63,746 bases of DNA from a virus (lineage: Duplodnaviria; Caudoviricetes). Below, one piece after another: positions 1 to 63,746 of the stretch (its first letter is position 1; the number at the start of each line of letters is the position of its first letter). Made by a program: the position numbers and the translations under genes. The stretch spans positions 1 to 63,746 of IMG/VR virus record IMGVR_UViG_3300007734_000746. The stretch is one strand, 5' to 3'. The notes under the pieces were generated by a model. The model searched no databases. It had not been told where the DNA came from and was given only the letters and a program-made list of their open reading frames with translations.

Positions 1-127
1 TCAGACAATTCTTCCGCTGTGCCATTAAAAATGTACACAACGTCAGTGCCAAAATAGGTTTGAATTTGTTCTGGTGTCATGGCTATGTTGAAGTGTATGT
101 ATACGATACTTGAACTTTTAATCCTGA
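1..127. repeat. Terminal direct repeat, identical to 63620-63746 (circular contig overlap)
   Basis: The first 127 nt are identical to the last 127 nt; 127 is a common maximum assembler k-mer. Confidence 0.95.
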
Positions 128-784
128 GCCGGGCTTAATAGTTCCTACGTTAGTAATATCTAAATATATAGAAGTATTTGCAGCTAACGCATGCGATGTC
201 GATACAGAGTAGCTTGTTCCATTGTTTGGTATTACCAAAGTGCGTAATAATGTGGCACTGCTGTATCCAGATAATCCTGCTTTTACCGGTATACTAATAC
301 CTGACCCGCCGCTTGGGGCAGACGTTACAGTTGCTTTAAAACTTGTTATAGTAACCGCTTGTGGAAAAAGCCAACCACCACTATCGACTATTCCTAACGT
401 GCCGTTAATATTAGACTGCTTAAACAGTATTGCAGTGCCGTTACTAATTACAAGCGCCTGTGCTACAAGTAGTTTTGATAAAATTGCTGTAGGGGAAGTA
501 ACAAAAATGTTTTTTGTTCCCGCAGAAAAATTTACTTTTGCGGTAGTATCAAGACTGTTGGAGTACACCGCATCTCTGGTAAGAGTGGGGCCAACGGTAC
601 TATATGTTCCAAGACCTATTTCCCACTCACCCGGATTAACAGCGGAAATACAGTAATAAGTTGAATTACCGTTACCAACAGCAGAAAAGGCTTTGTAACC
701 AGATACTGCGCCTAAAAGCACAGCATCCCCCGTACCCGTTACAGCGGTAGTCTCTTGAACTCTGTCAACTATAAAAGTCGGCAT
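83..784 (-). CDS. Virion structural/tail-associated protein
   Basis: 233 aa; N-terminus DRVQETT..TGTG..WEIGLGTY..TLTR is typical of phage tail-region proteins; lies in the structural operon. Confidence 0.6.
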   Translation of the reverse strand: MPTFIVDRVQETTAVTGTGDAVLLGAVSGYKAFSAVGNGNSTYYCISAVNPGEWEIGLGTYSTVGPTLTRDAVYSNSLDTTAKVNFSAGTKNIFVTSPTAILSKLLVAQALVISNGTAILFKQSNINGTLGIVDSGGWLFPQAVTITSFKATVTSAPSGGSGISIPVKAGLSGYSSATLLRTLVIPNNGTSYSVSTSHALAANTSIYLDITNVGTIKPGSGLKVQVSYTYTST

Positions 785-792
785 TTGTGCCT

Positions 793-1884
793 CTACGGTA
801 TTGTGTTACTGACCAAAACCCAATCAGCGACCTGATCGTCAGCAATTGTAGACCAACCCGGCGTTTGTGTGCTACTTACTGCTTGCCAACTTGACGCTTG
901 TGCATTGGATATTACCTGCCAAGCGGCCAATTGAGCGTCGTTGATGGCCTGCCAATTTGCTGTCTGACTGTCATCAATGGGTCTCCAATACACAGGGAAT
1001 ATGTTTCCTACGGCACCATTTGCCGTAACCCCAGATAGCGCAACAACAACATTTTGCCCAACAGAGCCAACTGCTCCAGTAGCAGCATTGTTTGTTAACG
1101 CTAACCCAAAATCAGGTGTTGGTGCTTGTGCTGCTCCTGTAGCGCTTGTTCCAGATGCTTCAGTAGTAGTGACTACTTCCGTGTTTCCTACGTTACCTGT
1201 AGCAGAATTACCTGTGTTTTCTACTAACTCATCTGGCAGTACTGCGCCAACAAAACCTGCAACTATGTTTCCCGTAATAGCTACTGCGGCACCGCCGTGA
1301 GTTACCGTGCCAACTTCTCCGTAAGCGGATACCCCGGTAAGGTTTACTGCAAGTGAAACACCGACTAAACCAACGTTTCCAGTTGCGGCATCTCCGGTTT
1401 CTGCGTCTGAATTGTTTGGGGTCAATACCCCTGCACTACCATTAGCAGATGCTCCAGTGAGTGCTACGGCAAACGAAACACTAACTGAACCAACAACGCC
1501 TATTGCTGCATCGCCTGTCTGGCTGTTTGAACTGTTTGGGGTCAATACCCCTGCGCTACCATTAGCAGATGCTCCAGTAAGTGCTACAGCAAACGAAACG
1601 CCAACTGAACCAACAACGCCTATTGCTGCATCGCCTGTTTGGCTGTTTGAACTGTTTGGAACAACGGTTCCAACAGTACTTGAAGCTGTTACCCCAGATA
1701 AATCTACTGATACATTTATACCAGCAGTTCCAACATTACCTGAAGCTGTTACCCCAGTAAAAGGGATACCACCACCCCAAAAATTAGAACCCCAAGTGTT
1801 GTACCCCCAATCGCCAGAATCAACTGGGTCTGATAGCGCACTTGCGGCTATTGGAGCCGCGCCTACAGGACTCGACCCAATCAT
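793..1884 (-). CDS. Gly/Ala/Val/Ser/Thr-rich repeat structural protein
   Basis: 363 aa with periodic LTGxxAxGxVG repeats and C-terminal W-spaced repeats. Confidence 0.65.
   Translation of the reverse strand: MIGSSPVGAAPIAASALSDPVDSGDWGYNTWGSNFWGGGIPFTGVTASGNVGTAGINVSVDLSGVTASSTVGTVVPNSSNSQTGDAAIGVVGSVGVSFAVALTGASANGSAGVLTPNSSNSQTGDAAIGVVGSVSVSFAVALTGASANGSAGVLTPNNSDAETGDAATGNVGLVGVSLAVNLTGVSAYGEVGTVTHGGAAVAITGNIVAGFVGAVLPDELVENTGNSATGNVGNTEVVTTTEASGTSATGAAQAPTPDFGLALTNNAATGAVGSVGQNVVVALSGVTANGAVGNIFPVYWRPIDDSQTANWQAINDAQLAAWQVISNAQASSWQAVSSTQTPGWSTIADDQVADWVLVSNTIP
1413..1659. repeat. Tandem ~120-bp (40-aa) in-frame duplication
   Basis: tgtttggggtcaatacccctgc...ctgtttgaactgtttgg repeats with period 120 and few substitutions. 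Confidence 0.9.
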
Positions 1885-1893
1885 GGGCTACCT

Positions 1894-2370
1894 TTATGTT
1901 GTTGCTAGGCGCAACAAAGCAGTAGTAGTGGTGTTAGCAGGCATTGTCAACGTAAAAGTGCCCGCTGTAATTGACTGCGAACCAAAGGTATGAACGCTTA
2001 CCGCCTTATTACTCTGCGTCGAGTTATAGATCAAAACACAATCAAATGCTGTTGTCAGTGTAACTGCGGTGTACACAATAGAAGCCGATGGCGTCCAATA
2101 CCCTACGCCCGCTGTTGCAGACGAGTTTGTAGAAGTAGGAGCCGTTGCGTTTGTTACTGTTACACCGCCAGCGGTATAGTTTGTACCCGTCACCTCACCA
2201 GTTGCAGAGTAAGCAGTGGTCGATGCGTTAATTGTTGCAGTGGTCAGGTACAAAGCTGCCTTAAAAGTGTCAGCAGTCGATGCGGCACGAATAGGGGCGG
2301 TACCAAAATTGTGGGTGGCGGTCATCAGTTCACCAAGGAACGATGTAGCCATTGATTGCGTGTTAGCCAT
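1894..2370 (-). CDS. Structural protein (paralogue of 2568-2984)
   Basis: FKAALY..TTAYSATGEVTGTNYTAGG..LIYN..FG motif is shared with the neighbouring gene. Confidence 0.65.
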   Translation of the reverse strand: MANTQSMATSFLGELMTATHNFGTAPIRAASTADTFKAALYLTTATINASTTAYSATGEVTGTNYTAGGVTVTNATAPTSTNSSATAGVGYWTPSASIVYTAVTLTTAFDCVLIYNSTQSNKAVSVHTFGSQSITAGTFTLTMPANTTTTALLRLATT

Positions 2371-2379
2371 GATATTTCC

Positions 2380-2571
2380 TTAAAAAGAAGCAGCTTCGCC
2401 ACCGGCAAAACTAGGTATTTTCTTCAACGTAACATGAGCAGATCGGTGGACTAACTCTCCCTCCAACCAGTACTCAACCCATGTGGTTAGCTCATTGTCA
2501 TTATCGACTGTGCCTTCCCGCTTCTCAAGCAAGGAATCATCCATCTCGCCTTTAGTGGTAGTAACAATCAA
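2380..2571 (-). CDS. Conserved hypothetical phage protein
   Basis: 63 aa, ATGA-coupled to the upstream gene; WVEYW..GELVHRSAHV motif. Confidence 0.65.
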   Translation of the reverse strand: MIVTTTKGEMDDSLLEKREGTVDNDNELTTWVEYWLEGELVHRSAHVTLKKIPSFAGGEAASF

Positions 2572-2984
2572 TTTGAACTCCTGATAAGTGCAGTAGTTGA
2601 TGTATTAGCGGGCATGGTGATTGTAAACGTGGTAGTTGACGTTTTATCAGAGCCAAAGTCCAAAACTGCAATCGACCTGTTTGCCTTGGAGGCGTTGTAA
2701 ATCAGGGCACATCTGGCGGTTAATGCTGCTGTCCACGACACGTTATTCCAATTTACATAAGCCACAGAACCAGACGAGTTTATTGATGCACCAGTCATAA
2801 CCTCACCACCAGCTGTGTAGCCCGTACCTGTTACTTCATTGGTGCTGCTGTAAACAGTTGTGGCTTCATTTAAGTCAGCATTACCCGTATACAGTGCAAT
2901 CTTGATAGTATCCGTGGACAAATCATGGATGCCTTGATAAAGCTCCTTTTTGAAGCTGGTAGTCTGGGTTTGGACTATAGACAT
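2568..2984 (-). CDS. Structural protein
   Basis: 138 aa, SFKKEL..KIALYT..GYTAGG..LIYN..VLDFGSDK. Confidence 0.65.
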   Translation of the reverse strand: MSIVQTQTTSFKKELYQGIHDLSTDTIKIALYTGNADLNEATTVYSSTNEVTGTGYTAGGEVMTGASINSSGSVAYVNWNNVSWTAALTARCALIYNASKANRSIAVLDFGSDKTSTTTFTITMPANTSTTALIRSSN

Positions 2985-3688
2985 TAGTTAACCTCAACCC
3001 TAAGCTGGCCACTGCGATAGGCATCCTGGCGCTCCATACCATCACCCAAGCGCTTAGCAAGAGCTAATGCCTCAGCATACTTTTTGGCATAAAGAGTAAC
3101 CAAATCTGGTTCGCCCTTCATAAATGTATAAGCCTCTACCAAAGCGCCATAAAGCAAAACTGTATCAAAGTTATCTCCAAGCCAGGTTTGGCCGCTTGCC
3201 GCTACAGTAATTGACTCTGGATAATAGTAATAGTGAAGCTCTGCTGAATAAGCTGTATCTGGCGTTGGGCCAAGAATAAAACTTAACTCATTGGAGATAG
3301 TAGCTCCTGATACAGTTGGCCCAAACAAAGCGTAATACTTTGGCTTGCCAGTGTTTGTTGGACTAGGATAAGCTTCACGCATGAAGTTAACATCCTTGTT
3401 TAAAAGGTATGTGTATTCACCGCCACCATAAGGAAACACTGCCAAAGAATACGGAGCCAGGAAATCATCAGGGCAAGACAGGTACTTATTACTTGCCGTA
3501 ATAGTCCCAGTCACGTTTTTGCGCAATGATGGGAATTGCACCGAGTTGTAGATACGCTGTTCCGCTTGCTCAATAAAGCGGTTAATCTGAGCCGTCGAAG
3601 ATACAGTAGACGAATCCGCAAGGGTAATCGTCGGAAATTTATTTTCCGTGTAGGTCTGTATAGCCGACGAAAGCTCAGAGTAGTTCAT
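2984..3688 (-). CDS. Head-tail adaptor / tail tubular protein A-like
   Basis: 234 aa, FIEQAEQRI..PTPD..ELHYYY..LLYGALVEAY pattern. Confidence 0.6.
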   Translation of the reverse strand: MNYSELSSAIQTYTENKFPTITLADSSTVSSTAQINRFIEQAEQRIYNSVQFPSLRKNVTGTITASNKYLSCPDDFLAPYSLAVFPYGGGEYTYLLNKDVNFMREAYPSPTNTGKPKYYALFGPTVSGATISNELSFILGPTPDTAYSAELHYYYYPESITVAASGQTWLGDNFDTVLLYGALVEAYTFMKGEPDLVTLYAKKYAEALALAKRLGDGMERQDAYRSGQLRVEVN

Positions 3689-3939
3689 GCCATCGGGCCT
3701 CGTGCCATCACGCCTTTGGTAGCTGCGCCAGTACCACGGATTTTAATTCCGCTGGTTTTTGCAGGAGCAGGACGTTTGTTGCTCAAACCATTTACAACCA
3801 TATCCAAGTTAGCAGGATCACTCATGTTAGGAGGAATCTCGCTGGTAAATTTGGCTGCCGTACCAGACATGGTATGGGGCTTTGCGTAAACACTAGCAGG
3901 GCCAACTTCTTTGCCGCCCTTTTTCATGGTGTATGCCAT
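3685..3939 (-). CDS. Small basic protein
   Basis: 84 aa; C-terminal RGTGAATKG motif; coupled to the downstream gene. Confidence 0.65.
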   Translation of the reverse strand: MAYTMKKGGKEVGPASVYAKPHTMSGTAAKFTSEIPPNMSDPANLDMVVNGLSNKRPAPAKTSGIKIRGTGAATKGVMARGPMA

Positions 3940-3942
3940 AAA

Positions 3943-4140
3943 TTACCCCTTTTGGTTCATAGCACGGGACATGTTTTTGCCGTACTTTTTACGATCCAGG
4001 CTAGTAGGGCCACCCTTTTTTAACTTAAGAGTAGTGCCTTTTCCGCCTTTGTGTTCTTGCGCATCATGCTGCTTGAACGCCTTTTTGATCATTGCTTTGT
4101 CTTGCGCCTTGTCACTTTTCATGTCTTCTTTAGCCATCAT
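3943..4140 (-). CDS. Small Lys-rich protein
   Basis: 65 aa with KKGG motif; AGGAG RBS. Confidence 0.65.
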   Translation of the reverse strand: MMAKEDMKSDKAQDKAMIKKAFKQHDAQEHKGGKGTTLKLKKGGPTSLDRKKYGKNMSRAMNQKG

Positions 4141-4146
4141 AAACTC

Positions 4147-4656
4147 CTATGTTACTTGAAATTGGTTGGATTTTTGCATGTTAGTAGTACCGGGAATTAC
4201 TTGTAGATTATGAGGCACATGCAAGCCAGATACAAGTTTTCCTTGAAGCGGAATGATGTGGTCCACATGCCAAGGAAATTTAAAAATTTTAGTCCTTAAT
4301 TGAGCTAATTCATAGGCTTGCTCCACCATCCAATGATCCTCATCGGTAAACCAAATTGGCTTGCGTAAATTTAACGCCGCTCTACGCCTAGCATCTATAG
4401 CTAAAACTTTACTTGGATTATTAATTTTCCAATTTTTATTTTTTTGTTGAACTTTAATTTTGTGATTGGTATATCTATTGATGTCAGAAGTTTTGCGATA
4501 CGCCACAGACAATTCAGGATTTTTTAATGCCCAATTTTTTTTTCGTTCGTTGTCACAGGTTTTGCAATGGGCTTGATATCCATCTTTACTGTTTACGGCT
4601 TGTTTATAAAAAAACTCGTAAGACTTAACAACTTTGCAGCGAGAGCAAGTTTTCAT
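4147..4656 (-). CDS. HNH homing endonuclease
   Basis: N-terminal CxxC..CxxC; HVDHIIPL.G..VSGLHVPHNLQ..N..K.N. Confidence 0.9.
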   Translation of the reverse strand: MKTCSRCKVVKSYEFFYKQAVNSKDGYQAHCKTCDNERKKNWALKNPELSVAYRKTSDINRYTNHKIKVQQKNKNWKINNPSKVLAIDARRRAALNLRKPIWFTDEDHWMVEQAYELAQLRTKIFKFPWHVDHIIPLQGKLVSGLHVPHNLQVIPGTTNMQKSNQFQVT

Positions 4657-5060
4657 GATATTGTTACTGTTCCTACTAAAGTTGTAGCCACAAGGTAGTT
4701 AGGTGTTAATCTTACATCAAACCCACTTGATCCGCCTACTGGGAACCAGCCCCACTGTATATCCCTTGACCCGCCTGTTGGCGTTCCTTGATCCCCGGTC
4801 GCAGTTAACTGCAATCCGTTTAATCCAGCTGCAACATAGGTTGTATCTGGGCGAGGCTGATACACAGCCTGTGGATCGTTAACCGGATACATGCCAAGCT
4901 GTAACTGAGGCTGATCAGGATCCCAACATTCTTCACAAACTTTCAATTGATATAGTTTAGTCTTAATAACCTCAACTTTCAATTGTTTTAATTTAAAACG
5001 CTGGCCACACCGATCACATTCGGCAATTGAATATTTGCCAGATGCATACGGTGAAGTCAT
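4653..5060 (-). CDS. Conserved Zn-ribbon phage protein
   Basis: CDRCG..VCEECWDPDQPQL..PRPD. Confidence 0.7.
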   Translation of the reverse strand: MTSPYASGKYSIAECDRCGQRFKLKQLKVEVIKTKLYQLKVCEECWDPDQPQLQLGMYPVNDPQAVYQPRPDTTYVAAGLNGLQLTATGDQGTPTGGSRDIQWGWFPVGGSSGFDVRLTPNYLVATTLVGTVTIS

Positions 5061-5992
5061 TACATGCCACCTCCACCAATGAATGATTGGCGAGGAACTA
5101 GGCGTAGCGTAGCTTTTTCGTGATCTTCACCAGCTGCAAGCTTGTACTGCTCTTCATAAACAGCTTTAAGCATATCTAACCGTCCTTGTAGCTCTGGCAC
5201 TTTCATGGCTATATAGTACGCCAAACCAGCAGTCACAGCGGGCAAAAACCTAAAATTCATGTCGGCAGTCTCAACACCTTTACCAGCATCTTGAATACGT
5301 CGCAGTCTGTAATAGACAAACTGGTATGTTTGTGATCCATCAGGTGTTGGCCAGACAGTAATTGCAGGCAGCTGTGGAACATTAACAGCAGTTAAAGTTG
5401 TATGTGAAGTAGCGGTTGTGTTGTTTTGGCCACGAAATACGCCGCCTAGGGTATTGCCTGATATATAGGTGTAATAAATGTCTTCACTGTCCAGGCGAAT
5501 GTAACCAGATCCAGCCAAGCCAACAACTGTGCTTAACGTGATGGATTCTGAAGTAGCAGTAATACTACCGCTTAAAGTTGCAGAGGTAGGATTAACTTCG
5601 CCAGACAAACGTTGAATCCATACCTGGATTGGCCGGCCTTGGACCAGTTTATTTGGAATGGTGGCGTATGTTGATACGCTGATCCTGGTGATGCTTAGAT
5701 CAGCCTGGGTAGATGCTACGTTTGGCTGGGTGCGAATCACATGGTCCAACAGGTCAATGGTATCTGTAGGTAAAGCGTAAGTGTTAAGCCCCTGCGTCAG
5801 GGTAATGGTGCCAGTCTCAATGGTCCACATGTTTAGGCCGCGATTAGCCCACTCTATGGTCATCAAGTTAAGTGACCTGCGCGCTGTACGCAAATCATAG
5901 CCAGAGCGCATCTCGCGCCCAGCCCGTTCCCAAGCCTCTTCAGCAAGTTCCGTAAACTCTAAGTTAAAGGCAGTGGTACCGGTAGTAGACAT
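5060..5992 (-). CDS. Head completion / tail tubular-like structural protein
   Basis: 310 aa, ARRSLNL..EWANRGLN.WT..WPTPD..GLAYY. Confidence 0.65.
   Translation of the reverse strand: MSTTGTTAFNLEFTELAEEAWERAGREMRSGYDLRTARRSLNLMTIEWANRGLNMWTIETGTITLTQGLNTYALPTDTIDLLDHVIRTQPNVASTQADLSITRISVSTYATIPNKLVQGRPIQVWIQRLSGEVNPTSATLSGSITATSESITLSTVVGLAGSGYIRLDSEDIYYTYISGNTLGGVFRGQNNTTATSHTTLTAVNVPQLPAITVWPTPDGSQTYQFVYYRLRRIQDAGKGVETADMNFRFLPAVTAGLAYYIAMKVPELQGRLDMLKAVYEEQYKLAAGEDHEKATLRLVPRQSFIGGGGM
5378..5399. promoter_or_regulatory. 22-bp palindromic site (intragenic copy)
   Basis: AACATTAAC-AGCA-GTTAAAGTT. Confidence 0.6.
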
Positions 5993-6004
5993 AAATTATC
6001 CAGT

Positions 6005-6181
6005 TTATTTCATGCCTTTGAGGGTTTCAGCAAGACGCGCTCTTTTGCCCATTAAACCAGGTTTTTTAGCTGCTGACTTTAGTTTAGACGCTGGGATTGT
6101 TTCGCCCTTTTTAACGCCTAAACTTTTACGCAAAGATCCTGGTTTTTTTATAGCGCCCGCGATCCAATTTTTAGTGGTCAT
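6005..6181 (-). CDS. Small basic protein (58 aa; not in the ORF track)
   Basis: MTTKNWIAGAIKKPGSLRKSLGVKKGETIP...RARLAETLKGMK, translated by hand; GGAG RBS. Confidence 0.75.
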   Translation of the reverse strand: MTTKNWIAGAIKKPGSLRKSLGVKKGETIPASKLKSAAKKPGLMGKRARLAETLKGMK

Positions 6182-6578
6182 ATTTACGGCTCCGTGTCAT
6201 GTTGCAATGTTTATGCGCAATCTGCAAATTTTCTGCGCTGTCGTCTTTACTGTACCAGTACGGAACTTTGTGGTCGATATGTAAATCCGTCAAATTTGTA
6301 AAATCTAGCCTAACGCCGCACAAAGCACAATTATCGCCGTCTCTTTGCCGCAACAGCGAAATCACCATGCCACGCCATGTCTGCGGTGTAACCCTGTTTT
6401 TTATCCCAGCAGCTTCGCGTTCCTTGCGTTGCTGTTTATTTCTTTCAAGAATACGTTCTTTGTTTTTTGCGTAATATTCTTTGAAATACTCTGGGTTTTG
6501 CTGTCCTTCGACACGGCTTTTCCCGTGCTTCGTATAAGAAGCTCTTGGTTGCTTGTCCGTGCCTCTAACTTCAGCCAT
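6171..6578 (-). CDS. HNH endonuclease
   Basis: RDGDNCALCG..HIDHKVP..NLQIAHKHCN. Confidence 0.9.
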   Translation of the reverse strand: MAEVRGTDKQPRASYTKHGKSRVEGQQNPEYFKEYYAKNKERILERNKQQRKEREAAGIKNRVTPQTWRGMVISLLRQRDGDNCALCGVRLDFTNLTDLHIDHKVPYWYSKDDSAENLQIAHKHCNMTRSRKYDH

Positions 6579-6822
6579 TTTTTGCCATTCTCATATTATC
6601 TATTAAATTTGGATATGGGCGACCAGCAGCTTTAGCCGCAGCTTTTGCTTTGGCTTTTTTTGCTGGTGATAGCTTAGTGTGTTTTTTAGCCGGGTTTGGC
6701 GTATCCCATACTTCACCACCTTTAGCATATTCTGTAAAGTCAGTGTTGTCTCGGCGTGCTTTACGCACACCTTTGGCCATTTTGGACGGGGAAATAGCGC
6801 CCATCCCCCGGCTGGCCATCAT
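6571..6822 (-). CDS. Small basic protein
   Basis: Likely start MMASRGMG at 6822 (ATGA overlap); AKAAGRPYPNLIDNM motif. Confidence 0.7.
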   Translation of the reverse strand: MMASRGMGAISPSKMAKGVRKARRDNTDFTEYAKGGEVWDTPNPAKKHTKLSPAKKAKAKAAAKAAGRPYPNLIDNMRMAKNG

Positions 6823-7073
6823 CGTTTGCCTCGCGCCATTCCGCCGCCACACATAACAATTGTGCCGCGAGTTTTACCGCGCTGGGCAATCCCATCAGCA
6901 CGAGAAGATGCAGAACCGCCTTTAGCCATGCGTTTAACCGGCTCATCTACAGGGACTGAATCCGGGTAGATTGGCGGCTTTGGCGCTGGTTTTGGTGCAG
7001 GCTTTTGTTTTGCCTTTTTGGCAACAGGCTCATCTACTGGAGTTGAGTCTGTGTAATCGTAATCTTTAGCCAT
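6819..7073 (-). CDS. Small basic protein
   Basis: MAKGG..RADGIAQRGKTRG motif; AAGGA RBS. Confidence 0.7.
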   Translation of the reverse strand: MAKDYDYTDSTPVDEPVAKKAKQKPAPKPAPKPPIYPDSVPVDEPVKRMAKGGSASSRADGIAQRGKTRGTIVMCGGGMARGKR

Positions 7074-7082
7074 GATTGTTCC

Positions 7083-7481
7083 TTAGCAGACTTTGCCACC
7101 TTTTTTCATAACAATTTGTTTTGCCTTAGTTTTGCCTTTAGAGGCAATGCCATCAGCACTTTTATGGCCAGCAGACAGACCACCAGCAGCCATTTTCTTA
7201 ACTCCGCCGCCTTTTTTCATGCCCATCATTTGCATTCGGTCCATAGCCATATCTTTAGCGGAGCCTTCTTTCATGCCACGCTTTTCAACATCTTTGCCCA
7301 TTTTTTCAAACTTGCTCATTTTTGTAGCCATAGTATCACCACCTTTAGAAAATTTGCGGCCTTTATCCGCTTTTGCAAAATCTTGCCCCACGGACTGTGG
7401 AACGCCTACTTTCTTGGCAAACGATGGCGAATGAGCTATCGCTTCCATGAAATTGTGTTGTTTCTTACTACTTGATGGCAC
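7083..7481 (-). CDS. Small basic Lys/Met/Gly-rich protein
   Basis: FAKKVGVPQSVG.DF..AD; repeated KKGG; ADGIA.KGKTK. Confidence 0.7.
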   Translation of the reverse strand: MPSSSKKQHNFMEAIAHSPSFAKKVGVPQSVGQDFAKADKGRKFSKGGDTMATKMSKFEKMGKDVEKRGMKEGSAKDMAMDRMQMMGMKKGGGVKKMAAGGLSAGHKSADGIASKGKTKAKQIVMKKGGKVC

Positions 7482-7716
7482 TGCGTTGTTCCCTCATAAA
7501 GGTATCAAGCTTTTCATCCATCCGATCAAGACGGGCTATCACTCGGTTAATGTCTGCGTGCATATCTGCTTTAGTGACAAATTTATCTGCATGCTCTTCG
7601 CGTGTTTTACTCAAGAGAATTCCAAGGCGCTTAACCTCATCGTGCGAAATCTTCACCCACAACAGCAAAGCTGTTGATAGGAAAGATAAAACGACGTTCC
7701 AAATTGGCAGTTCCAT
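7468..7716 (-). CDS. Small membrane/coiled-coil protein
   Basis: N-terminal hydrophobic helix followed by a heptad coil. Confidence 0.6.
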   Translation of the reverse strand: MELPIWNVVLSFLSTALLLWVKISHDEVKRLGILLSKTREEHADKFVTKADMHADINRVIARLDRMDEKLDTFMREQRSAIK

Positions 7717-7717
7717 T

Positions 7718-7963
7718 TCAGCAATTCCATGCCCGCAGGCTCTTATTGATACGGGAATTTGGGTCTTTCGCCGTCTTCTCGCTGGTAAGTTTTTTCTTCA
7801 TCCCAGTCATCCTTGCACAGAAGGAGTCGCGCCTGCTGCCGCCTTCTGGCTGGGGAGGTTTCAAATTCATGCCTTGCTTTTTGGCCGAGGCGCGCCCCTT
7901 GGCGTTCAAGCCACCATTGGGGTTCTTGCCTTCCTTGCGCTGCCATGCTGGTGACTTAGCCAT
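7718..7963 (-). CDS. Conserved phage protein (DUF6321-like)
   Basis: Start at MAKSPAWQRKEGK; GGLNAKGRAS..SFCARM.GMK..SRINKSLRAWNC; family name from recall. Confidence 0.7.
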   Translation of the reverse strand: MAKSPAWQRKEGKNPNGGLNAKGRASAKKQGMNLKPPQPEGGSRRDSFCARMTGMKKKLTSEKTAKDPNSRINKSLRAWNC

Positions 7964-8252
7964 AGAACACCGTAATACCAAGAGGTGCAGTAACTGTAGA
8001 TGTGTACCAAACTCCATCCGGAAATAAGATACCTTCTCCTGGCAATATTACGTTGGTCATGTTGGAGTTAGACCCAGTGTCCAATTCCAAAAGTACATTA
8101 CCGCCTGAAGCATCTAAAAATTTACCCGTGCCAGCAGCAGCACCTCCAGTAATAGCTACGCCTTTAATGCGTACACGCCCAGAAATAAGTGCTTGGTTAG
8201 TTTGCGTACCGCCAGTGTGTACTGACTTAATGTCCGTCTGCATCATAATCAA
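7956..8252 (-). CDS. Small virion protein
   Basis: 98 aa, LPGEGILF..G..TVFYG; AGGAG RBS. Confidence 0.65.
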   Translation of the reverse strand: MIMMQTDIKSVHTGGTQTNQALISGRVRIKGVAITGGAAAGTGKFLDASGGNVLLELDTGSNSNMTNVILPGEGILFPDGVWYTSTVTAPLGITVFYG

Positions 8253-8289
8253 TCTCCTAGAAAGTGAGGGCCGAAGCCCCCAAGATTAA

Positions 8290-8763
8290 TTAAGCAGAAG
8301 CTGGGTTTGCCGCACCATCCGAGCCGCGTACAGCGTAAGCAATTACCAAGCTACCAGCGCCAGCAGACAGAGAACCGCTGCTTGCCATCGTGTAGGTAAT
8401 GATGCCGTCAGTAGAACCGGTGTTTAGCCAAGTAGCCATCTGCGCAGCGGTACCGGTGAAGGTAATTACACCAGCCGTGCCGCCAGTAATAGCAGAGCAA
8501 GTGGCAATAGCAGTTCCGTTCAAGTAAACGGTGATAACGCCAGATGTACCGGTAAACGTGGTTGACTGGGGTAACTGAATTGAAGTAATCAGTGAACCAG
8601 CAGGGATGGTAAATGCCGAAGAAGTTGCGGCGTCAGAATAGGTTACTGCTGCGCTTTGGCAAACAATAGTAGCACCCATATTACGAATGGTGCCAGCAGT
8701 AGTGCCAGTGGTGTTTTTAACCGTGCCAAGCAGCCACGGGCCAAGATGGGAAGCGAATGCCAT
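8290..8763 (-). CDS. Capsid-associated/decoration-like protein
   Basis: 157 aa, Thr/Ala/Gly-rich, directly downstream of the MCP. Confidence 0.6.
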   Translation of the reverse strand: MAFASHLGPWLLGTVKNTTGTTAGTIRNMGATIVCQSAAVTYSDAATSSAFTIPAGSLITSIQLPQSTTFTGTSGVITVYLNGTAIATCSAITGGTAGVITFTGTAAQMATWLNTGSTDGIITYTMASSGSLSAGAGSLVIAYAVRGSDGAANPASA

Positions 8764-8769
8764 GATGAT

Positions 8770-8843
8770 TCCTTACATACAAGTTAGGTGTATCAATTGG
8801 TATGTCATCTGCCGGGGCAGTTTGATACACCGGAAAGCCCGGA
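8770..8843 (-). ncRNA. Structured leader RNA with two pseudoknots, downstream of the MCP
   Basis: Stem GGUGUAUCAA/UUGAUACACC; hairpin CUG-CCCCGG-CAG whose loop pairs with the 5' CCGGG; ACAUAC pairs with GUAUGU next to the SD. Confidence 0.7.
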
Positions 8844-8851
8844 TTAACTGC

Positions 8852-8879
8852 AATATATCACAAATTTTAGTTTGTGCAA
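8852..8879 (-). promoter_or_regulatory. Sigma70-like promoter
   Basis: TTGCAC-16 nt-TATATT with extended -10 TG; directly precedes the structured leader. Confidence 0.6.
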
Positions 8880-8884
8880 CAAAT

Positions 8885-8909
8885 AAAAAAGGCCCCCGAA
8901 GGAGCCTTT
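8885..8909 (-). terminator. Rho-independent terminator after the MCP
   Basis: GC stem with UUCG loop (GGCTCC-TTCG-GGGGCC) followed by TTTTTT. Confidence 0.85.
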
Positions 8910-8925
8910 CTCAAAGCCCTAAGGC

Positions 8926-9837
8926 TTAGGACGCGCCGGGAGAACCGTACATGCCCAGAGGGTCAGACCAGCCGAAGCTGTAACGCTCACGAGCTTTATA
9001 ACGGACGTTGCCGGTATCAAAGTCACCGTCCATGCCGGTAGACAGAGGCGTACGAACAAAGTGCTTCATGCCGTTAGGAACATCGGTAGTCAGATACCAA
9101 CCGTTCGTATCGGTCAAGAAGTGGTTGATCGTGTAGCCACCAGGGATCGAACCGTTGTTCTTCAAAGCGTTGACATCATTGTCAGTGGTGCCGACGCGGA
9201 GTTCGGTTTCCAACAGACGGGTGGCAACGAATTGCAGAGTAGGCGGAACAATCAGCTTCTTGGGCTTGGCAGCAATCAACAGACCGCGCTCATCCGTCCA
9301 CAAGGAGATTTGAATAACTGCGTTTTCCAACGAAGTCTCATTCAAGTCAGCTGCGGTAGAAGGAACGTTGCTGTTGGTTCCACCAGACACCAGCGGGTGA
9401 GCGCTGTTGAACAACGATACGCCGTCGCCGCCGGGATAGGCAGACGAGAAGCCGTTATTCAGCACAGCAGCAGCTTTAACCTGCTTGGTGTACGCCATAG
9501 CACGAGCCAAGCCTTTGGTATAACGAGCGGACAAGCTGTCATACAGGTTGTCTTCAATTGCCTCTTCCGTCAGGGAGAAGCCCAAAGCAATGGTTTCGTG
9601 GTTGTAGCGGGCGGTCCAAGCTTCTTGAGCATTGTCATAAGCGATGGCAGAGCCTTCGTTTTTGACCGGTGCAGCGGAGAAGCCAGACAGTTTTGTTTCC
9701 TCTTCAAAAGAACGCTCAGAAGTCTCGGTTTCGTAGATTTCTTCATGTTCTTGATCGTAGGTTTTGTACTGTAGACCAAACAAGGCATTCAGCCCTGGGA
9801 GCAACTCTTTAAGTAGTTGTGCGCGTGAAATAGCCAT
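8926..9837 (-). CDS. Major capsid protein (HK97 fold, often annotated Mu gpT-like)
   Basis: MAISRAQLLKELLPGLNALFG..DFDTGNVRYKARERYSFGWSDPLG; position after scaffold. Confidence 0.9.
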   Translation of the reverse strand: MAISRAQLLKELLPGLNALFGLQYKTYDQEHEEIYETETSERSFEEETKLSGFSAAPVKNEGSAIAYDNAQEAWTARYNHETIALGFSLTEEAIEDNLYDSLSARYTKGLARAMAYTKQVKAAAVLNNGFSSAYPGGDGVSLFNSAHPLVSGGTNSNVPSTAADLNETSLENAVIQISLWTDERGLLIAAKPKKLIVPPTLQFVATRLLETELRVGTTDNDVNALKNNGSIPGGYTINHFLTDTNGWYLTTDVPNGMKHFVRTPLSTGMDGDFDTGNVRYKARERYSFGWSDPLGMYGSPGAS

Positions 9838-9850
9838 TTTGAGTTACTCC

Positions 9851-10675
9851 TTAAGCAACGTAGTAACGATGAGCGCCAAAGTTGAACTTAACCAACACTT
9901 CAGGGCTTTGAACCAACACAACGGTGCCAGCAACTTGGGTCGTAACCGCAGTCACAGTCAGGGTCGTGCTACCAGTGGTAGTTACAGTCGATGCAGCACT
10001 CAGCGTAGCGCCAGTGAATTGCAATTGACCATTTACCAAGTTAAACACATCAGTGCCGATAGGCAGAACTTGTCCAACAGTCAGGCCAGACACAACAACC
10101 GAAGTTGCCGCAGGAGCGCCACCAGACACATAGGTCGAGGAGGTGCTGATTTGGGTGTCAGGAACCAGATTGAGAACACGGAAGCCGCCGCCAGAAGTCG
10201 TAGCCGAAGCATTGACAACTGCGCCTGCACTGTTACCAGTGGAAGCAGAACCGGTCAGAGTATTACCAGCCATGTTTTGACCAACCAGAATTGACGAAGC
10301 CGATCCAATGGTAGTAGCAGAAGCGCCAGTAGTAACTGCGACTCGCATAACTTGGTCTGGATCATCGCCAACAATAGCAGTAATGTCACCAGCCAGCACA
10401 TTGCCGGGGTAATACTGGGCAAATTGACGTTGCTTGGTGGTTGGGTTGGTGTAATAGCAGCCCAGGAACACGCCAACAGTGGTGTTGGTGGTGCTAACAG
10501 GGTAAGTTGCAATTACAACATAACCAGCCGAAAGGGTGACTAGGTCACCGTAGTACAAGGCGGTACCGTAGTTGTACTGGACCGGTAGATTCCGGGTAGA
10601 TCCAGCAAACACCTGACCGCCGATCAGGTTTACGGGTTTGTAACCGTAAGCTGCCGAGACAGTTGGATAAGCCAT
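9851..10675 (-). CDS. Minor capsid/cement protein
   Basis: 274 aa, YGYKPV..GVFLGC.Y..DDPD; immediately upstream of the MCP. Confidence 0.6.
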   Translation of the reverse strand: MAYPTVSAAYGYKPVNLIGGQVFAGSTRNLPVQYNYGTALYYGDLVTLSAGYVVIATYPVSTTNTTVGVFLGCYYTNPTTKQRQFAQYYPGNVLAGDITAIVGDDPDQVMRVAVTTGASATTIGSASSILVGQNMAGNTLTGSASTGNSAGAVVNASATTSGGGFRVLNLVPDTQISTSSTYVSGGAPAATSVVVSGLTVGQVLPIGTDVFNLVNGQLQFTGATLSAASTVTTTGSTTLTVTAVTTQVAGTVVLVQSPEVLVKFNFGAHRYYVA

Positions 10676-10693
10676 TTAAGGACTCCTAAAAAA

Positions 10694-11143
10694 TTAAATA
10701 CCTTTTCCAAAGCTACTCGTAGACTTACTCTCCCTAAAGAGAGGCATCCGCGCATCGCTTTGACGCATAAGAGTATTGTCCACAGCCTCCATTTGAGCAA
10801 CATTTTGTTTTGCAAAGTAAGAATTACGTTGGTCAACAAGTTCCTCTGGAGTCTTGCAAAGCAATAATCCGCCAATCTCAATGTTGTCTTTGTATTGACT
10901 TGTTGGATCAGCTAACAGTCTAAATTTGGGTTGTTCTTCAATTGGAACAGGCTCCCAATGCTCGCGGAGTTTGGCCGAGAGATTGCGGGGGTCTGCTTTG
11001 TTCAAAGTTGAAACACGCACCCAACGATATTTGTACCCAGGTTGCTTGTCTGGTTCAGGAAGTAGTTCTGCTGGTGCCCACTGCTTAGGGCGCTCAGTCA
11101 TCAATCGTTCCTCAAGCTCACGCGGTTTTCTGTTTTCAGCCAT
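10694..11143 (-). CDS. Conserved head-assembly protein
   Basis: Start MAENRK at 11143; YRWVRVS..N.SAKLRE.WEPV..IGGLLLCKTP. Confidence 0.65.
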   Translation of the reverse strand: MAENRKPRELEERLMTERPKQWAPAELLPEPDKQPGYKYRWVRVSTLNKADPRNLSAKLREHWEPVPIEEQPKFRLLADPTSQYKDNIEIGGLLLCKTPEELVDQRNSYFAKQNVAQMEAVDNTLMRQSDARMPLFRESKSTSSFGKGI

Positions 11144-12062
11144 TTGAGGCCTCCAATTTGATTTTTTCCGCAGCAAATTGCTCCGGTGTTAAGTTAAATT
11201 TCTTTGCCAAATTAAGTTCACCAGTGGTTAACTTAACTCGTTTTGCGGACGTTGTCCGTGTAGCTGGTGCTACCACCAAGCTTTTCCGGCTGGGCCGGTC
11301 ATCTTGTTCCTCTGCATTCTCAAATTTCTCTGGGAACCGCTTGCGGATTGTGTTATTTAAACGGGAGTAATACTCCGGCGACGAAATTCTAACCCCTTCG
11401 CGTCGCATCTTCTCGTGAAGACCCAAAGCCAAACTGGTCATCTCTTCATCTTCCCCAAACCAAGGATTATCTTGTTGCCAAGCAACCGCTGACGGATCTT
11501 TTGGAGCCGCCTGGACACGGGGTTGGGGCGTTTGTACCACATTTTCTTCAACTTCTTCGACCGGAGGACGGAAATTTCTTACTTTATCAACCTTTAATGT
11601 TGCCTCTGTAAGACGCTCCTGGGCCTCCATTACCTTATCAGTATCGCCCGAATCATAGGCTTCCCTATAGGCTTTCTTGGCCTGCTCCAGCTCCATTTCC
11701 ACGGTCTTGGTGACAGACAAAAGCACATTTTTTTCGCTGCTGGACAAGTTGGATTTGAGCCTTTTGTTCTCATCCATCAGTCGTTTAGCAAACTCAATGG
11801 CTTCATTTTGCTCACGCAAAGCCGCTTCTTTTTCCCTGCGCTCGTCATGCGCAAGTTTCTTCATTTGAAGAAGTTTCTTTTTGACTTTTGTAGAGTAATC
11901 CTCTAGCTCGTCGTTATAAAGTTCTTCCTTAATCTTTTCAGGAAGCGGTGCTTTATTGCGATCTTCAGGAGGTGTTTTATCCTCTACCTCAACGATGATT
12001 TCATCATCAAGCTCATCATCCTTTGGATCATCAATTTCATCTGGGAATTTAAAATCAGACAT
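11136..12062 (-). CDS. Scaffolding protein
   Basis: Acidic coiled coil, W..DNPWFG motif, located between portal and MCP. Confidence 0.75.
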   Translation of the reverse strand: MSDFKFPDEIDDPKDDELDDEIIVEVEDKTPPEDRNKAPLPEKIKEELYNDELEDYSTKVKKKLLQMKKLAHDERREKEAALREQNEAIEFAKRLMDENKRLKSNLSSSEKNVLLSVTKTVEMELEQAKKAYREAYDSGDTDKVMEAQERLTEATLKVDKVRNFRPPVEEVEENVVQTPQPRVQAAPKDPSAVAWQQDNPWFGEDEEMTSLALGLHEKMRREGVRISSPEYYSRLNNTIRKRFPEKFENAEEQDDRPSRKSLVVAPATRTTSAKRVKLTTGELNLAKKFNLTPEQFAAEKIKLEASNG

Positions 12063-12071
12063 ATTTGCTCC

Positions 12072-12491
12072 TTATTTGCGGCGGATACCGCGTGGATCTT
12101 CAACCACACCCTCAACGGAGTCATCGTTAATTACACGAAACTCTTTGCCGTGGATGATTAGTCGGGTTCCTGCATGTGGCCTAACCAAAATAAAATCGCC
12201 TGCTTTGCAATATGGTCCAGACGGGAAACGAGTTGTGTCTTTATAACAATCGGGTCCCAGGTCCACAACAAACAATACTGTGGTTAATAGCTCTTCGTTA
12301 CGAATTGCTTCATCAGACTTGATAAGCCCAATTTCGCTTTCGTATTCTTTTTCCACTTCTGGAATTGCGCACAAAATGCGGTAACCAGACGGCTTTGGTA
12401 GCTGCTTGGCTTTTTGTTCTGCGGGTTTGTTCAGTATCTGAGACAAATCCACAGCTTTAACTAGGTCTACGTTTCCTTCACTCATCGTCAT
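12072..12491 (-). CDS. groES: GroES-like co-chaperonin
   Basis: P.GYRIL..GPDCY..GDFIL..GTR..GKEFRVINDDSVEGVV. Confidence 0.85.
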   Translation of the reverse strand: MTMSEGNVDLVKAVDLSQILNKPAEQKAKQLPKPSGYRILCAIPEVEKEYESEIGLIKSDEAIRNEELLTTVLFVVDLGPDCYKDTTRFPSGPYCKAGDFILVRPHAGTRLIIHGKEFRVINDDSVEGVVEDPRGIRRK

Positions 12492-12675
12492 GTGTTTTCA
12501 ATCTTTCCTGTAGGTCTGAAATAAATAAACGCGCAGTGAGCAGACCTTTAACCTCGCCACACGCCTTCTTGTACTCCGCATAATCTCCAGCGTTGCCATC
12601 CGCTAGAAACTCTTGGAGTTGGGATACTTTGTCATCTATTTTTTTTGATAGATGTTCTAGATACTTATCAATCAT
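12478..12675 (-). CDS. Conserved small helical protein
   Basis: 65 aa, DYAEYK..CG.VKGL; between portal and groES. Confidence 0.7.
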   Translation of the reverse strand: MIDKYLEHLSKKIDDKVSQLQEFLADGNAGDYAEYKKACGEVKGLLTARLFISDLQERLKTHDDE

Positions 12676-15083
12676 TGTTTAGGTCCAACAAGGGTGCTTA
12701 ATATACGCTGGCGCTCAAGTTCATTATGAGCATCCAGTTCTTTTTGTGATTTAACAAAATCAGTTTGAATCCTGGTCATGTCAATTTGTTTTTGCGTTTG
12801 GATTCGGTCACGCTCAATTTGCTGCTGTGCTGCTTTTAGCTGAGCATCAACCTGATCTTTCTGTTGTTTTCGCTGTTGCTCTGCGCCCTTGATCTGAAGC
12901 TCTTGTTGCTGAATTTGCACAAGTGGGTCTTGGGCCATTTGCTGAGCTTGCTGCTGTTGATCTTGTGCAGTGTTGGCCTGAAGGACCTGGGCACTTGCCT
13001 GAGCAACCAGCCGAGAAAGTTGCACTTCAACATCCTCTGGCAGATGCTCATTGGGTGGCGGCAATGGGACGCCCATCTGCTTTTCAATCATTGTGCGATA
13101 GTAAAAGCCAAGGTGGTCTGCAATGTGCGACTGCAAAGCCGCCATGATCATTCCGGCCTGCGGGTTCTGGCCAATTGTCTTCATCACAAGAGGATCTTGC
13201 ATGAACATTTGGTGCGCTGCAATATGAGCTTGCTGGTCCTGCGTGATAAACGCCTTGAGCGGTTTTCCATTCAAAGCATTCATGTTCTCGCTAATTGGGT
13301 CCAAAGGCATTTCATCATCAGGCAAGGGAACCAGCTTCTCAGGGTTCTTAATACCCAACACATCTAGCATCTGGCGGTGCAGTTGTGGCAAGTCATAAAT
13401 CTGAGGGGCTTGTTGAGCCAATTGGATGACGGCCTGGTACTGAACGATTTTTTGCGCCATCGTTGCAGCGTTAGGGTCCGATACAGGGATGACGGCCACT
13501 AGGTCATAGTCAGACTTCTTGGCTTTGGGCGATCCTTCTTCTGGCTCGTAGCTGTATTCATCAGGCGTGTAATCACGAATGATGTCACGCAACAAAATTA
13601 GCTCTTGCTTAAAGGAGTAATGGATGCGCGCCTGGACGGCAGTCATTACTTTAAGCGTGCGCTCAAGAATGGCCAACGTAGTACCAACGGGAGAGTTGGC
13701 CGACATATCTGCAACTTGAATATCAGCAGCAGACGCAAACTTTCGGCCCTCATCTACGATTTTGTCAAGGAGCATTGCCAGCACTTGGCTTGGTTCCTTA
13801 TAGGGAAGAGCCATAATGTTCTCAGCAATAGTCCCGCTGGGTACGTCAACATCTCTCCACTCGGCTGGTCCGATGGGTGTATCGTCGCCTTTGACACGAA
13901 GACCGCGTGTTTTGAAGCCTCCGGGGAGATTTGCAAGAGTGCCAGCGTCTACCAACTGGCGAAGGATGGAAGTTCCCGACTTGGCAAACGCGCCAACAAG
14001 GTGAATTAGTCCAAAACAGTAGAAACCAAAGCCAGGAACGTAGCCGTAATGGACAAAATGCTGGCGTTTGGACTTAAGTTTGTCGCCTTTATCCCAGTTT
14101 CGTCGGATTGCCAGGCATTTATTGCTGCCTTTTTCAATCGTGACAATATAAGGCAGTGCAATTCCTGTTGGTTCGCCGTGTTTATCGGTATCTTCAAACC
14201 CTTTCAGGTCCAAATTGACGTTCATCTCAAGGATTTTGTAGCGATCATCCGTCTGGGCGCGAAATCCCATCTTCTCGGCTATCTTTTTCTCTACTTCATC
14301 CAACGTATTGTTGGGTTCGCCCAGGTCAACGTCAGCATAAAAGCCGGCAACCTGTAGTTTGCGCAGTTCATTTTCTGTTTTACGCATGATGTGCGTAATG
14401 CGGGGAGAAGTTTCCAGGTCTGATGCGCCGTATGGAACAACAAGGTCTTCAGCCGTAACAAAAATAGACGTCTGGCGATCCAGGCTGGGGTCAAAATAGA
14501 CCTTCTTAAACGCATTACCGGCCAGTCCCAAGCCCCACAACATGCGCTCATGCTCAGGACGGAACTCTGTCATCACATCCGTCAGCTCATAATTCATATC
14601 AGCGGCCACACGAGTAGCGGCCTGCTTCTTCTCAGGGGTTTCTTTGCCAATAATTTGAGTCTTCACCGGGCCTGCTGCCGGAAAAGTACTCATCATTATC
14701 TCGGCTTGGAACTTAACTACCGCCTCAGATAACAGAGGATGGTATACGCCACACGCCCCAATCCAAGGATCAGCGCGCTCCTCAATCTTCATTCCCAGAA
14801 GTTCAAGGCCATCGACGTAAGTCTGCATCCAGTCTTTACGAGAGTTAATGTCGTCATCAAAATCGCTAAGCAGATCGCTGACCAACTCAGTAACAACATC
14901 GTCAGGAAGATGCTCAACAAGGTTAGCCTCAAAGTCATCCTCAACGCTCCCAATCTGAATTTCAATACCGTCTGTTTTAATGCTTACAGACTCAGGATCT
15001 TCAATCTCAATCTCAATGTCCGGCTCTGGAGCTAGTGACTCAATGCCTTGAGGGGCGGCGTATAGTGATTTTTCAATGGACAT
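12672..15083 (-). CDS. Portal protein (P22-like, Gln-rich C-terminal barrel)
   Basis: 803 aa following terL; Q-rich coiled C-terminus. Confidence 0.85.
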   Translation of the reverse strand: MSIEKSLYAAPQGIESLAPEPDIEIEIEDPESVSIKTDGIEIQIGSVEDDFEANLVEHLPDDVVTELVSDLLSDFDDDINSRKDWMQTYVDGLELLGMKIEERADPWIGACGVYHPLLSEAVVKFQAEIMMSTFPAAGPVKTQIIGKETPEKKQAATRVAADMNYELTDVMTEFRPEHERMLWGLGLAGNAFKKVYFDPSLDRQTSIFVTAEDLVVPYGASDLETSPRITHIMRKTENELRKLQVAGFYADVDLGEPNNTLDEVEKKIAEKMGFRAQTDDRYKILEMNVNLDLKGFEDTDKHGEPTGIALPYIVTIEKGSNKCLAIRRNWDKGDKLKSKRQHFVHYGYVPGFGFYCFGLIHLVGAFAKSGTSILRQLVDAGTLANLPGGFKTRGLRVKGDDTPIGPAEWRDVDVPSGTIAENIMALPYKEPSQVLAMLLDKIVDEGRKFASAADIQVADMSANSPVGTTLAILERTLKVMTAVQARIHYSFKQELILLRDIIRDYTPDEYSYEPEEGSPKAKKSDYDLVAVIPVSDPNAATMAQKIVQYQAVIQLAQQAPQIYDLPQLHRQMLDVLGIKNPEKLVPLPDDEMPLDPISENMNALNGKPLKAFITQDQQAHIAAHQMFMQDPLVMKTIGQNPQAGMIMAALQSHIADHLGFYYRTMIEKQMGVPLPPPNEHLPEDVEVQLSRLVAQASAQVLQANTAQDQQQQAQQMAQDPLVQIQQQELQIKGAEQQRKQQKDQVDAQLKAAQQQIERDRIQTQKQIDMTRIQTDFVKSQKELDAHNELERQRILSTLVGPKQ

Positions 15084-15091
15084 ATAAATCC

Positions 15092-16591
15092 TTAGTAATA
15101 AGATACCTTGCGCCTAAACGCACGAAGTTCGTCTTGCTCATCTGTCTGCAAACGAATAAAGCCGCCTTTTCTGAACCTGATTAATGCCTGGGTGGCGGAG
15201 TCAACCAAGTCATCATTCTCTGAATTAGGGAAAGCAGCCATTTCTTCTATTAGCTCGTCGGCCCACCTTGTAGCAGGAGCCCAGACCTTTCCACTTGCAA
15301 ACAGATCAGATACAGAGTTAATCCTCACCATCTTATCATTACCCCTGCTGGGCGTAAACTCTTGTACCGGTATGCCCATCGCCCGCAATTCAAAAATAAG
15401 CGGCGCTCCCGACGCTTTTGCCTCTACGATAAACGCATCTGGCTCCCACTGTTTATAGTGGTTAAAGGCTTTTTCCTTCAATTCTGGAAACTCCATCCGG
15501 CGTTTAAAAGAATCCAGCAAAATAATATTTGCGTCGTTGGGGTTTTCATTTATATAGAAAACACCCCAGGTAGTACATGCAGAGTAGTCGGACCGCTCTG
15601 TCTTTAAGAATGCCGTATCCCAGCTTTGGATAATGAACTCGCACCTGGGTGGGTCTTCGCTCTTCCACTCCTTCCACCACTCGCGCTTAACAATTGCCCC
15701 TTGTTCAGAGGTGGGGCTTTGCTGATACTGGGCGTTCCATTTTGCGACTGGCAGTTCTGAGCGTAGCGCCTCTAGCTCCTCTAAGCTCCAGAATTCAGGC
15801 CATAAAGGTTTTTCACTAGGCAAGATGGCGGGGAAGTCGATTACCTCCCACTCGTCGTTCCCATCTTTCTCAATAGATGATTGGAGAATCCTGCCTGTAA
15901 GATCTCTTTTTGCCCAGCGAGTCATTACCACTACTATGGACCCCCCTGGCTGAAGACGTTGGCGCGGGCCAGATGTGTACCACTCGTAGACTTTATCAAA
16001 GACAGAAGGATCACCAGCCGCTAGGGCAGCTTCTTGCTCGGAATGTGGGTCATCAATAATAAGCAGGTCCGCGCCCTTACCGGTCACAGTTCCCCCAACG
16101 CCAATAGCAAAATACTCCCCATCCTTATTAGTAGACCACCGCCCCGCAGCCTTACTGTCCTGGCGCAAATTCACATTAGGAAAGATCTTGGCGTACTGCT
16201 CACTACCTACAAGGTTCCTTACCTTACGGCCAAACCCAACAGCAAGCTCAGCCGTATTAGATGTCTGGATGATCTTCTTATTAGGGTACTTCCCCAGGAA
16301 CCAAGCCGGTAGCATGTAGCTGGCAAATTCTGACTTTGTGTGCCGGGGAGGCATGTTAATGATCAGCCTCTTAATCTTCCCAGACGCAATTTCTTCAAAC
16401 TTCCTGGCCATCACCTTATGGTGCCGCCCGTCAATAAAGCCCGGCCACATCGTATGCACAAACTTTAAAAAGTTAGCCTGCGCCTCTTCCCTGGCCAAAG
16501 AAGCCCGGTACTCATCCAACTCATCAAAAAAAGCCTCCTGCTCATTAATAGGCAGGCGACCTATAGCCTCGCTGATAGCGTCAATATTCAT
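15092..16591 (-). CDS. terL: Terminase large subunit
   Basis: INMPPRHTKS (Walker A variant), LLIIDDP (Walker B), QSWDTA, DDLVDS nuclease motifs. Confidence 0.95.
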   Translation of the reverse strand: MNIDAISEAIGRLPINEQEAFFDELDEYRASLAREEAQANFLKFVHTMWPGFIDGRHHKVMARKFEEIASGKIKRLIINMPPRHTKSEFASYMLPAWFLGKYPNKKIIQTSNTAELAVGFGRKVRNLVGSEQYAKIFPNVNLRQDSKAAGRWSTNKDGEYFAIGVGGTVTGKGADLLIIDDPHSEQEAALAAGDPSVFDKVYEWYTSGPRQRLQPGGSIVVVMTRWAKRDLTGRILQSSIEKDGNDEWEVIDFPAILPSEKPLWPEFWSLEELEALRSELPVAKWNAQYQQSPTSEQGAIVKREWWKEWKSEDPPRCEFIIQSWDTAFLKTERSDYSACTTWGVFYINENPNDANIILLDSFKRRMEFPELKEKAFNHYKQWEPDAFIVEAKASGAPLIFELRAMGIPVQEFTPSRGNDKMVRINSVSDLFASGKVWAPATRWADELIEEMAAFPNSENDDLVDSATQALIRFRKGGFIRLQTDEQDELRAFRRKVSYY

Positions 16592-16857
16592 ATATTGCGC
16601 ATAGACAGGTAACTTGGCCGAACACTACGGGCGCTCTTACTCACCCGCTTACATATCCCTAAATCACAAAGCTTCTTAACCACCCTGTGAACATTACCGC
16701 GCCCCTTATCCCCAGTCTGGTACATGATGTCATCTATCGACGGCCCATACCCAAAGTTTTTCCAATACTCATCTATCACAAGAAAAACCGTCCTCTGCTT
16801 CTCCGTCATAAGGTACTCCCTATTCCTCACTACATATGGCTCTTTAGGATACAACAA
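16588..16857 (-). CDS. LexA-type winged-HTH DNA-binding protein lacking the protease domain
   Basis: TEKQ..V..I..Y...GYGPSIDDI....G.....VHRVVKKL..LG...R....ARS; start is TTG 16857 or ATG 16809. Confidence 0.75.
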   Translation of the reverse strand: MLYPKEPYVVRNREYLMTEKQRTVFLVIDEYWKNFGYGPSIDDIMYQTGDKGRGNVHRVVKKLCDLGICKRVSKSARSVRPSYLSMRNI

Positions 16858-16904
16858 CTTTAACTCCTGTTAATGTTTATCTAACTTTAACATCTGTTAA
16901 TGTT
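16856..16904. promoter_or_regulatory. Two tandem 22-bp palindromic operator-like sites
   Basis: AACTTTAAC-TCCT-GTTAATGTT (16856-16877) and AACTTTAAC-ATCT-GTTAATGTT (16883-16904). Confidence 0.75.
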
Positions 16905-16956
16905 CCTTAAAAAATATATACCCCCCACCCTTTTTTGTACAAAAACACAAGGGGGG

Positions 16957-17775
16957 CTATTTGTCAAAATCATCCACTATCTCTGATTCTGTTAATGTTG
17001 AGGGGTGGCCCTGTTTTGACTCTGATCGTTTGAGTTCTATTGATGATCGTTTGAGTGGAATAGTATGTGTACGCGCAGCCCCGACGCCCACGCCCGAATG
17101 CGGGGGTGCCCCCTCGGTGGGGTCGCTGGTGGCGTCGTCGTTGGCCGGTGGCTGGGTTTCCGGCTCTGTCTGTCCGGCAGCTGGCGAGCTGGGAGCCTGG
17201 GCGCCGCGTATCTCGGCCAGTAAATCTAGTGCATCATCCGGCTTAACTTCGGTGGCGTCTACCGCTATGGTCTGGAGCCTGGACAATAGGCGCGTGCGTA
17301 TATCTTCGGACCGGCTAACAGTCGTTATCTCTTTTCGCTCCACGAACGCGCCCACTTCGAATAGGCTACCCAGTAGCTTGAGACATTGGACGCGGGACGC
17401 TGGGGGAAAATCATCATCTAGCGAGTGCTGGACCAGCTGCTGCACTAACAAAGCCTTCAATTGTGCAGGGGTTCGGTGTTTCTCCGCCTCTATTGCCAGC
17501 TTATAAGCCTCTATCTCACGCTTTACCCTAGCATCCGCTGCTAGCTTATATGGTGCCGTCACTATCGTGCTGGGTGCTGGGTTGGCGTTGTATACATCCC
17601 TATACGCTTTAGCCTTACTAGTACCCATCGCTACCGACTCTGCGAATTTACGCTGCTTAGTGGTCAATGCGGGTTTTTTCCCTGCGCCGCTGCTCAGTAG
17701 TGACTCTATGGGGATTGTGTCCAACCCCTGCCGGATTTGCGCCCTTGTTAGTTTCTGTGTGGACTGTCTTGCCAT
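16957..17775 (-). CDS. terS: Terminase small subunit
   Basis: LTTKQRKFA....G.S...AYRDVY HTH; ..LKLLG..; upstream of terL; low-complexity C-terminal tail. Confidence 0.75.
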   Translation of the reverse strand: MARQSTQKLTRAQIRQGLDTIPIESLLSSGAGKKPALTTKQRKFAESVAMGTSKAKAYRDVYNANPAPSTIVTAPYKLAADARVKREIEAYKLAIEAEKHRTPAQLKALLVQQLVQHSLDDDFPPASRVQCLKLLGSLFEVGAFVERKEITTVSRSEDIRTRLLSRLQTIAVDATEVKPDDALDLLAEIRGAQAPSSPAAGQTEPETQPPANDDATSDPTEGAPPHSGVGVGAARTHTIPLKRSSIELKRSESKQGHPSTLTESEIVDDFDK

Positions 17776-17959
17776 TTTTGTTACTGCCTGTGCCTATTGT
17801 GACCATGCGGTATGAATGAAGAACGCGCCGACTGTATCACAACCTATGCGACCATGCAATAAACCACGCGGTAATGCTTTGTACTGGTAAGCCCAACAAT
17901 TGAACCGCCCAGGCTATTTTGTGACCGCCCGTAGAAGTCAATTCTGTATATTGTTCCCG

Positions 17960-17977
17960 TATAAAAACCCCTTGACA
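17960..17977 (+). promoter_or_regulatory. Possible early promoter (-35 box with A-rich upstream element)
   Basis: Perfect TTGACA at 17972-17977 before the first early gene; no clear -10 box at 17 nt spacing. Confidence 0.3.
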
Positions 17978-18047
17978 ACGTGTTATCAGACATGAGAGCA
18001 TAACGACTCGACTGTTTTATTGACCCGCTTACTTAGGAGCCCTCCCA

Positions 18048-18449
18048 GTGAAACCCTTATATCTAATTGCTTGCAGCGCTGCAAAGCTCGACCATGCGGC
18101 CCCAGCTGCCCAGCTATACACCGGCCAGGCTTTCAGGCTTGCAATGGCCGCAGCCGCCCGCGCTGATGCTGACGTTTTAATCCTTAGTGGCTTATATGGC
18201 CCCATATCTCCCGACGCCATCATTGAGCCCTATAACTGCGCCCTTTCAAAGCTCACTAGACGCGGACGCCTTACATGGGAAATTACAACCGCTGGGAAAC
18301 TGATGCAGCACCACGGCCGCGATATCGTTGTTCTAGCGGGTAAACACTACGCCGCCGCCCTAGCGGGTTTCCCTAACGTTTCCTATCCCCTTCACGGCCA
18401 GGGTATTGGCCGGCAACTCCAAACCCTGAAAGGTCTTACCCATGCTTAA
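18048..18449 (+). CDS. DUF6884-like (YaaA-related) protein
   Basis: LIACSAAK...APAAQLYTG..F..ILSGLYG..PY motif; family name from recall. Confidence 0.7.
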   Translation: MKPLYLIACSAAKLDHAAPAAQLYTGQAFRLAMAAAARADADVLILSGLYGPISPDAIIEPYNCALSKLTRRGRLTWEITTAGKLMQHHGRDIVVLAGKHYAAALAGFPNVSYPLHGQGIGRQLQTLKGLTHA

Positions 18450-18714
18450 AACAATGCCCGCCAAATTCGCCGGAACTTGCAGCCGGACCGGCCAGCGCAT
18501 CTCCCGCGGTCAAATGATTGTCTACAACACGGCCACCAAAACCGCCAGCCTATTAAATTTCGACGGGTTCGAGGGACGCCATAACGAAACCGGCGATTAC
18601 ATCCGGCCGGACTATGTAAGCCACGTTATCGACTTTGGCAGCGGGCGCCAGTACTACCGCAACAAAGCCGGACGCTGCGAAGATGCCCCATGTTGCGGAT
18701 GCTGCACGATATGA
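18442..18714 (+). CDS. Cys-rich early protein
   Basis: AKF.G.C..TG..I..G; C-terminal RN..GRCEDAPCCGCC. Confidence 0.7.
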   Translation: MLKTMPAKFAGTCSRTGQRISRGQMIVYNTATKTASLLNFDGFEGRHNETGDYIRPDYVSHVIDFGSGRQYYRNKAGRCEDAPCCGCCTI

Positions 18715-18824
18715 ACCGCGAACATTACCAGCAACGCAGCCGGACGCCGGACATTATCGGCGCCATAGTCGCCGCCCTTATTTGGACCATTGTTTTTTAT
18801 TTTTTTTGGAGCTTGCCCCTATGA
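18711..18824 (+). CDS. 37-aa membrane peptide
   Basis: MNREHYQQRSRTPDIIGAIVAALIWTIVFYFFWSLPL; ATGA-coupled at both ends. Confidence 0.5.
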   Translation: MNREHYQQRSRTPDIIGAIVAALIWTIVFYFFWSLPL

Positions 18825-19069
18825 AATACGTCTACCACACAGACCCTGGCCACGGCTGGATTGAAGTGCCGATTGTGGAGCTGGCCCGCTTGCAGCTCAA
18901 ACCTAGCCCCTATTCCTACTGCAAAGGGACCACGGCATACCTAGAGGAAGACTGCGACGCCAGCGCATGGGCTGAAGCAAAACGCGCAGCCGGTGAACCC
19001 TTCGAGCTGGTAACAAAAAACGTAAACCATGACCACCCTATCCGCAATTACTCACGCTTTGGAGGCTAA
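18821..19069 (+). CDS. Conserved early protein (DPGHGW/YLEEDCD motifs)
   Basis: Start MKYVYHTDPGHGW at 18821; motif recalled from mobile-element leading regions. Confidence 0.7.
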   Translation: MKYVYHTDPGHGWIEVPIVELARLQLKPSPYSYCKGTTAYLEEDCDASAWAEAKRAAGEPFELVTKNVNHDHPIRNYSRFGG

Positions 19070-19072
19070 GCA

Positions 19073-19282
19073 ATGACGAACCAAAAACAAATTCGCGCCG
19101 CATTTTGGGCCGCGCACCCTACCCTAATTCGCCGCCGCCACCGATACGCTTGGAGCGCGAGCGATAAAACTGCCGAGCTTGTTCACCATGTCGATGCGCG
19201 TTGCGCTTTTGCCGATTACATCGACCAGCTGGCCCGCGATGGCATTATCTCCAACGAACTAGCCCAAAGGGTAACGCTATGA
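19073..19282 (+). CDS. Hypothetical early protein
   Basis: 69 aa, GGAGG RBS; R.AF..YID.L.RDG.IS..LA..VTL. Confidence 0.65.
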   Translation: MTNQKQIRAAFWAAHPTLIRRRHRYAWSASDKTAELVHHVDARCAFADYIDQLARDGIISNELAQRVTL

Positions 19283-19449
19283 ACGAATTACACCCACTAT
19301 TTGCGGCCATCCTGAGGCCCTACACGCCGCCCGAACCTACGCCTGAGGCCATAGACGCCGCGATGCTGGCCGACAAACTGGCCGACGGATACAACCGGCG
19401 GAACATCGAGCGCGCAATCAAGCTCGAATTAAAAAACCCGAGGGATTAA
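19279..19449 (+). CDS. Hypothetical early protein
   Basis: MNELHPLF start with ATGA overlap. Confidence 0.55.
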   Translation: MNELHPLFAAILRPYTPPEPTPEAIDAAMLADKLADGYNRRNIERAIKLELKNPRD

Positions 19450-19453
19450 AACC

Positions 19454-20143
19454 ATGCAATACACTTTTATCCGCGCATCTAACAACCGCAAAACCGGCCC
19501 TATTCCCCAAACCTATAGCCCGCGTGCCAGCTGCCCGCCCAGCTGCGCCCACTATGGCGACGACTGTTATGGGGAGGATTTCTACACCCGTATGCAATGG
19601 GACAAAGTCCCAGCGCGAGGCGTGCCCATCGACCAGCTGGCCGGACATATTCGCAGCCTGCCGCCGCGTACGCTATGGCGTCACAATGTAGCGGGCGACC
19701 TTCCAGGCTTAGGGGAGGACGTCGACGCCTACGAGCTGGGGCAAATAGTGGCCGCCAATATTGGCCGCCGAGGGTTCACCTATACCCATAAGCAAAGCGC
19801 CCAGGCTATCAATTGGGCTCGCCATGCTACCGCTTGGGGATTTACTGTAAACCTAAGCGCCGACGACGCCGGACACGCCGACGCGCTAAGCGGGCAGGGT
19901 TTGCCGGTAGTGTGCATAGTCCCCAGCGATACGCCGAAGCTCTCATATACGCCAGCTGGACGCCGCATTGTCGTATGCGAGGCCCAAACCCGCGACGAGG
20001 CAACGTGCGAAAACTGCGGCAATTGGGATGCATGGTGCGCGCGCCCCGAGCGTGATTTTATCGTTGGGTTTCGCGCCCACGGAACCAAAGCAAAACGCAC
20101 CGACCAGTTGGCGCGCAAAGTAATCCCCATCCTGAAAGGCTAA
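19454..20143 (+). CDS. Fe-S/radical-SAM-like phage protein (GP88/DUF7227-related)
   Basis: N.KTGPIP..SCPPSC......CY, RHNVAGD, YTH, NLSAD, C-terminal C..TC.NC...C..GF.AHG. Confidence 0.6.
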   Translation: MQYTFIRASNNRKTGPIPQTYSPRASCPPSCAHYGDDCYGEDFYTRMQWDKVPARGVPIDQLAGHIRSLPPRTLWRHNVAGDLPGLGEDVDAYELGQIVAANIGRRGFTYTHKQSAQAINWARHATAWGFTVNLSADDAGHADALSGQGLPVVCIVPSDTPKLSYTPAGRRIVVCEAQTRDEATCENCGNWDAWCARPERDFIVGFRAHGTKAKRTDQLARKVIPILKG

Positions 20144-20146
20144 ACC

Positions 20147-20362
20147 ATGCTACACCTAACCCACACCGGATTTTATGCTGGGCGCCCTATTTGCGGCGCC
20201 GAGCGCAGCCCTCAGGATACCCACTTGCACGCGGTATACGCGCCGCTAAACAATGCCGAGCTGCGCGGCCAAGTATGCCCCGATTGTCTAAAAATATGGG
20301 CTAACTCATACGACGACGAACCGGCGCCCGATTGGGTCCAAGCCTTGAAGGCGGCAGCGTGA
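20147..20362 (+). CDS. Small Zn-binding protein
   Basis: ICG..HAVY..CPDC. Confidence 0.6.
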   Translation: MLHLTHTGFYAGRPICGAERSPQDTHLHAVYAPLNNAELRGQVCPDCLKIWANSYDDEPAPDWVQALKAAA

Positions 20363-20550
20363 ACCACCCCGAAGCCTACTACATCGACGCGGGTTACCGA
20401 TACGAACGTATATCGGCGCCCGCCAATCGAATCAAAAGGGCAAAGGAGCTGCAAGCCCTAATCGCCGCCGAAACGCCCGATAACCGCACCCTGGCCCGCG
20501 AGCTCATCCAGCGAGGCCGGAAAGAATTCCAACTTAACGCAAAAGGCTAA
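20359..20550 (+). CDS. Hypothetical early protein
   Basis: GTG start overlapping the upstream TGA; YIDAGY.YER motif. Confidence 0.55.
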   Translation: MNHPEAYYIDAGYRYERISAPANRIKRAKELQALIAAETPDNRTLARELIQRGRKEFQLNAKG

Positions 20551-20553
20551 AAA

Positions 20554-20739
20554 ATGAAAACATCCACCGACCTATTGACCCAGCTCAGATTCCAAATGAT
20601 TCAAATGGAAGAGTTACGCGAGGCGCTCGACCGCTTGGCATATTGGGCGGGAATGAACACCCAGCACCTACCCGACGCCGCCATGACCGAGGAGCTGATA
20701 GACGCCACGCACGCCGCCCGCCAATTGCTCGACCAGTAA
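20554..20739 (+). CDS. Hypothetical early protein
   Basis: 61 aa helical ORF within the operon. Confidence 0.6.
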   Translation: MKTSTDLLTQLRFQMIQMEELREALDRLAYWAGMNTQHLPDAAMTEELIDATHAARQLLDQ

Positions 20740-20740
20740 A

Positions 20741-20783
20741 CCCTTAAAGCCTCACGCGTGGGGCTTTGGGGGCGATATTGCCC
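20741..20783 (+). promoter_or_regulatory. Hairpin + GGGCGnTATTGCCC element, copy 1
   Basis: 14-15 bp stem immediately after a stop codon, then a 14-bp near-palindrome. Confidence 0.65.
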
Positions 20784-20805
20784 AACATTAACAGGAGTTA
20801 AAGTT
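20784..20805. promoter_or_regulatory. 22-bp palindromic site overlapping an RBS
   Basis: AACATTAACAGGAGTTAAAGTT is the exact reverse complement of 16856-16877; ATG follows at 20806. Confidence 0.75.
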
Positions 20806-21018
20806 ATGGATACCCACAAGCTGGTCCGCACAGACGGAACGCCCGCCACGATAGGCGACATCTACATCACTAACCGGCTGGAGAGTTACGAGCTAACCGG
20901 CGGTCGGCCACCGCAGCACCCAGCCAGCACCGGCAGGGTTTATGTAAGGGAAGCAAAAGACGGGTTTACACGGGAATTCTTTCCCTCTGTGATTGGACTC
21001 AAGTGGGAGGAAGTATGA
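20806..21018 (+). CDS. Hypothetical early protein
   Basis: AGGAG RBS; GGRPP.HP.STGRVYV..EFFPSV.GLKW. Confidence 0.7.
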   Translation: MDTHKLVRTDGTPATIGDIYITNRLESYELTGGRPPQHPASTGRVYVREAKDGFTREFFPSVIGLKWEEV

Positions 21019-21194
21019 AACGCTGCGACCATCTATTAGCTGATAGCTGGTGGGAACATGATGGCCGAGGCATTCCCTTGGCCAGGGTTTGCGATAAGTG
21101 CTATGACGCCGTTATGGCCCGCTATGACCCAAAAATATTTGAGGTCTACAACCAATCCGATGTTGACGAACCAATTGAGGGGGACGAATGGTAA
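21015..21194 (+). CDS. Small Cys-containing protein
   Basis: WE.DGRGIPLARVC.KC; GGAGG RBS. Confidence 0.65.
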   Translation: MKRCDHLLADSWWEHDGRGIPLARVCDKCYDAVMARYDPKIFEVYNQSDVDEPIEGDEW

Positions 21195-21382
21195 TAACAA
21201 AACCCCAAGATATAGCACTCTACCGGCTTTTGACGCTGCGAACAGGGTTAAAGCTGGAGATACGCGGCCTAAAGGTAAGCAAAGGGCGCTCGTGCTATGC
21301 AATCATAAAACAGGAATTCGGATTCAAAGGCGATAAAGCCAGCGTGCTAGAGCAATTCGAAAATTACCTATCCGGCCAGTAA
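21188..21382 (+). CDS. Hypothetical early protein
   Basis: LKLEI.GLK.S.GRS.YA.IK..FG.KG. Confidence 0.65.
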   Translation: MVITKPQDIALYRLLTLRTGLKLEIRGLKVSKGRSCYAIIKQEFGFKGDKASVLEQFENYLSGQ

Positions 21383-21385
21383 GCA

Positions 21386-21426
21386 CTTCAAGCCCAGCGT
21401 GCTGGGTTTGAGGGGCGCTATTGCCC
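21386..21426 (+). promoter_or_regulatory. Hairpin + GGGCGnTATTGCCC element, copy 2
   Basis: CTTCAAGCCCAGC/GCTGGGTTTGAGG stem followed by GGGCGCTATTGCCC. Confidence 0.65.
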
Positions 21427-21446
21427 TATAAAAGAAGGAGTAAGCC

Positions 21447-22004
21447 ATGCCAAACTGGTGTGCAAATTCGTGCCGCATGACGGCTTCGCAAGACAACCCC
21501 ATGATGGGGAAGATACTGGACGAACTAAAAAAAGGCAAAGATGCCCAGTGGTTTCAGGCAGTTAAGCCTGTGCCGCAGCCGCTGATGGATGCCCTCGCAA
21601 CCCACGGAGAAATGTCAGACGAACAAAAGAAACTGGTGGAGGAATTTGGGCATCGTAGCTGGTATGACTACTGCATCGCAGAGTGGGGCACCAAGTGGGA
21701 TGCGTCAATAGAACGCTATGTGCAAGATGGCGACTCTATCATTGTTTACTTTGACACGGCATGGGCACCGCCCGAAGGAATCTACGCTGCAATGGAGGCC
21801 GCGGGAATTGAGGTAGAAGCCACCTACATTGAGCAAGGCGTAGGTTTTATGGGATACCGCAAAGATGGCATCGACCATATGTGCGATACGCCTGATTACG
21901 AAGAAAATGAGGACGGCGAACCAACCGAAGCCTACTACGAAGCAATCAACGAGGTTTGGGAAGATGCTGGCATGAACCACGCACCCAGCAACATGGGAGG
22001 CTGA
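21447..22004 (+). CDS. DUF1281/YubB ferredoxin-like protein
   Basis: MPNWC.N, WY....WGTKW, FDTAWAPP, Y.E.G..F.G motifs. Confidence 0.8.
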   Translation: MPNWCANSCRMTASQDNPMMGKILDELKKGKDAQWFQAVKPVPQPLMDALATHGEMSDEQKKLVEEFGHRSWYDYCIAEWGTKWDASIERYVQDGDSIIVYFDTAWAPPEGIYAAMEAAGIEVEATYIEQGVGFMGYRKDGIDHMCDTPDYEENEDGEPTEAYYEAINEVWEDAGMNHAPSNMGG

Positions 22005-22005
22005 T

Positions 22006-22239
22006 ATGAACCTAGATTACAACGTATTCGCAGTTGACTACCGCCGTAACGTCGGCAGCGCATCGCCCCAAACTGTATCGCAGTTTATCGAGAGACTGAA
22101 GGACGATATGGAGGGAGAAGTAGACCATGACGCCCTTTATGAAGAGTTTTCTGAAAACTACACCAGCATCATGGACGCATTGGGAATGTGGGAAGCCGGT
22201 GCGGCCCACGCTCGCAAACTTATGAAAGAACAGAAATGA
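22006..22239 (+). CDS. Hypothetical protein
   Basis: 77 aa, GGAGG RBS. Confidence 0.6.
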   Translation: MNLDYNVFAVDYRRNVGSASPQTVSQFIERLKDDMEGEVDHDALYEEFSENYTSIMDALGMWEAGAAHARKLMKEQK

Positions 22240-22415
22240 AAACATTTAATTTTTCAGCCAATGGGCTAGATTTTGGAAAATGGGTGGCACAGACTCAAAA
22301 AGACGCGCAAGACGCATTCGCGTCCGATGCGGGTTATAAATCGTGGACCGATATGTGCGAGCGCGCTGAAGAATTCGGCGGAAACAATGTAGAAATTAAA
22401 GAGGTGAGAGCATGA
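22236..22415 (+). CDS. Hypothetical protein
   Basis: MKTFNFSANG start, ATGA-coupled; AFA.DAGY. Confidence 0.55.
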   Translation: MKTFNFSANGLDFGKWVAQTQKDAQDAFASDAGYKSWTDMCERAEEFGGNNVEIKEVRA

Positions 22416-22709
22416 TTTACCGCATTTACAACCACAACCATACCCTGCTGGGGGAATTCAAGACGCAGAAAGAGGCCAATAAAGAGGCCATGCTCTATAT
22501 GCGCGAAACAGGCAATGCCGCCTATGTAATGAAAGAGAAGCTATGAAAGTCACTTTTACCTACAAACAAATGGAAGCATTCGCGCTGGGCTACTACCACG
22601 CCCGCAGCGGCCAGCATGAGCAAAACGACTTTATGACGCCGCTAGAGATATGGTCCTACCACCGAGGCTACGATACTGGCGTCCAGGCGCTGAAGCTGGA
22701 GGTATCGCC

Positions 22710-22904
22710 ATGAAAACGAGAGAAGAAATGGTCTACGAACTGACAAAGCACGAACTGGAGTACCTGTTTGACATGAATGGGGATTTTGATGATGTTGTGC
22801 AATTTTTTGCCGTTGGTGGATTTAACGCCTACAAAGACAAAGAGTTACAAAAAAAATGGGAATTCCTATTTACCGACACTTTTCCACAAGGAGCGCAAGC
22901 ATGA
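22710..22904 (+). CDS. Hypothetical protein
   Basis: MKTREEM start with GGAGG RBS. Confidence 0.55.
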   Translation: MKTREEMVYELTKHELEYLFDMNGDFDDVVQFFAVGGFNAYKDKELQKKWEFLFTDTFPQGAQA

Positions 22905-23086
22905 CACTCGAAGATGGTGATTACGAACTGGTGGACGGCGCAGCTTGGCTTGCCGTCAGAGGCTTTTCGGTGCGTATCTTTAGCACCGATAACGGCATTG
23001 ATGTACGCATCTACAAGAATGGAGCGGAGGACGAAGGCGCTATCGCAGCCACCTTTGCCGCAGATTCTGAATTGGAGGGACTATGA
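22901..23086 (+). CDS. Hypothetical protein
   Basis: MTLEDGDY start with AGGAG RBS. Confidence 0.6.
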   Translation: MTLEDGDYELVDGAAWLAVRGFSVRIFSTDNGIDVRIYKNGAEDEGAIAATFAADSELEGL

Positions 23087-23451
23087 ACCCACGAATCAAA
23101 CAAAGATGGCTGGAAGCTCTCCGCAGCGGAGAGTACAAGCAGACCACGGAAAACCTACGCGATATCAATGGATTTTGCTGCCTAGGTGTTTTGTGCGACC
23201 TTCATGCAAAAGAACGCGGCACGAACTGGGAGCAACTCATTGACTCCTATCAACTGTACGGAGAAACCCAAACACTTCCGCTATCAGTACAGGAATGGGC
23301 TGGGCTAGACAATGATATAGGCGGCATGGTCGATTTTGAGTACGAAAGTGATGGTGTTATGTACGTTAAATCGGATTCTTTGCCTGAGCTAAACGACAGT
23401 TGGAACAAAAACTTTAACGAGATTGCAGATCTAATTGAAGCTCAGCTTTAG
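23083..23451 (+). CDS. Conserved phage protein
   Basis: W.EALRSGEYKQ....L......CCLGVLC..ND....F.EIAD.IE. Confidence 0.75.
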   Translation: MNPRIKQRWLEALRSGEYKQTTENLRDINGFCCLGVLCDLHAKERGTNWEQLIDSYQLYGETQTLPLSVQEWAGLDNDIGGMVDFEYESDGVMYVKSDSLPELNDSWNKNFNEIADLIEAQL

Positions 23452-24233
23452 AAAAACGGACGGAGGGATTCGGCAGCGGCCATGCTGCCTACCCTCTGCT
23501 CAAAATCGTTGAAATCTTCCCCAGCCTCTCCTAGCCAGTAGCGAGAGGCTATTTTTTTAGCAGTCCCTACGCCCATCGGGTCGTTATCGGCCACCACAAT
23601 CGGGTTATTCAACCCTTTGGCTATCTCCAGCATATTCCCAGCCGAGAAACAAACGTGGATTGTGTACCGCTGCCGCGCCAGCTTCAGCGCTCGACGCACC
23701 GATAAACCCGTCGCCAGCCCCTCAACTAGAACGTCCGGCCCCTTGTTGTCAATGACCAGGCTCGCCCCTTTGGTCTGCTGCCCTGACAAAAAGCGTTTCG
23801 TTCCGTCTGTGTGTATTAGCTGGAGGCCAACTAGGTTGCCAGCCACCCGCATGGGGACAGTCAGCAGCCCCTTCCAAACTTTAGCTGGCTCTGGAAATCC
23901 TTTTCGGACCAAGTAAGGGTGCTGCTCGACTTTAACATTGTTAAAGATGAAAGCCGCCTTTTTAGCCGCCTCGGCCTGTTGTTTTACCCTATCCTCGCGC
24001 TGCTTTTGGCGCTTGGCCGCAGCCTGTGGGTCCGGCACGAATGGTTTATCAGAAACGTACCTAATTGGAGACTGGTGGACTGCGTGGTTCTGTATGAGGC
24101 CATTTCTGCCGTCAAATATGTACGCGCCGTTCTTCTTCCGTGGGTGGTCCTCTGTTGGGACTCTCACCCAGCGGCCCTCAATCACATGGTCTATTAAAAG
24201 GCCATTTTCTCTAGCAAAATCTTCAAAGCTCAT
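23448..24233 (-). CDS. Toprim-domain primase
   Basis: HPYL..KG, LQ.I..DG.K.F..G, EGLATG, ADND, DFND motifs. Confidence 0.85.
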   Translation of the reverse strand: MSFEDFARENGLLIDHVIEGRWVRVPTEDHPRKKNGAYIFDGRNGLIQNHAVHQSPIRYVSDKPFVPDPQAAAKRQKQREDRVKQQAEAAKKAAFIFNNVKVEQHPYLVRKGFPEPAKVWKGLLTVPMRVAGNLVGLQLIHTDGTKRFLSGQQTKGASLVIDNKGPDVLVEGLATGLSVRRALKLARQRYTIHVCFSAGNMLEIAKGLNNPIVVADNDPMGVGTAKKIASRYWLGEAGEDFNDFEQRVGSMAAAESLRPFF

Positions 24234-25693
24234 GCTCTAGCCTTTGCCCAAGCGATGTTGCGACTCTTAATCCATTGCAATGTCTTGAAGCTGGGAGTCT
24301 TTATAGCCGCCTCAAGGCCGCGAGGAAACGCGCCATACTTTTCTTTGTACTTGTGTGCAGCCCAGCCGTCTTTGTAGCCACGCATACGACTGTAGTACAG
24401 AATTTCTGAATAGAACCTTTGATTTTCTGCAATGAAATTCTTTTGTCCCGTATCCAACTCTATCATTTGGCCTGGTACGTTTAGCACCTCTTTCATGGGA
24501 CGAGTCCAGCCACACTGGCCGCAAACTCGGTCCGGCCATATCCAAAGCGCACCGCAGCCGCCGCACTTGGATTCTTTTTTTACCTTCTCGGTAGGCTCTT
24601 TCTTGGCTGATTCAGCGCCGTCATGCAGTTCTTTGACGCCTTCCTCAAACAATCCGTCCCACTCTTTCCTGAAGCGCAAATAGTTTCCTGAATGGTCTAG
24701 CCAGACGCCATGCGTTTTACCCTCGCAAGGCCGCATGATTCGGCCCATCTGTTGTACATGGGAGGAAAAGGACTTGGAAAACGGCCTCGCTGACACGCCT
24801 ATCAGCACATCAGGGACGTCAAAACCTCTAGTTAGTATGTCGGTGGCAATCAGCCCATGAATTTTTGTGTCAGGGGCGCTGAAGTCCTCAATTGTCTCCC
24901 TTTTGAAGTCATCATCTTCCTTGTAAGAGATAGAAACGAAGTTATACCCGCGCTCGTTAAACTGCCTAACAAGGTCGCGTCCATGCTCTACGCCGGAGGC
25001 AAACACCACAGTCTTTTTAGGACCGCCAAACAGTTGGTTGGTCTTGTTTATCCACTCTTCAACTATGTCGCCTGTAATCTTCATGCCGCGCTCTGTTGCC
25101 TCGTTCTGCGACCATTCTCCGGCCACTTTCTTAGCCCCGCTCATGTCGATTTCTTTGGCTATAAAAATCTTAAGAGGAACCAACCACTTCTCTTCTATCA
25201 ATTCCCCTGTTGGCTTTGCTCCGACTACATTGGTGTATGTAGAGCCCAGGCCATTTGTGAAGGGTGTAGCGGTAAGGCCAATCACCCGAATTTCAGAGTG
25301 TTCCTTGATGAATTCAATTACCTGTTTGCGCTGGACATGGCACTCATCAATGATGATGAGTCCAACATTGGGGAAGTCATCCCTACGTTCCAATGTCTGC
25401 GCGCTGCACACTTGGATTCTTTCATAGGGACGATAACGCCAATGGCCAGATTGCATCACGCCGTGGTTGATGCCGTACTTGGATAGGCGCGTGCTGGTTT
25501 GGTTAACCAACACAATCCTATCTAACACCATCGCAACCCTGACGCCTTTTTTAGCCTCTTGAACCATGATGTGCATGGCTACTTCTGTTTTGCCAAAACC
25601 TGTCGGGGCGTACAACAGTTGGCAGCGGTGCTGGGAGAAGCCCTGTTCGAGCTTCTCCACCACATCCGCTTGATGTGGTCTTAAATTAATCAT
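24230..25693 (-). CDS. Superfamily 2 DNA helicase
   Basis: LRPHQ, APTGFGKT, DECH, LTATP, GFDVP, QQMGR motifs and Zn finger; start 25693 with AGGAG RBS. Confidence 0.93.
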   Translation of the reverse strand: MINLRPHQADVVEKLEQGFSQHRCQLLYAPTGFGKTEVAMHIMVQEAKKGVRVAMVLDRIVLVNQTSTRLSKYGINHGVMQSGHWRYRPYERIQVCSAQTLERRDDFPNVGLIIIDECHVQRKQVIEFIKEHSEIRVIGLTATPFTNGLGSTYTNVVGAKPTGELIEEKWLVPLKIFIAKEIDMSGAKKVAGEWSQNEATERGMKITGDIVEEWINKTNQLFGGPKKTVVFASGVEHGRDLVRQFNERGYNFVSISYKEDDDFKRETIEDFSAPDTKIHGLIATDILTRGFDVPDVLIGVSARPFSKSFSSHVQQMGRIMRPCEGKTHGVWLDHSGNYLRFRKEWDGLFEEGVKELHDGAESAKKEPTEKVKKESKCGGCGALWIWPDRVCGQCGWTRPMKEVLNVPGQMIELDTGQKNFIAENQRFYSEILYYSRMRGYKDGWAAHKYKEKYGAFPRGLEAAIKTPSFKTLQWIKSRNIAWAKARA

Positions 25694-25728
25694 GCTTTCT
25701 CCTGCTGGGAAACCGCCCAGCTTCGGTG

Positions 25729-26544
25729 TTATGCGGCCTTTTCGGCTCTGCGCTTCCAATAGTTTATCTGCTTTAGCATCTCTGCGTTTTTAGCCATGAA
25801 CTCATCCCTGCTATGTGTCACGGATTTGAGTTTAGCCTCCAACTCTTTGACTTGCTCGCGCAACGACTCAATGGTTTCTTGGACCTCAGCTCGCGCCTCT
25901 TCTGAAACAGGCAAGGACCGCACGGCCAGCATATCTTTGAGCTTTGTGTTCTCTTCAGATACCGCGCTGATTTCTGTAGCCAGCTCATTGAGCTTATCTT
26001 CTTCTTCAAATTCAGGCTCGGGATAAGCCGCAGGAAGGGCGGCGGGCTTGCGGCCAATGTTGGAAGTGTCACGGCGTTTGCCATCTTTACCAACAGAGGT
26101 TTCCTTCTTCAACCCCAAGGCTTTGCGTACACGGCCAACAGTCATGTTGCTGACCAGGCAAATCTGAGCAATCTGTGTGTCGGATAAATCACCCAACTCA
26201 ATGTCTTCAAGCGCAAGCTGGACAACGTAGCGGCGCTCTTCAGGCGTCCTAGCTTTGCCATGTTGTGCGTTAGCTTTGAGCGAGGCAATAAAGGCGTCAC
26301 GCTTTGTGCCTTGAATGACGTTGGAGTCAATGTCTTTGTGGCCTGCACGTTTGTGTGCGTGCCAGCGGTGAAAGCCATCGGAAAGCCAATAATGTTTGCC
26401 GTCAAAATGCAAATCGACTGGAGGGAACTCTTGCCCTTCAAGTATCTCTTCGGTGTAGTGCTGGACCAGGGTTTCGTCTAGCTCTTTGCGGGGCTGTGTT
26501 CCACCATCAAGGCGGATTTTTGTAAGCAAGATTTTTTCAGTCAT
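25729..26544 (-). CDS. ParB-N-domain protein with HTH and coiled coil
   Basis: TQPR..FPPV..LSDGFHRW; HTH LSDTQIAQICLVSNMTVGRVR. Confidence 0.8.
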   Translation of the reverse strand: MTEKILLTKIRLDGGTQPRKELDETLVQHYTEEILEGQEFPPVDLHFDGKHYWLSDGFHRWHAHKRAGHKDIDSNVIQGTKRDAFIASLKANAQHGKARTPEERRYVVQLALEDIELGDLSDTQIAQICLVSNMTVGRVRKALGLKKETSVGKDGKRRDTSNIGRKPAALPAAYPEPEFEEEDKLNELATEISAVSEENTKLKDMLAVRSLPVSEEARAEVQETIESLREQVKELEAKLKSVTHSRDEFMAKNAEMLKQINYWKRRAEKAA

Positions 26545-26704
26545 TTTTTTCCTTCAGTAGTTGGCGCAGTTGCACCATTGCGTCTTTGAGGTCGCCCTGC
26601 AATTGCATGATGGCCTCTTGTTGTGCCTGCATCCTCTTGTAAGAATCAGATGCAAACTTTGCTAGGTTTTCATTGGACCAAGCTGCGAAATTCGGCATGT
26701 CCAT
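26537..26704 (-). CDS. Small coiled-coil protein (55 aa)
   Basis: MDMPNFAAWSNENLAKFA..., translated by hand; AGGAG RBS. Confidence 0.65.
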   Translation of the reverse strand: MDMPNFAAWSNENLAKFASDSYKRMQAQQEAIMQLQGDLKDAMVQLRQLLKEKND

Positions 26705-26962
26705 TCATCTCCTTTCGTTTAACGGTTTTTTAACTGGTTTGGGGCAATTCTTTGGGGGTACGATAGCACGCCAAACAGCCTGCGCTGGCTCGCTTTGCTT
26801 TGCTTCTGTCCACCTATCAATGTATGTGTCAGGCATATTTCGCAGAGCTTGGTACGCAGAACCTTTTTTGATGCCAAGGGTTTCCGCTATAGATCTTACT
26901 GTGAGGCCATCACTATGTCGGCGCAGCAACCGCCGAATATTTGGATGATTTGGGGGGATCAT
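26705..26962 (-). CDS. HTH DNA-binding protein
   Basis: DGLTVRSIAETLG....AYQAL..MPD.YIDRW. Confidence 0.6.
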   Translation of the reverse strand: MIPPNHPNIRRLLRRHSDGLTVRSIAETLGIKKGSAYQALRNMPDTYIDRWTEAKQSEPAQAVWRAIVPPKNCPKPVKKPLNERR

Positions 26963-27144
26963 TTATCATTTGCCTTCATTTCTTTTATGGCTGACATCAT
27001 GTCGGAAATGGCGGTAATCGCCATCGCGCACTCATCAAGGGCGTCATCATACTGCTTGTCTAACATCTTCAAATGCACTTCTTTTAAGGCTTGCTCGGCC
27101 CTCATACATGGAAGTGCGTAGTCAATTACTTTTTCAATTTTCAT
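26959..27144 (-). CDS. Hypothetical protein
   Basis: IDYA.P.M.AE.ALK motif; coupled to neighbours. Confidence 0.6.
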   Translation of the reverse strand: MKIEKVIDYALPCMRAEQALKEVHLKMLDKQYDDALDECAMAITAISDMMSAIKEMKANDK

Positions 27145-27341
27145 TTGCTTTTTACTTTCTTGTGGTCCATAGCTCCTGGTCGGGAACAATCGTTTTTTGG
27201 CGGCTCATACACGGGCCTATCCCAAATGCTAAACGTGGGCGGCAGCGCCTCATTTTCTGCGCGTTGCCTTGGCTCCCAAGGGTCTTTTAACCCAAGGTCT
27301 TTGCGATGGATGGAGTTATCATTTCTAGGTATAAAGGTCAT
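27141..27341 (-). CDS. Hypothetical protein
   Basis: Y.PP....RPGA.DH motif. Confidence 0.55.
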   Translation of the reverse strand: MTFIPRNDNSIHRKDLGLKDPWEPRQRAENEALPPTFSIWDRPVYEPPKNDCSRPGAMDHKKVKSK

Positions 27342-27627
27342 TAGTTTTTCTCCAGTTTTTATTGTTCTTCTCTTTCAACTTGTTTTTGAGGGATTGGTTT
27401 TGGCGCAGCAGTTCACCGATTACACCTAAGTGATCGCTTCTGCGGGCTTCCAGTGTGTCAATGGTGCGCAAGATCAGGCGCTGAAGTTCATCCATGCGCC
27501 GCTTAACCATTTCCTTTTGGTACTCCGCATAGGGGGGGGTCACACCGTCCACAATAACTTTGTCAGGCGCGTGGAAGTTGTCTTTTAGTTCAAACTGTTC
27601 GAACTGTTTAAGTAGGTCTTGTGTCAT
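27325..27627 (-). CDS. Hypothetical coiled-coil protein
   Basis: Start MTQDLLK at 27627. Confidence 0.55.
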   Translation of the reverse strand: MTQDLLKQFEQFELKDNFHAPDKVIVDGVTPPYAEYQKEMVKRRMDELQRLILRTIDTLEARRSDHLGVIGELLRQNQSLKNKLKEKNNKNWRKTNDLYT

Positions 27628-27943
27628 GTGTCTCTTTCTCCTTTGGTTTAAATAAGCCCATTGCAAGGAACCAGTCTTGGAACACATCAGCAGGGCGACA
27701 CGCTAGGTATATGCCTCTGCTATCACGCGCTTTGGATATGGCGGCAACTATGTCTTTCCAATCGTCTTGGTTCATGCCGTAGTGCATGTTAGGTTGCGGC
27801 CCAAAGTTAGGGTACTTCTTATCCCAAGAACCGTTTGCCTTGGCCCCTGCAACAATTGCTTCAAATGTTTCATCCGGCATGTCATACTGGCGGCTAGCGT
27901 AGACCATTTTGTCGGGGTCGGTGGGATGTGGTTTAAGCGGCAT
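27608..27943 (-). CDS. Hypothetical modular-array protein
   Basis: Start MPLKPHP after an AAGGAGAAGAAC junction. Confidence 0.6.
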   Translation of the reverse strand: MPLKPHPTDPDKMVYASRQYDMPDETFEAIVAGAKANGSWDKKYPNFGPQPNMHYGMNQDDWKDIVAAISKARDSRGIYLACRPADVFQDWFLAMGLFKPKEKETHDTRPT

Positions 27944-28187
27944 TGTTCTTCTCCTTGAGAATTGACTCTGCACTGGTTGCAGCTTGAAGTTTAGTAAAGC
28001 AAGATTGATTGATTGCTGAAAAATCTTCCTCTGTTAGCCCTACCCATTTAAGTTTTACGCCTGACAGTTTTAAGTCTGCCCTCATCAGGTCTTTTAATAC
28101 CTGCTCGTCTTCGTCATGCCAGTTTTCAGGATATGCTTGTTTAAATGTGTCTAGCGTATCCCACGCTCGGCGCAGTAAGTTAATCAT
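27933..28187 (-). CDS. Modular-array protein (WVGLT...LKEKN module)
   Basis: C-terminal module shared with neighbours. Confidence 0.65.
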   Translation of the reverse strand: MINLLRRAWDTLDTFKQAYPENWHDEDEQVLKDLMRADLKLSGVKLKWVGLTEEDFSAINQSCFTKLQAATSAESILKEKNNAA

Positions 28188-28573
28188 GTGTTCTTCTCCT
28201 TGAGTACGGCTTCAATTGCACGGGCAAATTCAAATCTGTCTGCGTATGGCATAGTATTGCTGATAGCAAATATTTCCGCATCATCCTTCAACCCAACCCA
28301 CGGGCGTTTGATGCTAAGTGGTAGTAGGTCATGTAGGTCTTTTACATATTGTGGTACATCGCCAACGTGAAGGTTGTTGTCCTTTAAGTTTATGCGTAGC
28401 TTGACTTCGTTGCTGCTGTACAGCTTGCCGTCTTTGTCGTAATACCAGTATGTAGCGTCTTTGAGTCGGGCGTCGTTAAATAACTGTGCAAACTTGTATA
28501 TCTCAGGCGTCATCTGCTTGATGCCAGCTTCAGCGCCAAGCCTATCCAGCTTTTCTATTAGTCGTTCAGTCAT
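28184..28573 (-). CDS. Modular-array protein (RPWVGL...LKEKN module)
   Basis: Start MTERLIEK with AGGAG RBS. Confidence 0.65.
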   Translation of the reverse strand: MTERLIEKLDRLGAEAGIKQMTPEIYKFAQLFNDARLKDATYWYYDKDGKLYSSNEVKLRINLKDNNLHVGDVPQYVKDLHDLLPLSIKRPWVGLKDDAEIFAISNTMPYADRFEFARAIEAVLKEKNT

Positions 28574-28584
28574 TGTTTTTCTCC

Positions 28585-28905
28585 TTACCATTTTGGGTTT
28601 GTTACACGCTCATTCGCTTGCTCCCAAGTCCACTCAGGTCGCATGTGTCGAGTCCATTCGACTCTCGCATGTAGGGCTTGAAGGTACAAGAATTGAGGGT
28701 CTTTTTTCCAAGGTTCCCAGTCTTTCCTTTCTATCATGCCCGCACGAACATCTGCGCAGATGTTGGCATGGCAAGCGCCTCTCCACCAGTTGTCTCCGTC
28801 TCGCTTCTTCAATCCCGATTTGACGTACAACCAATACTTGATTCGGTGTGTGTATGATGCCAGCCTCCGCGCCAGCGTTGCTATTAGTCGTTCAGCCATG
28901 TTCAC
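28585..28905 (-). CDS. Hypothetical Trp-rich protein
   Basis: 106 aa with GGAGG RBS. Confidence 0.5.
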   Translation of the reverse strand: MNMAERLIATLARRLASYTHRIKYWLYVKSGLKKRDGDNWWRGACHANICADVRAGMIERKDWEPWKKDPQFLYLQALHARVEWTRHMRPEWTWEQANERVTNPKW

Positions 28906-29074
28906 CTCCTAATACGGCTACTATATTTTTCCAATCTTCTGATGTTGGCTTCCTACCAAACTCGCGCTCAAAATGTCTGGCGGTTTGGCCGATCCATATC
29001 AAGCGGTTCATAACTTCTTCAGCACCAAGTTCAGCTTCGAGTCGTTTAAATTCCGGTTGGTCTGTGAGTCTCAT
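28892..29074 (-). CDS. Hypothetical protein
   Basis: Start MRLTDQ at a junction repeat. Confidence 0.55.
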   Translation of the reverse strand: MRLTDQPEFKRLEAELGAEEVMNRLIWIGQTARHFEREFGRKPTSEDWKNIVAVLGGEHG

Positions 29075-29253
29075 GCGTTCTTCTCCTTTTCTAAAAAACT
29101 GTCCAGCACATTTTGTTGGTACTTTGCTTGATGTGCCGCTGCTTCCCAAAAACCTATTAGGGCTTGCTGCTCTACTAACCAAGCAAATACGCGCAGTTCA
29201 GGCGTTAACTCGACCCGCGCTTCCTTTGCAAGTTCTTCTACTGGTTTTTTCAT
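29071..29253 (-). CDS. Hypothetical protein (LEKEKN end)
   Basis: Start MKKPVEE, ATGA-coupled. Confidence 0.55.
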   Translation of the reverse strand: MKKPVEELAKEARVELTPELRVFAWLVEQQALIGFWEAAAHQAKYQQNVLDSFLEKEKNA

Positions 29254-29435
29254 GTGTTCTCCTGTGGTGGTGTGCAAGTGTGAATGTTCCATGTGCGTTT
29301 GCCGCATAGGGGACATAAGTTTTGCTTTAGACTAGCTATTGCTGCTTTCTTGCCATCGTAGTAGCCTGACTGGTATGCAATCAGCAGCGCATTGCCATCG
29401 TCTTTGTAGACCTGTGTATCGTCATCTTCATCCAT
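29250..29435 (-). CDS. Modular-array protein with Zn finger
   Basis: AYQSGYYDG; CPLCGKR...IHTCTPPQ. Confidence 0.6.
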   Translation of the reverse strand: MDEDDDTQVYKDDGNALLIAYQSGYYDGKKAAIASLKQNLCPLCGKRTWNIHTCTPPQENT

Positions 29436-29721
29436 TGTTCTTATCCTTTAATATGGCTTCAATGTTTCTTGCGTAAACTGCAATACTTTGTGTTGGCAAA
29501 CCGTTTAAGCGGGGTTGTATTTCCTCGTCCGTCAGCCCTACCCACGGGCGCTGTGGTGGGGTGGTGTTGATGTCAAAGTCAACTCCAGCCCACGCCACAG
29601 GCTCCAGCGCTGGCTGTGCCAAGACTTCTTTAATGGCGGCGATGGCATTGTCAATATCTGCTCTAAATCCTGGCAAATCTTCCAATACCTCCAGCGCCAG
29701 CTTCAATGTTTCACGTTCCAT
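29428..29721 (-). CDS. Modular-array protein
   Basis: LKLALE.LE, LAQPALEPVAW, PQRPWVGLTDEE, LKDKN modules. Confidence 0.7.
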   Translation of the reverse strand: MERETLKLALEVLEDLPGFRADIDNAIAAIKEVLAQPALEPVAWAGVDFDINTTPPQRPWVGLTDEEIQPRLNGLPTQSIAVYARNIEAILKDKNNG

Positions 29722-30409
29722 TGTTCTTCTCCTTCAACTTAGCCACCACAGCTTGAGCAATAATTAAGAAGTCAGCAAAATCAATTTCCGCTTCCGTTTC
29801 ATCTGCTACTTTTGATACACGCCACCATTCAAACCATTCATTATCTGTTGGCTTTAACCACGGGCGCTGTTGTGGGGCGGTGCAGAGCATTTGAACGCGC
29901 TGTCCAGATTTCTCTGGCACAAATTCCAAATCCTCTAATTTGACGATTGACCCATCTTGAAATAGTACAGCCACCGGCTCCTGCGCTGGCTGTGGTGGGG
30001 TGGTGTAAAGGGGAATGCCTCTCGCATATGCTGTTGGGTCTGTTGTTACGCAGGTTTTATTTACGGGATGCAACCAAGCCACAGGCTTCTGCGCTGGCTG
30101 TGGTGGGGCGGTGGCGCACTCTGGAAACTGTGTAAACGCTTTGGTGCATGCATACAAACAAGCCCTGTCGCATAGTGCATCTGGATACATCCACGCCACA
30201 GGCTCCTGCGCTGGCTGCGTTGTTATTTTTGCGGCGAGAAAACATCGCCATGCAATTTCCCTAATTGTGATTTGCTGCCTGCCTATTGCCTCATAAACAA
30301 CGGAAAATTCTTGCCAAAAAGGCCCGACTTTGCTTGCAGCATCTTGGGTACTTGGAATTGCAAGCTCCTGCGCTGGCTGTGCCAAGGCTTCTTTAAGTTT
30401 TTTGCTCAT
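29711..30409 (-). CDS. Modular-array protein with four QPAQE/K modules
   Basis: 232 aa with repeated PAQEPVAW and LYTTPPQ. Confidence 0.7.
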   Translation of the reverse strand: MSKKLKEALAQPAQELAIPSTQDAASKVGPFWQEFSVVYEAIGRQQITIREIAWRCFLAAKITTQPAQEPVAWMYPDALCDRACLYACTKAFTQFPECATAPPQPAQKPVAWLHPVNKTCVTTDPTAYARGIPLYTTPPQPAQEPVAVLFQDGSIVKLEDLEFVPEKSGQRVQMLCTAPQQRPWLKPTDNEWFEWWRVSKVADETEAEIDFADFLIIAQAVVAKLKEKNNGT

Positions 30410-30746
30410 ATATTTCCTTTAGTGTGGCAACGCACACTGCGACTTTGTGTTCGATTAACGCCCAAGGATTGTCTGCACGAAGCAATTGCGCATGCGTCAA
30501 GAATCCTTCGACGAACTTATTGTTCACTTGTATTCGAATCCTCGCAAACTCCATATCCTGCGCCAAGGCTTCTTTGTGAAATTCGTCGCCCCCACAATTT
30601 GAACACGCAAGATAGTCAAGGTCAGCTTCAGACAGCGCTGCTGTAAATTCCTGCGCTCCGCATTCGTTACAAATCCAATTAGGCTCTTGCGCTGGCTGCG
30701 CTAACTTGTCCTGCGCTGCTGCGCGTTTTGATTTGTAGCCTGTCAT
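30393..30746 (-). CDS. Modular-array protein with Zn ribbon
   Basis: MTGYKSK, AQPAQEP, CNECG..CSNCG. Confidence 0.65.
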   Translation of the reverse strand: MTGYKSKRAAAQDKLAQPAQEPNWICNECGAQEFTAALSEADLDYLACSNCGGDEFHKEALAQDMEFARIRIQVNNKFVEGFLTHAQLLRADNPWALIEHKVAVCVATLKEIYEQKT

Positions 30747-30967
30747 GTTGTTCCCCTTGCGCGGATTGTTTCAGCCGCTAGTCTTGGTGTAAATCCACAA
30801 ACCAAACACCCGCCTTTGTCATTTTGTGCAAACTGCACCAATGCAGGCGCGCCTTCAAACATCTGCGCTATTGCCTCACGCTCCTGTGCTGCTACCAATT
30901 CGGCAAAGTGTTCTATATCACCATGCAAGGTTAGCCCGTTAGCTTCAATTAGTTCTTTGTATTTCAT
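30743..30967 (-). CDS. Modular-array protein (AAQERE...IRARGTT)
   Basis: C-terminal module shared with 32226-32483 and 32480-32746. Confidence 0.65.
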   Translation of the reverse strand: MKYKELIEANGLTLHGDIEHFAELVAAQEREAIAQMFEGAPALVQFAQNDKGGCLVCGFTPRLAAETIRARGTT

Positions 30968-31191
30968 GGTCTGCTCCTTGCAATTCTGTGTAACGTATCT
31001 TCAAACGGCTCGGCTGCTACGCCCTTGCCTTCCCACGATTGCCACAGCCCGTTGCGGCGGTCATCAATAGTTAGATTGCCATCAGGACTGTTCGAGAGCA
31101 GTATCCCCATCTCTTTGCAGCTTGCGGTAAACCGCTTGGGTTCTTCCTGCGGCGGGCAGATTGTGTATGTGTATGGTAGTTGTGCCATCAC
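30964..31191 (-). CDS. Hypothetical protein
   Basis: 75 aa, coupled at both ends. Confidence 0.55.
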   Translation of the reverse strand: MMAQLPYTYTICPPQEEPKRFTASCKEMGILLSNSPDGNLTIDDRRNGLWQSWEGKGVAAEPFEDTLHRIARSRP

Positions 31192-31505
31192 AACTCCAAC
31201 ATATCAAGTTGCATAGCAATACGGCGGTCAAGTTCCTCAAGCCCGTTTATAATTGCGTTAAGCCGTTGCGATAATTCAGAGTTGCCTTCACGCTTGGGCA
31301 TGGCTTGGTTGTCTTCTTGCGCCAACTTTGGGTCACGCGATACCACACGCAGCCGGTGTAAAAGCACATCAAATTTCCCGCCGCACTGCTCAACTTGGTT
31401 CTCTATGTGCTGCATAGCGTAAAAAATGTGCGACTGCTTTACTTCGGTTTGCTGGGCAACAGAACCACGCGTATCAAAATATGTTTGTCCAATAATACTC
31501 ATCAC
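31188..31505 (-). CDS. Hypothetical coiled-coil protein
   Basis: 105 aa, coupled to neighbours. Confidence 0.6.
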   Translation of the reverse strand: MMSIIGQTYFDTRGSVAQQTEVKQSHIFYAMQHIENQVEQCGGKFDVLLHRLRVVSRDPKLAQEDNQAMPKREGNSELSQRLNAIINGLEELDRRIAMQLDMLEL

Positions 31506-32149
31506 TCTTCTCCTTCAAGGTTTTCAATGTGTGTCTTCAAGTCAACGATGCGCATTGCTTGTCGTTGGGTAACCTGTTGCTCTGCTGCAAGCTCATCACG
31601 CACCTTGATATACATAGCGCGGTAGTCTTTGCAGTGAGGGCACTCGCGTCCTATGCCGTCCAAGTAGCCGCGCTGGTATGCTGATTCTGGGTCAGTTTCT
31701 TGCTCTTTGGGCAACAACTCAAACAGTTCTGCAACTTGCTCATTTGTAAAAACACCAATGTGTAAGTCAGGAAACTTAACCCATTGGCGGTCTGTGCCGG
31801 AAATATGAATGACGCAGTATTCCTCCGTTTCAAGGCATAGCAACCGATCACCACGGCGGTACTTTTGTGCCACTGGTTGTGGTGTGGTGTACAACGGTTT
31901 GAACGTCCAACCTTCAAGCAAATGCCCTTCTGGGTTTTCGTAATGGATGTCGTCCTCTTCCCCGTACTCGTTGATGGTCATCCACGCAACTGGCTCCTGC
32001 GCTGGCTGTGCCAAATTGTCTTGCCATTCGCCTGGGTGCAGCTTAGGCACATAGCCATAACGCTTACTAACTTTTTTATTTTCTGCTTCAATAAATTCGT
32101 CTATTGTCTTTGCACTTGCCGCTTTCTTTTTGCTTGGATAGCCTGTCAT
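31502..32149 (-). CDS. Modular-array protein
   Basis: MTGYPSK start, AQPAQEPVAW, PLYTTPQ, AYQRGYLDG. Confidence 0.7.
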   Translation of the reverse strand: MTGYPSKKKAASAKTIDEFIEAENKKVSKRYGYVPKLHPGEWQDNLAQPAQEPVAWMTINEYGEEDDIHYENPEGHLLEGWTFKPLYTTPQPVAQKYRRGDRLLCLETEEYCVIHISGTDRQWVKFPDLHIGVFTNEQVAELFELLPKEQETDPESAYQRGYLDGIGRECPHCKDYRAMYIKVRDELAAEQQVTQRQAMRIVDLKTHIENLEGEE

Positions 32150-32229
32150 TTTCCGCAACTCCTACACTTAATTAGTATTGTGTACACGGGACGCTTGCAG
32201 TACACGCAATAAGATTGATAGCCTGTCAT
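32146..32229 (-). CDS. 27-aa Zn-finger micropeptide
   Basis: MTGYQSYCVYCKRPVYTILIKCRSCGK; ATGA-coupled at both ends. Confidence 0.55.
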   Translation of the reverse strand: MTGYQSYCVYCKRPVYTILIKCRSCGK

Positions 32230-32483
32230 GTTGTTCCCCTTTCTATGATTTTTTTAGCTAAAGAAAAACAGCACACATCCCACAGGCCCTCAGTGCCATC
32301 ATCGGCTGCATCGTTGCACAACTTGGCACACGCCTCACGCTCGGCTTCTACTGCTCGGCGTATTTCAGCTTCTATCCCAGCCTTAGACCACAGAGACAAT
32401 GGGCCTAATGCAGCCGCCACTTGCGGTAAGTAATGAGGCTTTGCAGCCAATTCACGCAGTGCCATTTCTTCTTGCTCGTTCAT
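32226..32483 (-). CDS. Modular-array protein (EAEREACAK...RGTT)
   Basis: Shared module. Confidence 0.65.
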   Translation of the reverse strand: MNEQEEMALRELAAKPHYLPQVAAALGPLSLWSKAGIEAEIRRAVEAEREACAKLCNDAADDGTEGLWDVCCFSLAKKIIERGTT

Positions 32484-32746
32484 GTTGTTCCCCTTGCGCG
32501 GATGGCGGCTGCGAGTCCATCTAACAACTCAACTCCCTCAGTTCCACCGATATATCCCCACAATGCGTCACGCCGATGTTCTTCAGTTGGCTCAATAAAC
32601 TTAGCGCATTCCTCACGCTCATCAGCACGGGCTGCTGCTGCTACCAAGTTGGCAAAGGTTTCAAATCGGTTTGGCTCATCATCTTCTAATGTCCAGCCGC
32701 TGGCCCAATCCAAGTCAGCTTGCTTTGCTAGTTCAATAATGTTCAT
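32480..32746 (-). CDS. Modular-array protein (EREECAK...IRARGTT)
   Basis: Start MNIIELAKQ at the junction repeat (32746). Confidence 0.65.
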   Translation of the reverse strand: MNIIELAKQADLDWASGWTLEDDEPNRFETFANLVAAAARADEREECAKFIEPTEEHRRDALWGYIGGTEGVELLDGLAAAIRARGTT

Positions 32747-32756
32747 GTTGTTCCCC

Positions 32757-33011
32757 TTAGTGTTCATACCAAACAGTAACCTGACCATTTTTTTCAATAG
32801 CATTTATCAATTGTGTAAAGGGATTTTTTGTTCCTTCTTCCATAGTTGCCGCCATGCCACGTAGTGTTGAAATGTTGTCAATTCCAAACGTATTTGGTAA
32901 AGGCATATCAGCACGTTCTAAGCACGCTATAAACCACGAAGGCGCAAGGACATGCAAACTTTTTTGTTTTACATTTACTTTAACCGGTTCCCAAAAAATT
33001 GTTGCGCTCAT
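32757..33011 (-). CDS. Hypothetical protein
   Basis: 84 aa with GAGGAG RBS. Confidence 0.6.
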   Translation of the reverse strand: MSATIFWEPVKVNVKQKSLHVLAPSWFIACLERADMPLPNTFGIDNISTLRGMAATMEEGTKNPFTQLINAIEKNGQVTVWYEH

Positions 33012-33175
33012 AAAATCTCCTCTATCTGCGGGTGTTTAAGCGCCTGTGCATAAACTTTTGCGCGTTCGTATGCGTTGTCGCCCATAAACAATTCTGCGTA
33101 TTCCCAATCAAAAAACCAAGATTTAGTTTCAACAACCCAATATTGTTTTGGGTGTAGTCGTAGTCGTACTCTCAT
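33008..33175 (-). CDS. Hypothetical protein
   Basis: Start MRVRLR. Confidence 0.5.
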   Translation of the reverse strand: MRVRLRLHPKQYWVVETKSWFFDWEYAELFMGDNAYERAKVYAQALKHPQIEEIL

Positions 33176-33396
33176 CACTTCCCCCAAATAAGTAAGCACA
33201 CAACCCACACACAAAGCACCACCGTCATCACGGTTAGCAAACCCTTGAACGTGTCGGCAATGTCCTCGTAAGGGTCATCCAGTTGTGCGTCTTTGTAGCC
33301 GTTGGCGTAGGCATCATTGACCTCTTTAATACGCTGCTTGCGTACAGGGCAGTCTTTACCTTGTTCGCATTGACCGTTTGCGTTACAGCAGTTCAT
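33175..33396 (-). CDS. Small Cys-rich membrane protein
   Basis: MNCC...G.C.QGKDCPVR; C-terminal transmembrane helix. Confidence 0.65.
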   Translation of the reverse strand: MNCCNANGQCEQGKDCPVRKQRIKEVNDAYANGYKDAQLDDPYEDIADTFKGLLTVMTVVLCVWVVCLLIWGK

Positions 33397-33488
33397 AGTG
33401 GTGCATCCTCGTAGTTATCGGGGTTAACGGGTATCCGCTTGTAGGGCTTGTCAGGTAATGGCGTGGTGGGAAAGGGCCATGTGTTCAT
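33393..33488 (-). CDS. 31-aa Pro-rich peptide
   Basis: MNTWPFPTTPLPDKPYKRIPVNPDNYEDAPL; AAGGA RBS. Confidence 0.5.
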   Translation of the reverse strand: MNTWPFPTTPLPDKPYKRIPVNPDNYEDAPL

Positions 33489-34679
33489 TTAGTTTCCTTT
33501 CACGCAGAGTACCTGCTTTAGTTGGTGGACAACTTCAACAAGGTCGGTTTGGTTTGCCATTACTTGGTCGATGTCTTTGTAGCTGGCTGGGATTTCGTCG
33601 ATGACGCCCTCGTCTTTGCGGCACTCAACTCCCACTGTTTGTGCCACCAGATCACTGAGGCTAAACCTTCTCTTCGCTTCGGCACGCGACATGCTGCGAC
33701 CTGCGCCATGTGAGCAAGAGCAGTAAGACTGAAGGTCTCCCTTGCCTCGGACGATGTAGCTTCTTTGTCCCATGCTGCCCGGAATAATTCCCAGATCACC
33801 TTCTCGGGCTCGTATGGCTCCCTTACGAGTAACCCACATATTGCGCCCAAAGTGATTTTCTCTTTCGACATAGTTGTGGTGGCAGTTGATTGCTTCCTGT
33901 GTGATGGTGAACGGTTTGTCGATGCGCTGCTTCATAGCTTCAAGCACTTCAGACATCATGCGGCGGCGGTTTTCAAGCGCATAGTTCTGCGCCCAGCCCA
34001 CAGCGTACATGTAGTCATCAAAGTCCTCGGTGTTCTCAGGGAAGTACGCAAGGTTGTCATCGGGTAGCGTGATAAAGAACTGCTCCATCTGGCGCTTGGC
34101 CTTGGCAATGTAGTGCGTACCAATCATGTTGCCGATACCACGGGAGCCCGAGTGCAACATTATCCAAACGTCTTGGTTCTCGTCGATGCACACCTCAATG
34201 AAGTGGTTGCCCGAACCGAGGGAGCCCATCTGACTTGCTGCCTTGGCGTGGAATTTATCGTAGTCGCCCTTGTACAGTGGGTCGATGACTGTGCGCGTCA
34301 AGTCGGGGGTTAGCTCCCCAATGTCCGTGCTGTCATCGTGCGCTCCACCTACGCCCAGCGGTACGCGCCGTTCAATCTCATCGCGCAAAGGCTTCAAGTT
34401 ATCAGGCAAATCACTGGCCTTGAGGGATAAGCGCACAGCGTTCATGCCGCACCCTATATCGACACCCACAGCGGCGGGAATGACTGCACTTTCCGTGGCG
34501 ATTACTGTGCCCACAGTGGAGCCAATGCCCGCGTGTACGTCAGGCATACAGGCCACCCCATTGCTATTGATAAACGGCAGGCGGGCAAGGTTCTTTAGCT
34601 GGGTTAGGGCTGATGCTTCCACCTCGTCCGTCCAGATTTTGATAGGGCGTGCGCCCTCGTCTTGGATTACTTGTTTCAT
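33489..34679 (-). CDS. rtcB: RNA ligase RtcB
   Basis: MPDVHAG, PAAVGVDIGCG, GSLGSGNHFIE, HSGSRG, HHNY, PGSMG, SHGAGR and DEIP..YK motifs are all intact. Confidence 0.97.
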   Translation of the reverse strand: MKQVIQDEGARPIKIWTDEVEASALTQLKNLARLPFINSNGVACMPDVHAGIGSTVGTVIATESAVIPAAVGVDIGCGMNAVRLSLKASDLPDNLKPLRDEIERRVPLGVGGAHDDSTDIGELTPDLTRTVIDPLYKGDYDKFHAKAASQMGSLGSGNHFIEVCIDENQDVWIMLHSGSRGIGNMIGTHYIAKAKRQMEQFFITLPDDNLAYFPENTEDFDDYMYAVGWAQNYALENRRRMMSEVLEAMKQRIDKPFTITQEAINCHHNYVERENHFGRNMWVTRKGAIRAREGDLGIIPGSMGQRSYIVRGKGDLQSYCSCSHGAGRSMSRAEAKRRFSLSDLVAQTVGVECRKDEGVIDEIPASYKDIDQVMANQTDLVEVVHQLKQVLCVKGN

Positions 34680-35053
34680 TTGACCTCCACATCAGGGATG
34701 ATTGCTGACGGTTTGAATACCACGCGATAGTGGTACACACTGGCTGGCTTGGCTTCCAACTGCTCAACAAAATACGTCACGTTGTCGGACAGGCCAAGGA
34801 AGTGCTTCTTGTAGCTATTCGGCCCCACCTTGCAAGTGATGGAAAGTTCCCTGCTTTTGTCCCAGTTGCCCAACGCACACAAGCCCTCGACAGTCAACAT
34901 GTAGTCGCCAGTGATTCCGTTGTAGAACACCACACGGCGTGTGATTTCAAATTGGTCTGCTGCCTTGGACATGTTTTTCGAGGCAATATCTGCATCCGTG
35001 GAACAACCCGCAAGTGCTGCTACGGCAGCGGTAATAGCAATAAATTTTTTCAT
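34676..35053 (-). CDS. Phage lipoprotein
   Basis: Signal peptide with LAGC lipobox; AD..S.N.SKAAD.FE..RR.VFYNGIT..KKHFLGLSDNVTYFVEQ. Confidence 0.8.
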   Translation of the reverse strand: MKKFIAITAAVAALAGCSTDADIASKNMSKAADQFEITRRVVFYNGITGDYMLTVEGLCALGNWDKSRELSITCKVGPNSYKKHFLGLSDNVTYFVEQLEAKPASVYHYRVVFKPSAIIPDVEVK

Positions 35054-35295
35054 TTGGCACGCTCCTTAAGCATGGCATCTGCCATCTTGAACGCAAACCT
35101 CGCAACCGCCAAGCAGTCTAGGTCTTCGTCTGTGCGTATTGACTCCATGATTGCCGGGTAAAACATGGTCGTCATCGCTTGCCCCGCAAAGTGGTCACGC
35201 AAGGTCATGTCCCTTGCAAAGCCGCCTGTCTTGATGTGCCAGTCGGTGTACTGTTTGGCGTATGCGCCTTCCATAACTATCGGTTCGTCTTTCAT
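35050..35295 (-). CDS. Conserved phage protein (MTLRD.FA..AM...ADAML..R)
   Basis: Motif recalled as widespread in proteobacterial phages. Confidence 0.7.
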   Translation of the reverse strand: MKDEPIVMEGAYAKQYTDWHIKTGGFARDMTLRDHFAGQAMTTMFYPAIMESIRTDEDLDCLAVARFAFKMADAMLKERAK

Positions 35296-35660
35296 TTCAG
35301 TTCTCCTTTAGGTTTGCTTACGGGGTAACCATCATCCCACTCTTGCGCAAAGGGGTCAAAGTCAGGCTTCGGGTAAATAAAATTGCTGTCGGTTATGTTT
35401 TTCTCTTTCAGATAAAACTCCATTGCAATAAGGTACGGGTCAAATAAAGGCAGTGGAGAAGTGTCGTTATAGTAGTACGTTGGCTTACTCTCATCCACCG
35501 AGGTAACTGTCCTACCACCAACAACGTGGTGAAACTTTGTTTGTTGCATTTTTATTTTGTAGCCCTCTGCCTGCGCCACTGCCAGCTTCAATTCTATGGA
35601 ACCAATAGGTATATGCCTTACACCCATAGTTTCTCCTTGGGTAATTAGCTTGTGTCTCAC
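35292..35660 (-). CDS. Hypothetical protein
   Basis: Up to 122 aa; alternative ATG at 35627 with AGGAG RBS. Confidence 0.55.
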   Translation of the reverse strand: MRHKLITQGETMGVRHIPIGSIELKLAVAQAEGYKIKMQQTKFHHVVGGRTVTSVDESKPTYYYNDTSPLPLFDPYLIAMEFYLKEKNITDSNFIYPKPDFDPFAQEWDDGYPVSKPKGELK

Positions 35661-35851
35661 TTGTACTCCTCCACACGCGCATTAAGCCGCGCAATCCGGT
35701 TGACGTTGTAGTCCACGATGCTTTGCGCATACTCGACTGCTGTCTCGGCTTCCAATTTTTCCAGGTGGGCGTGTGCCAGTTCAGCGGCAATCACTTCCAA
35801 AGGGGTTGGCCTTTTGAATGGCTCTTTAAGTAGCGCTAATAGTTTTTTCAT
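35657..35851 (-). CDS. Hypothetical helical protein
   Basis: PTPLEV.A.EL..A.L..LEA.T..EYA.S.V.YN..RI.RL. Confidence 0.65.
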   Translation of the reverse strand: MKKLLALLKEPFKRPTPLEVIAAELAHAHLEKLEAETAVEYAQSIVDYNVNRIARLNARVEEYK

Positions 35852-36192
35852 TTGCTTTGCTCCTTATTGCGTTTGTAATAATTTTTTGAGTAGGCTGCTC
35901 TTTTTGCGCGCAAAACATTTTTGTTTTTTGCGTACCACTCACGTTGGTACTTGCGCTTTTTTTCCTTGGCCGCGATTTCTTCCGCGCTTACCTCTTTTCT
36001 GGTAAACACAGGTTCACCCTCCCCGCGAATAGGTGCGGCGGCATATTTGTTAAGCGCAAACGTTGTTGCCTCTAGATTTTTTATCCGTCTTTCCAGCTTA
36101 TCAACTTTATCAACCAACCATCTGATGGTCTGACCCTGGGCTTTCAAATCATCACTCATCTCTTTTGCTATCTTGAAAATGTTCCAACTCAT
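35848..36192 (-). CDS. Coiled-coil protein with basic C-terminus
   Basis: 114 aa, AGGAG RBS; first gene of the minus-strand operon. Confidence 0.7.
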   Translation of the reverse strand: MSWNIFKIAKEMSDDLKAQGQTIRWLVDKVDKLERRIKNLEATTFALNKYAAAPIRGEGEPVFTRKEVSAEEIAAKEKKRKYQREWYAKNKNVLRAKRAAYSKNYYKRNKEQSK

Positions 36193-36217
36193 TTGCTTTC
36201 TCCTAAGTTAAAAAGGT

Positions 36218-36293
36218 GAGGGTACTCGCTGCACTAGCGCTGCGTTTTAGGATGTTGGACCGGTTTCGCAACACTAGCATCCGCTTTCCCCTC
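36218..36293 (-). ncRNA. Structured 5' leader with loop-E/sarcin-ricin-type motif
   Basis: GAGGG/CCCUC stem, GAA/AGUA internal loop, 11-bp stem CUAGUGUUGCG/CGCAGCGCUAG. Confidence 0.65.
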
Positions 36294-36299
36294 GTAAAC

Positions 36300-36329
36300 A
36301 TCATACCACATGAATTCCAAGCATATCAA
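36300..36329 (-). promoter_or_regulatory. Sigma70 promoter
   Basis: TTGATA-18 nt-TATGAT with extended TG; predicted start ~36293 coincides with the leader's first base. Confidence 0.7.
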
Positions 36330-36354
36330 CTGTTGCATCATCAATGCTAAGCCC

Positions 36355-36670
36355 TCTTACCCGTTGACCCTCCCTCCCCCGGTTTTTGGGTGTTGGATGG
36401 CTAACGACTCTTTATCAAGGTGTTTTGACTGGTTTTTAAGCAGCCTAACGGCAGACCGGACTGCCGCCCTCCCCTGGAATCCCGATAAAGCCAGTTCTCA
36501 CCGGCTTGTCGATCATCTCCCAGCGTACTAGGGTATGTGTCTTTACGACAACCTTGTTTATTCCTTTTGGCTTGCGCTACTTCGGAGGTGCGGGTCACAC
36601 CGAGTTTTTTGTCTTTTCTTCCACGCTGGCGATACAACCACTTGCTAACGGATGGAGTCCGGTCGCAGCC
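36355..36670 (-). ncRNA. Putative large structured ncRNA
   Basis: Long-range complementary pairs 36656-64/36454-62, 36623-29/36520-26, 36546-51/36506-11, 36481-90/36410-19; no credible ORF. Confidence 0.45.
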
Positions 36671-36677
36671 GCAAACG

Positions 36678-36769
36678 AAAAAAGCCGTTACTACTGCACT
36701 GGGTCGTTCCCTCCTAATGGAGGCCAATGCATGAGTAACGGCTCTAAACCTGTTGTGAACGACTACAAC
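36678..36769 (-). terminator. Attenuator-like leader: small hairpin plus long terminator hairpin with U-tract
   Basis: AGCCGUUACU/AGUAACGGCU followed by UUUUU; the upstream hairpin loop GUCGUUC is complementary to the bulge GAACGAC. Confidence 0.65.
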
Positions 36770-36776
36770 GGTTATC

Positions 36777-36805
36777 ACTATAACGCACTTTTTGCTTTTC
36801 GGCAA
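36777..36805 (-). promoter_or_regulatory. Sigma70 promoter
   Basis: TTGCCG-17 nt-TATAGT. Confidence 0.7.
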
Positions 36806-36823
36806 TAAGTACTAAAAAATATT

Positions 36824-36966
36824 TGTTGGTGTCCTGCCTTGAACTTTACCGCAGGTTGAAAGTCTCAGGCTTTCGCCACACCAACACGGCTGGGGACTGG
36901 TTTGTCAGACGATGTGTCTGCTGGTCACCGGCAGCTTTCCCGATAAGACCAATCCCCATGCGTGTT
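36824..36966 (-). ncRNA. Two overlapping multi-branch RNA structures
   Basis: AACACG/CGUGUU plus 11-bp UGGGGAUUGGU/ACCAGUCCCCA (36883-36966); UGUUGGUGU/ACACCAACA (36824-36886) enclosing two hairpins. Confidence 0.55.
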
Positions 36967-36973
36967 AGCTTTC

Positions 36974-36995
36974 AACTCTAACATCTGTTAATGTT
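36974..36995. promoter_or_regulatory. 22-bp palindromic site
   Basis: AACTCTAAC-ATCT-GTTAATGTT (one mismatch to 16883-16904). Confidence 0.7.
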
Positions 36996-37022
36996 AAAAG
37001 AACCCCCCAGTCTCCTAGGGGG
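36996..37022 (-). terminator. Rho-independent terminator
   Basis: CCCCCUAG-GAGA-CUGGGGGG-UUCUUUU. Confidence 0.7.
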
Positions 37023-37056
37023 TAAGGGTCTTTTTAGGACCAAGGAGAAAGCAAGT

Positions 37057-37371
37057 TTATTCTACATGAATAATTTTTACTTGCCAACGGTTGTCCTTTT
37101 TCTGCCAGCCGTGGACCTCTATCTTGATGCCTGACTCCCTGACTATGTCCAGGTTCTCATGCTCTAGGATCTTCTTTAGCCGGGAAGATGTGTTGTTCCA
37201 GCTGGTGGTCTGCACGCCGATTACCGCCCCCTGGCCAAGGCACAGGATGTCAATGAAACCGGCGAAGTCATTTTTACGTTTTGTAAAAGAGTTGTACCGC
37301 TCCACTACCTCGGCATAGAAGCCGTTGTCCCTCATGTACTTGAGACTGCGCTGCGTTGTAGTGACTGCCAT
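37057..37371 (-). CDS. PD-(D/E)XK endonuclease / resolvase-like protein
   Basis: Start MAVTTTQ; D..GFIDILCL.....GVQ.TS..I.VHGW.K. Confidence 0.7.
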   Translation of the reverse strand: MAVTTTQRSLKYMRDNGFYAEVVERYNSFTKRKNDFAGFIDILCLGQGAVIGVQTTSWNNTSSRLKKILEHENLDIVRESGIKIEVHGWQKKDNRWQVKIIHVE

Positions 37372-37389
37372 AAATATTTTCCCAAGTTG

Positions 37390-37419
37390 TTGCAAGACAT
37401 GATACACTGTGGGTACAAT
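37390..37419 (+). promoter_or_regulatory. Sigma70 promoter for the recombination operon
   Basis: TTGCAA-18 nt-TACAAT. Confidence 0.55.
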
Positions 37420-37499
37420 GTGTTGCCCCACCACCTAATTCTACAGGAGAGACATATGCGTTGCTTTACATATGACACTAGGCCAATCAAGGAAAAAGC

Positions 37500-38378
37500 A
37501 TGATCATCACTAACAGGTACAACCTACCGCAGACGTTTGTGAACGTCTTAAAGCGCCCGTCTTACTCTAAGGGAAAGTCCAACATCTCGGCAACCGAGTT
37601 GATCTCTTCCCCAAGGATTGTCCAGCTACGCAAGCTGCACGCCGACGAAATTGAGCAGGACGTTAGCGAGATGGTCTGGTCCATCTTTGGCACGGCCATT
37701 CACGGCGTACTGGAACACGGCAAGGATGACCACCACCTGGTCGAGGAGCGGCTGCACACCAATGTTGACGGCTGGGCCATTTCCGGCGCCATAGACTTAC
37801 AGATCATTAATGAGGATGGCACCATCACTGTTAATGATTACAAGACTGTAGGCGCATGGTCGGTGATGAACGAGAAGATAGACTGGGAACTCCAGCTAAA
37901 CATCTATGCCTGGCTTGTCCGCAGGGTAAAGAACGTCGATGTAAGCAAGCTGGAGATCGTGGCCATCATCCGCGATTGGAGCCGCAGGGATGCCGCAATC
38001 AAGCCATCCTACCCCGATGCCCCTGTGAAGGTTATACCCATCCAATTATGGCCATACGAGCGCCAGCAGGAGTTTATCCAGCAGCGCATTGAGATCCACT
38101 CCAACGCCCTGTTTGATCTTGATACGGGCGATGAGTTACCCCACTGCACATCTGAGGAGATGTGGGAAAAACAAACAACCTACGCGGTAAAAAAGATTGG
38201 TGGCGTCAAGGCACGCAATGTCTGTGACACCAATGAGGAAGCTCTAGCCAAGGTGGCGGAGTATGGGAAAGAGTACGAGATAGAAGTGCGTCCAGGGGAA
38301 CGGACGCGCTGCGCTAACTTTTGCTCTGTCAGTAAGTACTGCAATCAGTATCAGGACTATTTAAAAACTAAGGAGTAA
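37500..38378 (+). CDS. Cas4-like PD-(D/E)XK exonuclease
   Basis: GTAIHGVLE, SGAID, DYKT, QLNIY and C-terminal RC..FC.V..YC.Q motifs. Confidence 0.85.
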   Translation: MIITNRYNLPQTFVNVLKRPSYSKGKSNISATELISSPRIVQLRKLHADEIEQDVSEMVWSIFGTAIHGVLEHGKDDHHLVEERLHTNVDGWAISGAIDLQIINEDGTITVNDYKTVGAWSVMNEKIDWELQLNIYAWLVRRVKNVDVSKLEIVAIIRDWSRRDAAIKPSYPDAPVKVIPIQLWPYERQQEFIQQRIEIHSNALFDLDTGDELPHCTSEEMWEKQTTYAVKKIGGVKARNVCDTNEEALAKVAEYGKEYEIEVRPGERTRCANFCSVSKYCNQYQDYLKTKE

Positions 38379-38380
38379 GC

Positions 38381-38551
38381 ATGAAAGACGACCTATTGAC
38401 AACGGCCATACTTGGCTGGGTTATCGCGTCATGGTTGACGCACGTTATTGTTTGTTTGTCGGCTGGCAAATGGGGATTCCTCATTGCTGGCGCAATCATT
38501 TTCCCAATCGCATGGATTCATGGAACCGGCGTTTGGTTTGGATTTTTTTAA
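38381..38551 (+). CDS. 56-aa membrane protein
   Basis: SWLTHV.VC....WGFLIAGA..FP....HG.G.WFG; AGGAG RBS. Confidence 0.7.
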   Translation: MKDDLLTTAILGWVIASWLTHVIVCLSAGKWGFLIAGAIIFPIAWIHGTGVWFGFF

Positions 38552-38560
38552 AGGAAAAGC

Positions 38561-39256
38561 ATGGTACATAAAAAACTAATGACTGCGCGGGTACGCCTGC
38601 TACACACAAAGCTACAAAAAAGCGGGCTTAACAAGTTCGCTGGGTACAAGTATTTTGAATTGGGCGACTTTTTGCCTGAGGTTCAAATGATCTTTAACGA
38701 TCTAGGTCTGTGCGGCGTTGTGTCTTATGACGCAGGCTACGCAACCCTAACCATCACTGATACGGATGACGGCACAGTAATCGTCATTACTAGCCCTATG
38801 GCTGGTGCTGAACTCAAGGGAGCGCACCCCATCCAGAATCTAGGTGCTGTTGAAACCTACCAACGACGCTACCTATGGATGACGGCTATGGAGATTGTCG
38901 AGAACGACATCATTGACTCTTCCCCTCAAAAGGTAGAAGAGCCTAAGCCAAAAACAGAGCCAAAAACAGAGCTTAAAACAGAGCCGAAGAAGCCTGTTAA
39001 GGGAGATAAGCTTCCCAGTGAATGGTCAGAGCCTAACCCAAAGTGGACCATTGAGATTGATGCGCCCAACGAAGAGCAGTGGAACAAGTTGTTGCTGGAC
39101 TGCACCAAGCTCAACATAAGCATGGCCAAGAGCGAAGACGATGTGAAAGAAATGTACAAGGTCAACCGCCAGCACTACGACAAAGTGAAAACAGAGTCAC
39201 CCGATGTTCATGCCACCATCATGGACTTGTTTAAAGAAGCGAAAGGAAAGTTTTAA
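38561..39256 (+). CDS. erf: ERF-family ssDNA-annealing recombinase
   Basis: KSG.NKF.GY.YFEL.DFLP..Q.LGAVETY.RRYLW..A.EI. Confidence 0.85.
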   Translation: MVHKKLMTARVRLLHTKLQKSGLNKFAGYKYFELGDFLPEVQMIFNDLGLCGVVSYDAGYATLTITDTDDGTVIVITSPMAGAELKGAHPIQNLGAVETYQRRYLWMTAMEIVENDIIDSSPQKVEEPKPKTEPKTELKTEPKKPVKGDKLPSEWSEPNPKWTIEIDAPNEEQWNKLLLDCTKLNISMAKSEDDVKEMYKVNRQHYDKVKTESPDVHATIMDLFKEAKGKF

Positions 39257-39516
39257 TGGATTACCCAAACACAGGTGTGCTATTCACCTCAACAAACAAA
39301 CGCAATGAACGTGCGCCGGATATGAACGGCAACATAAAGTTTGACAAAGCCTATCTCATTGAGATGATTGGGGCGGCAAAAGGCCGGGATGAAGTAACCA
39401 TCAAGTTAGATGGCTGGGTCAAGCGCGACAAGAACAATAACCGCATGGTTTCAATAAAGGTGAACACCTACGTTAAGCCCGCAGCAATACAAGAAAGGGA
39501 TCCTTGGGATGAATAA
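39256..39516 (+). CDS. Small ssDNA-binding protein-like
   Basis: N.G.LF...K....PD..G.I..GW..SI; acidic/aromatic tail DPWDE. Confidence 0.6.
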   Translation: MDYPNTGVLFTSTNKRNERAPDMNGNIKFDKAYLIEMIGAAKGRDEVTIKLDGWVKRDKNNNRMVSIKVNTYVKPAAIQERDPWDE

Positions 39517-39703
39517 GAAGAAACCAACCACAGTTAAAGAGTGGGAAAAGGTTTGCGAGAACCTTAACTCTGCACTTCAGTCCATGATGAAAGATGAAGT
39601 AAAACTTCAGAATAAGATTGAGAAACTTGAGGAGCAGTTGACCATGTCTGTTGGCGTGATCAAATACTTGGAGATGAAACTTGAGCGACCCAATCCAGTT
39701 TGA
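39509..39703 (+). CDS. Coiled-coil protein
   Basis: 64 aa. Confidence 0.6.
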   Translation: MNKKKPTTVKEWEKVCENLNSALQSMMKDEVKLQNKIEKLEEQLTMSVGVIKYLEMKLERPNPV

Positions 39704-40103
39704 GGGCATTAAGACTGGGCTGAAACAGTCCAAGGACGGCTATGTCTTAACCATAGCTGTCCATCCTGATGACCTTCCTGATGACTTAATGCGGGACTTT
39801 GTTGGCTCGCGTTATGTTGTTGTGATGGTGCGGCTGGGCGACGATGAGCAGCCCATGAGCCGTGAACATGAGTTTCCAGGCGACCATGCCGTTAAGATGG
39901 CTGGAATACTCTGCCGCGACCCTGAGTTCTGGGAATGGCTACACAAGAAAGAGTGGCTGATGGAGAAGAACGAAAAGGCTTGCGCCTCTTGGCTAATTTC
40001 TTATCTGGACATAGAGTCCCGCAAGGAACTAAAGACAAACGAAGAGGCCCGTGATTTATTTAACCGTCTTAAAGCAAGCTTTGAGGCATGGAGGAAACAA
40101 TGA
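39681..40103 (+). CDS. Conserved phage protein
   Basis: FE..K..LKQ.KDG..L...VHP; AG.LCRD..FW..SR.EL. Confidence 0.7.
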   Translation: MSDPIQFEGIKTGLKQSKDGYVLTIAVHPDDLPDDLMRDFVGSRYVVVMVRLGDDEQPMSREHEFPGDHAVKMAGILCRDPEFWEWLHKKEWLMEKNEKACASWLISYLDIESRKELKTNEEARDLFNRLKASFEAWRKQ

Positions 40104-40372
40104 AGAAACTAATCCCCTACAGCGTTTATCTGCCTGTAGAGTACCACGACAAGATAAAAGTATTGGCTGCGCAGCGCAAAGCATCAGCAATGGTGCGTGA
40201 CGCCATCTGCATGATTCTTGACGGCAATGACGCCTACAAAGCTGGCTACAACAAAGCTTTGAAAGACTGCGTCCGGCAGATTGATGAGGTAAAAGAGATT
40301 GAGCATATCGCCATCAAGGGCAAGTACCTTAACGATCTTCTGTCCCAAAAAATTGAAGCGCTGGAGATGTGA
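40100..40372 (+). CDS. Ribbon-helix-helix-like protein
   Basis: YSVYLP.E..DKIK.LA..RKAS.MVRDAI. Confidence 0.55.
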   Translation: MKKLIPYSVYLPVEYHDKIKVLAAQRKASAMVRDAICMILDGNDAYKAGYNKALKDCVRQIDEVKEIEHIAIKGKYLNDLLSQKIEALEM

Positions 40373-40584
40373 TGGATGAATTCGACAACATGCAGAATGC
40401 TATTTATCAAGCAATAGCAAATACGGATTGCAGAGAACCAATGAACGCTGTTATGGCGCTCTGTGCTGTGATGTGTGACCTAATGGTCCAACTCAAGATG
40501 GATGACGAAAGACATGCCGTTAACGCTGTTATACGTACCCTGCGCTTAGCAAAAGAAACGCGCCAGAACACGGAGATCCATTAA
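40369..40584 (+). CDS. Hypothetical protein
   Basis: 71 aa. Confidence 0.55.
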   Translation: MMDEFDNMQNAIYQAIANTDCREPMNAVMALCAVMCDLMVQLKMDDERHAVNAVIRTLRLAKETRQNTEIH

Positions 40585-40781
40585 TGACCGAGCATGAAGA
40601 AAACCTACGCGACTTGGCGGCTATGTTTGCTATGACCGGTTTGATCATCAGGAACAGAGAGAGGGATCAAATTATCCCTACCGCCTTTGCATTTGCCGAC
40701 TACTTCATGGAGGCGCGCAAACCTGAAGAGGGCATTGCGGCCATCAAGAAGCAGCGCAAGAAAAATGTACAGGAATCGTAA
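40584..40781 (+). CDS. Hypothetical protein (LRDLAAMFAM.G)
   Basis: Similar motif to 35050-35295. Confidence 0.6.
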   Translation: MTEHEENLRDLAAMFAMTGLIIRNRERDQIIPTAFAFADYFMEARKPEEGIAAIKKQRKKNVQES

Positions 40782-41052
40782 GTTGCTGGATGCTGCGCGT
40801 GAGTTGCCCTGCCAACATTGTGGTACGCAAAATGGTACGGTGGTGGCGGCTCACAGCAATCAACTGCGGGACGGCAAAGGCCGAGGCCTCAAGGCGCACG
40901 ACTACAGGATTGCATCACTCTGTTACAAGTGCCACTCTGACCTGGACCAGGGCACCCACATGAGCAAGGCCGAAAGAATTGAGCTGTGGGAGGATGCACA
41001 CCGCAAGACTATCGGACTTATGTTTGAACGCGAGATTATTGGGCTGCTTTAA
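40765..41052 (+). CDS. HNH-like Zn nuclease (DUF968/DUF1364-like)
   Basis: MYRNRKLL...PCQHCG..VAAHSN..GKG.G.KA.D..ASLC..CH. Confidence 0.75.
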   Translation: MYRNRKLLDAARELPCQHCGTQNGTVVAAHSNQLRDGKGRGLKAHDYRIASLCYKCHSDLDQGTHMSKAERIELWEDAHRKTIGLMFEREIIGLL

Positions 41053-44000
41053 CCTTATCGTTAAAGTCTTTCATGGCTTTAATCCTCATCTCTTCAATAC
41101 GCCGAGCATTCTTTGTATCGTTTTTATCAAGATACATTTTCTTCTCTTTGTTAAGTTTAGAAATTCTGTTTTCTACGTTATTGGCTTGTTGCCATAACTT
41201 AGATTCAGGATTTGCTTTTTTGTACTCTTCAACAGGCTCTTTGTTTTGTATGCGCTTTTTGATTTCATGCTCATACTCAGCCATTTGAGATATGTTGTCG
41301 TAAAACTTAGCTGAGATGGCAGCCGGTGTTTTAGTTTCCCCGTACAGTTTTCCAACCACTGGGATCTTGTACGCGGGAACTTCTTCTCCCTCGGCTGCGG
41401 CTTTAATAGATCCAACACCCTTAATTACTTCTCTGCCTACGCCGCCAAAGTACTGTCCAGCCAAGTAATCTATTTCATCAGCTGTTGGGCTAACTAATCC
41501 CTTGGTGTGTTTTGTCCCCATTGGAGATGTAATGAAGTTTAAAAACTCAGCTATTCCTTGGCTAATGAATGTAGCTGTAGGACGAGAGCGCTCATATCCA
41601 GGCGTTGGCTGGGTGGCCATATCCTTCTTATAGATCGGACGACCAAACGCATCTTTGTTTGCTGAGATTGCAAATAGTGGATCAAACGCGGTTGGCGCAA
41701 TCATTTGGGTAAAGCTACCAGCACCCAACGGATTAAATGAATCAAGAATTAATGATCCAATGCTTAGAGCTTTATCCCCAAGACCTTGATTGCTCTTAAG
41801 CAGCCCGCCTTTGATAAGCACAGCCTCAGTCAAGATGCGGCCAATTCCTGGGAACACATTGAGTCCTGGGGGCATTGGCAAGATGATGTAGTTGTTTCCT
41901 GCAAATGGGATTGGAATGATCAGGTTCTTGTCCTTCAAAAACTCCGGAGGATCTCCATCATCGTACCCATTTAACGCCAACGCAATTGCTTGAATGACGC
42001 CCAGGGCGATACCGCCAGCAATGATCTTTTTGCCCATTGGCCCGTTTAGGGTTTGTATTAAGCGAGCAGTTCCTTGGACGGATGCATTGATAAAAGCATA
42101 CAAAGCCTGGAAGGTTGGGGAAGCAGCTCCTTTGCGGTTAAAGTTAACGGTCAACTCTTTAGCAATAGACGCAGCCTTTTGTTCACTCAGACCTTTCTCA
42201 AGCGCAACTTTAAACGCCGACAAGCGCACAGCGTTTTCCATTGCATCGTTGTAGTCAGAGAGCCAATCAAAAAGCTTTTGTGTGGCTTTTTTAACATTAC
42301 CCCTGTTGAGCCGCTTCATTTCCTGCTCAACAATATTTACCTTTTCTTTTGGCGCGCCAGTCCTCATGCGCTCAACAAACTTATCAAATGACTCGCTTTG
42401 ACCGCTGAACTGCTTAGCAAATCCAGTGGTGCCTCCGGCAAGTCGCATTTGATCAAACAAATCTATTAAAGCTTGTTCTTCTGGAGATGAGGCTGGCTTT
42501 TTCCTCAAGCTTTTCCAGATAGCAAACATTGCTGGCAGGGTGCCTTTTAAAACTTCTTTTTCTTTCCCGGCAATTTCTGTCGTTGAAAGATTGAAGGCAG
42601 CGCTTTGTACGTCACGGGTCATGTTCCATGCGCCAAACACTGGGTTGAACTGCGTATTGATAGATGCAATCCAACGTGTTACCGCGCCGATATTACCCAA
42701 GACAAAGCCAAGTTGGTCAGAGTCCAGATTCTTCAGCGACATAGCCATGCGCATGGCACGCTCATCTTTAGGATTAAAGATGATGAATCGGTCTTCCCCA
42801 TTGATACGAACAGGGAACACGTTCTTGCTGTTGTATTGCGCTGGGTTAACGTCATAACGCACAAGTCCCGTGGTCTTGTCAATCGACGGGGTTTGCAGCG
42901 GGCGAATAAGGCTTTCTGCATCCTGAATAGTCAAGCCAAGGCTAACCATCTCTTGAATGAGTTTGGCCTTATTCTTAATCGCATTAGGATTAATCGGCAA
43001 CCAGAACTTTGGATTAGGGTTGGTGATGGCCAATGCATACAAAGCCCTGCCAACTTTTGCCTGCTCAGATCTGCGAATTGCTTTCTCGCGCTGCATTGCA
43101 ATGTTGGCCAGGATATCTTTAACTGGTTTAACGGAACCTACCGCACGCTTAGATGCACCGCCTTTTGTTCCTACTCCGCCAACATATCCAGAACCGGTGT
43201 GTACAAAGTCTAGGTCATCACGCTGTAGTGGGACGTAGTGCTTATAAGTTTTGTTCCATTGGTCAATAGTGTCCTGAGTCTCAAGACCACCATCAACCAA
43301 CATCTTCTGCGTTCCATCAATGATGTCATCAATCTTGGCAGCAAAGCGCTCCAGCTTGGCTTTCTCAGCGGCTGGTAAGTTGGACAAGTAATCCTGGGCG
43401 TCAGTTGTTTTAATTCCTGAGCCGGTATCCTGAACATCAGGAGAAAGATTAATCTTGTTAATCTGTTCGTTGCGCTCTTGTGCATGGCGGTTGTGCAAGT
43501 ACGTTTCGAGCGCCTCTACACTTATGCCCTCACGCTTCATTTGCTCAAGCAGCGGACGGAAATCATCTTTCAAGAAATCCAAAATGCGCTCAGCAGAACG
43601 CCCGTGATAAAGAGTTTCTTTTGTATAGGCGTCCAGGCGCTCATCAATCTGGCCAACCTTTTCATTGATCCTCTCAATTACACGCTTGGTGTCTATCTGT
43701 TTATCTGCGCCTTGATAGATAAGTCCATCTGTAAAAGATGGCTCAACCGTATCCCAAAGGGCTGTTGGTGCTGCATTGCCTTTATAGTTTTGGATGGAGA
43801 GATAGTATCCTTCGCCCAACATCTCTCTCGTTACAAACTTGCCGTCAGACTTAGCTAGGCTATCTAGCGCACGGATGATGGAGGCATCAGACTTCAATCC
43901 AAACAGCGACTTGATCTTCTGGCCAAACTCTTTGAGCCAATTCTTCAGACGCGCCAGCAAGCCGCCTTGTACAGCGTCATAGCGGGCTTTAACAATGTCA

Positions 44001-47000
44001 GAACCATTTACAGCCCAGAACTCAGATGGGTTGAAGTACTCATAATTAGCTACTGGAACCATGCCAAGCTTAAGCATTTCCATTGCAAAATCTTCGCTGG
44101 AACCGCGTTTTTGCAGAGCTTCCAGTAAAGACTTTATTTGCTCATAAGTTTTTTCTGCACCCTTGGGAACCTCTATGTTGGCTATATTGCCGTCGCCATA
44201 GTGGGCATCCATGAGTGCAGCAAAGTAAAGCTTTTCATTTGGCGTCTTGGCTGCTTTGGCAGCTTTTGCAAGCTGAGACGCCCAGGCTTTACGAATGGCT
44301 TGACGTATTTTGGTAGGCATCATTCTCTCAAGATGATGCAATATCTCGTGTGTAGCTGTTAAATTAGAGGACGCATTTTTAATAATTGTTGCGATGCGGT
44401 AAAAGGAATCATATTGACCGCCTTGGCCAGCCTGACCTTTTCCAATAATGGATATACCTAAGTCGCTGACAAGATCCTCGTTCTGCCCCATAAACCAGAC
44501 AGCCAGATCACGAGCTTCGCGCGACATATCTCCAGCCATAACAGCTTCATTCAATCTCTTTTGAATGTGCAAGAACCCACGCTTGCGCTCGCTCGGTTCT
44601 TTCTCAAGACGCTGCTCTTCATCAGCGGCAATAGCAGCATCAGCCTCCTCAACAAATTTTTCATCTGTTATGCGGCCATCTTTGCGCATCCTGTTAAGAG
44701 TCTTAATGGTGCGCTTCAAAGAAGTAGAGCGCTTCTCTCTTTCTTCATCGGTGTAGCCTTGAATGTCGTAGAAGGTTGGCTCTTTTGGTTCTTTGGGTTC
44801 TTTCCCTGGAGCCTCTTCTTCAGTCTTAACCTCAAGCTTGGCCAACTCTGTTTCACGGCCAGTTTGCTTGCGTTCAACACCAGGCTTTGGAGCTGGGACT
44901 TGCTTCTCTGTCACGGTTGTCTTGGTGACTGGCTCAACCTTTTGGCGGATGATGTCATCGCTGTACATAGCTTTACCATTGATAAAGTCCATGACGTTTG
45001 CGCCGTTCTCGGGAACGATAAATATCTTGGCGCCATCCATCTGGTTAAGGTGGTTGGTGATTAGGTACTTGAAGGTTTCCTTGTTGACGTTAATACAGCC
45101 AAAGGAATAGCGCGAGTCTTCTGCTCCAGGCTTCTCTAGCGCAGCCAGGCGTTGCTTGGCGTCAGTCTCATGCGTCCATACAGAGTGCATGATGGTGTTG
45201 GAGTACGGGCCGTTGCTTCCCATGTGGGACTTGTCCAGCACAAACACTTTGCCAAAGTCATAGTCGCCAGCGGTATAAGCCTCACCAGCGCTACGCTTAG
45301 CATCACGCAGGCCCAGATCAAACACGCCAGCCGGAGTAATCCTATTGGCTTCAATCTCATTGTCGCCATGCATGTAGTCGCCGATAGCCTTGCCAAACAA
45401 AGTTTTGCTTTGGAGCAATAACGATCCGTCAGGGTTGAATAGGTAAGTGTTACCGCTTCGCTTGTCGGCAACAATAAACAGCTTGTCCTTTTCTTTAAGC
45501 TGCTTTTCCAGGGCCGGGTAGATGACGCCATACGCACGCTTAGCGGCATCAGACATCGACTGCGCTTCTTTCGGCAGGTCTTTTATCACCTCGCTGGTCT
45601 TGATGTCGTACTGGGGAACTGCAATTGTGTACGGCTTGCTGACAAACTGAGGGTTAAATACGATGGCCACAGACAGCACGCCGTTAGCAATCTGCTTGAT
45701 GATTGCGCGGATCTTGCCGTTAACAGCTTTAGCGCCCTGTGTAATGAAGGCAATGACATCCTTGCGTAGGCTGTCCAGGAACTCAGTAGAGTCACGCTTG
45801 GCGCCGTACTGTGACTCAAGGCTCTTCTTCTGGTCTTCGCTTAGCTTGGAGGTCTGGTCAGTCAGCAAGGCGTGCTGCTTCTCTTCGCCTATCTCTGTGA
45901 ATTCACCCTCAATGGTGTATGGCTCATTTGTCAAGCGAGGCGCAGCTGGCTTTTCTGCTGGCCCAAGCACCTCTACCTCTGGCTCACGAACCATAACTTT
46001 GTTGGAGTCTTCTGCAAAGTCAAAGCCAAACTTTTTGTACAGATCTTCCAACTGCTGGCGGTCAAGGCCAAAATTCTTTTCTTTAATGTTTACAAGCGGT
46101 ACCGGCTCAATGTACAGAGTAACTCCATACTGGTCAGCAGCATCAACAATGTTTTGAAGCGCCTCATTGGCTTTGCCTTGGTTGCGCTTGGCCTGGTCCA
46201 CCAATAGAGCATTGATCACCAGATCGGTAGATTCACCTTGGCCGGTTAAGACGGCATTCTTATCCTGGAACAATACAAGCTGGGGTGTAAGAGATACGCG
46301 CACGCCATCTTTCTCAAACGTGCGGTGAGGATCGCCACCCTTGTCAACATAGGTGCGTGGATCTTTAAGTGCCAATACCTCATAGCCGTCATTAAATAGA
46401 ACAGCGGCCATAGGGTAGCGCAGGCTTCGGCCCTCTGGCGTTTCTACTGGCTCAAGCTTAACTCCTTCTTGTTTGCCTATGTACCCAAACTTTTCAGCAT
46501 TTTTTACTGACTCTGCGTCCATTGATAAAGGAATATTTTTAACCCCAGAATCACGCAGATATGCATATCTATGTCGCCCATCTCCAAAAACGATAGCTCC
46601 ATCTTTGTCTACAGAAACATTTGGGGCCTCTATAGATTTTGCATCTTTAATAAATTCTGCAAATTTTTTATACCGGCCTTCTATTCCACCTTCTCCACCT
46701 TCGCCAACATATTGCCATGTTGTTTTGGAAAAGGCTTTATCAAAAGCATCAGTGTTAACTTTAACTAATTGATTTTCTTTTTCCAGCCGGTGCATTGTTA
46801 CTGGAACATCTTTTCCATTAACTTGAATAACATCTTCAAGTTTTGCCGGAGCTTTTTCTTCCTGCTCCTCCTGCTGCCCACCAATGATGTCGCGGGCTAT
46901 ATTAGCAGCCTCTTCTAAGTCACCGTCATAGTACTTGTCTTGGAACAAAGAGCTGTCAATGGCCTCTTCATCAGCTTCTGTAGCGCCCTCAAAAGCTTTA

Positions 47001-50000
47001 GGATCAACGCCATAGTAAGTGCGAGTAAGGCGCTCAGCCGGAGTCATGCTCTCGGCATTGTTAGCCATGAAGAATGCGTAGGCAAAACCTTCAGGCGTCA
47101 GAGAACGGGCGTATTTATTCTTGCCGCTAATCTTGTGGATTTTTGAACCTTCAGTTGGCTCAACTGGAGCCATAGGAAGATCATTTTGAAAGTTACCCCA
47201 CAGCAGGGTTTTCTTTGTGTATGGATCGCCGTAGAAGTTAGGATCAAACGTCAGGTGGGCTGGCGGCAAATTGTTTAGCTTTGCGATTCGCCCAACAGGA
47301 TTTTCCATTGCCCAAATTTTTGGCTGGAGAAATTCCACTGTGCGCAATACTTGTTTTACCAACTCATTGCTTAATTCAGTTTGTCCTTTAGCATCTTTTG
47401 CCGCCCAAAACTGAGCGCCGGATGACGCAAAGTCTGTGCATGGTGGGGCCGCAAGGATGCCCCAAATATTCATATCGCCAAAGCCCTCATTAAGAAGATA
47501 CTCTGCGCTAAAGTCGTTAATATCTTCGCCGGTCTGTATATCAAAAGTCCATACGTTATAGCCAGCCTCACGCCACGGCTTAGACCACTCACCAGAAGCG
47601 TCAAACAGGCTCATAATGGTCCTGTCAAAATTCTTATTGGTCTTACCCTGGCGTGCGGCTTCCGCCTTCCATTCTTCAATCTGAGCCTTGGCCTCTTCAG
47701 GCGCCATCATTTCAGTTGGCTTTGGCTTAGCTGGCTTTTCAGCCGGATGCATTAGCGCGTTATAGCGAGTATCGTAGGGATTTTCTTCTTTTGGAGTTTC
47801 GCTTAAAAGCTTTCCAACAGTATCAGAGTCAGCTTCAAAAGGAACAACCTTAACACCGTCTTCTGTAATGTCTAGCTCTTCCTCAACCTTCTCTTCCTCT
47901 TGAGCAAAGATATCCTTCTGCCCACGCGCAGCCGCGACATCGGCAGCACGATCACTGCCGGTTAAAGTAAATTCACCAACCTCTTTGTCGGCTTTGGCTT
48001 TTTCTTCAGACTCTTTTTTGGCTTTAGCTTCGGCGGCTTCCGCTTCCTCTGCCTTCTTGCGATACTCTTCTTTGGCCCTTAATCCTTCTGGGGTTGGGCG
48101 AGTAAGCGCTTTTCCTTCATCTGGCTCAGTAGATGGAATCTCGCTTTCGGGCTCAACGCTGCGAGCATTGATTTCACTCTGTCTTTTTTCGTCGGCTGCT
48201 TCTTGAAGTTCAAGGTTCTGCTCCTCAATAGTTAGGTAGTCGTTAATTAATTTCTCAGCCTCTTCAACAGAGCCAAAGATTTGCTCAATCTCTACCTGTG
48301 ATTCGTAGGGAATGTAGTTCTGGTTGCGTACTTGATCTTTGATGTACTCTTCCGCCTCCTGGCCGTCAAAGCCTGGAACGTTAGAGCGCATTTGGAACGG
48401 CAGGAAATCATCTAAGTCTCCATCCGAAACCATGTCTGCGATTGACTTGCCACTAGATCCTTTTTTGGCTTGGAGCTTCTTCTGGTAAACCTGTGGGCTC
48501 TTACCAAATAACTCAGCTATATCACTAGAGCCAAGCTTTCCAACCAAAGCAGTCCATAGGCTACCCCCAGGCTTTCCTTTGATTTTGCTAACAGCCTTCT
48601 CACCTTCGCTAACCCTTTGCTCCGCCTCGGTAATTTCCTGCGGCCGTGGAACAGCCTTGCGGATTACTTGTTGGGCTTGGGTAGCAGAGTCGTTGGCGCG
48701 CTTGATGGAAAGATTAAATTTATCTGCATCAGCACGCTTGTATTCGTTTTGAATGGCGTAGTGATCTCGCAAAAGCTTCAATCCATCAGACAATAAATTG
48801 CTGTATTGAGTTTTTAAATTACCCAACCCTAGAGGAAGTTTTGTATCGTTAACTTGATAGCCAAGATTATTAAGGGCTGTAATTACATCCTGTATGGACG
48901 CACTTACATTATCAAAAGCAGTCTTTGCCTCGGGTGAGGCTGTTTTTTGAAATGTATCGTAATACTTTTGCTCATTAGCCTCCAAGAAGTCAGACCACTT
49001 AAAGCCCTCTTCTTTGGCCTCTGCTTTGCCTTGCTTTGCTTGAAACTCTTGCAGCTTTTCTTTGTAAAAAGGAATAGATTCTTTTTTAAACATTCCTCTT
49101 TTAACACTATTGCGCACCGTATCTGCAAAATCTTTTTGCCCAGCAGCCTCTATTTGTTCAGCCAAATCTAAAGCTTCTTGTTGGTCCGGCGTAGGATTGC
49201 TTAAAGTTTTTTCACCAATCTCTCCTATTATGCGATCTCTCTCAGCTTGGATTTTGTCCAACTGATCTTGGCTAATACGCCCTTCCCTGAAAGCTTTCTT
49301 TGCATTAAAGCTAACAGTATTAATGATGGTGTATTGCTCTTCAATAGGGCGGTCTTTAAGATTGCCAAGCGTCAATCTTTCAGCAGGGGCTGCGGGCGCT
49401 TGTTCTCCTTGCGCTTCTGCTTGCTTGGCTTTAGGGGTTTCAATGCCACTTAGGGCTCCTTCAATAGAAACAGGGGTTGGGGTAGTTGGAGCTTGTTCCT
49501 CCACTTGCTTGCGAACAAATGGGCCGGCCTCCGCTACTGTTGGCTGGATTCCGGCGGCTTTAGGCTCTTCAACATTAACAGGTGGTAAAGTTGCGACTCC
49601 AACAGGAGCTTGTCCCAATGCCTCACGCAGCATTGCCTCTGTATCCATAGATTCAGACGGCGCAGCGGTAAGGCCAGCAATACCAGCCGGAGGAGTAATA
49701 GGAGCACCGCCACTTGGAGGGGTTGGAGGCTCATTTGGACGGGCTGTAGGAGGGGTTATTTCTAGACCAGGAACATTAGCTCGGACGTTTGTTCCTTGAC
49801 GGACGCCTGCGTCTGGGCTTAGTGATTGGCGTACTAATTGATCTATCGCTTCTTGATTGACAGTGGCGCCTTTTGCACCCTCTTCTAATGCCTTTGCAAG
49901 CACCTCAGCGCGGGTTTGTTCGCCTGTTTTGGCACCATAAACCCTGGCCCCAGTAGTAACAGCACCGCCACCTAGCGCTCCAGCAGCCTCCGCCGCAGCA

Positions 50001-51226
50001 GCATTCAAAATGTCTTTAAGATTCTTTTCTGTTAAGAATTCTTCCTGTTCTTTTTCACGAACTTGGCCGGCAATCTGTGTGGCTTGTTGAGCGCCGCCGG
50101 TAAGGAATTCTTCAGCCATTTGCTTGGGAACTTCTTTGACGCCAGCTTTAAAGGCTTGCTTCTTAGTCTCTCCAGCAACAACTTCTTTAAGCCCGCGCTT
50201 AGCCAATGCAGCATCAGGACCAAGTACGCTGTCCAACATGCCATTGATGATGCCAACAGCCAGGGTGGTATCGCCAGTCTTTGTAATGTAATCAATGACA
50301 GTATCAGCCCGCTTGTTCCGAGGCATGTCTTTGATTTGATCTTTCAATGCGCTAAGGCGGTCATCCACAGCCTGGGCCGTGCCCATGCCAGCCCCAAGTA
50401 AAGCAACTCCGCCAGGCCCGGTGGTTACCGCTGCCAGCATGATAGGAGCCATTTGAACTGCGCCAGAGCCTACGTTGTAAGCGAGCCAGTTGGCAAAGTC
50501 TTTGACGTTTTCTACGTCTGTTAGGTCAGTTGTACGTCCTTTGTACTTAACTGAGTCTTTTTGGTATTGGTCTAAAGTCTCCAAAGAGGCAGAGACAAAA
50601 TCCTTGCGCCTGCCAATCTCATCGACTGTGCGGTTACGAATCTTCTCGCGCATAGCTGGATCAGCGCCCAAATACGCACGCGCTTGCGATGTAGAAATAT
50701 CCAATCCGCGCAACTGGTCTGGGTTGGTAATCTCACCAGTCTCAATCTTGTTAAAGAGGTCAAGCCTTTTTTGCACAGTGCCAAGCGCGCCAACATCTTT
50801 GTAGATGCCAGCTTGCTCCCACATGGATGGCAGGGCAATTTTTGCAGCGCTTTCCACGCCTTTGCCAAGCTCTTCCATAGGGCGAGCTTTCGATGGCGGA
50901 CGAGGTGCTTTGGGCGCAGCTGCCACAGGCTCGGCGCCTGGAGCGCCAATAGCGCCCATTACTTGATCCTCTGGGGAAAATATGGGCTCAGCTTGCGGCG
51001 CAGTAAATGGTTTGGCTAGAAGGCTTCTTATGCCAGCACTTGATGGAGTGGCTGTAGCGTAGGCTTGCTCTTGAGGAGACATAGCCGTATTGCCTGCAAA
51101 ATCAGGAACCTTTGGCGCAGGAGTAGGCGGCTGCTTTTCAAGGTAACTTAGGATTTTTGCCTTAGCTTCAGCCGGGTCCTCAGTGGTAATGTCGTACTGC
51201 TGACCCTTGTACTCATAAATGGGCAT
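41036..51226 (-). CDS. Giant polyvalent ejection-type protein (C5-MTase, ParB, GNAT, L,D-transpeptidase, zincin, LPD38)
   Basis: 3396 aa; last gene of the ejection cluster; motifs PPC/ENP, GDGRHR, RNQGKA, H..SFGCIN, HEILH and an LPD38-like C-terminus. Confidence 0.85.
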   Translation of the reverse strand: MPIYEYKGQQYDITTEDPAEAKAKILSYLEKQPPTPAPKVPDFAGNTAMSPQEQAYATATPSSAGIRSLLAKPFTAPQAEPIFSPEDQVMGAIGAPGAEPVAAAPKAPRPPSKARPMEELGKGVESAAKIALPSMWEQAGIYKDVGALGTVQKRLDLFNKIETGEITNPDQLRGLDISTSQARAYLGADPAMREKIRNRTVDEIGRRKDFVSASLETLDQYQKDSVKYKGRTTDLTDVENVKDFANWLAYNVGSGAVQMAPIMLAAVTTGPGGVALLGAGMGTAQAVDDRLSALKDQIKDMPRNKRADTVIDYITKTGDTTLAVGIINGMLDSVLGPDAALAKRGLKEVVAGETKKQAFKAGVKEVPKQMAEEFLTGGAQQATQIAGQVREKEQEEFLTEKNLKDILNAAAAEAAGALGGGAVTTGARVYGAKTGEQTRAEVLAKALEEGAKGATVNQEAIDQLVRQSLSPDAGVRQGTNVRANVPGLEITPPTARPNEPPTPPSGGAPITPPAGIAGLTAAPSESMDTEAMLREALGQAPVGVATLPPVNVEEPKAAGIQPTVAEAGPFVRKQVEEQAPTTPTPVSIEGALSGIETPKAKQAEAQGEQAPAAPAERLTLGNLKDRPIEEQYTIINTVSFNAKKAFREGRISQDQLDKIQAERDRIIGEIGEKTLSNPTPDQQEALDLAEQIEAAGQKDFADTVRNSVKRGMFKKESIPFYKEKLQEFQAKQGKAEAKEEGFKWSDFLEANEQKYYDTFQKTASPEAKTAFDNVSASIQDVITALNNLGYQVNDTKLPLGLGNLKTQYSNLLSDGLKLLRDHYAIQNEYKRADADKFNLSIKRANDSATQAQQVIRKAVPRPQEITEAEQRVSEGEKAVSKIKGKPGGSLWTALVGKLGSSDIAELFGKSPQVYQKKLQAKKGSSGKSIADMVSDGDLDDFLPFQMRSNVPGFDGQEAEEYIKDQVRNQNYIPYESQVEIEQIFGSVEEAEKLINDYLTIEEQNLELQEAADEKRQSEINARSVEPESEIPSTEPDEGKALTRPTPEGLRAKEEYRKKAEEAEAAEAKAKKESEEKAKADKEVGEFTLTGSDRAADVAAARGQKDIFAQEEEKVEEELDITEDGVKVVPFEADSDTVGKLLSETPKEENPYDTRYNALMHPAEKPAKPKPTEMMAPEEAKAQIEEWKAEAARQGKTNKNFDRTIMSLFDASGEWSKPWREAGYNVWTFDIQTGEDINDFSAEYLLNEGFGDMNIWGILAAPPCTDFASSGAQFWAAKDAKGQTELSNELVKQVLRTVEFLQPKIWAMENPVGRIAKLNNLPPAHLTFDPNFYGDPYTKKTLLWGNFQNDLPMAPVEPTEGSKIHKISGKNKYARSLTPEGFAYAFFMANNAESMTPAERLTRTYYGVDPKAFEGATEADEEAIDSSLFQDKYYDGDLEEAANIARDIIGGQQEEQEEKAPAKLEDVIQVNGKDVPVTMHRLEKENQLVKVNTDAFDKAFSKTTWQYVGEGGEGGIEGRYKKFAEFIKDAKSIEAPNVSVDKDGAIVFGDGRHRYAYLRDSGVKNIPLSMDAESVKNAEKFGYIGKQEGVKLEPVETPEGRSLRYPMAAVLFNDGYEVLALKDPRTYVDKGGDPHRTFEKDGVRVSLTPQLVLFQDKNAVLTGQGESTDLVINALLVDQAKRNQGKANEALQNIVDAADQYGVTLYIEPVPLVNIKEKNFGLDRQQLEDLYKKFGFDFAEDSNKVMVREPEVEVLGPAEKPAAPRLTNEPYTIEGEFTEIGEEKQHALLTDQTSKLSEDQKKSLESQYGAKRDSTEFLDSLRKDVIAFITQGAKAVNGKIRAIIKQIANGVLSVAIVFNPQFVSKPYTIAVPQYDIKTSEVIKDLPKEAQSMSDAAKRAYGVIYPALEKQLKEKDKLFIVADKRSGNTYLFNPDGSLLLQSKTLFGKAIGDYMHGDNEIEANRITPAGVFDLGLRDAKRSAGEAYTAGDYDFGKVFVLDKSHMGSNGPYSNTIMHSVWTHETDAKQRLAALEKPGAEDSRYSFGCINVNKETFKYLITNHLNQMDGAKIFIVPENGANVMDFINGKAMYSDDIIRQKVEPVTKTTVTEKQVPAPKPGVERKQTGRETELAKLEVKTEEEAPGKEPKEPKEPTFYDIQGYTDEEREKRSTSLKRTIKTLNRMRKDGRITDEKFVEEADAAIAADEEQRLEKEPSERKRGFLHIQKRLNEAVMAGDMSREARDLAVWFMGQNEDLVSDLGISIIGKGQAGQGGQYDSFYRIATIIKNASSNLTATHEILHHLERMMPTKIRQAIRKAWASQLAKAAKAAKTPNEKLYFAALMDAHYGDGNIANIEVPKGAEKTYEQIKSLLEALQKRGSSEDFAMEMLKLGMVPVANYEYFNPSEFWAVNGSDIVKARYDAVQGGLLARLKNWLKEFGQKIKSLFGLKSDASIIRALDSLAKSDGKFVTREMLGEGYYLSIQNYKGNAAPTALWDTVEPSFTDGLIYQGADKQIDTKRVIERINEKVGQIDERLDAYTKETLYHGRSAERILDFLKDDFRPLLEQMKREGISVEALETYLHNRHAQERNEQINKINLSPDVQDTGSGIKTTDAQDYLSNLPAAEKAKLERFAAKIDDIIDGTQKMLVDGGLETQDTIDQWNKTYKHYVPLQRDDLDFVHTGSGYVGGVGTKGGASKRAVGSVKPVKDILANIAMQREKAIRRSEQAKVGRALYALAITNPNPKFWLPINPNAIKNKAKLIQEMVSLGLTIQDAESLIRPLQTPSIDKTTGLVRYDVNPAQYNSKNVFPVRINGEDRFIIFNPKDERAMRMAMSLKNLDSDQLGFVLGNIGAVTRWIASINTQFNPVFGAWNMTRDVQSAAFNLSTTEIAGKEKEVLKGTLPAMFAIWKSLRKKPASSPEEQALIDLFDQMRLAGGTTGFAKQFSGQSESFDKFVERMRTGAPKEKVNIVEQEMKRLNRGNVKKATQKLFDWLSDYNDAMENAVRLSAFKVALEKGLSEQKAASIAKELTVNFNRKGAASPTFQALYAFINASVQGTARLIQTLNGPMGKKIIAGGIALGVIQAIALALNGYDDGDPPEFLKDKNLIIPIPFAGNNYIILPMPPGLNVFPGIGRILTEAVLIKGGLLKSNQGLGDKALSIGSLILDSFNPLGAGSFTQMIAPTAFDPLFAISANKDAFGRPIYKKDMATQPTPGYERSRPTATFISQGIAEFLNFITSPMGTKHTKGLVSPTADEIDYLAGQYFGGVGREVIKGVGSIKAAAEGEEVPAYKIPVVGKLYGETKTPAAISAKFYDNISQMAEYEHEIKKRIQNKEPVEEYKKANPESKLWQQANNVENRISKLNKEKKMYLDKNDTKNARRIEEMRIKAMKDFNDKVKAAQ
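49571..49592. promoter_or_regulatory. 22-bp palindromic site (intragenic, one mismatch)
   Basis: AACATTAAC-AGGT-GGTAAAGTT. Confidence 0.55.
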
Positions 51227-51234
51227 GGCAAGCC

Positions 51235-52845
51235 TTAATCAAGTTTAATTACTTTTGGCGCAGAAGACCCGCCTCCAAAGAAGGTTCCCATCTTACTAAA
51301 AAATCCTGGCTCTTCTTTTGGCTTATCTTGGAAAGACTCGTAGGTTGGCAATGCACTTGGCTGCGGAACAGGTAGTCCAGCTGCCTTGTAAGCATCCGCA
51401 CGATACTTGTCTCTAATAGCCCGGTAATACTTGCCAACTGGGGAATCCAACTCTTCAGCAGAAAGGCCCGCAATTCTTTTTGTCACCTCTGAAAAATCTG
51501 ATCCCGGCTTGCTTAAGTTTGCCTCAACTCTTCCAATTACTTTTTGCTCAGCGGTGGGCCGAGATTCTCTAAGAGCCTCTAATTGTTCTTGACGAAGAGC
51601 TAGCTCAGAATTTTTTGTAGCTTCTTGATACTTTAATCTCTGACGCTCAATATCTCTTTGGCTTGCATGATTGGCAATCATCTCTTTCAAAGTAAGAGCC
51701 GCATTATTTTCAAGCTGCTTGTAATGATCAAGAGTGCCTTTTGTCTGCATTTCTGTATTAGCAGCGGTAAGTGCATCTTTAGAGGCGGTAACTGCAAGAG
51801 ATTCGCGTTTTGCAATTCTGTCGGCAAGCGCTTTTTGATAGGCAATAGCATCAGCAACACGCCCTTCAATTTGCGCTTTTGCATAGGCCTGGCGCAGCGT
51901 TTCAATGTCAGCATCCAACTTGCCAACTTCAATCATTTGCTGACGCTCAAGAGCCTGTTGAGCCTGCTGTCGTTTAATGTCTTCAGCGGTGTAATTGCTG
52001 TATGACTTACCAAACCCAGCAAATGCAGCGCCAAGGCCTTTTTGGCCACGAGTAGCTTCACCAGCTGCAATTAATGCATCACCAAGCGCGCCTAGTCCCA
52101 TGCGCTTTTGGTTTTCTTGGAATTGCGCTTTACTGGCTTTATTTTGCTCATCAAGCTTGGCAGACAATGCAGACAACGCAGAGCCTGGGATTACGCTCAC
52201 CAGCCTAGCCAACTCTGGATTTTTTTCCAATATTGCCTGACGGATAGCTTCTGGATCTTTAGGCATAGGCTCATCAGTATCACCCCTAATAGCCTTGGCC
52301 AAAGCAGCAGTTGCTGGGCCTGTCAAAGATGCAACTCCGGCTTGCGGCATTGCAGACGCAGGAGGACCTTGCATTTCCATGTTAGCGCGGGCTTCAGCTT
52401 CACCAGCAGTTTCTTCATCTGCCTCACCACCTCCACCAAACGCAACAATACCTCCAGGCGCGTAATGAAACATATCATCACGGACCGGAAGCTCGGCCAC
52501 TCCGCCTCCAGCCATAGCTGGCATTTCTTGAGGAGCGCCCTGAGGCATCCCTTGCGGCATACCTTGTGCAAGCTGCGCTATTCCTTGTGGTGCTTGTTGA
52601 GGCATTTGAGCTACACCCTGAGGCATACCCTGAGGCATTGCACGAGGAGCGCCTACTTCAGCCTCTAGCTTATCTTTAACAGACTGCGTTGGCATTTCTG
52701 TTTTTCGCTTTTCTGCTCTGCTGCGGCGCTCAAGCTCACCCAAAGCCATATAAGGAGGTACCTCTGGGTTCTGGGCATTTGCGTAGGATTTAACTACGTC
52801 AGTAGGAAGATCTTTAAGATGTTCCTGAATTTGTATCAGATTCAT
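51235..52845 (-). CDS. Putative ejection (internal virion) protein
   Basis: 536 aa helical, Q/A-rich, PQGM repeats, AGGG..GGIVAF motif. Confidence 0.6.
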   Translation of the reverse strand: MNLIQIQEHLKDLPTDVVKSYANAQNPEVPPYMALGELERRSRAEKRKTEMPTQSVKDKLEAEVGAPRAMPQGMPQGVAQMPQQAPQGIAQLAQGMPQGMPQGAPQEMPAMAGGGVAELPVRDDMFHYAPGGIVAFGGGGEADEETAGEAEARANMEMQGPPASAMPQAGVASLTGPATAALAKAIRGDTDEPMPKDPEAIRQAILEKNPELARLVSVIPGSALSALSAKLDEQNKASKAQFQENQKRMGLGALGDALIAAGEATRGQKGLGAAFAGFGKSYSNYTAEDIKRQQAQQALERQQMIEVGKLDADIETLRQAYAKAQIEGRVADAIAYQKALADRIAKRESLAVTASKDALTAANTEMQTKGTLDHYKQLENNAALTLKEMIANHASQRDIERQRLKYQEATKNSELALRQEQLEALRESRPTAEQKVIGRVEANLSKPGSDFSEVTKRIAGLSAEELDSPVGKYYRAIRDKYRADAYKAAGLPVPQPSALPTYESFQDKPKEEPGFFSKMGTFFGGGSSAPKVIKLD

Positions 52846-52856
52846 TTTCTTTATCC

Positions 52857-53744
52857 TTATGGACCTAAATCAATACCCAGTTTCTGTAAGAGTGAATTAA
52901 TATCTTTAAAGCCTAAAGCTTCTGCAACTTTGGTTCCGCCACCAAGCATAGCCAAAATATTACCTATATCGCTCATTTGGGCTGGAGTATTTGAAACAGA
53001 AGAAACGGGTAAACCTGTTATCGCATTGCGCATGTAATCCACTTGCTGGTAAGGGAACTGGCGTTGTTTTTCAAATTCAGCCAAATCAGCAGCAACGCCC
53101 TCAGACTCAATGTTGCGCTGAGTTGCACCTGTGCTTGACATCAAATCAGCTAGGGTTTTTGCCTGATTTTGTTCAGTATTAAACTGCCCCATTGCTCTGT
53201 CATAAGCATTAGCGTAGCCCGCACCAACAGTTTTGTTTTGCTCTTGCATCAAGTTACGCTGTGTTTCAGCATCCATAATGGCTTGCCTGCTTCCTCCAAA
53301 CGCACCAGCATTTGCCATCTTCCCGGCGTTTTGCATTTGCGTTATTTGAGATTGCCTGCGCAGTTCTTCTAGTTGCGGGTTTAGAACGGACTGCAAATAT
53401 GGATTCATGTACTGAGCAGCTAATCCTGGCGTACCAGTTGCGTCGCCAACAAGCTTTCCATCATCACCGTAAGTTGGAAGTTTATAAGCGTCAGCAGAAC
53501 TAAAACTTTTACCCAGATTGCTTGGGAAGTTAAGTGACTCTATGCCTTTGAATACTTTATTCTGTATATCAGACGCTCCTGCGGTAAGAGGTCCTTTATA
53601 CGTTTCATAAGGAGTACCAGCTAAAGCTTTGGCTTTACCCAAATAATCCGTAATGTAAGGAGCGGCCCAGTCTGATAAACCTTGAGCGTTTGTGCCGCCA
53701 GCGGTTAAGTTGTTGTCAAGTGTAGAAGGAGAATTGATAGGCAT
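52857..53744 (-). CDS. Putative ejection/pilot protein
   Basis: QYMNPY.Q.V..GAFGGSR motif. Confidence 0.65.
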   Translation of the reverse strand: MPINSPSTLDNNLTAGGTNAQGLSDWAAPYITDYLGKAKALAGTPYETYKGPLTAGASDIQNKVFKGIESLNFPSNLGKSFSSADAYKLPTYGDDGKLVGDATGTPGLAAQYMNPYLQSVLNPQLEELRRQSQITQMQNAGKMANAGAFGGSRQAIMDAETQRNLMQEQNKTVGAGYANAYDRAMGQFNTEQNQAKTLADLMSSTGATQRNIESEGVAADLAEFEKQRQFPYQQVDYMRNAITGLPVSSVSNTPAQMSDIGNILAMLGGGTKVAEALGFKDINSLLQKLGIDLGP

Positions 53745-53753
53745 GATTATTCC

Positions 53754-55610
53754 TTATGCTGGCAAGTACTTTGCTGCCTTTGTATTGGCTGCAACGTTTT
53801 TGGTTTTACGGCGGACTTTTTGGACTCGGTCCATCATCTCATACAAACGCTTAGCGCCTGCATCTGTAGAACCGTTTCCAAGCTCAGAAACAATTCTTGC
53901 TGGTATAACAAACTCGCCGTTAGCTAAACGGGCAGGTTGTTTTTTACCAATTATGGCAGGAATTGAGTCAGAAACACCATCCCCTGGTCCTTGAAGCAAC
54001 CTTCCGCCATCGGAGTAACTTCCTAAGCCGCCAAGCGACATTAGGCCGCCGCCAGCAGCTTTTGGGGTATAGGTGGTGGGAGAGAAGTAGGTAACCCCAC
54101 CCTGCCCAGGCCGGTAAGGCGTATTTGGGTTTATCCCTTTTTTATTTACATCGTATGGAAGTTGAGTCCTTGTGGCTGTAAGCTCTGGGATGGTGGCCGT
54201 GCTGGCCGCTGGCGCGTTGCTTCCCTTGTTCATCATGGACATTAAAGCCAGCAAACCTAATGTTCCGCCAAAGCCTATTCCTGATCCTGTGCTAGATTTA
54301 CCAGTTAACGCACCTTTTGCCTTATCCAGTAAATCTGTTATACCACTCTTTGAGCCAGCAACAGTAGTTCCAGCAGCGGCAGCTAGCTCTGCTGGAGTTA
54401 ACATGCCTTCAGCCGCCGCTTTTGCGCCAGCAGAACCAGGGCCAAGTCCAGAAGCAATAGCTTCTTTTAAAGATGTTGATTTAATAACATCTGTTCCACC
54501 TGGACCGTTACCTGCCCCGGCTTTTGCAGATCCTCCAGCATCAATGTAATCTTGCGCCCCTTGTTTGGCCATTTCTACCAAAGCTGGAGTAGCGCCTTCT
54601 GTTACTACACCCGAAGCAGCGGCCAATTCAGCAGGTGTTAAAGCTCCGGTAGCGGCACCAGTAGCACCAGCAGATCCCGGAGTAAATGTGCCAGAAGCTA
54701 CCATTTCGTTTAAAGAAGTAGTAGCGCCTGGCAAAGAAGCTACTTCTGAAGCCGGTAATGCTGCGAGTTCAGTACCCAATGATCCAATCCCACCAGCAGC
54801 AGCCAATTCTGCTCCCGTCAATGCGCCTGATGCAGCCCCTAGGGCACCAGCAGATCCCGGAGTAAATGTACCAGCGGCAATCATTTCCGGGGAAAATGCA
54901 GCCGCAGTACCCAACGAGCCAATCCCAGTTGCCGCACCTGGCAATGACGCCAATTGAGCGCCAGTCAAAGCTCCTTCTGCTGCGCCTAATGTGCCAGCTC
55001 CAGCGGCAGTAGCACCTGCACCACCAGCCAACATTGGCAAAAGATAATTTGCACCAAAAGCAGTTAACGCTAATGGCGCAAGGTCTTTGATTAGAGTGCC
55101 TAAATTTTGCCTGTCAACAATAGACGTTTGTTTTCCGCTAGTATCAAAATTAACGTACTGGCTTTTCCCGTTATCGTAACGGTAACCGATTGGTGCGCCG
55201 TATTCTTGCGTAACTGTTCCTCGACCATGAGCTGTTTCTCCAACTGCATAAACAGGCTCAAGTTCTCCGCCTACTTGTTTTTCAATTGCAAGAATTTCTG
55301 GGGGTTTTGGAACCGATATTTTTCCAGCTCTAACAGTTTCTGGATCTGGCTCGTACCCAATAATTTTATTGTTTCCTTGTCTATCAATCGAATAAATTGG
55401 TTTTCCTAAATCTTTAACTTTAGGAACTTTTGCAGAGATGCCAGCGCCCACTGATTCAGCGTTTATAGCAGAAGCAACGTTGGCAGGTAAATCAGCAATT
55501 CCGCCACTAATAGAAGTAGGCGTTAATTGTTTTTCTCTAATAAATTGTTTGCCGTCACTTTTTTCATCTATAAGATCTAAATCATTTTGATCAATGTATT
55601 TTTTTGTCAT
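53754..55610 (-). CDS. Putative ejection protein, Gly/Ala-rich
   Basis: GTFTPGSAGA repeats; C-terminal GPGDGVSDSIPA..ARLA.GEFVIPA. Confidence 0.6.
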   Translation of the reverse strand: MTKKYIDQNDLDLIDEKSDGKQFIREKQLTPTSISGGIADLPANVASAINAESVGAGISAKVPKVKDLGKPIYSIDRQGNNKIIGYEPDPETVRAGKISVPKPPEILAIEKQVGGELEPVYAVGETAHGRGTVTQEYGAPIGYRYDNGKSQYVNFDTSGKQTSIVDRQNLGTLIKDLAPLALTAFGANYLLPMLAGGAGATAAGAGTLGAAEGALTGAQLASLPGAATGIGSLGTAAAFSPEMIAAGTFTPGSAGALGAASGALTGAELAAAGGIGSLGTELAALPASEVASLPGATTSLNEMVASGTFTPGSAGATGAATGALTPAELAAASGVVTEGATPALVEMAKQGAQDYIDAGGSAKAGAGNGPGGTDVIKSTSLKEAIASGLGPGSAGAKAAAEGMLTPAELAAAAGTTVAGSKSGITDLLDKAKGALTGKSSTGSGIGFGGTLGLLALMSMMNKGSNAPAASTATIPELTATRTQLPYDVNKKGINPNTPYRPGQGGVTYFSPTTYTPKAAGGGLMSLGGLGSYSDGGRLLQGPGDGVSDSIPAIIGKKQPARLANGEFVIPARIVSELGNGSTDAGAKRLYEMMDRVQKVRRKTKNVAANTKAAKYLPA

Positions 55611-55622
55611 AATTAAAATTCC

Positions 55623-56282
55623 TTAAGGTAAGGCTGATACAAATGTCATTGTGGCTACCACAGACTGTGTTGCCGGTCGTGTTGGGCCGGTTGAAGCTGG
55701 GTAATATTGAATGGTCACAGAATTAAGCGTGGTTGACCAGTAAATTTCTATGTAGTCGTTAGCCGCCATACTGACATAGTAGTTCCACCCAATAATCTCA
55801 TGGGCTTCTTCACCGGCTGACGCGCTTTTTCTTGCTGGAATAGAAACAAAGCCCGTTGAACCTGTAATGTCTGTTCCATTTTGGCGCAACCAAATGCTGA
55901 TGTCTTGAATGGCGTTATCTGTGTTTTGGAACTGGGCACTAAATTGCAGGTTGTATATACCGGCATTAGCTACCGTTATCTTGGAAGAGTTAATTGACAC
56001 GCCATTGGCAAAATCCGTTGTGTTCAACGTCATCAGCGTGGCTGTATTTGCCGTAGTGCTTTGATCTTGATCGCTGGAAAAAGCGCCATATGGAAACCGT
56101 ACCCCAGCAATACCGCCCGAAGTTGATAACTGCCCAAGAATATTGTCAAGCTGGTTAAAGTACAGGCGCAGGACGTTATTCAACTGGTTGATGTAGTTCT
56201 CGTCGTACTGCTTGGTAGCCGCAGGCAAGCGCGGCGCAACCACCCGGTTAAGCTCGTACTGGGAAGTAACAACGTAGCTCAT
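55623..56282 (-). CDS. Tail-associated protein with beta-sandwich (C1q-like) C-terminus
   Basis: LRLYFNQLD coil, then YGAF..G.YNLQFSAQ. Confidence 0.6.
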   Translation of the reverse strand: MSYVVTSQYELNRVVAPRLPAATKQYDENYINQLNNVLRLYFNQLDNILGQLSTSGGIAGVRFPYGAFSSDQDQSTTANTATLMTLNTTDFANGVSINSSKITVANAGIYNLQFSAQFQNTDNAIQDISIWLRQNGTDITGSTGFVSIPARKSASAGEEAHEIIGWNYYVSMAANDYIEIYWSTTLNSVTIQYYPASTGPTRPATQSVVATMTFVSALP

Positions 56283-58360
56283 CGACGCCCATCCGGTCGA
56301 ATGTCAATACGGGGCGCACCAAGCTGCCACTGCGTACCAATAGTGTTAGATGTGATTTTCATCTGCATCTGGCGACCACGAATCCTGATGTAAACCTGAC
56401 CTGTGTACTCATCAACATTGATGACTGAAGGAGCGGTTCCGTTATACGTTACTCCCGCATTACCAGACTGCGTAATACCAGAACCGGAGTTATTTAGCCC
56501 TTGCAAGTACATAGTGACCGCTGGTGTTGTTCCCCCCGTTGATCCCCGGAAAGTCAAGTCTGGAATCATGCGGTACACAAAGGCAAAATTGTGGCCGTCC
56601 CCGATGTCGTACTGGGCCGAAGTTATGCTTGCCTCAATGGGTAACGTGGTTGCTGTTTCGTTGTCATCCACGCCGTACTCATGCTGTACGATGTTGTAGC
56701 TGTAAGTGGCAGCAAGTGGATATTGCCGCAAACCTGTATCCAGCCAAGCTGTACGAGCCATTGAGCCATACTGCCAAATATCTTCAGCGTAGTTGTAAAT
56801 AACGTATTTGTCTATTGTGTTGCTGTTTGCTGAACAGTAAAAAAACCAGACTTCGTTAAAGCCTTCGTTAGTGCTTGCAAATATTTGGTCATACTGCAAA
56901 GGATTAATATCGCTGTAAATATACTGACGCAAGTCACAGCGAAGCGTTTGAACCCTACCATCGTATTTGTAGAACTTGTCTACGCCCATCCAGTAAGTAA
57001 TACCCGAAGCCATAGCCGCCGCATTAGGGCCAGCAATAGATATGTTGTCTGCAAGAAGTTGCGTACTCCAAACATACGGAGGCCCGAGGTACTGCAACGA
57101 GTACAACGCTTGGTCAGTCCAGACCACGATTTCTTGACGGCTTTGCAATGTTGTGACAATTTTGGAGCCATGCGATAAACGCACGCTGCCTGCTTGATTG
57201 GTAACCGCCGGGTACCACGTAGTCAATGACTCCTGATCTGACCAGCGGATCAGCATTGGGTCAAGCGTGGTGCTTCCATAATCATTTGTACCAAACACAA
57301 GCAAAAACCGACTTGCGTCAGACACAGTAAGGGTGTTTTGGTACAGCGGGCAGTAACCATCAGAACCGGGAAGCTGCGACAACAACATCCCGCGTTGAGA
57401 AATATACTGTACGCCCGATTGAGTACCGGATGTGTTAATTGACGCCCCGCCGGAAGTGGCGGCAAGGTTGTAAGTCGTAGCAGTAATGTACTTGACGTAG
57501 TAAGTAACACCCGGCAATAAACCAGTAGGTAGTGCGCCCGTGGTAGTGAATGTAATAGGTGTTCCGTCTGCAAGGGTTGTTGTAGTTGTCATTACGCAAG
57601 GAGAAGCAATGGATAGCGTAACAACTATTCCTCCAGCGTTACTTATACCAATGGTTGCATCCCAGTAATACATAGGCCCGCCGCGAGGGCCATACACCAA
57701 GTTTTGCCCCCAGTTAATTTGGCTCCAAATACGAAGAGCATCCGTAGAAGAAGTTCCAATACCCCACGCACCCGACCCCCACATACTTGCCCCCCAGCCA
57801 GAAAGAGGGACTGTGTAGGACGGCCCAGTATTAATTTGATAAACAGCATAGACTGTCCCGCCCCCAGTAGCGGCGGTGGCGGCTGCGGAAATAGTGATGT
57901 TGTATGTATTTACCGTTAAAAGCGTTATTTGGTACTCACCAACAATAGTCTGCCCGCCAACAGAAGTACCGCCATAGAAGGTTACAAAATCCCCATTAAG
58001 AGCGCCATGCCCCGCATCAGTAACAAGCACTGTTGTGGTGCCGTTAGTAGTAAATGGGTTAGTCAGCGTGTGTTCTGCGCGAATTGGGGTAATGTCGTAA
58101 TAAGCACCGCCGTTTTCAATATAAAACTTGTAGTTCGTGCCAACGCCAAGTAGGTTTTGTGCGCTAAGCGTTACCCAGTTCCATAGTGATCGACATAAAC
58201 CTAAAAACGTATTGGCAGAAATACGTTGCCAGCCACCAATTTTTTCGGGCGTGCCTTGGCGAAACCGAACTTTGTCGGACTCATACCAGCCCCCCTCGTT
58301 GGTGTACCGAGTGTTTTCCCGGTTAACCCCCGGCTTGAGCAGCAGTTTTTGTAGAGGCAT
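56279..58360 (-). CDS. Packaged-DNA stabilisation protein / tail nozzle (P22 gp10-like)
   Basis: 693 aa, VRFR.G.PEKIGGW..IRWSDQE..PDGRR. Confidence 0.75.
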   Translation of the reverse strand: MPLQKLLLKPGVNRENTRYTNEGGWYESDKVRFRQGTPEKIGGWQRISANTFLGLCRSLWNWVTLSAQNLLGVGTNYKFYIENGGAYYDITPIRAEHTLTNPFTTNGTTTVLVTDAGHGALNGDFVTFYGGTSVGGQTIVGEYQITLLTVNTYNITISAAATAATGGGTVYAVYQINTGPSYTVPLSGWGASMWGSGAWGIGTSSTDALRIWSQINWGQNLVYGPRGGPMYYWDATIGISNAGGIVVTLSIASPCVMTTTTTLADGTPITFTTTGALPTGLLPGVTYYVKYITATTYNLAATSGGASINTSGTQSGVQYISQRGMLLSQLPGSDGYCPLYQNTLTVSDASRFLLVFGTNDYGSTTLDPMLIRWSDQESLTTWYPAVTNQAGSVRLSHGSKIVTTLQSRQEIVVWTDQALYSLQYLGPPYVWSTQLLADNISIAGPNAAAMASGITYWMGVDKFYKYDGRVQTLRCDLRQYIYSDINPLQYDQIFASTNEGFNEVWFFYCSANSNTIDKYVIYNYAEDIWQYGSMARTAWLDTGLRQYPLAATYSYNIVQHEYGVDDNETATTLPIEASITSAQYDIGDGHNFAFVYRMIPDLTFRGSTGGTTPAVTMYLQGLNNSGSGITQSGNAGVTYNGTAPSVINVDEYTGQVYIRIRGRQMQMKITSNTIGTQWQLGAPRIDIRPDGRR

Positions 58361-58369
58361 TGTGTGTCC

Positions 58370-58708
58370 TTACACATTTCTTTCAAAATGCGGGCAATCG
58401 ACCAGCGACTTGAAGTTGCCGCCCCATCGGTTTTTGGGGTTTAATGACTCCCAGTACGCGCCCAAGAGGGCCAAAACCCCCTTATCCCAAATTATCTTCC
58501 CGTCTTTAAAGAAGTTCAAGTCAATGGCGCACCTTTTAAGGTGGATGGACTGCATGGTTTTGGAACGCCCGGTTTTGAAGTAGATGGCTTGCTGCTCAGG
58601 CGTGCGGGCTAGTTCCCCACCAGTGACCACAAAACCCTGCTCTGTGGCGTATTGGATGAGTTTGCACATGTCCAGCAAGAATGCTGCCTGCTCTTGATTT
58701 AGGCTCAT
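58370..58708 (-). CDS. Endolysin, M15 (L-Ala-D-Glu) peptidase
   Basis: RT.EQQ, S.HLKR.AIDL, RWGGNF...D.PHFE motifs. Confidence 0.9.
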   Translation of the reverse strand: MSLNQEQAAFLLDMCKLIQYATEQGFVVTGGELARTPEQQAIYFKTGRSKTMQSIHLKRCAIDLNFFKDGKIIWDKGVLALLGAYWESLNPKNRWGGNFKSLVDCPHFERNV

Positions 58709-59217
58709 TTTGCACTCCTTATGTCTGCCAGCTTCTCAATCGTCCTGCCACCAAAATAAGCGCCCATGATAAGCATACCCCAGTTTCCAAGCAGGGTCAC
58801 ATAAGACTGGTTGGCGTTCAAGCCAAAGGCGGACATCATGGCGAAAAGGAAGTAGCCCATGAAAATGGCTACAAGGCTCAAGGGACGAATGTTTTTGGAT
58901 AGCCAAGAGTCAGCCCCCATGTCGGCCTTCCACCGCTCAGACACGTTATTGTCCTCGTTTTGCGCAGCCGCAGCAAATACCTTGAGGGTTTCCAAATCCT
59001 GTTTGGCTTTTTCAATCCCTAGTTCCAACAAACGTTCCTCGTGGTCGTACTGAAGCTGGCGCAGCTTGGCCACATCTTCAGGGGTAGGAGCATCGGGGAT
59101 TTTTATGCCAAGGGTGTTTTCAACAACTTCCTTGCCTTTGGCTTGCAGCGCAGAGGACAAAAGACCAAGGCCGTTTTCAGCAAGAGTGCCAAGCAGCGAA
59201 GCGACAATCGGTATCAT
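58705..59217 (-). CDS. Holin (3TM, GTA-holin-like)
   Basis: Start MIPIV at 59217; RWKADM..DSWLSKNIRP, TM helices, AYFGGRT.EK. Confidence 0.75.
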   Translation of the reverse strand: MIPIVASLLGTLAENGLGLLSSALQAKGKEVVENTLGIKIPDAPTPEDVAKLRQLQYDHEERLLELGIEKAKQDLETLKVFAAAAQNEDNNVSERWKADMGADSWLSKNIRPLSLVAIFMGYFLFAMMSAFGLNANQSYVTLLGNWGMLIMGAYFGGRTIEKLADIRSAK

Positions 59218-59687
59218 GTTTTCTCCATTAAAAGCGTTAACCACCAAGCGGACATGCCGAGCAAAAGAAGGACAAGTGCTGCGGCAATAAGCCAAGTAAT
59301 CAGGTCTTCAATTTCTTCCTTGCGTTTTTGCGCGTTTTTTTCTGCCAGTATCTCTTCTGTCTTGCGCTTTTGGATAATGTTATTGCGCTCTACCAAAAGC
59401 TGCTGCCACAAATCCGCATGCCCACTCATTACCATCCAGTTGTTTAACTCCCGCTCGGCATCGTTAAGCGCCTTGGCGTGCATCACTATCTCAAATGCCG
59501 CCGCCGTATCTGATTTTGCAAAACTGGACTTAGGCTTGGATGCGGCTTTCTGCACCACATCTTTTGCCTCAAAAAACTTCATCATCTCCCCGCCAATGGC
59601 GTGGATGTCTTTGCCCATTTTGATTGCTGCCTGCACCCCTTTTATCGCGGCTTGGGCAGTCGCAAAGGCGGTTACAGGGTCAATCAT
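59214..59687 (-). CDS. Coiled-coil membrane protein of the lysis region
   Basis: MIDPVTA.A.A; C-terminal TM helix. Confidence 0.6.
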   Translation of the reverse strand: MIDPVTAFATAQAAIKGVQAAIKMGKDIHAIGGEMMKFFEAKDVVQKAASKPKSSFAKSDTAAAFEIVMHAKALNDAERELNNWMVMSGHADLWQQLLVERNNIIQKRKTEEILAEKNAQKRKEEIEDLITWLIAAALVLLLLGMSAWWLTLLMEKT

Positions 59688-59704
59688 TTTTATTTAGGTT
59701 AACG

Positions 59705-59956
59705 TTACCCCAAAACTGCGCGTAAGGGGGATAAATCCTCAACAGTCCAAAAAGGCTTATCAAGCATTATTTTGATGTGAGCCTTGTTGCGCTCAACAGC
59801 ATCTGCCCAATCCGCATCGGTCATTTGCTCTGACTTTCCGTTGTTGATGTAGGCAACAGACGCCATTGCACCTTCGTATAGACGCGCAATTTCCTCGACA
59901 GAAGGCGTCGGTATTTCTTGCTGTACTGGGTTTGGTACTCTTAAATCTTCAGTCAT
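59705..59956 (-). CDS. Tail-fibre-associated small protein
   Basis: RN.AH..IML.K.FWT.EDL; follows the fibre gene. Confidence 0.55.
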   Translation of the reverse strand: MTEDLRVPNPVQQEIPTPSVEEIARLYEGAMASVAYINNGKSEQMTDADWADAVERNKAHIKIMLDKPFWTVEDLSPLRAVLG

Positions 59957-59970
59957 GTTTAATCCTTTAA

Positions 59971-62253
59971 TTAGATACGGTACATCACAAAAGTGTTTGC
60001 TGCGGTCTTTCTTACCCTGTATGTAGCCGAAGTTCCAGTGCTTATCCCCATAGACCCAAGGGATGTAATACCGGTGTTAACTGTTATACCAATCGTCCCA
60101 GACGCAGTATTTACAATGCTAAAGTTAAACGCAAAATCTGTGGGGCAACCTACCAGAGCCGTATCCAAAGAAGTGCCAAGTGGCATTGTCACGTTGTAAG
60201 TGGTTCCAGTAGTGTTTATCAACCCACCTAGCACTTGTGCGCCCGTTAAAGTAACGGCAGAGCTAATGCTTGCTGGAGCGCCTTGAGCAGTAAGGCTGAC
60301 ACCAGAAGAATTAAACACTTGGCGTATGTTGCTCTGCCCGTCAGCAAAAACAACAAAGTTACTGGCGGTGCGGATATCTAAACCGCCGCTATTGCCTGTG
60401 TATGGCCCTATAACAACATTGTACTGACCGGTTGTTATGGCGTATCCAGCAGCGGTAGATGCGGTGCTACTAGACCCAATCAATACGTTTTGAGAACCAG
60501 TAGTAAGACTGTAACCAGCACTTGCACCAATAACAGTGTTGTACGCACCAGTAGTAAGAGTATTAAAAACGGCTCGATAACCAATGACGGTGTTGTACCC
60601 ACCAGTGTTGCTTGCTGGAGTAGCAGAACCATACAAAGACTGATAGCCAATAGAAGTATTCCCGTCAGCCCTCATATAATATTGAGCTTGAGAGCCAATA
60701 GACGTGATGTTTGAATTTGTTTGGTTGTTATATAGACTGTTTAACCCAAGCGCAGTATTATCGCTGCCTGTCGTACCGCTATAAGCTGCGCCGGAACCAA
60801 TAAACGTATTATTTGTTCCACTAGTAGTGCTGTATCCAGCTACAGTACCGACCGCTGTATTATAACTGGCTGTATTGGAAAACAGGGATTGGTGCCCTAC
60901 AGCGGTAATATTAAAGCTGTTACTGTTAACAGCATTTCCGTAATTTGCTTGATAACCAATAACGGTGTTTTGAGAACCGTAGTTATATTGTGATGCCTGA
61001 TACCCAATCGCCACGGTGCTGTTAGTTTGATAAAAACCACCGAATGCACCTGCTTGGTAGCCAATAACTACGCTGTAGTCCGCATTTTTTAAGTAGTACC
61101 CTGCTGAATACCCTACTGCAACCGCCCCCGTAGGGCCAACGCTTGCTGACGCATTTAAGGCGTAAGCACCAAGGACTGTGTTGTAAGATGCTGAACTCTG
61201 TAACCCGTACCCTGTATCAGGCCCTAAAAAAGTATTACTAATTCCCGTTGTAATAGGATTACCAGCCCTGTATCCTATTGCTGTGTTACTACTACCTGTT
61301 GAGTTAGACGGTAATACGCTATTGCCTAAAACTGTATTAGTCGATATAGCACCTGCGCCACGACCCACGCGAACACCATAGACTTGTGCATCGCTATTAG
61401 CCACATCCAGCTTGTAACTCGGCGCACTTGTCCCAATCCCCACGTTGCCGCTGGAGTCGATACGCATACGCTCGGTGCCGCTAGTGGCAAAGCCAACTGG
61501 GTATGCGCTGACAGTACCAAATACTGCCTCATAAGCCGCTGTACCCGTAAACAAAGACCCGCCAGCGCTACTTTCAACACCAAGATAAGTAAAGCCACCA
61601 GTGTTGTTTAAGAAATGTGCAACGTAGTTTGTCCCCGTGGTAGATTTCAGTTGTGTGGATGCAGTTGCGCCCTGCACATCCAGCTTGTAACTCGGCGAAC
61701 TTGTTCCTATTCCCACGTTGCCGCTGGAGTCTTTGTAAATTTGGTTTGTGCCAATGGCAATAACACCAGTGGAGCCTGTTAATGTCCCGGTGTATGTCAG
61801 GTTTGTGAACGTGCCTGCGCCACCCGGTGCGTTTGATAGCTTGGCGTAGTCTGAGCCATTCCAATAAATATGGGCGCTCTCGCCGTTGACCATCGTAACG
61901 CCGGTGGTTGCTGCGCCCTTGACAGTCAACGCAAATCCGCCAGTGGTATTGTTGTTGATGACGTATTGACGGCTGCTGCTAGGCAAAATCAAGTTACGCG
62001 CTGCGGTCATTGCCCCACTAATGTTTAATATGGCGTACTGCGCAGTAGTCGAGCCGATGTTAGTGGCGGAACTTGTTCCTTGTGTAAGCGATAGCGTAAC
62101 GTCAGTCGTAGTAATAGTTATTGCCAAACCGCCCGCAATAGCAATGTCCAAGTAAGATGTAACGCTGTTGTTTACATCATCGCCCCATGTACCGGACTCC
62201 GTGCCGGTTACCGGCTGCCCAAGAGCTAGATTGGTGGTGTAATTGACTGTCAT
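59971..62253 (-). CDS. Tail fibre / receptor-binding protein with NTAIGYQA beta-roll repeats
   Basis: GTESGTWG N-terminus, GNVGIGT modules, many N(T/S)xxGYxA repeats. Confidence 0.85.
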   Translation of the reverse strand: MTVNYTTNLALGQPVTGTESGTWGDDVNNSVTSYLDIAIAGGLAITITTTDVTLSLTQGTSSATNIGSTTAQYAILNISGAMTAARNLILPSSSRQYVINNNTTGGFALTVKGAATTGVTMVNGESAHIYWNGSDYAKLSNAPGGAGTFTNLTYTGTLTGSTGVIAIGTNQIYKDSSGNVGIGTSSPSYKLDVQGATASTQLKSTTGTNYVAHFLNNTGGFTYLGVESSAGGSLFTGTAAYEAVFGTVSAYPVGFATSGTERMRIDSSGNVGIGTSAPSYKLDVANSDAQVYGVRVGRGAGAISTNTVLGNSVLPSNSTGSSNTAIGYRAGNPITTGISNTFLGPDTGYGLQSSASYNTVLGAYALNASASVGPTGAVAVGYSAGYYLKNADYSVVIGYQAGAFGGFYQTNSTVAIGYQASQYNYGSQNTVIGYQANYGNAVNSNSFNITAVGHQSLFSNTASYNTAVGTVAGYSTTSGTNNTFIGSGAAYSGTTGSDNTALGLNSLYNNQTNSNITSIGSQAQYYMRADGNTSIGYQSLYGSATPASNTGGYNTVIGYRAVFNTLTTGAYNTVIGASAGYSLTTGSQNVLIGSSSTASTAAGYAITTGQYNVVIGPYTGNSGGLDIRTASNFVVFADGQSNIRQVFNSSGVSLTAQGAPASISSAVTLTGAQVLGGLINTTGTTYNVTMPLGTSLDTALVGCPTDFAFNFSIVNTASGTIGITVNTGITSLGSMGISTGTSATYRVRKTAANTFVMYRI
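61403..61730. repeat. Two ~55-bp copies encoding DSSGNVGIGTSxPSYKLDV
   Basis: About 61403-61459 and 61675-61731, nearly identical. Confidence 0.8.
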
Positions 62254-62262
62254 TTTTTACCC

Positions 62263-62433
62263 CTAAGTGGTAGTCGAAAACCAAGAATATGCCGGATAAG
62301 CAACCCCGTAATTTATAACTGGATCAATTGCAACTTGCAAAAATTTTTGCACAGTAACAGTGTTGTACGCAATTACTTGCACTGGATTGTTATTGGTTGG
62401 GTCATTGTAGACCCCGTATGTTAGAGCAGCCAT
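62263..62433 (-). CDS. 56-aa protein
   Basis: MAALTYGVYNDP...WFSTTT, translated by hand; fills the gap in the operon. Confidence 0.5.
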   Translation of the reverse strand: MAALTYGVYNDPTNNNPVQVIAYNTVTVQKFLQVAIDPVINYGVAYPAYSWFSTTT

Positions 62434-62434
62434 A

Positions 62435-63499
62435 TTAAGAAGTTTGTGCTAAAAAACCCACCATTGGGCCACTGTTAAAAAACAAGTAAGTGTTACCGTT
62501 TACTAACACTGTATCTCCAGAATTTCCAAGTCCAGCTTTTGTCCAGTATGCGTTATACACGCCAGTCACATACATTGTTGGGTAACCATATTGTCCGGGT
62601 TGAACATAGATTGGACTTACCTGATATTTGGGAAGACCTGCTGCATCAATACTATTTGCACGCATAAGTGTGCCGCCAGAACACAACCAGTTTTGTGAGT
62701 TGGTGTTTGTAACGCCACCACCGTTAACCGCTTCAACTGGCCCATAGACTGTTCCTGTATTTACATCAGTAATGTTCATCACACAACTTGCAAATACATT
62801 CGCGGTTTGCGTTGAGCCTGTTTGTGGGATCACGGATGTGTATACACCCGTTTTTCCACTGGAAGCACCGGAGCAATCTCCATTTTGCCAAACAACTACT
62901 GGCGCGGTTCCATAAAAACGATGTGGGTCGGTCATAGACGTTTCCCAAACACCCATCAATCCTAGATTTTCGGCAATTAACGTGATGCCTCTTGCCGTAG
63001 CAACCAAATGGATTGTTGCACCTGCACCAAACAGCATTGCTGTTCTGTTGACAGTTGTAAGAACCGTGTTAGCTGAGTAAATGCGTATTCCCTCATTTGT
63101 AGCTACACCAAGCGAAGTAACAGACCTTGCAGCGGTCATGTTTATGTATTGATTCGTGGTAGTAGCGGCTCCACCATTAGGAACAGCAGGAGAAAAAGTT
63201 GCGTATTTAAGCGTAGCGCCTTCAATGCAAGGTGCAGAAATTGCCCATAAAGATGGTGTAGCTAAACCACCGTTGTAATCAGATACAGACGTTGATGGTG
63301 CAGCGCCTTGGTCAGCCGCTACGGTACTTCCGACATAAGTCCAACCAGCAGGAGTTGCATCTACAACAACTGATGTAGATGCGTTAAACGCGGTCAACAA
63401 AGATGTCGATGGAGTAGCAGAAGTAAGCAAGCGAATAATGTCGCGTATGTAGTACCAAGACGCGGATGCTGTTGCAGGGGTGACAAGTTTTACGTACAT
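62435..63499 (-). CDS. Putative tail/virion protein
   Basis: 354 aa, Thr-rich, beta-rich; ends GDTV.VNG.TY. Confidence 0.6.
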   Translation of the reverse strand: MYVKLVTPATASASWYYIRDIIRLLTSATPSTSLLTAFNASTSVVVDATPAGWTYVGSTVAADQGAAPSTSVSDYNGGLATPSLWAISAPCIEGATLKYATFSPAVPNGGAATTTNQYINMTAARSVTSLGVATNEGIRIYSANTVLTTVNRTAMLFGAGATIHLVATARGITLIAENLGLMGVWETSMTDPHRFYGTAPVVVWQNGDCSGASSGKTGVYTSVIPQTGSTQTANVFASCVMNITDVNTGTVYGPVEAVNGGGVTNTNSQNWLCSGGTLMRANSIDAAGLPKYQVSPIYVQPGQYGYPTMYVTGVYNAYWTKAGLGNSGDTVLVNGNTYLFFNSGPMVGFLAQTS

Positions 63500-63501
63500 T
63501 T

Positions 63502-63699
63502 TTACATCCTTGAAATACGGCTGTCTTGCGGCACAGTGCCATCCGTAGTGACAAAGTACACGGTTTGAGTAGTACCGTCAACAATGTAGTTAAAACTGAT
63601 GCCATTGGCAATCATAAGGTCAGACAATTCTTCCGCTGTGCCATTAAAAATGTACACAACGTCAGTGCCAAAATAGGTTTGAATTTGTTCTGGTGTCAT
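63502..63699 (-). CDS. Hypothetical protein (start duplicated at 1-80 by the overlap)
   Basis: 65 aa, directly downstream of 83-784 on the circle. Confidence 0.6.
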   Translation of the reverse strand: MTPEQIQTYFGTDVVYIFNGTAEELSDLMIANGISFNYIVDGTTQTVYFVTTDGTVPQDSRISRM

Positions 63700-63746
63700 G
63701 GCTATGTTGAAGTGTATGTATACGATACTTGAACTTTTAATCCTGA
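63620..63746. repeat. Terminal direct repeat copy
   Basis: Identical to 1-127. Confidence 0.95.

Follow-up and report, generated by a model that had tools for sequence, protein, structure and literature searches.

Why does a phage genome that carries GATC at ordinary frequency in its structural genes almost lack it in one block beside the terminase genes? The window, by which we mean the whole stretch of 63,746 bases that was analysed, contains 133 GATC sites. An earlier note on this DNA had read the block as the first-entering end of the genome, purged of a restriction site, with the rest of the genome relying on protection that starts only later. The features involved are these:

15092 to 16591, minus strand: large terminase subunit gene (terL), with normal site density (6 GATC, 7 CCAGA, 3 CCSGG)
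16588 to 16857, minus strand: winged-helix protein of 89 residues with a LexA DNA-binding domain, between terS and terL
16957 to 17775, minus strand: putative small terminase subunit gene (terS), leading the late operon (PHROG 51, a weak match, E 7.8e-6)
17049 to 23427: GATC-free stretch of 6,379 bases, from site positions, counts against expectation and synonymous shuffles
18048 to 23451, plus strand: first early operon, about 12 small ORFs, transcribed away from terS
23428 to 23431: lone GATC, in the final codons of the last early-operon ORF, with the end of the convergent primase gene 20 bases on
37434 to 23448, minus strand: second early operon, including RtcB (33489-34679)
23448 to 26544, minus strand: distal genes of the second operon, coding for primase, helicase and ParB-like proteins (0 GATC, 0 CCSGG, 1 ACAGC)
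26892 to 37167: zone of partial depletion, taking in the remainder of the minus-strand early operon (GATC 9 against 25.6 expected, a weaker depletion than in the desert)
37435 to 41052, plus strand: second plus-strand non-structural operon (PD-(D/E)XK exonuclease, Erf, HNH)

Local loss of GATC

The positions given in the earlier note proved exact: GATC is absent from 17049 to 23427, and the site at 23428 is the only one before the next at 26892, so that the gap bounded by the sites at 17045 and 23428 measures 6,383 bases. Between 17049 and 26891 a single GATC was observed against 38.2 expected from base composition, 27.4 from a first-order and 25.6 from a maximal-order Markov model (Poisson P 2e-10). 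The structural stretches are near expectation, as had also been claimed, with 52 against 60.2 in 1-17048 and 69 against 80.2 in 37168-58200. The figure of about 25 sites expected in the 6.4 kb without GATC is correct as a one-in-256 count, but the scaled Markov figure is about 17. When 133 sites were placed uniformly, a gap of at least 6,383 bases arose in about 1.5e-4 of 20,000 trials. A second GATC gap lies at 58189-62321, and the count is low over the whole of 58189-63746 (2 against 13.1 expected).

When palindromes were counted against Markov expectations, as the note had proposed, no 4-base palindrome besides GATC was depleted in the desert, and among 136 strand-symmetrised 4-mers GATC ranked as the most depleted (z -4.9; runner-up -2.3). 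G+C content is higher in the zone than in the remaining genome (0.55-0.57 at 17-21 kb against 0.47-0.48 elsewhere in the window), which could be taken to favour chance, base composition or codon usage as the cause; the Markov expectations were nevertheless computed from the zone itself. Synonymous codon shuffling of the 18 ORFs of the region gave a mean of 22.8 GATC and a minimum of 12, and since none of the 500 shuffles was as low as the one site observed, codon usage, which the note had named as a possible refutation, does not explain the loss. With the 4-mer statistics and the shuffles both against it, an origin through chance, composition or codon usage is refuted and retains practically no probability. 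Non-structural status is not the cause of the desert either, because the operon at 37435-41052, which served as an internal control, is not depleted (14 GATC against 18.3 expected, counted over 37435-41035).

Other words missing from the same stretch

Over the same 17049-26891, CCSGG (0 against 12.5 expected), ACAGC/GCTGT (ACAGC 2 against 24.3) and CCAGA/TCTGG (CCAGA 4 against 19.6) are also depleted, the asymmetric words in both orientations, and for each of six words the observed count was reached in none of 500 synonymous shuffles. Four to six restriction-like words are thus absent from one stretch, at the core of which lies a clean zone:

17272 to 23427: core clean zone without GATC, CCSGG, ACAGC/GCTGT or CCAGA/TCTGG, from site lists and counts per transcription unit, taking in part of the putative terS (its 5' side), the intergenic region between the divergent units and the entire first early operon

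The part of this zone that precedes the operon (17272-18047) has zero sites of the four words, and the CCSGG and ACAGC deserts reach well past the operon, CCSGG being absent up to 33777. In a sliding 10-kb scan, at least two words were depleted at P<1e-4 only in windows starting at 16001, 18001 and 20001. Outside the zone (1-17048 and 37168-58188), GATC, ACAGC, CCSGG and CCAGA all occur at 0.8-1.2 of expectation, and the absence in the window is thus limited to a block with normal frequency elsewhere; avoidance over the whole genome was found only for CCATGG, with 0 sites against about 15 expected.

CCAGA is described as the word of a Type IIS restriction-modification system in Neisseria meningitidis (PMC7973814), and a literature search for ACAGC as a restriction word returned only a simple-sequence repeat in a methylase gene. 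An account of GATC alone through Dam, MutH or SeqA was dropped, because five other words are missing as well and relatives clear other words at this place.

Same place, other words in relatives

Repeating the search in relatives, as the note had suggested, gave a desert at the same place made of other words. We kept 80 stretches of the 599 matching. Each of the 24 loci scanned had, over 8-10 kb upstream of terL, two or more words depleted at P<1e-3, and the word sets varied by lineage (GGWCC, CCWGG, GGCC, GTAC, AGCT, ACGT, CGCG, CCGG and others). When equal 4-kb stretches were compared, the depletion score was higher upstream of terL than on the terL side in 20 of the 21 loci (Wilcoxon P 2.9e-6, some of the loci being close kin), and the whole contigs of four near-complete relatives repeat the pattern. 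None of the relatives scanned had the window's words depleted on the structural side, and an ACAGC desert common to three of them is confined to this zone. Some relatives lack CCWGG, CGCG or GGWCC throughout, and two are without CCWGG genome-wide.

The four named distant relatives (TerL 48-58% identical) differ from the window in gene order; no local desert was found upstream of terL in Pag-Yong1, HTVC027P or 023Pt_psg01, and a weak one was found in DSL-LC04. A megablast of 15092-26891 against a collection of named phages gave zero matches. Upstream of terL, Pag-Yong1 carries a divergent unit in which one gene is annotated as a SAM lyase, a lead only. The tail genes carry a second local desert with different words (CCWGG, GGWCC), present in relatives too, and since order of entry cannot account for it, local deserts in this phage family must have more than one cause.

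The nature of the words bears on whether the phage could be avoiding its own enzymes, that is, whether the nucleases with which the phage destroys host DNA early on have these words as targets, so that any DNA already inside the cell would have to be free of them, while DNA that arrives or is replicated later would be spared. Three nuclease genes are present in the phage:

4147 to 4656, 6171 to 6578 and 40687 to 41052: HNH or endonuclease VII-type genes, from domain matches

The pre-early genes of T5 do degrade host DNA, and the sparing of T5's own DNA is called unclear in PMC10644984. None of the three genes here lies in the early operon, however, and no nuclease domain was matched there. Four to six unrelated words per phage would require several specific nucleases, while the words themselves resemble ordinary Type II sites and differ even between close relatives. 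We therefore hold such self-avoidance to be very improbable.

Edges of the desert

The near edge lies inside terS, with GATC at 17024 and 17045, CCAGA at 17271 and then none. Words selected only within -6 to -2 kb were counted over 15 pooled loci: terL has 6.28 sites per kb and the 3' half of terS 2.24, but the 5' half of terS has 0.64 and the adjoining 1 kb upstream of the gene 0.47. The far edge, by contrast, is graded: by -9 kb the density has climbed back to only about one third of that in terL. Of 53 whole contigs of relatives, 26 have an end no more than 1.3 kb upstream of terL, against 7 with an end no more than 1.3 kb downstream.

The end repeat of the record is an exact 127-base end overlap, which we read as an assembly artefact. 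All 22 listed sequencing runs consist of assembled contigs, not raw reads; X1-X4, placed on 8001-28000, gave no position at which many molecules start or stop. Unitig borders or branch points were found at 16729-16751 and at 17357-17386, the latter in three runs, and in the bin 16672-17338 the summed depth rises to 31.1 in X1, from about 15, and to 23.3 in X3, from about 5. In X1, the likely source, the 6.6-kb unitig 17357-23962 has a depth of 15.2 against 12.9-22.7 in its neighbours and so gives no sign of doubling, contig depth being a crude measure.

Within 16500-27500 only short scattered repeats were found, with no repeat-rich non-coding border, and the non-coding gaps of about 410 bases at 20144-20553 and 22240-22649 contain no repeat array. 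A 22-base direct repeat at 16856-16904 has a counterpart in just one of 20 relatives, L002, and is therefore not a conserved packaging signal. A promoter scan of 16500-27500 was uninformative (5 sigma-70-like sites against 9.3 in shuffles).

Cleared in place

The desert could also be a historical footprint rather than the result of position-specific selection, if the early module had been imported, with a junction in the conserved terS, from a line long exposed to these enzymes. The branch points just described would fit a recombination junction at the desert edge, the G+C content rises at 17-21 kb, the first operon is variable between relatives with several of its ORFs lacking a counterpart, and the desert of the tail module, together with the two relatives devoid of CCWGG, makes module footprints plausible. 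However, among the matches listed, the zone is syntenic with the nearest relative and 78-86% identical to it, much like terL (88%), and the nearest relative is the same for every conserved gene. TerL identity is correlated with that of helicase, primase and ParB (Spearman 0.90, 0.87 and 0.83 over 18, 19 and 14 loci, respectively), and no discordance of module phylogeny was found among the conserved genes.

These co-diverging genes show lineage-specific clearing nonetheless. The primase, helicase and ParB genes together have 0 GATC in the window against 3, 11 and 19 in three relatives, and in 20 of 36 columns where a relative has GATC, by hand count of the alignment, the window keeps the dipeptide with another spelling. 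The GATC sites of terL and portal, for their part, have identical positions in the window and the nearest relative, among the matches listed. Because the conserved early genes co-diverge with TerL and GATC was lost largely through synonymous changes, the clearing arose in place and was not imported. An imported module would also leave two sharp edges rather than one sharp and one graded; it sits poorly with the three relatives whose ACAGC desert occupies this zone alone, with the absence of any relative depleted of these words on the structural side, and with a location that is constant in 20 of 21 loci despite differing words. We consider mosaic ancestry quite improbable. The claim that the region was purged of a restriction site is strongly supported, and is widened here to four to six words, to the relatives and to an origin in place.

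Order of entry and time of expression

The explanation that we favour, with moderate confidence, is that of a local restriction-site desert in DNA that is exposed, and has to be expressed, before restriction is neutralised, most probably the last-packaged and first-entering end of the genome near terS. Selection would have cleared the first early operon and the DNA up to the middle of terS of the words that enzymes of the host lineage cut, presumably GATC, CCSGG, CCAGA and an ACAGC-type word, and would have cleared the neighbouring replication operon more weakly, the remaining 40 kb keeping these words at the expected frequency. The early products would then protect the DNA that follows. The desert would most probably be the end that is packaged last and enters first, with a fixed end in or beside terS, if packaging runs from terS to terL as we assume from other phages. 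The sharp edge in the middle of terS fits such an end, as, indirectly, does the clustering of contig ends there; headful packaging, if used, would leave no fixed leading end.

The GATC steps coincide with operon borders, so that a rule based on the time of expression fits as well as one based on the order of entry. The whole genome might enter at once, in no particular order, with only the operons transcribed before restriction is disarmed having to stay uncut. Cuts in other places would be tolerated, or mended after early proteins have come into play, for example through nuclease inhibitors, the recombination genes for Erf and the exonuclease, or host ligase. Counts per transcription unit agree with this (1 GATC against 15.9 expected in the first operon, 10 against 35.6 in the second and 14 against 18.3 in the third), as do the abrupt rise at 37.2-37.5 kb, where the divergent promoter zone lies, the position of the lone GATC at the extreme end of the first operon, and comparable unit-wise steps in the relatives G003 and G004. 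On the other side, the desert enters the 5' half of a late gene, terS, where the pooled density is about a tenth of that in terL, the four words are absent from 17272-18047, and the CCSGG and ACAGC deserts extend well beyond the first operon. Moreover, we know of no phage that survives many Type II cuts through later repair or tolerance. Unordered entry seems to us rather unlikely.

The core idea of the earlier note, that protection of the remaining genome sets in only later, draws strong support from the evidence above, the protecting function being one that we infer. The candidates are the following:

18048 to 18449, plus strand: DUF6884 ORF of the first early operon
19454 to 20143, plus strand: DUF7227 ORF of the first early operon
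21447 to 23451, plus strand: four acidic proteins of the first early operon, pI 4.2-4.9
41036 to 51226, minus strand: polyvalent virion-type protein of 3,396 residues, carrying LPD38 and, at about residues 1195-1400, a weakly matched C5-methylase-like domain

The note had proposed early anti-restriction genes, but profile and domain searches matched no early-operon protein to a known anti-restriction family, and no first-operon ORF to any known function. In the Protein Atlas, 19454-20140 and 21447-22001 matched nothing beyond clusters named 'DUF7227' or 'hypothetical', and a literature search on DUF6884 and DUF7227 gave nothing functional. The four acidic proteins are, from their composition, candidates only for a role in host takeover or anti-restriction. 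The note's other proposal, a methyltransferase domain injected with the DNA, is an unlikely protector, since the matches are weak and C5-cytosine-like and one methylase cannot cover several unrelated words. Searches against solved structures gave 0 matches for TerL and for the polyvalent protein and one meaningless match for terS, and the only Pfam match of TerL was Terminase_6C.

Comparison with known systems

The DNA here probably enters first, like the first-step-transfer DNA of T5 and the leading regions of T7-like phages, and the strategy itself is a known one, met now in a phage group new to it. A first-step-transfer (pre-early) DNA is present in T5, BF23 and other Tequintavirus, and T5-like phages are described as open to Type I, II and III systems only where sites fall within that DNA (PMC10644984; Davison and Brunel 1979 cited there). 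As in that description of T5, restriction sites are tolerated here in most of the genome and not in a small early block. The block takes up about 8% of the T5 genome, and the core clean zone, at 6.2 kb, about 10% of the genome here; both hold small genes without known function that may serve host takeover. BF23 is described with two inversely oriented pre-early units, and the window has two convergent early operons. The T5 block, by contrast, is reported to be part of a terminal repeat about 10 kb long, beyond which comes a non-coding injection stop region rich in repeats, whereas the block here adjoins terS and has its edge within that gene; two-step entry has been demonstrated in T5, whereas our block is known from sequence alone. 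Staged entry is no more than hinted at here, by the graded far edge and the inward direction of the operon.

Transcription of the operon here leads away from the putative end, just as the early genes of T7 are read inward from their genome end. T7-like genomes have short terminal repeats, with the terminase genes at the far end, whereas the zone here adjoins terS and diverges from it. According to PMC12455610, restriction of the T7-like Murciavirus (Autographiviridae) depends solely on motifs within the first-injected region, from which the motif is absent in natural isolates and escape mutants, and the highly variable early region of this phage is thought to hold anti-defence genes. In that account a single Type I bipartite motif was studied by experiment, while the present case concerns several Type II-like words of 4 or 5 bases.

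In conjugative plasmids the leading region, which enters ahead of the remaining DNA, is described as rich in anti-defence genes and in G+C (PMC13478746; cf. PMC11541004), and the zone in the window is likewise richer in G+C. As characterised in PMC13478746, plasmid leading regions enter single-stranded and are not consistently depleted in short palindromes, whereas here strong depletion recurs consistently among the relatives. Phages are also reported to avoid short Type II words, most of them palindromic, throughout their genomes as a result of selection (Rusinov et al. 2018, via PMC8594841 and PMC12455610). The window resembles such phages in avoiding CCATGG everywhere, as do those relatives that avoid CCWGG, CGCG or GGWCC, but the loss described here is local, the same words occurring at expected frequency in the other 40 kb.

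Implications

The rule that restriction acts on the DNA used first, experimental only in T5- and T7-like phages, is extended here by sequence comparison to an unrelated uncultured clade. It yields a prediction for the genome ends of this clade, in the middle of terS, and marks the 5.4-kb operon as a place to seek new Type II restriction inhibitors. Our results suggest that local word deserts could orient metagenomic phage genomes and reveal the enzymes of hosts not yet known, a signal that whole-genome avoidance counts would overlook, as is argued also in PMC12455610.

It is possible, although on balance we lean against it, that the desert profile is a record of infection itself, in which the terS edge would mark the true terminus or packaging start of the clade, the far edge and the steps would mark the extent of entry or the time of exposure before protection, and the words would name the enzymes of uncultured hosts. 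If that were so, polarity, early genes, candidate anti-restriction genes and host enzymes could all be read from the genome alone, and staged DNA entry would be common far beyond the T5- and T7-like phages.

Genome organization and gene layout

The record is classed as a complete viral genome of 63,746 bases. The two ends overlap exactly over 127 bases; we read this "direct terminal repeat" as a product of assembler circularisation, so that the coordinates start at an arbitrary point and the record does not give the physical ends. The nearest named phages are the Pelagibacter phages HTVC027P and HTVC023P and phage 023Pt_psg01, with TerL identities of 54-58%. The ORF listing and family scans gave the layout below.

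Main features of the genome
8926-9837, minus strand: capsid protein, late operon
12672-15083, minus strand: portal, late operon
15092-16591, minus strand: large terminase (terL), late operon
16588-16857, minus strand: LexA-type winged-helix protein of 89 residues, late operon
16957-17775, minus strand: putative small terminase (terS; PHROG 51, weak), opening the late operon
18048-23451, plus strand: first operon, of small ORFs, divergent from terS
37434 to 23448, minus strand: second operon, long and convergent on the first, with primase, helicase, ParB-like protein and RtcB
33489-34679, minus strand: full-length RtcB RNA ligase (Pfam E 6.7e-129), second early operon
~37435-41052, plus strand: third operon, non-structural, with exonuclease, Erf and HNH protein
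41036-51226, minus strand: polyvalent protein of 3,396 residues, with a weak C5-methylase-like domain (about residues 1195-1400) and LPD38 (3093-3291)

The late operon passes the origin to reach the tail genes and the polyvalent protein. Three PHROG families, all without assigned function, match the C-terminal 900 residues of this protein, and a search of solved structures gave no match for it. RtcB may be a counter to host tRNA-cutting nucleases. Directly upstream of the winged-helix ORF, a 22-base direct repeat occurs at 16856-16877 and again at 16883-16904, and a 36-base palindrome follows at 16921-16956; these elements may serve as an operator or be bound by terminase. When the repeat was sought in 20 relatives, it was found in one only, as a single copy. 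The stretch 16729-17386 formed a separate 658-base unitig in sequencing run X3 (depth 19.1 vs 5-7 in its neighbours), with borders at 16751 and 17357 seen again in runs X1 and X2, and may be an island common to co-occurring strains, its right border lying near the desert edge.

GATC and other words are missing upstream of terL

The GATC gap described in the earlier note proved exact: none of the 133 sites in the window lies between 17045 and 23428, and the lone site at 23428 is followed by the next at 26892. Between 17049 and 26891, one GATC was observed vs 25.6 expected under a maximal-order Markov model of the region itself (Poisson P 2e-10), the expectation being 27.4 at first order and 38.2 from base composition. 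GATC was the most depleted of the 136 strand-symmetrised 4-mers in the region (z -4.9, the next being -2.3), and in the structural stretches, where the note had called sites frequent, it was indeed near expectation (52 vs 60.2 and 69 vs 80.2). Synonymous-codon shuffles of the 18 ORFs in the region gave a mean of 22.8 GATC and a minimum of 12, and since none of the 500 reached one or fewer, codon usage and amino-acid content do not explain the loss.

Other words were missing from the same stretch. In 17049-26891 we counted two ACAGC/GCTGT vs 24.3 expected (none from 16240 to 26492), no CCSGG vs 12.5 (none from 16505 to 33777) and four CCAGA/TCTGG vs 19.6, with weaker depletion of CASTG (3 vs 13.2) and ACCGT/ACGGT (1 vs 9.0). 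For each of these five words the observed count was beyond all 500 synonymous shuffles, and the asymmetric words were absent in both orientations. From 17272 to 23427 there is no GATC, CCSGG, ACAGC/GCTGT or CCAGA/TCTGG at all, and in a sliding 10-kb scan of the whole genome at least two words reached P<1e-4 only in the stretches starting at 16001, 18001 and 20001. CCSGG is presumably the NciI/BcnI site. In Neisseria meningitidis, CCAGA is a Type IIS restriction-modification word and GATC a DpnII-type word (PMC7973814); the literature searched gave no evidence of ACAGC as a restriction word.

The 6-base palindromes CCATGG (0 in the whole record vs about 15 expected, summed over regions) and GCCGGC (5 vs about 22) are avoided genome-wide. 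The G+C content is 0.55-0.57 at 17000-21000 vs 0.45-0.50 over most of the window, an enrichment that was not a consistent trait of relatives. High G+C has likewise been described for plasmid leading regions (PMC13478746).

Relatives lack other words in the same place

A TerL search of viral contigs gave 80 loci (of 599 matching stretches) with 76-96% identity. The exact GATC desert is not conserved among them, while the position of the depletion is, with different word sets. Upstream of terL, GATC is normal in most relatives (e.g. 40 vs 42.9 and 50 vs 55.1 expected), stands at 21 vs 32.0 in the nearest one, and is depleted in a few that have their own GATC deserts (2 vs 20.8; 1 vs 8.8). Each of the 24 loci scanned was short of two or more words (P<1e-3) over the 8-10 kb upstream of terL, in lineage-dependent sets drawn from GGWCC, CCWGG, GGCC, GTAC, AGCT, ACGT, CGCG, CCGG, GCWGC, CGWCG, CASTG, GATC, ACAGC and CCAGA. 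When equal 4-kb stretches were compared, the upstream one scored higher for depletion than the one over terL in all but one of 21 loci (20 of 21; Wilcoxon P 2.9e-6), with means of 2.86 words at P<1e-3 per locus upstream vs 0.38 downstream; these loci are not fully independent, since some are close kin. In whole contigs (four near-complete relatives and one partial), the hot spot of local depletion lay in the 10-12 kb upstream of terL. Genome-wide depletion also occurred in these contigs: CCWGG in G003 and G004, CGCG in G004, and GGWCC, wholly absent in G002.

Among named relatives, the first 39.4 kb of phage 023Pt_psg01 held no CATG (0 vs 16-22 per 8 kb) and no CTAAG/CTTAG (0 vs 10-12) in every stretch examined, which is genome-wide avoidance. 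In Planktothrix phage Pag-Yong1, a unit diverging from the terL side carries a gene annotated as SAM lyase, an established type of anti-restriction gene, at locus positions 14515-14829, roughly 5 kb upstream of terL; no local desert was found at this locus.

In each of the genomes compared, terL and the first 130-960 bases upstream of its start are dense in sites, and beyond that point none occurs for 5.5-13 kb. To avoid circularity, the edges were then examined with words picked only at -6 to -2 kb from terL and counted elsewhere; this gave 15 loci, five of 20 having yielded no word. Pooled across these 15, sites per kb rose from 0.47 over the 1 kb upstream of terS to 0.64 and 2.24 in the 5′ and 3′ halves of that gene, then to 3.51 in the gap before terL and 6.28 in terL itself. 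Per 250 bases, density was 0-0.2 at -2000 to -1250, climbed through terS to 1.6-2.6 over terL, and on the far side had climbed back to no more than 0.1-0.7 at -7 to -9 kb. From these densities the near edge is sharp, in mid-terS inside the late operon, and the far edge graded. The fully clean zone coincides with the divergent first operon in relatives G000, G003 and G004, the words having been chosen from that same zone. Whole contigs of relatives ended at most 1.3 kb upstream of terL in 26 of 53 cases vs 7 at most 1.3 kb downstream (P 0.0013); this clustering could come from a physical end or from a hypervariable zone that begins there.

The zone appears to have been cleared in place

The zone is syntenic with that of the nearest relative and 78-86% identical (terL 88%), and terL, portal, primase, helicase, ParB and DUF7227 all have their closest counterpart in one and the same relative. 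Pairwise TerL identity correlated with that of helicase, primase and ParB (Spearman 0.90, 0.87 and 0.83, over 18, 19 and 14 of 21 loci, a locus being dropped if no hit covered 80% of the gene). GATC counts in primase, helicase and ParB were 0, 0, 0 in the window and 0, 3, 0; 4, 3, 4; and 8, 8, 3 in three relatives. Of 36 alignment columns with GATC in a relative, a hand count found 20 in which the window has the same dipeptide in another spelling, for example GACC for Asp-Pro; in terL and portal, GATC positions are identical in the window and its nearest relative. An ACAGC desert is common to three relatives, in this zone only. These sequence comparisons point to a zone cleared in place rather than imported. 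Given the synteny, the shared nearest relative, the co-divergence with TerL and the lineage-specific clearing, selection therefore acts on this very stretch at present, and not elsewhere in the genome.

Possible origin of the desert

T5-like phages are resistant to Type I, II and III systems except where sites fall within the first-step-transfer DNA (PMC10644984). PMC12455610 reports that T7-like Murciavirus was restricted via a Type I motif only when the motif lay in the first-injected region, and its authors hold that restriction selects at a sub-genomic scale, only in fixed-end phages. By our analysis the pattern in the zone matches this established rule, and for that reason we read the zone as DNA that would have to work before restriction is disarmed and that most probably enters the cell ahead of the rest, starting from a fixed end within or next to terS. 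Order of entry, fixed end and protecting function are what we infer. In the T7 layout early genes are transcribed inward, and the first operon likewise points inward.

By transcription unit, observed/expected GATC was 1/15.9 in the first operon zone, 10/35.6 in the second operon, 14/18.3 in the third and 52/60.2 and 56/73.0 in late genes, so that non-structural status is not the deciding factor. These steps in density fall on operon borders, and a rule of time of expression rather than order of entry fits equally well. The second operon also contains a GGWCC-free gap of 9.1 kb (27165-36256).

As to protection of the remaining DNA, the earlier note's co-injected methyltransferase is an unlikely protector: the polyvalent-protein domain gives weak, C5-type matches only and cannot account for several words. 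Family scans of the first operon matched no known anti-restriction family, and four acidic proteins (pI 4.2-4.9) at 21447-23451 are candidates only.

A second local desert lies over the tail and tail-spike genes: across the origin, CCWGG is missing between 54938 and 3024 and GGWCC between 54503 and a point beyond 4000, and GATC has a gap at 58189-62321. In relatives G002 and G003 a hot spot for other words lies at the equivalent place (+12.5 to +27.5 kb from terL). Order of entry cannot explain this desert, which has another cause; it may be the footprint of exchanged host-range modules.

Local avoidance in phages

The precedents that we found for local avoidance were T5 and BF23 (PMC10644984) and Murciavirus (PMC12455610), besides work on plasmid leading regions (PMC13478746). 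The papers listed in searches for local avoidance in phages included nothing on this clade or on a terS-anchored desert. The phenomenon of site-poor early DNA is thus already known from T5-like phages and Murciavirus and is found here in a further clade, where it is marked by a near edge within terS, by depletion in two tiers that track operons, and by word sets that vary between close relatives.

Follow-up and report, generated by a model that had tools for sequence, protein, structure and literature searches.

A probable cluster of non-coding RNA genes, including a large covarying RNA, in an aquatic phage

What does a phage keep in some 860 nucleotides of its genome in which no credible gene can be found? 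The question is raised by positions 36193-37056 (minus strand) of the IMG/VR virus record IMGVR_UViG_3300007734_000746, a ~64-kb aquatic phage with terminal repeats whose large terminase is most similar to those of the Pelagibacter phages HTVC027P and HTVC023P. In what follows, the window is the whole stretch of DNA that was analysed (63,746 nt), and the island is the stretch 36193-37056, a tandem row of RNA elements that is syntenic across related IMG/VR phage contigs. A sequence-only reading of this DNA had described the island as a non-coding region densely packed with RNA structures and had proposed an RNA-based decision circuit, analogous to the antisense immunity systems P4 CI and P1 C4. 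The description was largely borne out by the present analysis, whereas tRNA genes found in the island of 4 of 50 relatives point to a cluster of stable RNA genes rather than to a decision circuit.

As had been claimed, the island is located at a divergence of operons, namely between an exonuclease/ERF operon and a leftward operon of ~13 kb that holds a helicase, and the divergent exonuclease gene is at most 3.5 kb away in 27 of the 28 relatives with enough flanking sequence. An ORF-poor stretch of 0.6-1.2 kb occupies the island site in all 26 loci reached via the upstream gene, and an empty site lacking the island was found in none of these 26. The first genes downstream of the leftward promoter P2 vary between relatives, and the RtcB gene at 33489-34679 has no counterpart in the flanks retrieved for the other loci. 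The genome has no Phage_integrase or HTH_3 match, in agreement with the earlier remark that a classical CI and an integrase are absent. An interpretation of the 3396-aa ORF of this genome as an N4-like virion RNA polymerase was rejected, given that PHROGs yielded only families of unknown function and a methyltransferase domain.

The longest open reading frames in 36193-37056 are of 134 aa (minus strand, 36401-36805) and 100 aa (plus strand), and neither has a Pfam or PHROG match. The 134-aa frame is disrupted by in-frame stops or frameshifting indels in all 11 aligned relatives, with 2 to 16 frameshifting indels per relative and most indels shifting the frame, although the relative L003 retains a 133-aa open stretch at this position; the frame is thus not a conserved protein, and the absence of a credible gene is confirmed. 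Folding of the whole island yields -325 kcal/mol for the minus strand (z -10.2, 20 shuffles) compared to -289.9 kcal/mol for the plus strand (z -4.8, 20 shuffles), in accord with the dense RNA structure that had been claimed; z-scores of the sub-folds given below (leader, P1 RNA, module B and T0 region) are based on 200 shuffles each. Three conserved sigma70-like promoters (P0, P1 and P2) and two hairpin-plus-U terminators (T0 and T1) partition the island; terminators are not enriched overall in the scan (3 found compared to 2.7 expected from shuffles). In minus-strand order, the features are as follows.

37059-37087, minus strand: P0, sigma70-like promoter (TTGGCA, 17 nt, TAGAAT; scan score 10/12)
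37043-37054, minus strand: anti-RBS or anti-Shine-Dalgarno segment UUGCUUUCUCCU, exact reverse complement of 36193-36204
36996-37023, minus strand: T0, intrinsic terminator found by scan, with a 9-bp G+C-rich stem (37002-37023) followed by a U-rich tail
36974-36995, minus strand: copy of a 22-nt genome-wide motif, AACATTAACAGATGTTAGAGTT (6 copies in the genome)
36883-36968, minus strand: module B1, with a conserved closing stem of ~18 bp (…AACACGCAUGGGGAUUG / CAGUCCCCAGCCGUGUU) and a variable interior
36828-36882, minus strand: module B2, a GGUG…CACC closing helix with variable hairpins inside, then AACAAAUAUUUUUU
36777-36805, minus strand: P1, sigma70-like promoter (TTGCCG, 17 nt, TATAGT; scan score 9/12)
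36678-36772, minus strand: sRNA-1, in which a small hairpin at the 5' end precedes a long three-part hairpin (36681-36745) and a U6 tract
36348-36668, minus strand: large structured RNA of ~320 nt, with covariation over 51 distinct sequences
36300-36329, minus strand: P2, sigma70-like promoter (TTGATA, 18 nt, TATGAT with TG) of the leftward operon (scan score 10/12)
36205-36293, minus strand: structured 5' leader of the P2 transcript, a 13-bp hairpin within a GAGGG/CCCUC closing stem
36193-36204, minus strand: AGGAGAAAGCAA, which serves the 114-aa gene (35848-36192) as RBS region and is the predicted target of the anti-RBS segment

The strongest evidence of selection on RNA structure comes from the large RNA. 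Its 5' part is a pseudoknot domain; the RNA further includes a GNRA-capped hairpin, an invariant hairpin, GGUG-UGACCCG-CACC (an 18-mer at 36587-36604), a multi-branch domain at the centre, which CAAGGU/ACCUUG closes, and a cluster of G-tracts at 36352-36380 in the 3' part. When 60 hand-set pairs were compared over the 51 distinct sequences with six slid-partner controls, 96.7% of the cells were paired (32-46% in the controls), 26 of the 60 pairs were changed on both sides (4-6 in the controls), and the covariation score was 0.290 (at most 0.062 in the controls). A switch from U-A to C-G in the invariant hairpin is present in 17 of the 51 sequences, conserved G-U pairs occur, and the two predicted long-range helices that would close the RNA are invariant across the sequences. 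The folds of this RNA and of sRNA-1 (see below) are maintained by compensatory changes, and the claim of a structured RNA of ~300 nt at this place is strongly confirmed.

The large RNA contains seven runs of at least three G, four or five of which are clustered at the 3' end and invariant in the 51 sequences; the single bases between the runs change from A to U in two relatives, L072 and L074. A C-rich strand located just upstream is the pairing partner of the first G-runs in several relatives, and this partner tracks the change (CCUCCC/GGGAGG in L030 as opposed to CCACCC/GGGUGG in L074), so that a pure G-quadruplex reading of the G-tracts is weakened by a covarying partner in some relatives. 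Two other candidates were discarded: a long-range helix CCUCC:GGGAGG, because CCUCC covaries with a nearby GGA instead, and a resemblance by eye to the conserved regions of RNase P, which appear in the wrong order and without an Rfam match.

No promoter was found for the large RNA, which also lacks a terminator of its own. It starts 15-20 nt past T1, the strong terminator in which the hairpin RNA of ~95 nt ends, 25 of 52 relatives have a run of at least five T in the 40 nt upstream of it, and it lies at a fixed offset of 29 nt from P2 in 39 of 41 cases, an arrangement that could reflect a role in cis or at the DNA level. P2 itself is well conserved: a TTGAY-N16-19-TRNNNT site is found at its place in 41 of 55 distinct relatives, in 39 of them at one fixed offset from the G-tract motif. 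The leader that would begin at a start placed from P2, to which the sequence-only reading had ascribed a loop E, folds stably, with a minimum free energy of -38.8 kcal/mol (z -4.3), and its first ~20 nt are common to several close relatives.

Upstream of the large RNA, the -10 element of P1 is retained as TATAGT, TATAAT or GATATAA over 40 distinct sequences, and the -35 element varies around TTGNNN; both P1 and P2 had been claimed previously, and both were located by scan and are conserved in relatives. One copy of sRNA-1 is found by nhmmer in 66 of 114 sequences. Its predicted fold has a minimum free energy of -43.3 kcal/mol (z -6.3), and of the 14 pairs predicted by RNAalifold from 40 distinct sequences, 10 are changed on both sides. 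Promoter and fold are both conserved, and a U-tract comes after the G+C hairpin; sRNA-1 thus has the generic features of a sigma70 small-RNA gene and is a candidate for one; it is either a terminated transcript of ~95 nt or the leader of the large RNA. The attenuator with a pseudoknot that had been described here stands in part: relatives keep the hairpins and the U-tract, with covariation, but neither the pseudoknot nor a conserved alternative pairing was found. Attenuation at T1 through competition between similar CCGUU segments was rejected because the similarity is lost in relatives with a changed terminator stem. A match of the Hammerhead_HH9 model to sRNA-1 has 18 bits compared to a gathering score of 52 (E 0.38), and AUUGG stands in the alignment where the catalytic core needs CUGAUGA.

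At the upstream border, P0 overlaps the last codons and the stop of a 125-aa gene. Its -35 element, the 17-nt spacer and the -10 element (TAGAAT or TATGAT) over the stop codon are present in all 20 sequences compared (the window and 19 loci), and P0 is kept although the C-terminus of the 125-aa protein varies between groups. A G+C hairpin followed by a T-run occurs at the position of T0 in all 19 relatives inspected, and the terminator noticed earlier was located by scan at 37002-37023; the fold of the T0 stretch alone is not significant (z -1.6). The conserved promoter and the G+C hairpin with a U-tract are, again, the generic features of a sigma70 small-RNA gene, and they delimit a candidate of ~57 nt, sRNA-0 (P0 to T0).

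The anti-RBS segment is the predicted 5' end of sRNA-0 and is also the 3' UTR of the 125-aa gene. The matching RBS is found on the same strand, 840 nt further downstream, and the two are exact reverse complements, as the sequence-only reading had stated; together they form a 12-bp inverted repeat (37043-37054 / 36193-36204) that bounds the island exactly, and the 12-nt sequence and its complement have only these two exact copies in the window. None of 500 shuffles of the head attained 12-nt complementarity, and the start region of the 114-aa gene is the best predicted duplex of sRNA-0, ranking first among the 289 candidate start regions in the window. In the relatives, complementarity of at least 10 nt was found in only 7 of the 14 tested and is absent from the other 7. 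An independent anti-RBS/RBS pair exists in L012 (11 nt, attained in 2 of 500 shuffles), and a weaker, borderline one in L010 (10 nt, 21 of 500 shuffles). Specific targeting by sRNA-0 in the relatives was rejected, the top-ranked sites being mostly any strong Shine-Dalgarno sequence. The 114-aa protein, used as a query for loci, gave 22 pattern matches, none of which was confirmed.

Between T0 and P1 lie the 22-nt motif and module B. The palindrome reported earlier at this place is real, yet it belongs to one of six copies of a genome-wide motif, which includes the palindrome TAACAnnTGTTA and a TGnTAGAGT stretch resembling an extended -10 element. Six copies of the motif are found at up to 3 mismatches compared to 0 expected, and 3 copies of the palindrome core compared to 0.15 expected; we infer from its sequence only that the motif may act as a promoter or an operator. 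The two junction RNAs of the earlier description correspond to modules B1 and B2. Module B is present in 1-3 copies per relative, and B1 and B2 folded together have a z-score of -4.5. A scan for the B1 stem returned 91 matches in 57 of 114 sequences, with at least one false positive among its results, and 46 distinct arm pairs that show G-C/A-U/G-U exchanges. The boundaries of B2 were read from alignments, and its interior differs among relatives.

The large RNA has a narrow distribution, with a single phage group carrying it and only at one syntenic position. At gathering score, none of the 4227 models of Rfam 15, which include C4, c4-a1b1, GOLLD, ROOL, Y RNA, tmRNA, RNase P, group I/II introns and riboswitches, matches any part of the window; at E up to 10, the stretch 35700-37600 gave five matches, all of 13-21 bits compared to gathering scores of 37-56, and C4 and c4-a1b1, whose look-up had been suggested for the island, had no match even at this limit. 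Neither the island (blastn, distant mode) nor 30000-45000 (megablast) has a match among 50,697 phage records. No true copy of the large RNA was found in the genomes of 185,579 bacterial species, where the 43 matches to the 18-mer lie in unrelated G+C-rich sequence, none with any of six other motifs of the RNA. The 18-mer is also absent, at up to 3 mismatches, from all four phages with the closest terminases (HTVC027P, 023Pt_psg01, DSL-LC04 and HTVC023P), and its matches in the IMG/VR loci L059 and L064 were attributed to chance. In a scan with the G-tracts, 19 of the 38 new loci were unusable as homologs, since they were either unrelated or truncated at less than 100 nt upstream.

Four RNA runs, from three studies, have contigs that fall on the island; some link T1 to the large RNA's 5' domain, and others span the large RNA, P2 and the leader. 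These are Logan contigs: they are no proof of transcription, the parts that they leave uncovered carry no meaning, and their depth is a mixture over relatives. In X19, loose ends that look like adapters, at 36702 and 37365, are uninformative on the ends of the RNAs. As for published work, nothing on the large RNA appears in the accessible parts of the literature on structured RNAs in phages and metagenomes, and the terms noncoding RNA and small RNA do not occur in the accessible parts of the pelagiphage papers found. None of the terms RtcB, intergenic, non-coding, RNA ligase and promoter occurs in the accessible text of PMC9599517.

What, then, is the island for? The relatives that carry tRNA genes are informative in this respect. 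In the 4 of 50, these genes stand within the island just upstream of P1, share the strand of the RNAs, and encode either tRNA-Met or tRNA-His and tRNA-Pro; the closest relative, L003, is among the four carriers, and ARAGORN finds no tRNA or tRNA-like gene in the window itself. This favours a cluster of stable RNA genes over a decision switch. Taking these lines of evidence together, we regard the island as a probable cluster of non-coding RNA genes with their control signals on the minus strand of an aquatic phage, most likely transcribed by the sigma70 polymerase of the host. The units would be an RNA of ~57 nt, a repeated long-stem module, a hairpin RNA of ~95 nt, a pseudoknotted RNA of ~320 nt and an operon leader. 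The RNAs are presumably stable, trans-acting and produced early in infection. The large RNA might arise from read-through of T1 or be released from a longer transcript that is processed at the long stems, and it may bind a partner, be it a protein, a polymerase, a ribosome or a nucleic acid, via its invariant loops and G-tracts. In the lineage of this phage, sRNA-0 would pair with the RBS of the 114-aa gene and thereby lower its translation.

Several known systems resemble parts of this cluster. In the tRNA cluster of phage T4, which includes species 1 and 2, a pair of stable RNAs without a known function, tRNA genes and stable structured RNAs likewise stand head to tail on one strand in a protein-free region; here, however, the tRNAs are optional (4 of 50 relatives), the other RNAs are constant, and one of them is far larger. 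Trans-acting bacterial small RNAs of the RybB and OmrA type have a 5' seed and an intrinsic terminator. The candidate sRNA-0 shares with them a sigma70 promoter, a 5' stretch that is single-stranded and would do the pairing, a small hairpin and a U-tailed G+C hairpin, but it is phage-encoded, and its pairing stretch is anti-Shine-Dalgarno and may hit many start sites. GOLLD and ROOL (compare 10.1101/2024.12.08.627333) are Rfam families of large structured RNAs found in phages and prophages. Neighbouring tRNA genes are typical of them although not strictly defining. The large RNA is similar to them in being phage-encoded, several hundred nucleotides long, multi-branched, pseudoknotted and conserved by covariation; tRNA genes lie beside it in those four relatives, if not in the window itself. 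It differs in having no covariance-model match, whether the gathering score or a limit of E 10 is applied, and in its length of ~320 nt compared to their 500-800. A bacterial Y RNA of the YrlA type was also considered: the genome has no TROVE/Rsr match (the control was positive in 2 named genomes), and the RtcB gene is the only link, with no tRNA-like gene and no Rfam match.

Going further, the large RNA could be the founding member of a new class, that is, a large RNA with a complex fold, residing in a stable-RNA locus of abundant aquatic podophages related to the HTVC023P-type pelagiphages, with an activity new for phage RNAs. We regard this as a speculative extension, more likely to fail than to hold. 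Examples of such an activity would be a ribozyme, the capture of host ribosomes or polymerase by CACCUCC (anti-SD-like) and GGAGG (SD-like), or a decoy against RNA-targeting defence.

Among the alternatives, the one that survives best, albeit as an unlikely one, takes the large RNA for a cis-acting leader. The P1 hairpin RNA would then be an attenuator, and the large RNA would modify or gate the polymerase entering the leftward operon, either by acting in processive antitermination, as RNAs such as HK022 put or EAR do, or as a sensor that sets read-through. Such a role would suit an RNA that has neither promoter nor terminator, follows T1 closely and keeps a fixed distance to P2; the RNA-library contigs that reach across from T1 into the large RNA, or from the large RNA into the leader, agree with it weakly. 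The order of promoter, short RNA, terminator and operon also recalls the lambda PR'-6S-tR' region, in which these elements follow one another in this way. However, P2 lies downstream of the large RNA, so the main transcripts of the operon would lack it; HK022 put differs in being directly downstream of the operon promoter, whereas the large RNA comes after T1 and before P2, and an antiterminator behind a strong terminator would be an odd design. Because the first genes after P2 differ between relatives, the large RNA is not a gene-specific riboswitch. Moreover, the sRNA-1 alignment holds no conserved alternative pairing for T1, and tRNA genes within the island fit a stable-RNA locus better.

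The antisense immunity switch proposed by the sequence-only reading is, in our assessment, improbable. In P1 and P7 C4 and in P4 CI, an antisense immunity RNA with two loop sites is cut from a leader by RNase P; in the same way, a short RNA cut from the leader would here block an antirepressor-like gene and so decide between lysis and a carrier or lysogenic state. The analogy finds partial support, inasmuch as the candidate sRNA-0 would be a short RNA encoded upstream, on the same strand, and complementary to the RBS of a downstream gene; the pairs in L012 and, more weakly, L010 and a genome devoid of integrase and HTH_3 repressor matches are consistent with it as well. Yet sRNA-0 has a single, 5'-terminal pairing stretch instead of two loop sites, and it would start at a promoter and end at a terminator of its own instead of being released by RNase P. 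Neither C4 nor c4-a1b1 of Rfam is matched at E up to 10, and no ant/icd-like gene follows the island: the six downstream proteins, from 35848-36192 through RtcB, have no match to an antirepressor family in Pfam or PHROGs. The complementarity is not universal, half of the 14 relatives lacking it, and signs of lysogeny are absent, with no integrase found and a virus contig with direct terminal repeats, as are signs of immunity or of a role in replication. Finally, a switch of this kind leaves the 320-nt RNA, the best-conserved part of the island, unexplained.

Still less probable is a transcription-primed replication origin, in which the G-rich end of the large RNA would form an RNA-DNA hybrid or a quadruplex and its 3' end would prime leftward DNA synthesis. 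The seven G-runs with their invariant 3' cluster, the A-to-U changes between the runs, such as quadruplex loop bases could undergo, and a position between recombination genes and an operon with a helicase would be compatible with an origin. In ColE1 RNA II and mitochondrial CSB II there is likewise a long folded transcript, and the function of the large RNA could similarly depend on a 3'-proximal G-rich stretch, but no counterpart of the antisense RNA I and no mapped origin are present, and in several relatives part of the G-tract is a covarying hairpin, an ordinary one and not a quadruplex. Nor are there an antisense regulator, iterons or an AT-rich unwinding stretch besides P2; the GC-skew profile has no turn beyond what gene orientation explains, and tRNA genes in the island do not fit an origin. 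The idea that a small protein is encoded here, by ORF 36401-36805 or by another, or that the island is mobile DNA inserted within the 12-bp inverted repeats, is hardly credible and already largely refuted: although the window has the 134-aa ORF, L003 its 133-aa open stretch and the island repeat arms exactly at its borders, the frame is broken in every aligned relative and has no family match, G-U pairs and compensatory changes suit RNA and not codons, no relative has an empty site, and one repeat arm is a working RBS.

The cluster of RNA genes that we favour bears on a rare kind of molecule. Large RNAs with conserved complex folds are few, among them RNase P, group I and II introns, OLE, GOLLD and ROOL, and each such class, to our knowledge, has either turned out to have biochemistry out of the ordinary or continues to pose a puzzle. 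The large RNA is ready for structure probing, cryo-EM and expression tests: 51 distinct natural sequences with clear covariation are at hand, its genomic setting is fixed, and small RNAs adjoin it. The candidate small RNA with the anti-RBS segment offers a simple case of RNA-based control in a phage without a recognisable repressor. The carriers are phages of ~60 kb from lake and sea metagenomes, and because their nearest cultured relatives infect SAR11 (Pelagibacter), the large RNA may bear on the way in which abundant aquatic phages take over their hosts.

The minus-strand island (36193-37056) contains a predicted RNA of about 320 nt (the large RNA, 36348-36668, minus strand), for which we derived a structure from RNAalifold output, an all-pairs covariation screen and hand work. 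Across 34 sequences, 95.8% of the cells were paired and both sides changed in 25 of the 57 pairs, compared to 3-6 when the 3′ partners were slid by 1-3 columns. A larger test covered 60 pairs in 15 helices and 51 distinct sequences, omitting two of the 19 newly found sequences, both cut by contig ends. Here 96.7% of the cells were paired, a value that none of the 500 shuffles reached (mean 85.8%) and that compares with 32-46% after sliding; both sides changed in 26 pairs (4-6 when slid), and the covariation score was 0.290 (at most 0.062 when slid). The number of further pair types in the 51 sequences showed no excess (48 versus 53.1 in shuffles, 500 of 500 reaching the observed value).

Several features are well supported. 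The 5′ pseudoknot, a CGG/CCG hairpin whose loop pairs downstream, shows exchanges in both stems. Of the 51 sequences, 17, from several sub-lineages, have C-G in place of the U-A pair of the hairpin GGUG-UGACCCG-CACC. A GNRA-capped mini-hairpin is enclosed by the short helix UCC/GGA, which covaries (CCC/GGG, UCU/AGA). The central domain is closed by CAAGGU/ACCUUG, the periphery holds three or four hairpins, and in roughly one sequence in four a short hairpin takes the place of an entire sub-domain. Two predicted long-range helices closing the RNA (CUC/GGG and ACCC/GGGU) are invariant, as is a G-tract cluster at the 3′ end. A quadruplex at this cluster, though possible, is not favoured because the first G-runs of several relatives are base-paired to a C-rich strand of variable sequence, and the related contig L074 has a matched A-to-U change.

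The genes flanking the island are the following.

37057-37434, minus strand: 125-aa gene, the upstream neighbour
35848-36192, minus strand: 114-aa gene, the downstream neighbour
33489-34679, minus strand: RtcB, a full-length RNA ligase (Pfam E 6.7e-129) in the leftward operon after the island
from 37500, plus strand: PD-(D/E)XK exonuclease (37500-38378) and ERF annealing protein, reading rightward

A search with the 125-aa protein yielded 26 IMG/VR loci, to most of which the island is alignable at 75-89% identity, apart from insertions and deletions the size of modules. There are 49 IMG/VR contig stretches with an exact match to the invariant 18-mer of the large RNA, two of these by chance; a G-tract motif scan added 38 loci, and in 19 of these the large RNA is present with an 18-mer that differs at two bases. 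Of the 28 distinct large-RNA loci whose upstream flank extends 3 kb or more, 27 have the divergent exonuclease gene no further than 3.5 kb away, indicating that the large RNA holds one genomic position. The 18-mer is missing from the four phage records nearest by terminase, a blastn search of 50,697 phage records gave no match, and searches of literature listings, with a term search within an article on HTVC023P-type phages, turned up nothing on the RNA. Across 185,579 bacterial and archaeal species, each represented by one genome, the 18-mer had 43 matches, all in unrelated G+C-rich sequence.

The sequence-only reading found no credible gene in the island, and the comparison with relatives agrees. 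The only sizeable ORFs, of 134 aa (minus strand) and 100 aa (plus strand), had no Pfam or PHROG match. Projected onto a 12-sequence alignment, the frame of ORF 36401-36805 runs into early stops in 11 of 11 relatives, with 2 to 16 frameshifting indels in each; some frame of L003, the closest relative, stays open for 133 aa. The relatives have no common ORF in the 0.6-1.2 kb that separate their 125-aa gene from the gene after it. The whole island folds at -325 kcal/mol (z -10.2) on the minus strand and at -289.9 kcal/mol (z -4.8) on the plus strand. Folded separately, the leader of promoter P2, the RNA of promoter P1 and the stem region termed module B gave z of -4.3, -6.3 and -4.5, respectively, and the T0 terminator region alone a non-significant -1.6. 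Searches of 35700-37600 against Rfam 15 with E up to 10 returned only five weak, chance-level matches, and ARAGORN found no tRNA or tmRNA in the window.

Upstream of the large RNA lie candidate small RNA units. P0, a sigma70-like promoter (10 of 12), sits over the stop codon of the 125-aa gene and is retained in 20 of 20 sequences, including those with a different protein end. Its predicted transcript, the ~57-nt candidate sRNA-0, would start near 37052 with UUGCUUUCUCCU, a stretch that, as proposed earlier, is an anti-RBS: it is perfectly complementary to the RBS that serves the 114-aa gene and lies 840 nt further downstream, and the genome has no third exact copy. For the window and four of its close relatives, 0-4 of the 500 head shuffles equalled the match level. 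In the relative L012, a different sequence pair was matched by 2 of 500 shuffles, the figure for L010 was 21 of 500, and seven other relatives showed no complementarity above chance. The proposed terminator, T0, a G+C hairpin with a U-tail, was found in all 19 relatives inspected. Among 289 candidate start regions of the window, the predicted partners of the anti-RBS rank the 114-aa gene first and the exonuclease second, so a single small-RNA regulator might serve the leading gene of each divergent operon; in relatives, the ranking mostly tracks Shine-Dalgarno strength. The exonuclease start region and the anti-RBS segment have a predicted energy of -20.7 kcal/mol, with 12 of 13 bases paired by eye. 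The suggested analogy with P4 CI/P1 C4 antisense immunity may fit this small anti-RBS RNA, in part of the family, but fits nothing else in the island, and Rfam 15, C4 and c4-a1b1 included, gave no match at gathering score across the window.

sRNA-1, downstream of P1, consists of a small hairpin and then a long one in three parts, with U6 at its end. The P1/sRNA-1 unit is single-copy in 66 of the 114 sequences searched, and 10 of its 14 predicted pairs changed on both sides among 40 of 41 sequences (one dropped as cut). Module B, between T0 and P1, comprises a conserved ~18-bp stem, a variable interior and a second closed domain, in 1-3 copies per relative. A similar module, closed by GAGACUGGGAUUG…CAGUCCCAGUCUC with the recurring pieces CGGGUUAGCGCCG and ACACUGCUUCAUGUG inside, lies between the P1 terminator and the large RNA in L029, L030, L034, L051, L063, L067 and other relatives, and is not present at that place in the window. 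The P2 pattern was found in 41 of 55 sequences, at a fixed offset after the large RNA in 39 of the 41.

The 22-bp palindrome noted in the island is real but not specific to it, being one of six genome copies (0 expected) of AACATTAACAGnnGTTArAGTT.

5378-5399, 20784-20805, 49571-49592, plus strand: 22-nt motif
16856-16877, 16883-16904, 36974-36995, minus strand: 22-nt motif

The motif may be a phage-specific promoter or regulator site. The two tandem copies near 16.9 kb follow a terminator-like hairpin directly upstream of packaging genes, and two copies are antisense within minus-strand ORFs. One copy falls in 20143-21447, ~1.3 kb lacking any ORF of at least 100 aa and any Rfam match. This stretch, situated where the G+C content of the genome peaks (0.55-0.58 over 18-21 kb), may be a second non-coding island.

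ARAGORN detected tRNA genes in 4 of 50 relatives.

L003:1689-1763 and L072:8156-8230, RNA strand: tRNA-Met
L042:4498-4663 and L131:560-728, RNA strand: tRNA-His and tRNA-Pro

All of them lie within the island just upstream of P1, and that of L003 is cleanly inserted, adding 78 nt compared with the window. Because tRNA genes come and go there among other structured RNAs, the island resembles a cluster of genes for stable RNAs. Contigs assembled from public runs, which carry no strand, hint at most at transcription: the island has small shares in six RNA-library runs, with contigs from four runs of three studies. Contigs 36618-36818 and 36631-36828 bridge T1 (the sRNA-1 terminator) and the 5′ part of the large RNA, and one covers 36205-36702; they derive from relatives (4-52 differing letters), with DNA carry-over possible.

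The record has direct terminal repeats and is a complete virus of 63,746 bp. Its large terminase shares 54-58% identity with that enzyme in two Pelagibacter phages, HTVC027P and HTVC023P, and in two phages that are uncultured or from lakes. As noted from the sequence, integrase and classical CI appear absent, with no Phage_integrase or HTH_3 domain match within the genome. The PHROG family of a 125-aa predicted lipoprotein (34676-35053, minus strand; Pfam Phage_VG64, E 3e-53) is labelled recombination directionality factor, which is odd given no integrase match. A 3396-aa ORF (41036-51226, minus strand) matches a DNA methyltransferase family over residues 1195-1400 and function-unknown PHROGs over its final ~900 residues; it is not recognisable as an N4-type virion RNA polymerase. 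No TROVE domain (the Rsr partner of RtcB) was found in the genome, RtcB is absent from the flanks examined at all other related loci, and we see no functional tie between it and the island.

We read the island as a cluster of non-coding RNA genes that would be transcribed by the host polymerase, and the large RNA as a putative stable, trans-acting RNA, presumably produced when transcription reads through T1 or when a longer transcript is cut at the long stems. A cis-acting leader or antitermination element and an R-loop origin are less probable alternatives, suggested by the facts that the large RNA lacks its own promoter and terminator, keeps a fixed spacing to P2 and carries G-tracts. We class the large RNA among the big structured RNAs carried by phages; it has no match in Rfam 15, and the small RNA genes beside it look ordinary.

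Follow-up and report, generated by a model that had tools for sequence, protein, structure and literature searches.

The 63,746-bp stretch of viral DNA analysed here (the window) represents a complete virus record and carries terminal repeats. A sixth of this short-tailed phage's genome is occupied by one gene, whose product belongs by sequence to the LPD38 class of phage-type polyvalent proteins and is probably packed in the head and ejected with the DNA, carrying enzyme-like cargo on a conserved frame. Its packaging, ejection, topology and processing, like all of the enzymatic activities, are inferred; the evidence for a place in the virion is homology at 26–29% identity to relatives from distant hosts. 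The genome is that of a complete 63.7-kb podovirus, and the giant open reading frame, taken from an earlier note on this DNA, is genuine: it lies on the minus strand, starts with ATG and runs without internal stop through 3396 residues plus the stop codon. On the same strand, terminase, portal, capsid, SU10-type adaptor, tail-spike-like and lysis genes precede the giant gene, which closes the block. The features are outlined in Table 1, residues being numbered according to aa i = (51226 − nt)/3 + 1.

Table 1 Features of the giant gene and its predicted product; positions refer to the window.
Feature	Residues	Position (nt)	Strand	Remarks
Whole open reading frame	3396 aa	41036..51226	-	Last gene of the late (virion) operon
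N-terminal region	1-480	49787..51226	-	Without known family; common to 19/120 relatives
Middle helical region	620-1010	48197..49369	-	Without known family; common to 54/120 relatives
Compact C5 cytosine methyltransferase-like domain	1195-1400	47027..47644	-	phrog_757 and Pfam DNA_methylase
ParB/Srx-like domain (probable)	~1465-1585	46472..46834	-	GDGRHRY motif; sub-threshold matches
GNAT acetyltransferase-like domain	1601-1770	45917..46426	-	Above cut-off in relatives only
Conserved hydrophobic helix	1839-1859	45650..45712	-	Hydropathy peak 1.61; just upstream of YkuD core
YkuD (L,D-transpeptidase fold)-like catalytic domain	1917-2058	45053..45478	-	Pfam E 2.6e-4; His2014, Cys2044
HExxH domain, candidate zincin/MPTase-like	2200-2490	43757..44629	-	Invariant residues; outside Pfam
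Conserved C-terminal module	2495-3396	41039..43744	-	Frame common to whole class
Gly-rich, strongly hydrophobic helix, predicted membrane segment	3064-3088	41963..42037	-	Hydropathy peak 2.05
LPD38 domain	3093-3291	41354..41950	-	Pfam PF18857 E 3e-34

The C-terminal module matches phrog_14770 (E 3e-167) and phrog_616 (E 2e-81). Its LPD38 domain, already recognised in the earlier note, scores 119 bits against a Pfam cut-off of 27 and is preceded by about 600 conserved residues (aa 2495–3090) which that note had passed over. Of the three hydropathy peaks in the protein only that of the Gly-rich helix (2.05) marks a clear membrane-helix segment, the other two being borderline (1.55 and 1.61); G3071, G3072, G3076 and Q3079 are invariant in 54 sequences, and the segment corresponds to helix 571–591 in the AF2 model of the module (pLDDT 71). 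The modelled fold has 77 matches in BFVD with TM up to 0.89 and resembles the C-terminal piece of the polyvalent protein of E. coli phage PTXU04 (E 1.7e-21, TMq 0.65), knock-down of whose gene is reported to cause a large fall in plating efficiency (PMC11879866). Foldseek comparison with the PDB gave no match at E ≤ 1e-3 (best 0.017, TM 0.07), and the best VIA-align result (Z 7.7) lay on the terminal helical hairpin only. Since no solved ejection protein or channel was matched, a role of the module as a conduit is conjecture.

The earlier designation as a polyvalent ejection-type protein agrees with the position of the gene at the end of the virion block and with the homology of the C-terminal 900 aa to two proteins of other phages that mass spectrometry has detected in purified virions. 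The first, phi24B gp47 (vb_24B_48, about 2,800 aa), is 29% identical over 886 aa (blastp, E 1e-89), carries an HE-I-[IL]-H-H motif upstream of the module at its aa 1564, and is likewise an almost Cys-free product (2 Cys) of a giant late-block gene in a roughly 60-kb podovirus. It differs in its cargo and in its unrelated host, phi24B being a short-tailed Stx-converting phage; in blastp the methyltransferase, ParB, YkuD and HExxH segments of the window protein found no significant match in it (best E 0.08 or worse), and no GNAT match was obtained at E ≤ 1e-3. A preprint lists LPD5, LPD1 and MuF-C domains as the cargo of gp47 and reports that the protein is abundant in proteomic data, is not seen in the cryo-EM map and is proposed to act as an ejection protein (bioRxiv 10.64898/2026.04.10.717836). 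The second, gp69 of Burkholderia phage JC1 (4,515 aa, 26% identity over 869 aa, E 2e-55, local blastp), contains LPD38 but not a single Cys, and no gene of the morphogenesis module is larger than its own; CsCl purification of virions is reported to have yielded 51 unique peptides of it, with a score second only to the capsid protein, and the same source lists a helicase-type (HepA) region (PMC9144972). The name 'DarB-like antirestriction protein', used for JC1 gp69 / Bcep22 gp75, is based on P1 DarB. In the window protein, in contrast, no helicase, N6A methylase or DarA domain was found, and the comparison with P1 DarA/DarB drawn earlier stands as an analogy only. Bcep22 gp75 is itself said to be virion-borne (Gill et al. 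2011). The best named matches of the module are the protein of Methanosarcina virus MetMV (40%; 3,002 aa) and gp57 of Bacillus phage Dartukuta (38%; 4,203 aa, 'putative methyltransferase'), both over about 900 aa and both giant last genes of a structural block; their recorded hosts are, however, an archaeon and a monoderm, and their middle regions are unrelated except for a weak Dartukuta GNAT match (29% over 86 aa, E 8e-9).

Presence in virions could also mean that the protein is packaged but retained, or serves assembly only, as an internal core or scaffold organising the DNA, its methyltransferase and ParB-like domains acting on the phage's own DNA during packaging and not in the next host. 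In favour of this reading, the giant gene shares its transcription with head and tail genes; gp47 of phi24B, though abundant in virions, is not seen in the map, and the preprint did not measure what becomes of it after ejection; P1 DdrB is described as processed before packaging, and MPTase domains may act inside the head (Iyer 2017, PMC5512222). Nevertheless, we regard retention as unlikely, as neither a YkuD domain directed at peptidoglycan nor a membrane helix would be of use inside a capsid, the near-absence of Cys fits a protein that has to cross a narrow channel unfolded to reach an oxidising periplasm, and podoviruses are reported generally to depend on ejected proteins for spanning the envelope (PMC12002296).

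Turning to the cargo of the presumed ejected protein, all six domains proposed in the earlier note were recovered at their positions, although with uneven support: LPD38 and the C5 methyltransferase are firm, while YkuD and GNAT are well backed by their counterparts in relatives. The methyltransferase domain matches phrog_757 'DNA methyltransferase' (E 3.8e-40, profile positions 8–229 of 247) and Pfam DNA_methylase with 25.5 bits against a cut-off of 22, the latter spanning only positions 48–112 of 324 (65 positions). Its motifs SLFDxxGEW, PPCTDFASSG, ENPVG and R.LTPEGFAYAF are kept in all seven aligned sequences, with the predicted catalytic Cys1263 at nt 47438–47440, and at the level of sequence comparison the domain is confirmed as a compact C5 form in which no target-recognition part was recognisable.

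The YkuD identity is well supported: the Pfam score of 22.0 bits is just below the cut-off of 23.4, positions 3–137 of 146 are covered, 22 of 35 aligned relatives match at E ≤ 0.01 (best 1.1e-5), and H2014 and S2041-x-G-C2044-I-N show little or no variation. The hydrophobic helix upstream falls in the conserved part (aa 1770–1916) of the same region's alignment, A3. A search of the PDB with the A3 profile retrieved no YkuD chain; a looser genome-wide PF03734 search found nothing. Cellular YkuD-fold enzymes are L,D-transpeptidases, with Csd6, Pgp2 and DpaA/LdtF among the hydrolytic members. The window domain shares with them the extent of the Pfam alignment and the His ... S-x-G-C-I-N signature, but differs in its sub-cut-off score, in a longer (30-residue) His-to-Cys spacing and in its setting within a 3,396-aa chain; searches for stand-alone relatives returned fragments of giant proteins only. 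Both the YkuD-like and the HExxH domains form clades confined to such giant proteins.

For GNAT, the matches of the window sequence itself are weak (E 0.056 and 0.09), and support comes through five relatives, 60–67% identical over this segment, which score above the Acetyltransf_1 cut-off at the corresponding position. Furthermore, an R-x-x-G-x-A motif is present, and 12 of 17 weak PDB profile matches are GNAT-fold acetyltransferases or acetyltransferase domains, ten of these lining up with motif A (approximately profile positions 60–107). The ParB/Srx assignment is probable only: the GDGRHRY motif is invariant in 4/4 sequences, but profile matches stay below threshold (PFIN, E 0.002, 19 bits against a cut-off of 27; 1.1e-4 per genome). 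In an hhalign comparison with the ParB-like protein encoded by the phage itself, the motif falls on the latter's DGxHR box (E 0.02, with a probability of only 2%), and a protein-atlas search yielded leads to ParB_N, PFIN and Parb-CE at 0.88–0.89.

The zincin proposal held at the motif level only. H2293, E2294, H2297 and E2300 (in HEILHHLE, nt 44327–44350) together with S2401, E2402 and W2404 (in the invariant SEFWAVN, aa 2401–2407) are invariant in 26/26 sequences, and 740 database clusters match the domain at E ≤ 1e-3; the candidate identity is based on this HExxHxxE and the later Glu. There was, however, no consistent Pfam match, no PDB sequence match and no fold match, and none of the 26 members hit a peptidase family; the model is all-helical where confident, without the zincin beta-sheet, and the would-be strand stretch has pLDDT < 50. 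About 1,190 N-terminal residues, absent from the earlier note, have no family match: neither aa 1–480, with a hydrophobic stretch at aa 259–281 (nt 50384–50452, hydropathy peak 1.55), nor aa 620–1010 matched Pfam or NCBIfam. Of the acidic Pro/Glu/Lys linkers described between the domains, blocks rich in these residues were located at aa 1021–1080, 1141–1200 and 2101–2160.

The distribution of Cys is informative on the enzyme-like domains. In 220 giant relatives only 196 Cys occur in 635,647 residues (0.031%), compared with 38 in 8,669 (0.44%) for 22 other genes of the phage analysed here; the YkuD SxGC motif accounts for 99 of the 196, and the PC motif of the methyltransferase for 45. The only two Cys of the window protein are Cys1263 and Cys2044, both predicted to be catalytic. 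Because the Cys remaining in this near-Cys-free family concentrate at the two nucleophile positions, the predicted catalytic residues of YkuD and methyltransferase are under selection. This bears on the reading that the middle domains are decayed relics or spacers, their motifs being remnants, and that the conserved frame alone is of importance. YkuD, GNAT and ParB, three of the five enzyme-like domains proposed, do score under the curated cut-offs when the window sequence itself is searched, and cargo is freely lost and swapped among relatives; with catalytic motifs invariant down to 27–45% identity, 144/196 Cys at the two positions and no relative with the YkuD motif having its Cys replaced (regular-expression search), we consider decay about as unlikely as retention. 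Similarly unlikely is a late-expressed multi-enzyme protein of the cytoplasm that stays outside the virion and serves anti-defence or host takeover, its gene just happening to adjoin structural genes, which would suit the cytoplasmic substrates of methyltransferase, GNAT and ParB and the purely homology-based virion evidence for this phage, but would be made too late to protect incoming DNA, would leave YkuD without access to peptidoglycan, no signal peptide-like N-terminus being evident from the protein sequence, and is at odds with the finding of JC1 gp69 and phi24B gp47 in purified virions and with the synteny of the giant gene and its Cys-free upstream genes, conserved in IMG/VR relatives.

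The domain combination had been thought possibly undescribed. Its kind is already known, that of the phage-type LPD38 polyvalent proteins, and the class of the C-terminal module is very widespread, with 342 phage records and 332 IMG/VR stretches, an outcome that the earlier note itself had named as refuting; the cargo set, however, is a rare variant, the exact eight-part layout recurring in 2 of 120 listed relatives. The counts among these 120 are 117 for the HExxH domain, 98 for the C-terminal module, 97 for YkuD, 64 for GNAT, 45 for the methyltransferase and 16 for ParB, with ART-PolyVal, DUF6884, SAP and helicases among the replacements; by sequence, the middle of the protein is a shuffled cassette region that behaves as exchangeable cargo. 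The polyvalent proteins of Iyer, Burroughs, Anand, de Souza and Aravind (2017, PMC5512222) likewise combine many effector-type domains per chain, and delivery with the DNA is proposed for their phage type, but Pfam MPTase-PolyVal, ddrB-ParB and other class-specific models do not match the window protein. The peptidoglycan-directed domains in the main text of that article are lysozyme, SpoIID-like, DD-peptidase and zeta-kinase; 'ykud' and 'transpeptidase' each occur there 0 times, while its supplementary tables may list more (PMC5512222). Within the set of papers searched, none pairs 'transpeptidase' with 'polyvalent protein'.

The nearest cultured relatives of the portal (31–45% identity) are from phages of Pelagibacter, Synechococcus, Planktothrix, Roseobacter and Caulobacter, which are diderm aquatic bacteria, so that a periplasm with peptidoglycan must be crossed. 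The roughly 375-kDa protein would be packed in the capsid, its C-terminal module with Gly-rich helix and LPD38 being the frame recognised for packaging, and would leave through the portal and short tail at infection, before or with the DNA. The module may then help to bridge or insert into the envelope, while the YkuD-like domain, with the hydrophobic helix just upstream, would act on peptidoglycan peptide stems in the periplasm, by precedent as a hydrolytic L,D-carboxypeptidase, endopeptidase or amidase rather than in cross-linking. The HExxH domain, adjoining the frame, may cleave the chain into working pieces, and the cytoplasm-directed cargo, namely the C5 methyltransferase, the ParB/Srx-like NTPase or nickase and GNAT, would act before phage gene expression, protecting the incoming DNA or modifying host proteins.

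The giant protein is encoded by a single ORF of 3,396 codons, which runs without interruption from an ATG start at 51226 to 41036 on the minus strand, the position and length being those of the earlier note; no comparable open frame was found on the opposite strand. The 63,746-bp virus record carries direct terminal repeats and is rated complete, and no tRNA genes were found in it. As outlined in the table, the virion genes lie on the same strand, and once the late block is followed through the terminal repeat, the giant gene comes last in it, downstream of them. The converging HNH endonuclease gene overlaps the stop of the giant gene by 17 bases at its own end. Immediately upstream of the giant gene lie four genes for proteins of 536, 295, 618 and 219 aa, which contain no cysteine in 1,668 residues and match no PHROGs or Pfam family; their synteny is kept in many IMG/VR relatives and they are candidates for additional ejected or internal virion proteins.

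Genes in the surroundings of the giant gene, annotated by a PHROG scan of 40 ORFs and a Pfam scan of 17 ORFs
Feature	Position	Strand	Basis or remark
SU10-type adaptor proteins (two)	2984-3688, 5060-5992	-	PHROG/Pfam scans
Major head protein	8926-9837	-	PHROG/Pfam scans
Portal	12672-15083	-	PHROG/Pfam scans
Terminase large subunit	15092-16591	-	PHROG/Pfam scans
Separate ParB-like protein, replication block	25729-26544	-	phrog_1033, E 1.8e-14
RtcB-type RNA ligase	33489-35053	-	phrog_1075, E 8e-150
HNH endonuclease gene	40687-41052	+	phrog_131, E 1.8e-25; converges on giant gene
Four genes directly upstream of giant gene	51235-56282	-	
693-aa virion structural protein	56279-58360	-	PHROG/Pfam scans
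Holin-like and M15-peptidase endolysin-like genes	58370-59295	-	PHROG/Pfam scans
Tail-spike-like protein	59971-62253	-	PHROG/Pfam scans

The portal is 39-45% identical to those of the Pelagibacter phages HTVC027P and HTVC023P, Synechococcus phage MinM2, Planktothrix phages and Roseobacter phage CRP-901, and by this sequence relationship the uncultured virus belongs to a lineage of aquatic podoviruses whose genomes measure about 52-65 kb. Outside the late block, the RtcB-type RNA ligase adjoins a protein matching a recombination directionality factor family (phrog_478, E 7e-53); such an RNA-repair gene in a podovirus may act counter to host tRNA-cleaving defences.

At the DNA level the giant gene had no match among 50,697 phage records, and a phmmer search of the whole protein against the PDB returned chance-level rows only (E>=0.63). 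Its C-terminal module (aa 2495-3396) was recovered with high significance by the families phrog_14770 (E 3e-167) and phrog_616 (E 2e-81). It contains a single strongly hydrophobic helix (aa 3064-3088, hydropathy 2.05) with an invariant GG...G...Q pattern, followed by LPD38 (PF18857) at aa 3093-3291 (E 3e-34), for which 119.2 bits against a cut-off of 27 place the original LPD38 assignment beyond its tentative wording. The module was found in 342 of the 50,697 phage records (318 over at least 80% of the query), which include Vibrio, Stx-converting Escherichia, Ralstonia, Burkholderia and Erwinia phages, and 332 IMG/VR stretches encode a relative of it. The fold predicted from a 54-sequence alignment (pLDDT 71, pTM 0.65) matched 77 predicted viral structures at E<=1e-3 with TM-scores up to 0.89, among them Ralstonia phage Alix and the polyvalent protein of PTXU04 (E 1.7e-21, TMq 0.65). 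Against the PDB the module profile matched nothing, VIA-align reached Z<=7.7 on the last helical hairpin, and neither Foldseek nor VIA-align returned a solved ejection protein (e.g. of cyanophage A4 or T7); Foldseek rows pointing to a glutamate transporter (TM 0.07 only) were discarded as noise.

With LPD38, several unrelated effector-type domains in one chain (C5-MTase, YkuD, GNAT, a ParB-like motif and HExxH) and a gene among the virion and late genes of a phage, the giant protein belongs to the LPD38 polyvalent proteins (Iyer et al. 2017), in agreement with the class proposed initially. Membership of the P1 DarB type was rejected, since its N6-adenine methylase and helicase are absent from the whole protein in Pfam and PHROG scans; likewise an N4-type virion RNA polymerase, itself a virion protein of ~3,500 aa, was rejected, since no RNA polymerase family was found in Pfam, PHROG or NCBIfam. 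Packaging in the virion and delivery into the host are probable from homology to two virion-borne proteins. The C-terminal module is 26% identical over 869 aa (E 2e-55) to gp69 of Burkholderia phage JC1, for which 51 unique peptides from CsCl-purified virions are reported (PMC9144972), and 29% identical over 886 aa (E 1e-89) to phi24B gp47 (vb_24B_48), which is described as abundant by proteomics, missing from the cryo-EM map and proposed to be an ejection protein (bioRxiv 10.64898/2026.04.10.717836). Furthermore, knock-down of gp25 of the E. coli phage PTXU04 is reported to cause a large drop in plating efficiency (PMC11879866). The class (Iyer 2017), the virion location (JC1, phi24B) and the essentiality (PTXU04) are already known, and the giant protein does not found a class of its own. 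Among named viruses, the module is closest to the proteins of Methanosarcina virus MetMV (MK170447, 3,002 aa) and Bacillus phage Dartukuta (4,203 aa), at 38-40% identity; either one frame has an unexpectedly wide recorded span from an archaeal to a Bacillus host or a recorded host needs checking.

For the N-terminal 1,190 residues, Pfam, NCBIfam and PHROGs gave no family. A hydrophobic stretch lies at aa 259-281 of this part, and two blocks of the Pro/Glu/Lys-rich linkers described initially are at aa 1021-1080 and 1141-1200. The methyltransferase domain (aa 1195-1400) matched the PHROG family phrog_757 'DNA methyltransferase' nearly end to end (E 3.8e-40), a family that is itself just 247 positions long. 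Pfam DNA_methylase (PF00145) scored 25.5 bits against a cut-off of 22, the match spanning only positions 48-112 of 324, i.e. the part of motifs IV-VI, in a domain of ~206 aa. The PC catalytic motif (PPCTDF) and the ENV motif (ENPVG) of a C5-MTase are present, and SLFDxxGEW, PPCTDFASSG, ENPVG and R.LTPEGFAYAF are kept in all seven aligned sequences. The PDB search with the methyltransferase profile gave GCN4 coiled-coil artefacts only. The C5-MTase call of the earlier note is thereby upheld, with the refinement that the domain is predicted to be a compact C5 form without a recognisable target-recognition part.

The YkuD-like domain lies in a conserved block which begins at aa 1770 and takes in a hydrophobic helix (aa 1839-1859). 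YkuD (PF03734) matched aa 1917-2058 over positions 3-137 of 146 with E 2.6e-4, and the L,D-transpeptidase call stands on the catalytic residues and on the relatives rather than on the protein's own score, which at 22.0 bits falls short of the cut-off of 23.4: 22 of 35 aligned relatives match the family at E<=0.01 (best 1.1e-5), H2014 is nearly invariant, and S2041, G2043, C2044, I2045 and N2046 of the SxGCIN motif are invariant. A first-pass scan of the genome with PF03734, which is less sensitive than direct hmmscan, gave no candidate, and the profile of this module found no YkuD chain in the PDB but short NHL-repeat look-alikes only. Searches for stand-alone relatives, one with a single sequence and one with a profile, brought up nothing but pieces of giant proteins. 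The terms 'ykud' and 'transpeptidase' have no occurrence in the main text of Iyer 2017, the supplements of which may list YkuD or C5-methylase architectures; a literature search of limited coverage gave no paper joining 'transpeptidase' with 'polyvalent protein', and, by titles and abstracts of similarly limited coverage, none of the papers on YkuD and bacteriophage virions concerned ejection proteins. Judged from these searches, a YkuD clade confined to giant ejection proteins is possibly new.

The most telling feature of both domains is their cysteine. In 3,396 residues the giant protein has only two: C1263, in the PPC motif, is the predicted nucleophile of the methyltransferase, and C2044, in the SxGC motif, that of the YkuD-like domain. 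The same scarcity was found in 220 giant relatives (196 Cys in 635,647 residues, 0.031%), as compared with 38 Cys in 8,669 residues (0.44%) for 22 other genes of the phage. According to regular expressions, which make the counts approximate, 99 of the 196 cysteines fall in the YkuD motif, 45 in the methyltransferase PC motif, 8 directly beside the PC motif and 44 elsewhere; the YkuD motif occurs in 99 of the 220 relatives, and none carries the motif with its cysteine replaced. JC1 gp69 and Dartukuta gp57 contain no cysteine at all. This pattern constitutes the strongest evidence that the methyltransferase and YkuD-like domains are working enzymes, as far as sequences can indicate it. It may itself be new, and the scarcity of cysteine fits an unfolded travel through the tail followed, presumably, by an oxidising periplasm.

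Between these two domains, the calls of a GNAT and a ParB/Srx domain held to different degrees. For the GNAT segment (aa 1601-1770) the scores of the giant protein itself (E 0.056 and 0.09; 14.3 and 13.5 bits) remain under the cut-offs, but five relatives with 60-67% identity across the segment pass Acetyltransf_1 at the aligned place (22.5-25.0 vs 20.7), where Acetyltransf_7 is also near or over its cut-off, and the motif V-D-x-x-x-R-x-x-G-x-A is kept in 9/9 sequences. Furthermore, 12 of 17 weak PDB profile matches were GNAT-fold acetyltransferases or acetyltransferase domains, ten of which align on the motif-A region (profile positions about 60-107). The ParB/Srx-like segment (aa ~1465-1585; 46472-46834, minus strand) retains its assignment at the level of a motif only: the GDGRHRY box is invariant in 4/4 sequences, whereas PFIN, the Osa-type ParB/Srx family of Pfam, reached 19 bits (E 0.002; 1.1e-4 per genome) against a cut-off of 27. 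With hhalign the box aligned with the DGxHR box in the separate ParB-like protein that the phage encodes (E 0.02, but a probability of just 2%), and the profile of the segment found no ParB chain in the PDB. A ParB/Srx domain in the giant protein is probable from the conserved box.

The HExxH domain (aa 2200-2490), called a zincin initially, carries two invariant motifs. HEILHHLE (H2293, E2294, H2297, E2300) and SEFWAVN (S2401, E2402, W2404) are invariant in 26/26 sequences down to 27% identity, the length between them varies, and both HExxH and the later E2402 lie in predicted helices (model positions 89-103 and 201-213). This agrees with the polyvalent-protein metallopeptidases of Iyer et al. 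2017 (PMC5512222), in which HExxH and a Glu are described as lying on two separate helices with variable inserts between; one phage clade also has an acidic residue three positions past the motif. At the level of family and fold no support was obtained. In Pfam the 26 aligned members shared no consistent family (at most three had one in common, all E>=0.0075) and no peptidase, and 15 further carrier proteins gave no domain over the region; LPD23 and LPD1, which protein-atlas leads had suggested with high scores, slightly higher for LPD23, found no Pfam support in the window or in the 26 relatives. The profile matched nothing relevant in the PDB. The AlphaFold (AF2) model (pLDDT 69) is helical where confident, and the stretch just before the HExxH helix, the place for the zincin sheet, is unreliable (pLDDT below 50). 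With this model Foldseek gave no PDB match at E<=1e-3, and VIA-align peaked at Z 5.0 on the N-terminal helix pair with no zincin standing out, the putative metal-dependent hydrolase 3dl1 reaching only Z 4.0 at rank 29. Consequently the domain is the weakest of the six calls, a candidate metallopeptidase absent from the libraries rather than a firm zincin, and as a family that no library holds it is possibly new.

The HExxH domain is also very widespread. Among 1.84 billion representatives its profile found 740 clusters (50% identity) at E<=1e-3, of which 537 reach E<=1e-30. The 150 matches listed are almost without exception giant proteins. They typically continue for ~900-1,200 residues after the domain, as would be expected if it directly precedes the C-terminal module. 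In phi24B, JC1 and Dartukuta, HExxH motifs precede the module by ~150-340 residues. In several relatives the profile matches in two stretches. One of them, the database relative P0245 (2,811 aa; LPD5, LPD1, ART-PolyVal, LPD38), has its listed stretch at 1505-1638, between LPD1 and ART-PolyVal (1762-1913). The ART-PolyVal may thus sit inside the variable stretch of the HExxH domain, and the arrangement suggests that cargo is inserted into the variable loop. P0245 is distinct from phi24B gp47, with which it shares just 32-37% identity.

When aa 1190-2500 served as query, 433 of the 8,000 candidates scored were giant proteins matching at E<=1e-3. Eight segments were mapped by blastp (at least 60% coverage) in 120 listed relatives; as the middle of the giant protein itself had been the query, this set carries a bias. 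The HExxH domain was present in 117 of the 120, the C-terminal module in 98 and YkuD in 97, followed by GNAT (64), the middle region (54), the methyltransferase (45), the N-terminal region (19) and ParB (16). All eight occurred together in only two listed relatives, P0002 and P0003, and a third, P0004, has every segment except the N-terminal one. Relatives carry alternative cargo in the corresponding region, namely ART-PolyVal, DUF6884, SAP, DUF5710, LPD39, a kinase, Snf2 or Strawberry-notch helicases, a pyrophosphatase or SLT, and P0003 is 85-97% identical over the first seven segments and 48% in the C-terminal module. Such alternative cargo and identity jumps within one protein show cassette exchange by recombination. 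The suggestion that the domain combination may be undescribed was too optimistic, as the class is common, although the exact eight-part layout is rare; the six domain calls were largely right, two of them at motif level only.

From these data a conserved frame would be formed by the HExxH domain and the C-terminal module with its one membrane helix and LPD38; it would bear the exchangeable cargo and would be the part that is packaged and ejected. As the nearest cultured relatives of the portal infect diderm aquatic bacteria, a periplasm must be crossed. The methyltransferase, ParB-like and GNAT units would work in the cytoplasm ahead of phage gene expression, and the YkuD unit would handle peptidoglycan. 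Hydrolytic YkuD-fold enzymes exist (Csd6, Pgp2, DpaA), and for this reason the preferred role is to cut L,D bonds rather than to cross-link, although the ejected protein may become covalently anchored in the wall. We offer the following extension as speculative and rather doubtful: the YkuD-like domain would be a new kind of virion-delivered cell-wall enzyme, of a clade found only inside giant ejection proteins, whose lone cysteine attacks L,D bonds of peptidoglycan stems. Around the ejection site it would open 3-3 cross-links or the tether of the lipoprotein, or else it would use transpeptidation to staple the ejected conduit to the wall by a covalent bond; the family-wide purge of other cysteines would mark unfolded passage through the tail into an oxidising periplasm.

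Many podovirus genomes devote 15-20% of their length to giant LPD38 proteins, whose C-terminal module reaches across hundreds of phage records, Shiga-toxin phages among them. The giant protein is a clean, complete example from an uncultured aquatic lineage and offers three handles on this class: two single-cysteine enzyme domains whose predicted nucleophiles are the sole cysteines of the chain, a putative YkuD-type wall enzyme replacing the usual lysozyme, and a very widespread HExxH domain missing from the family libraries.
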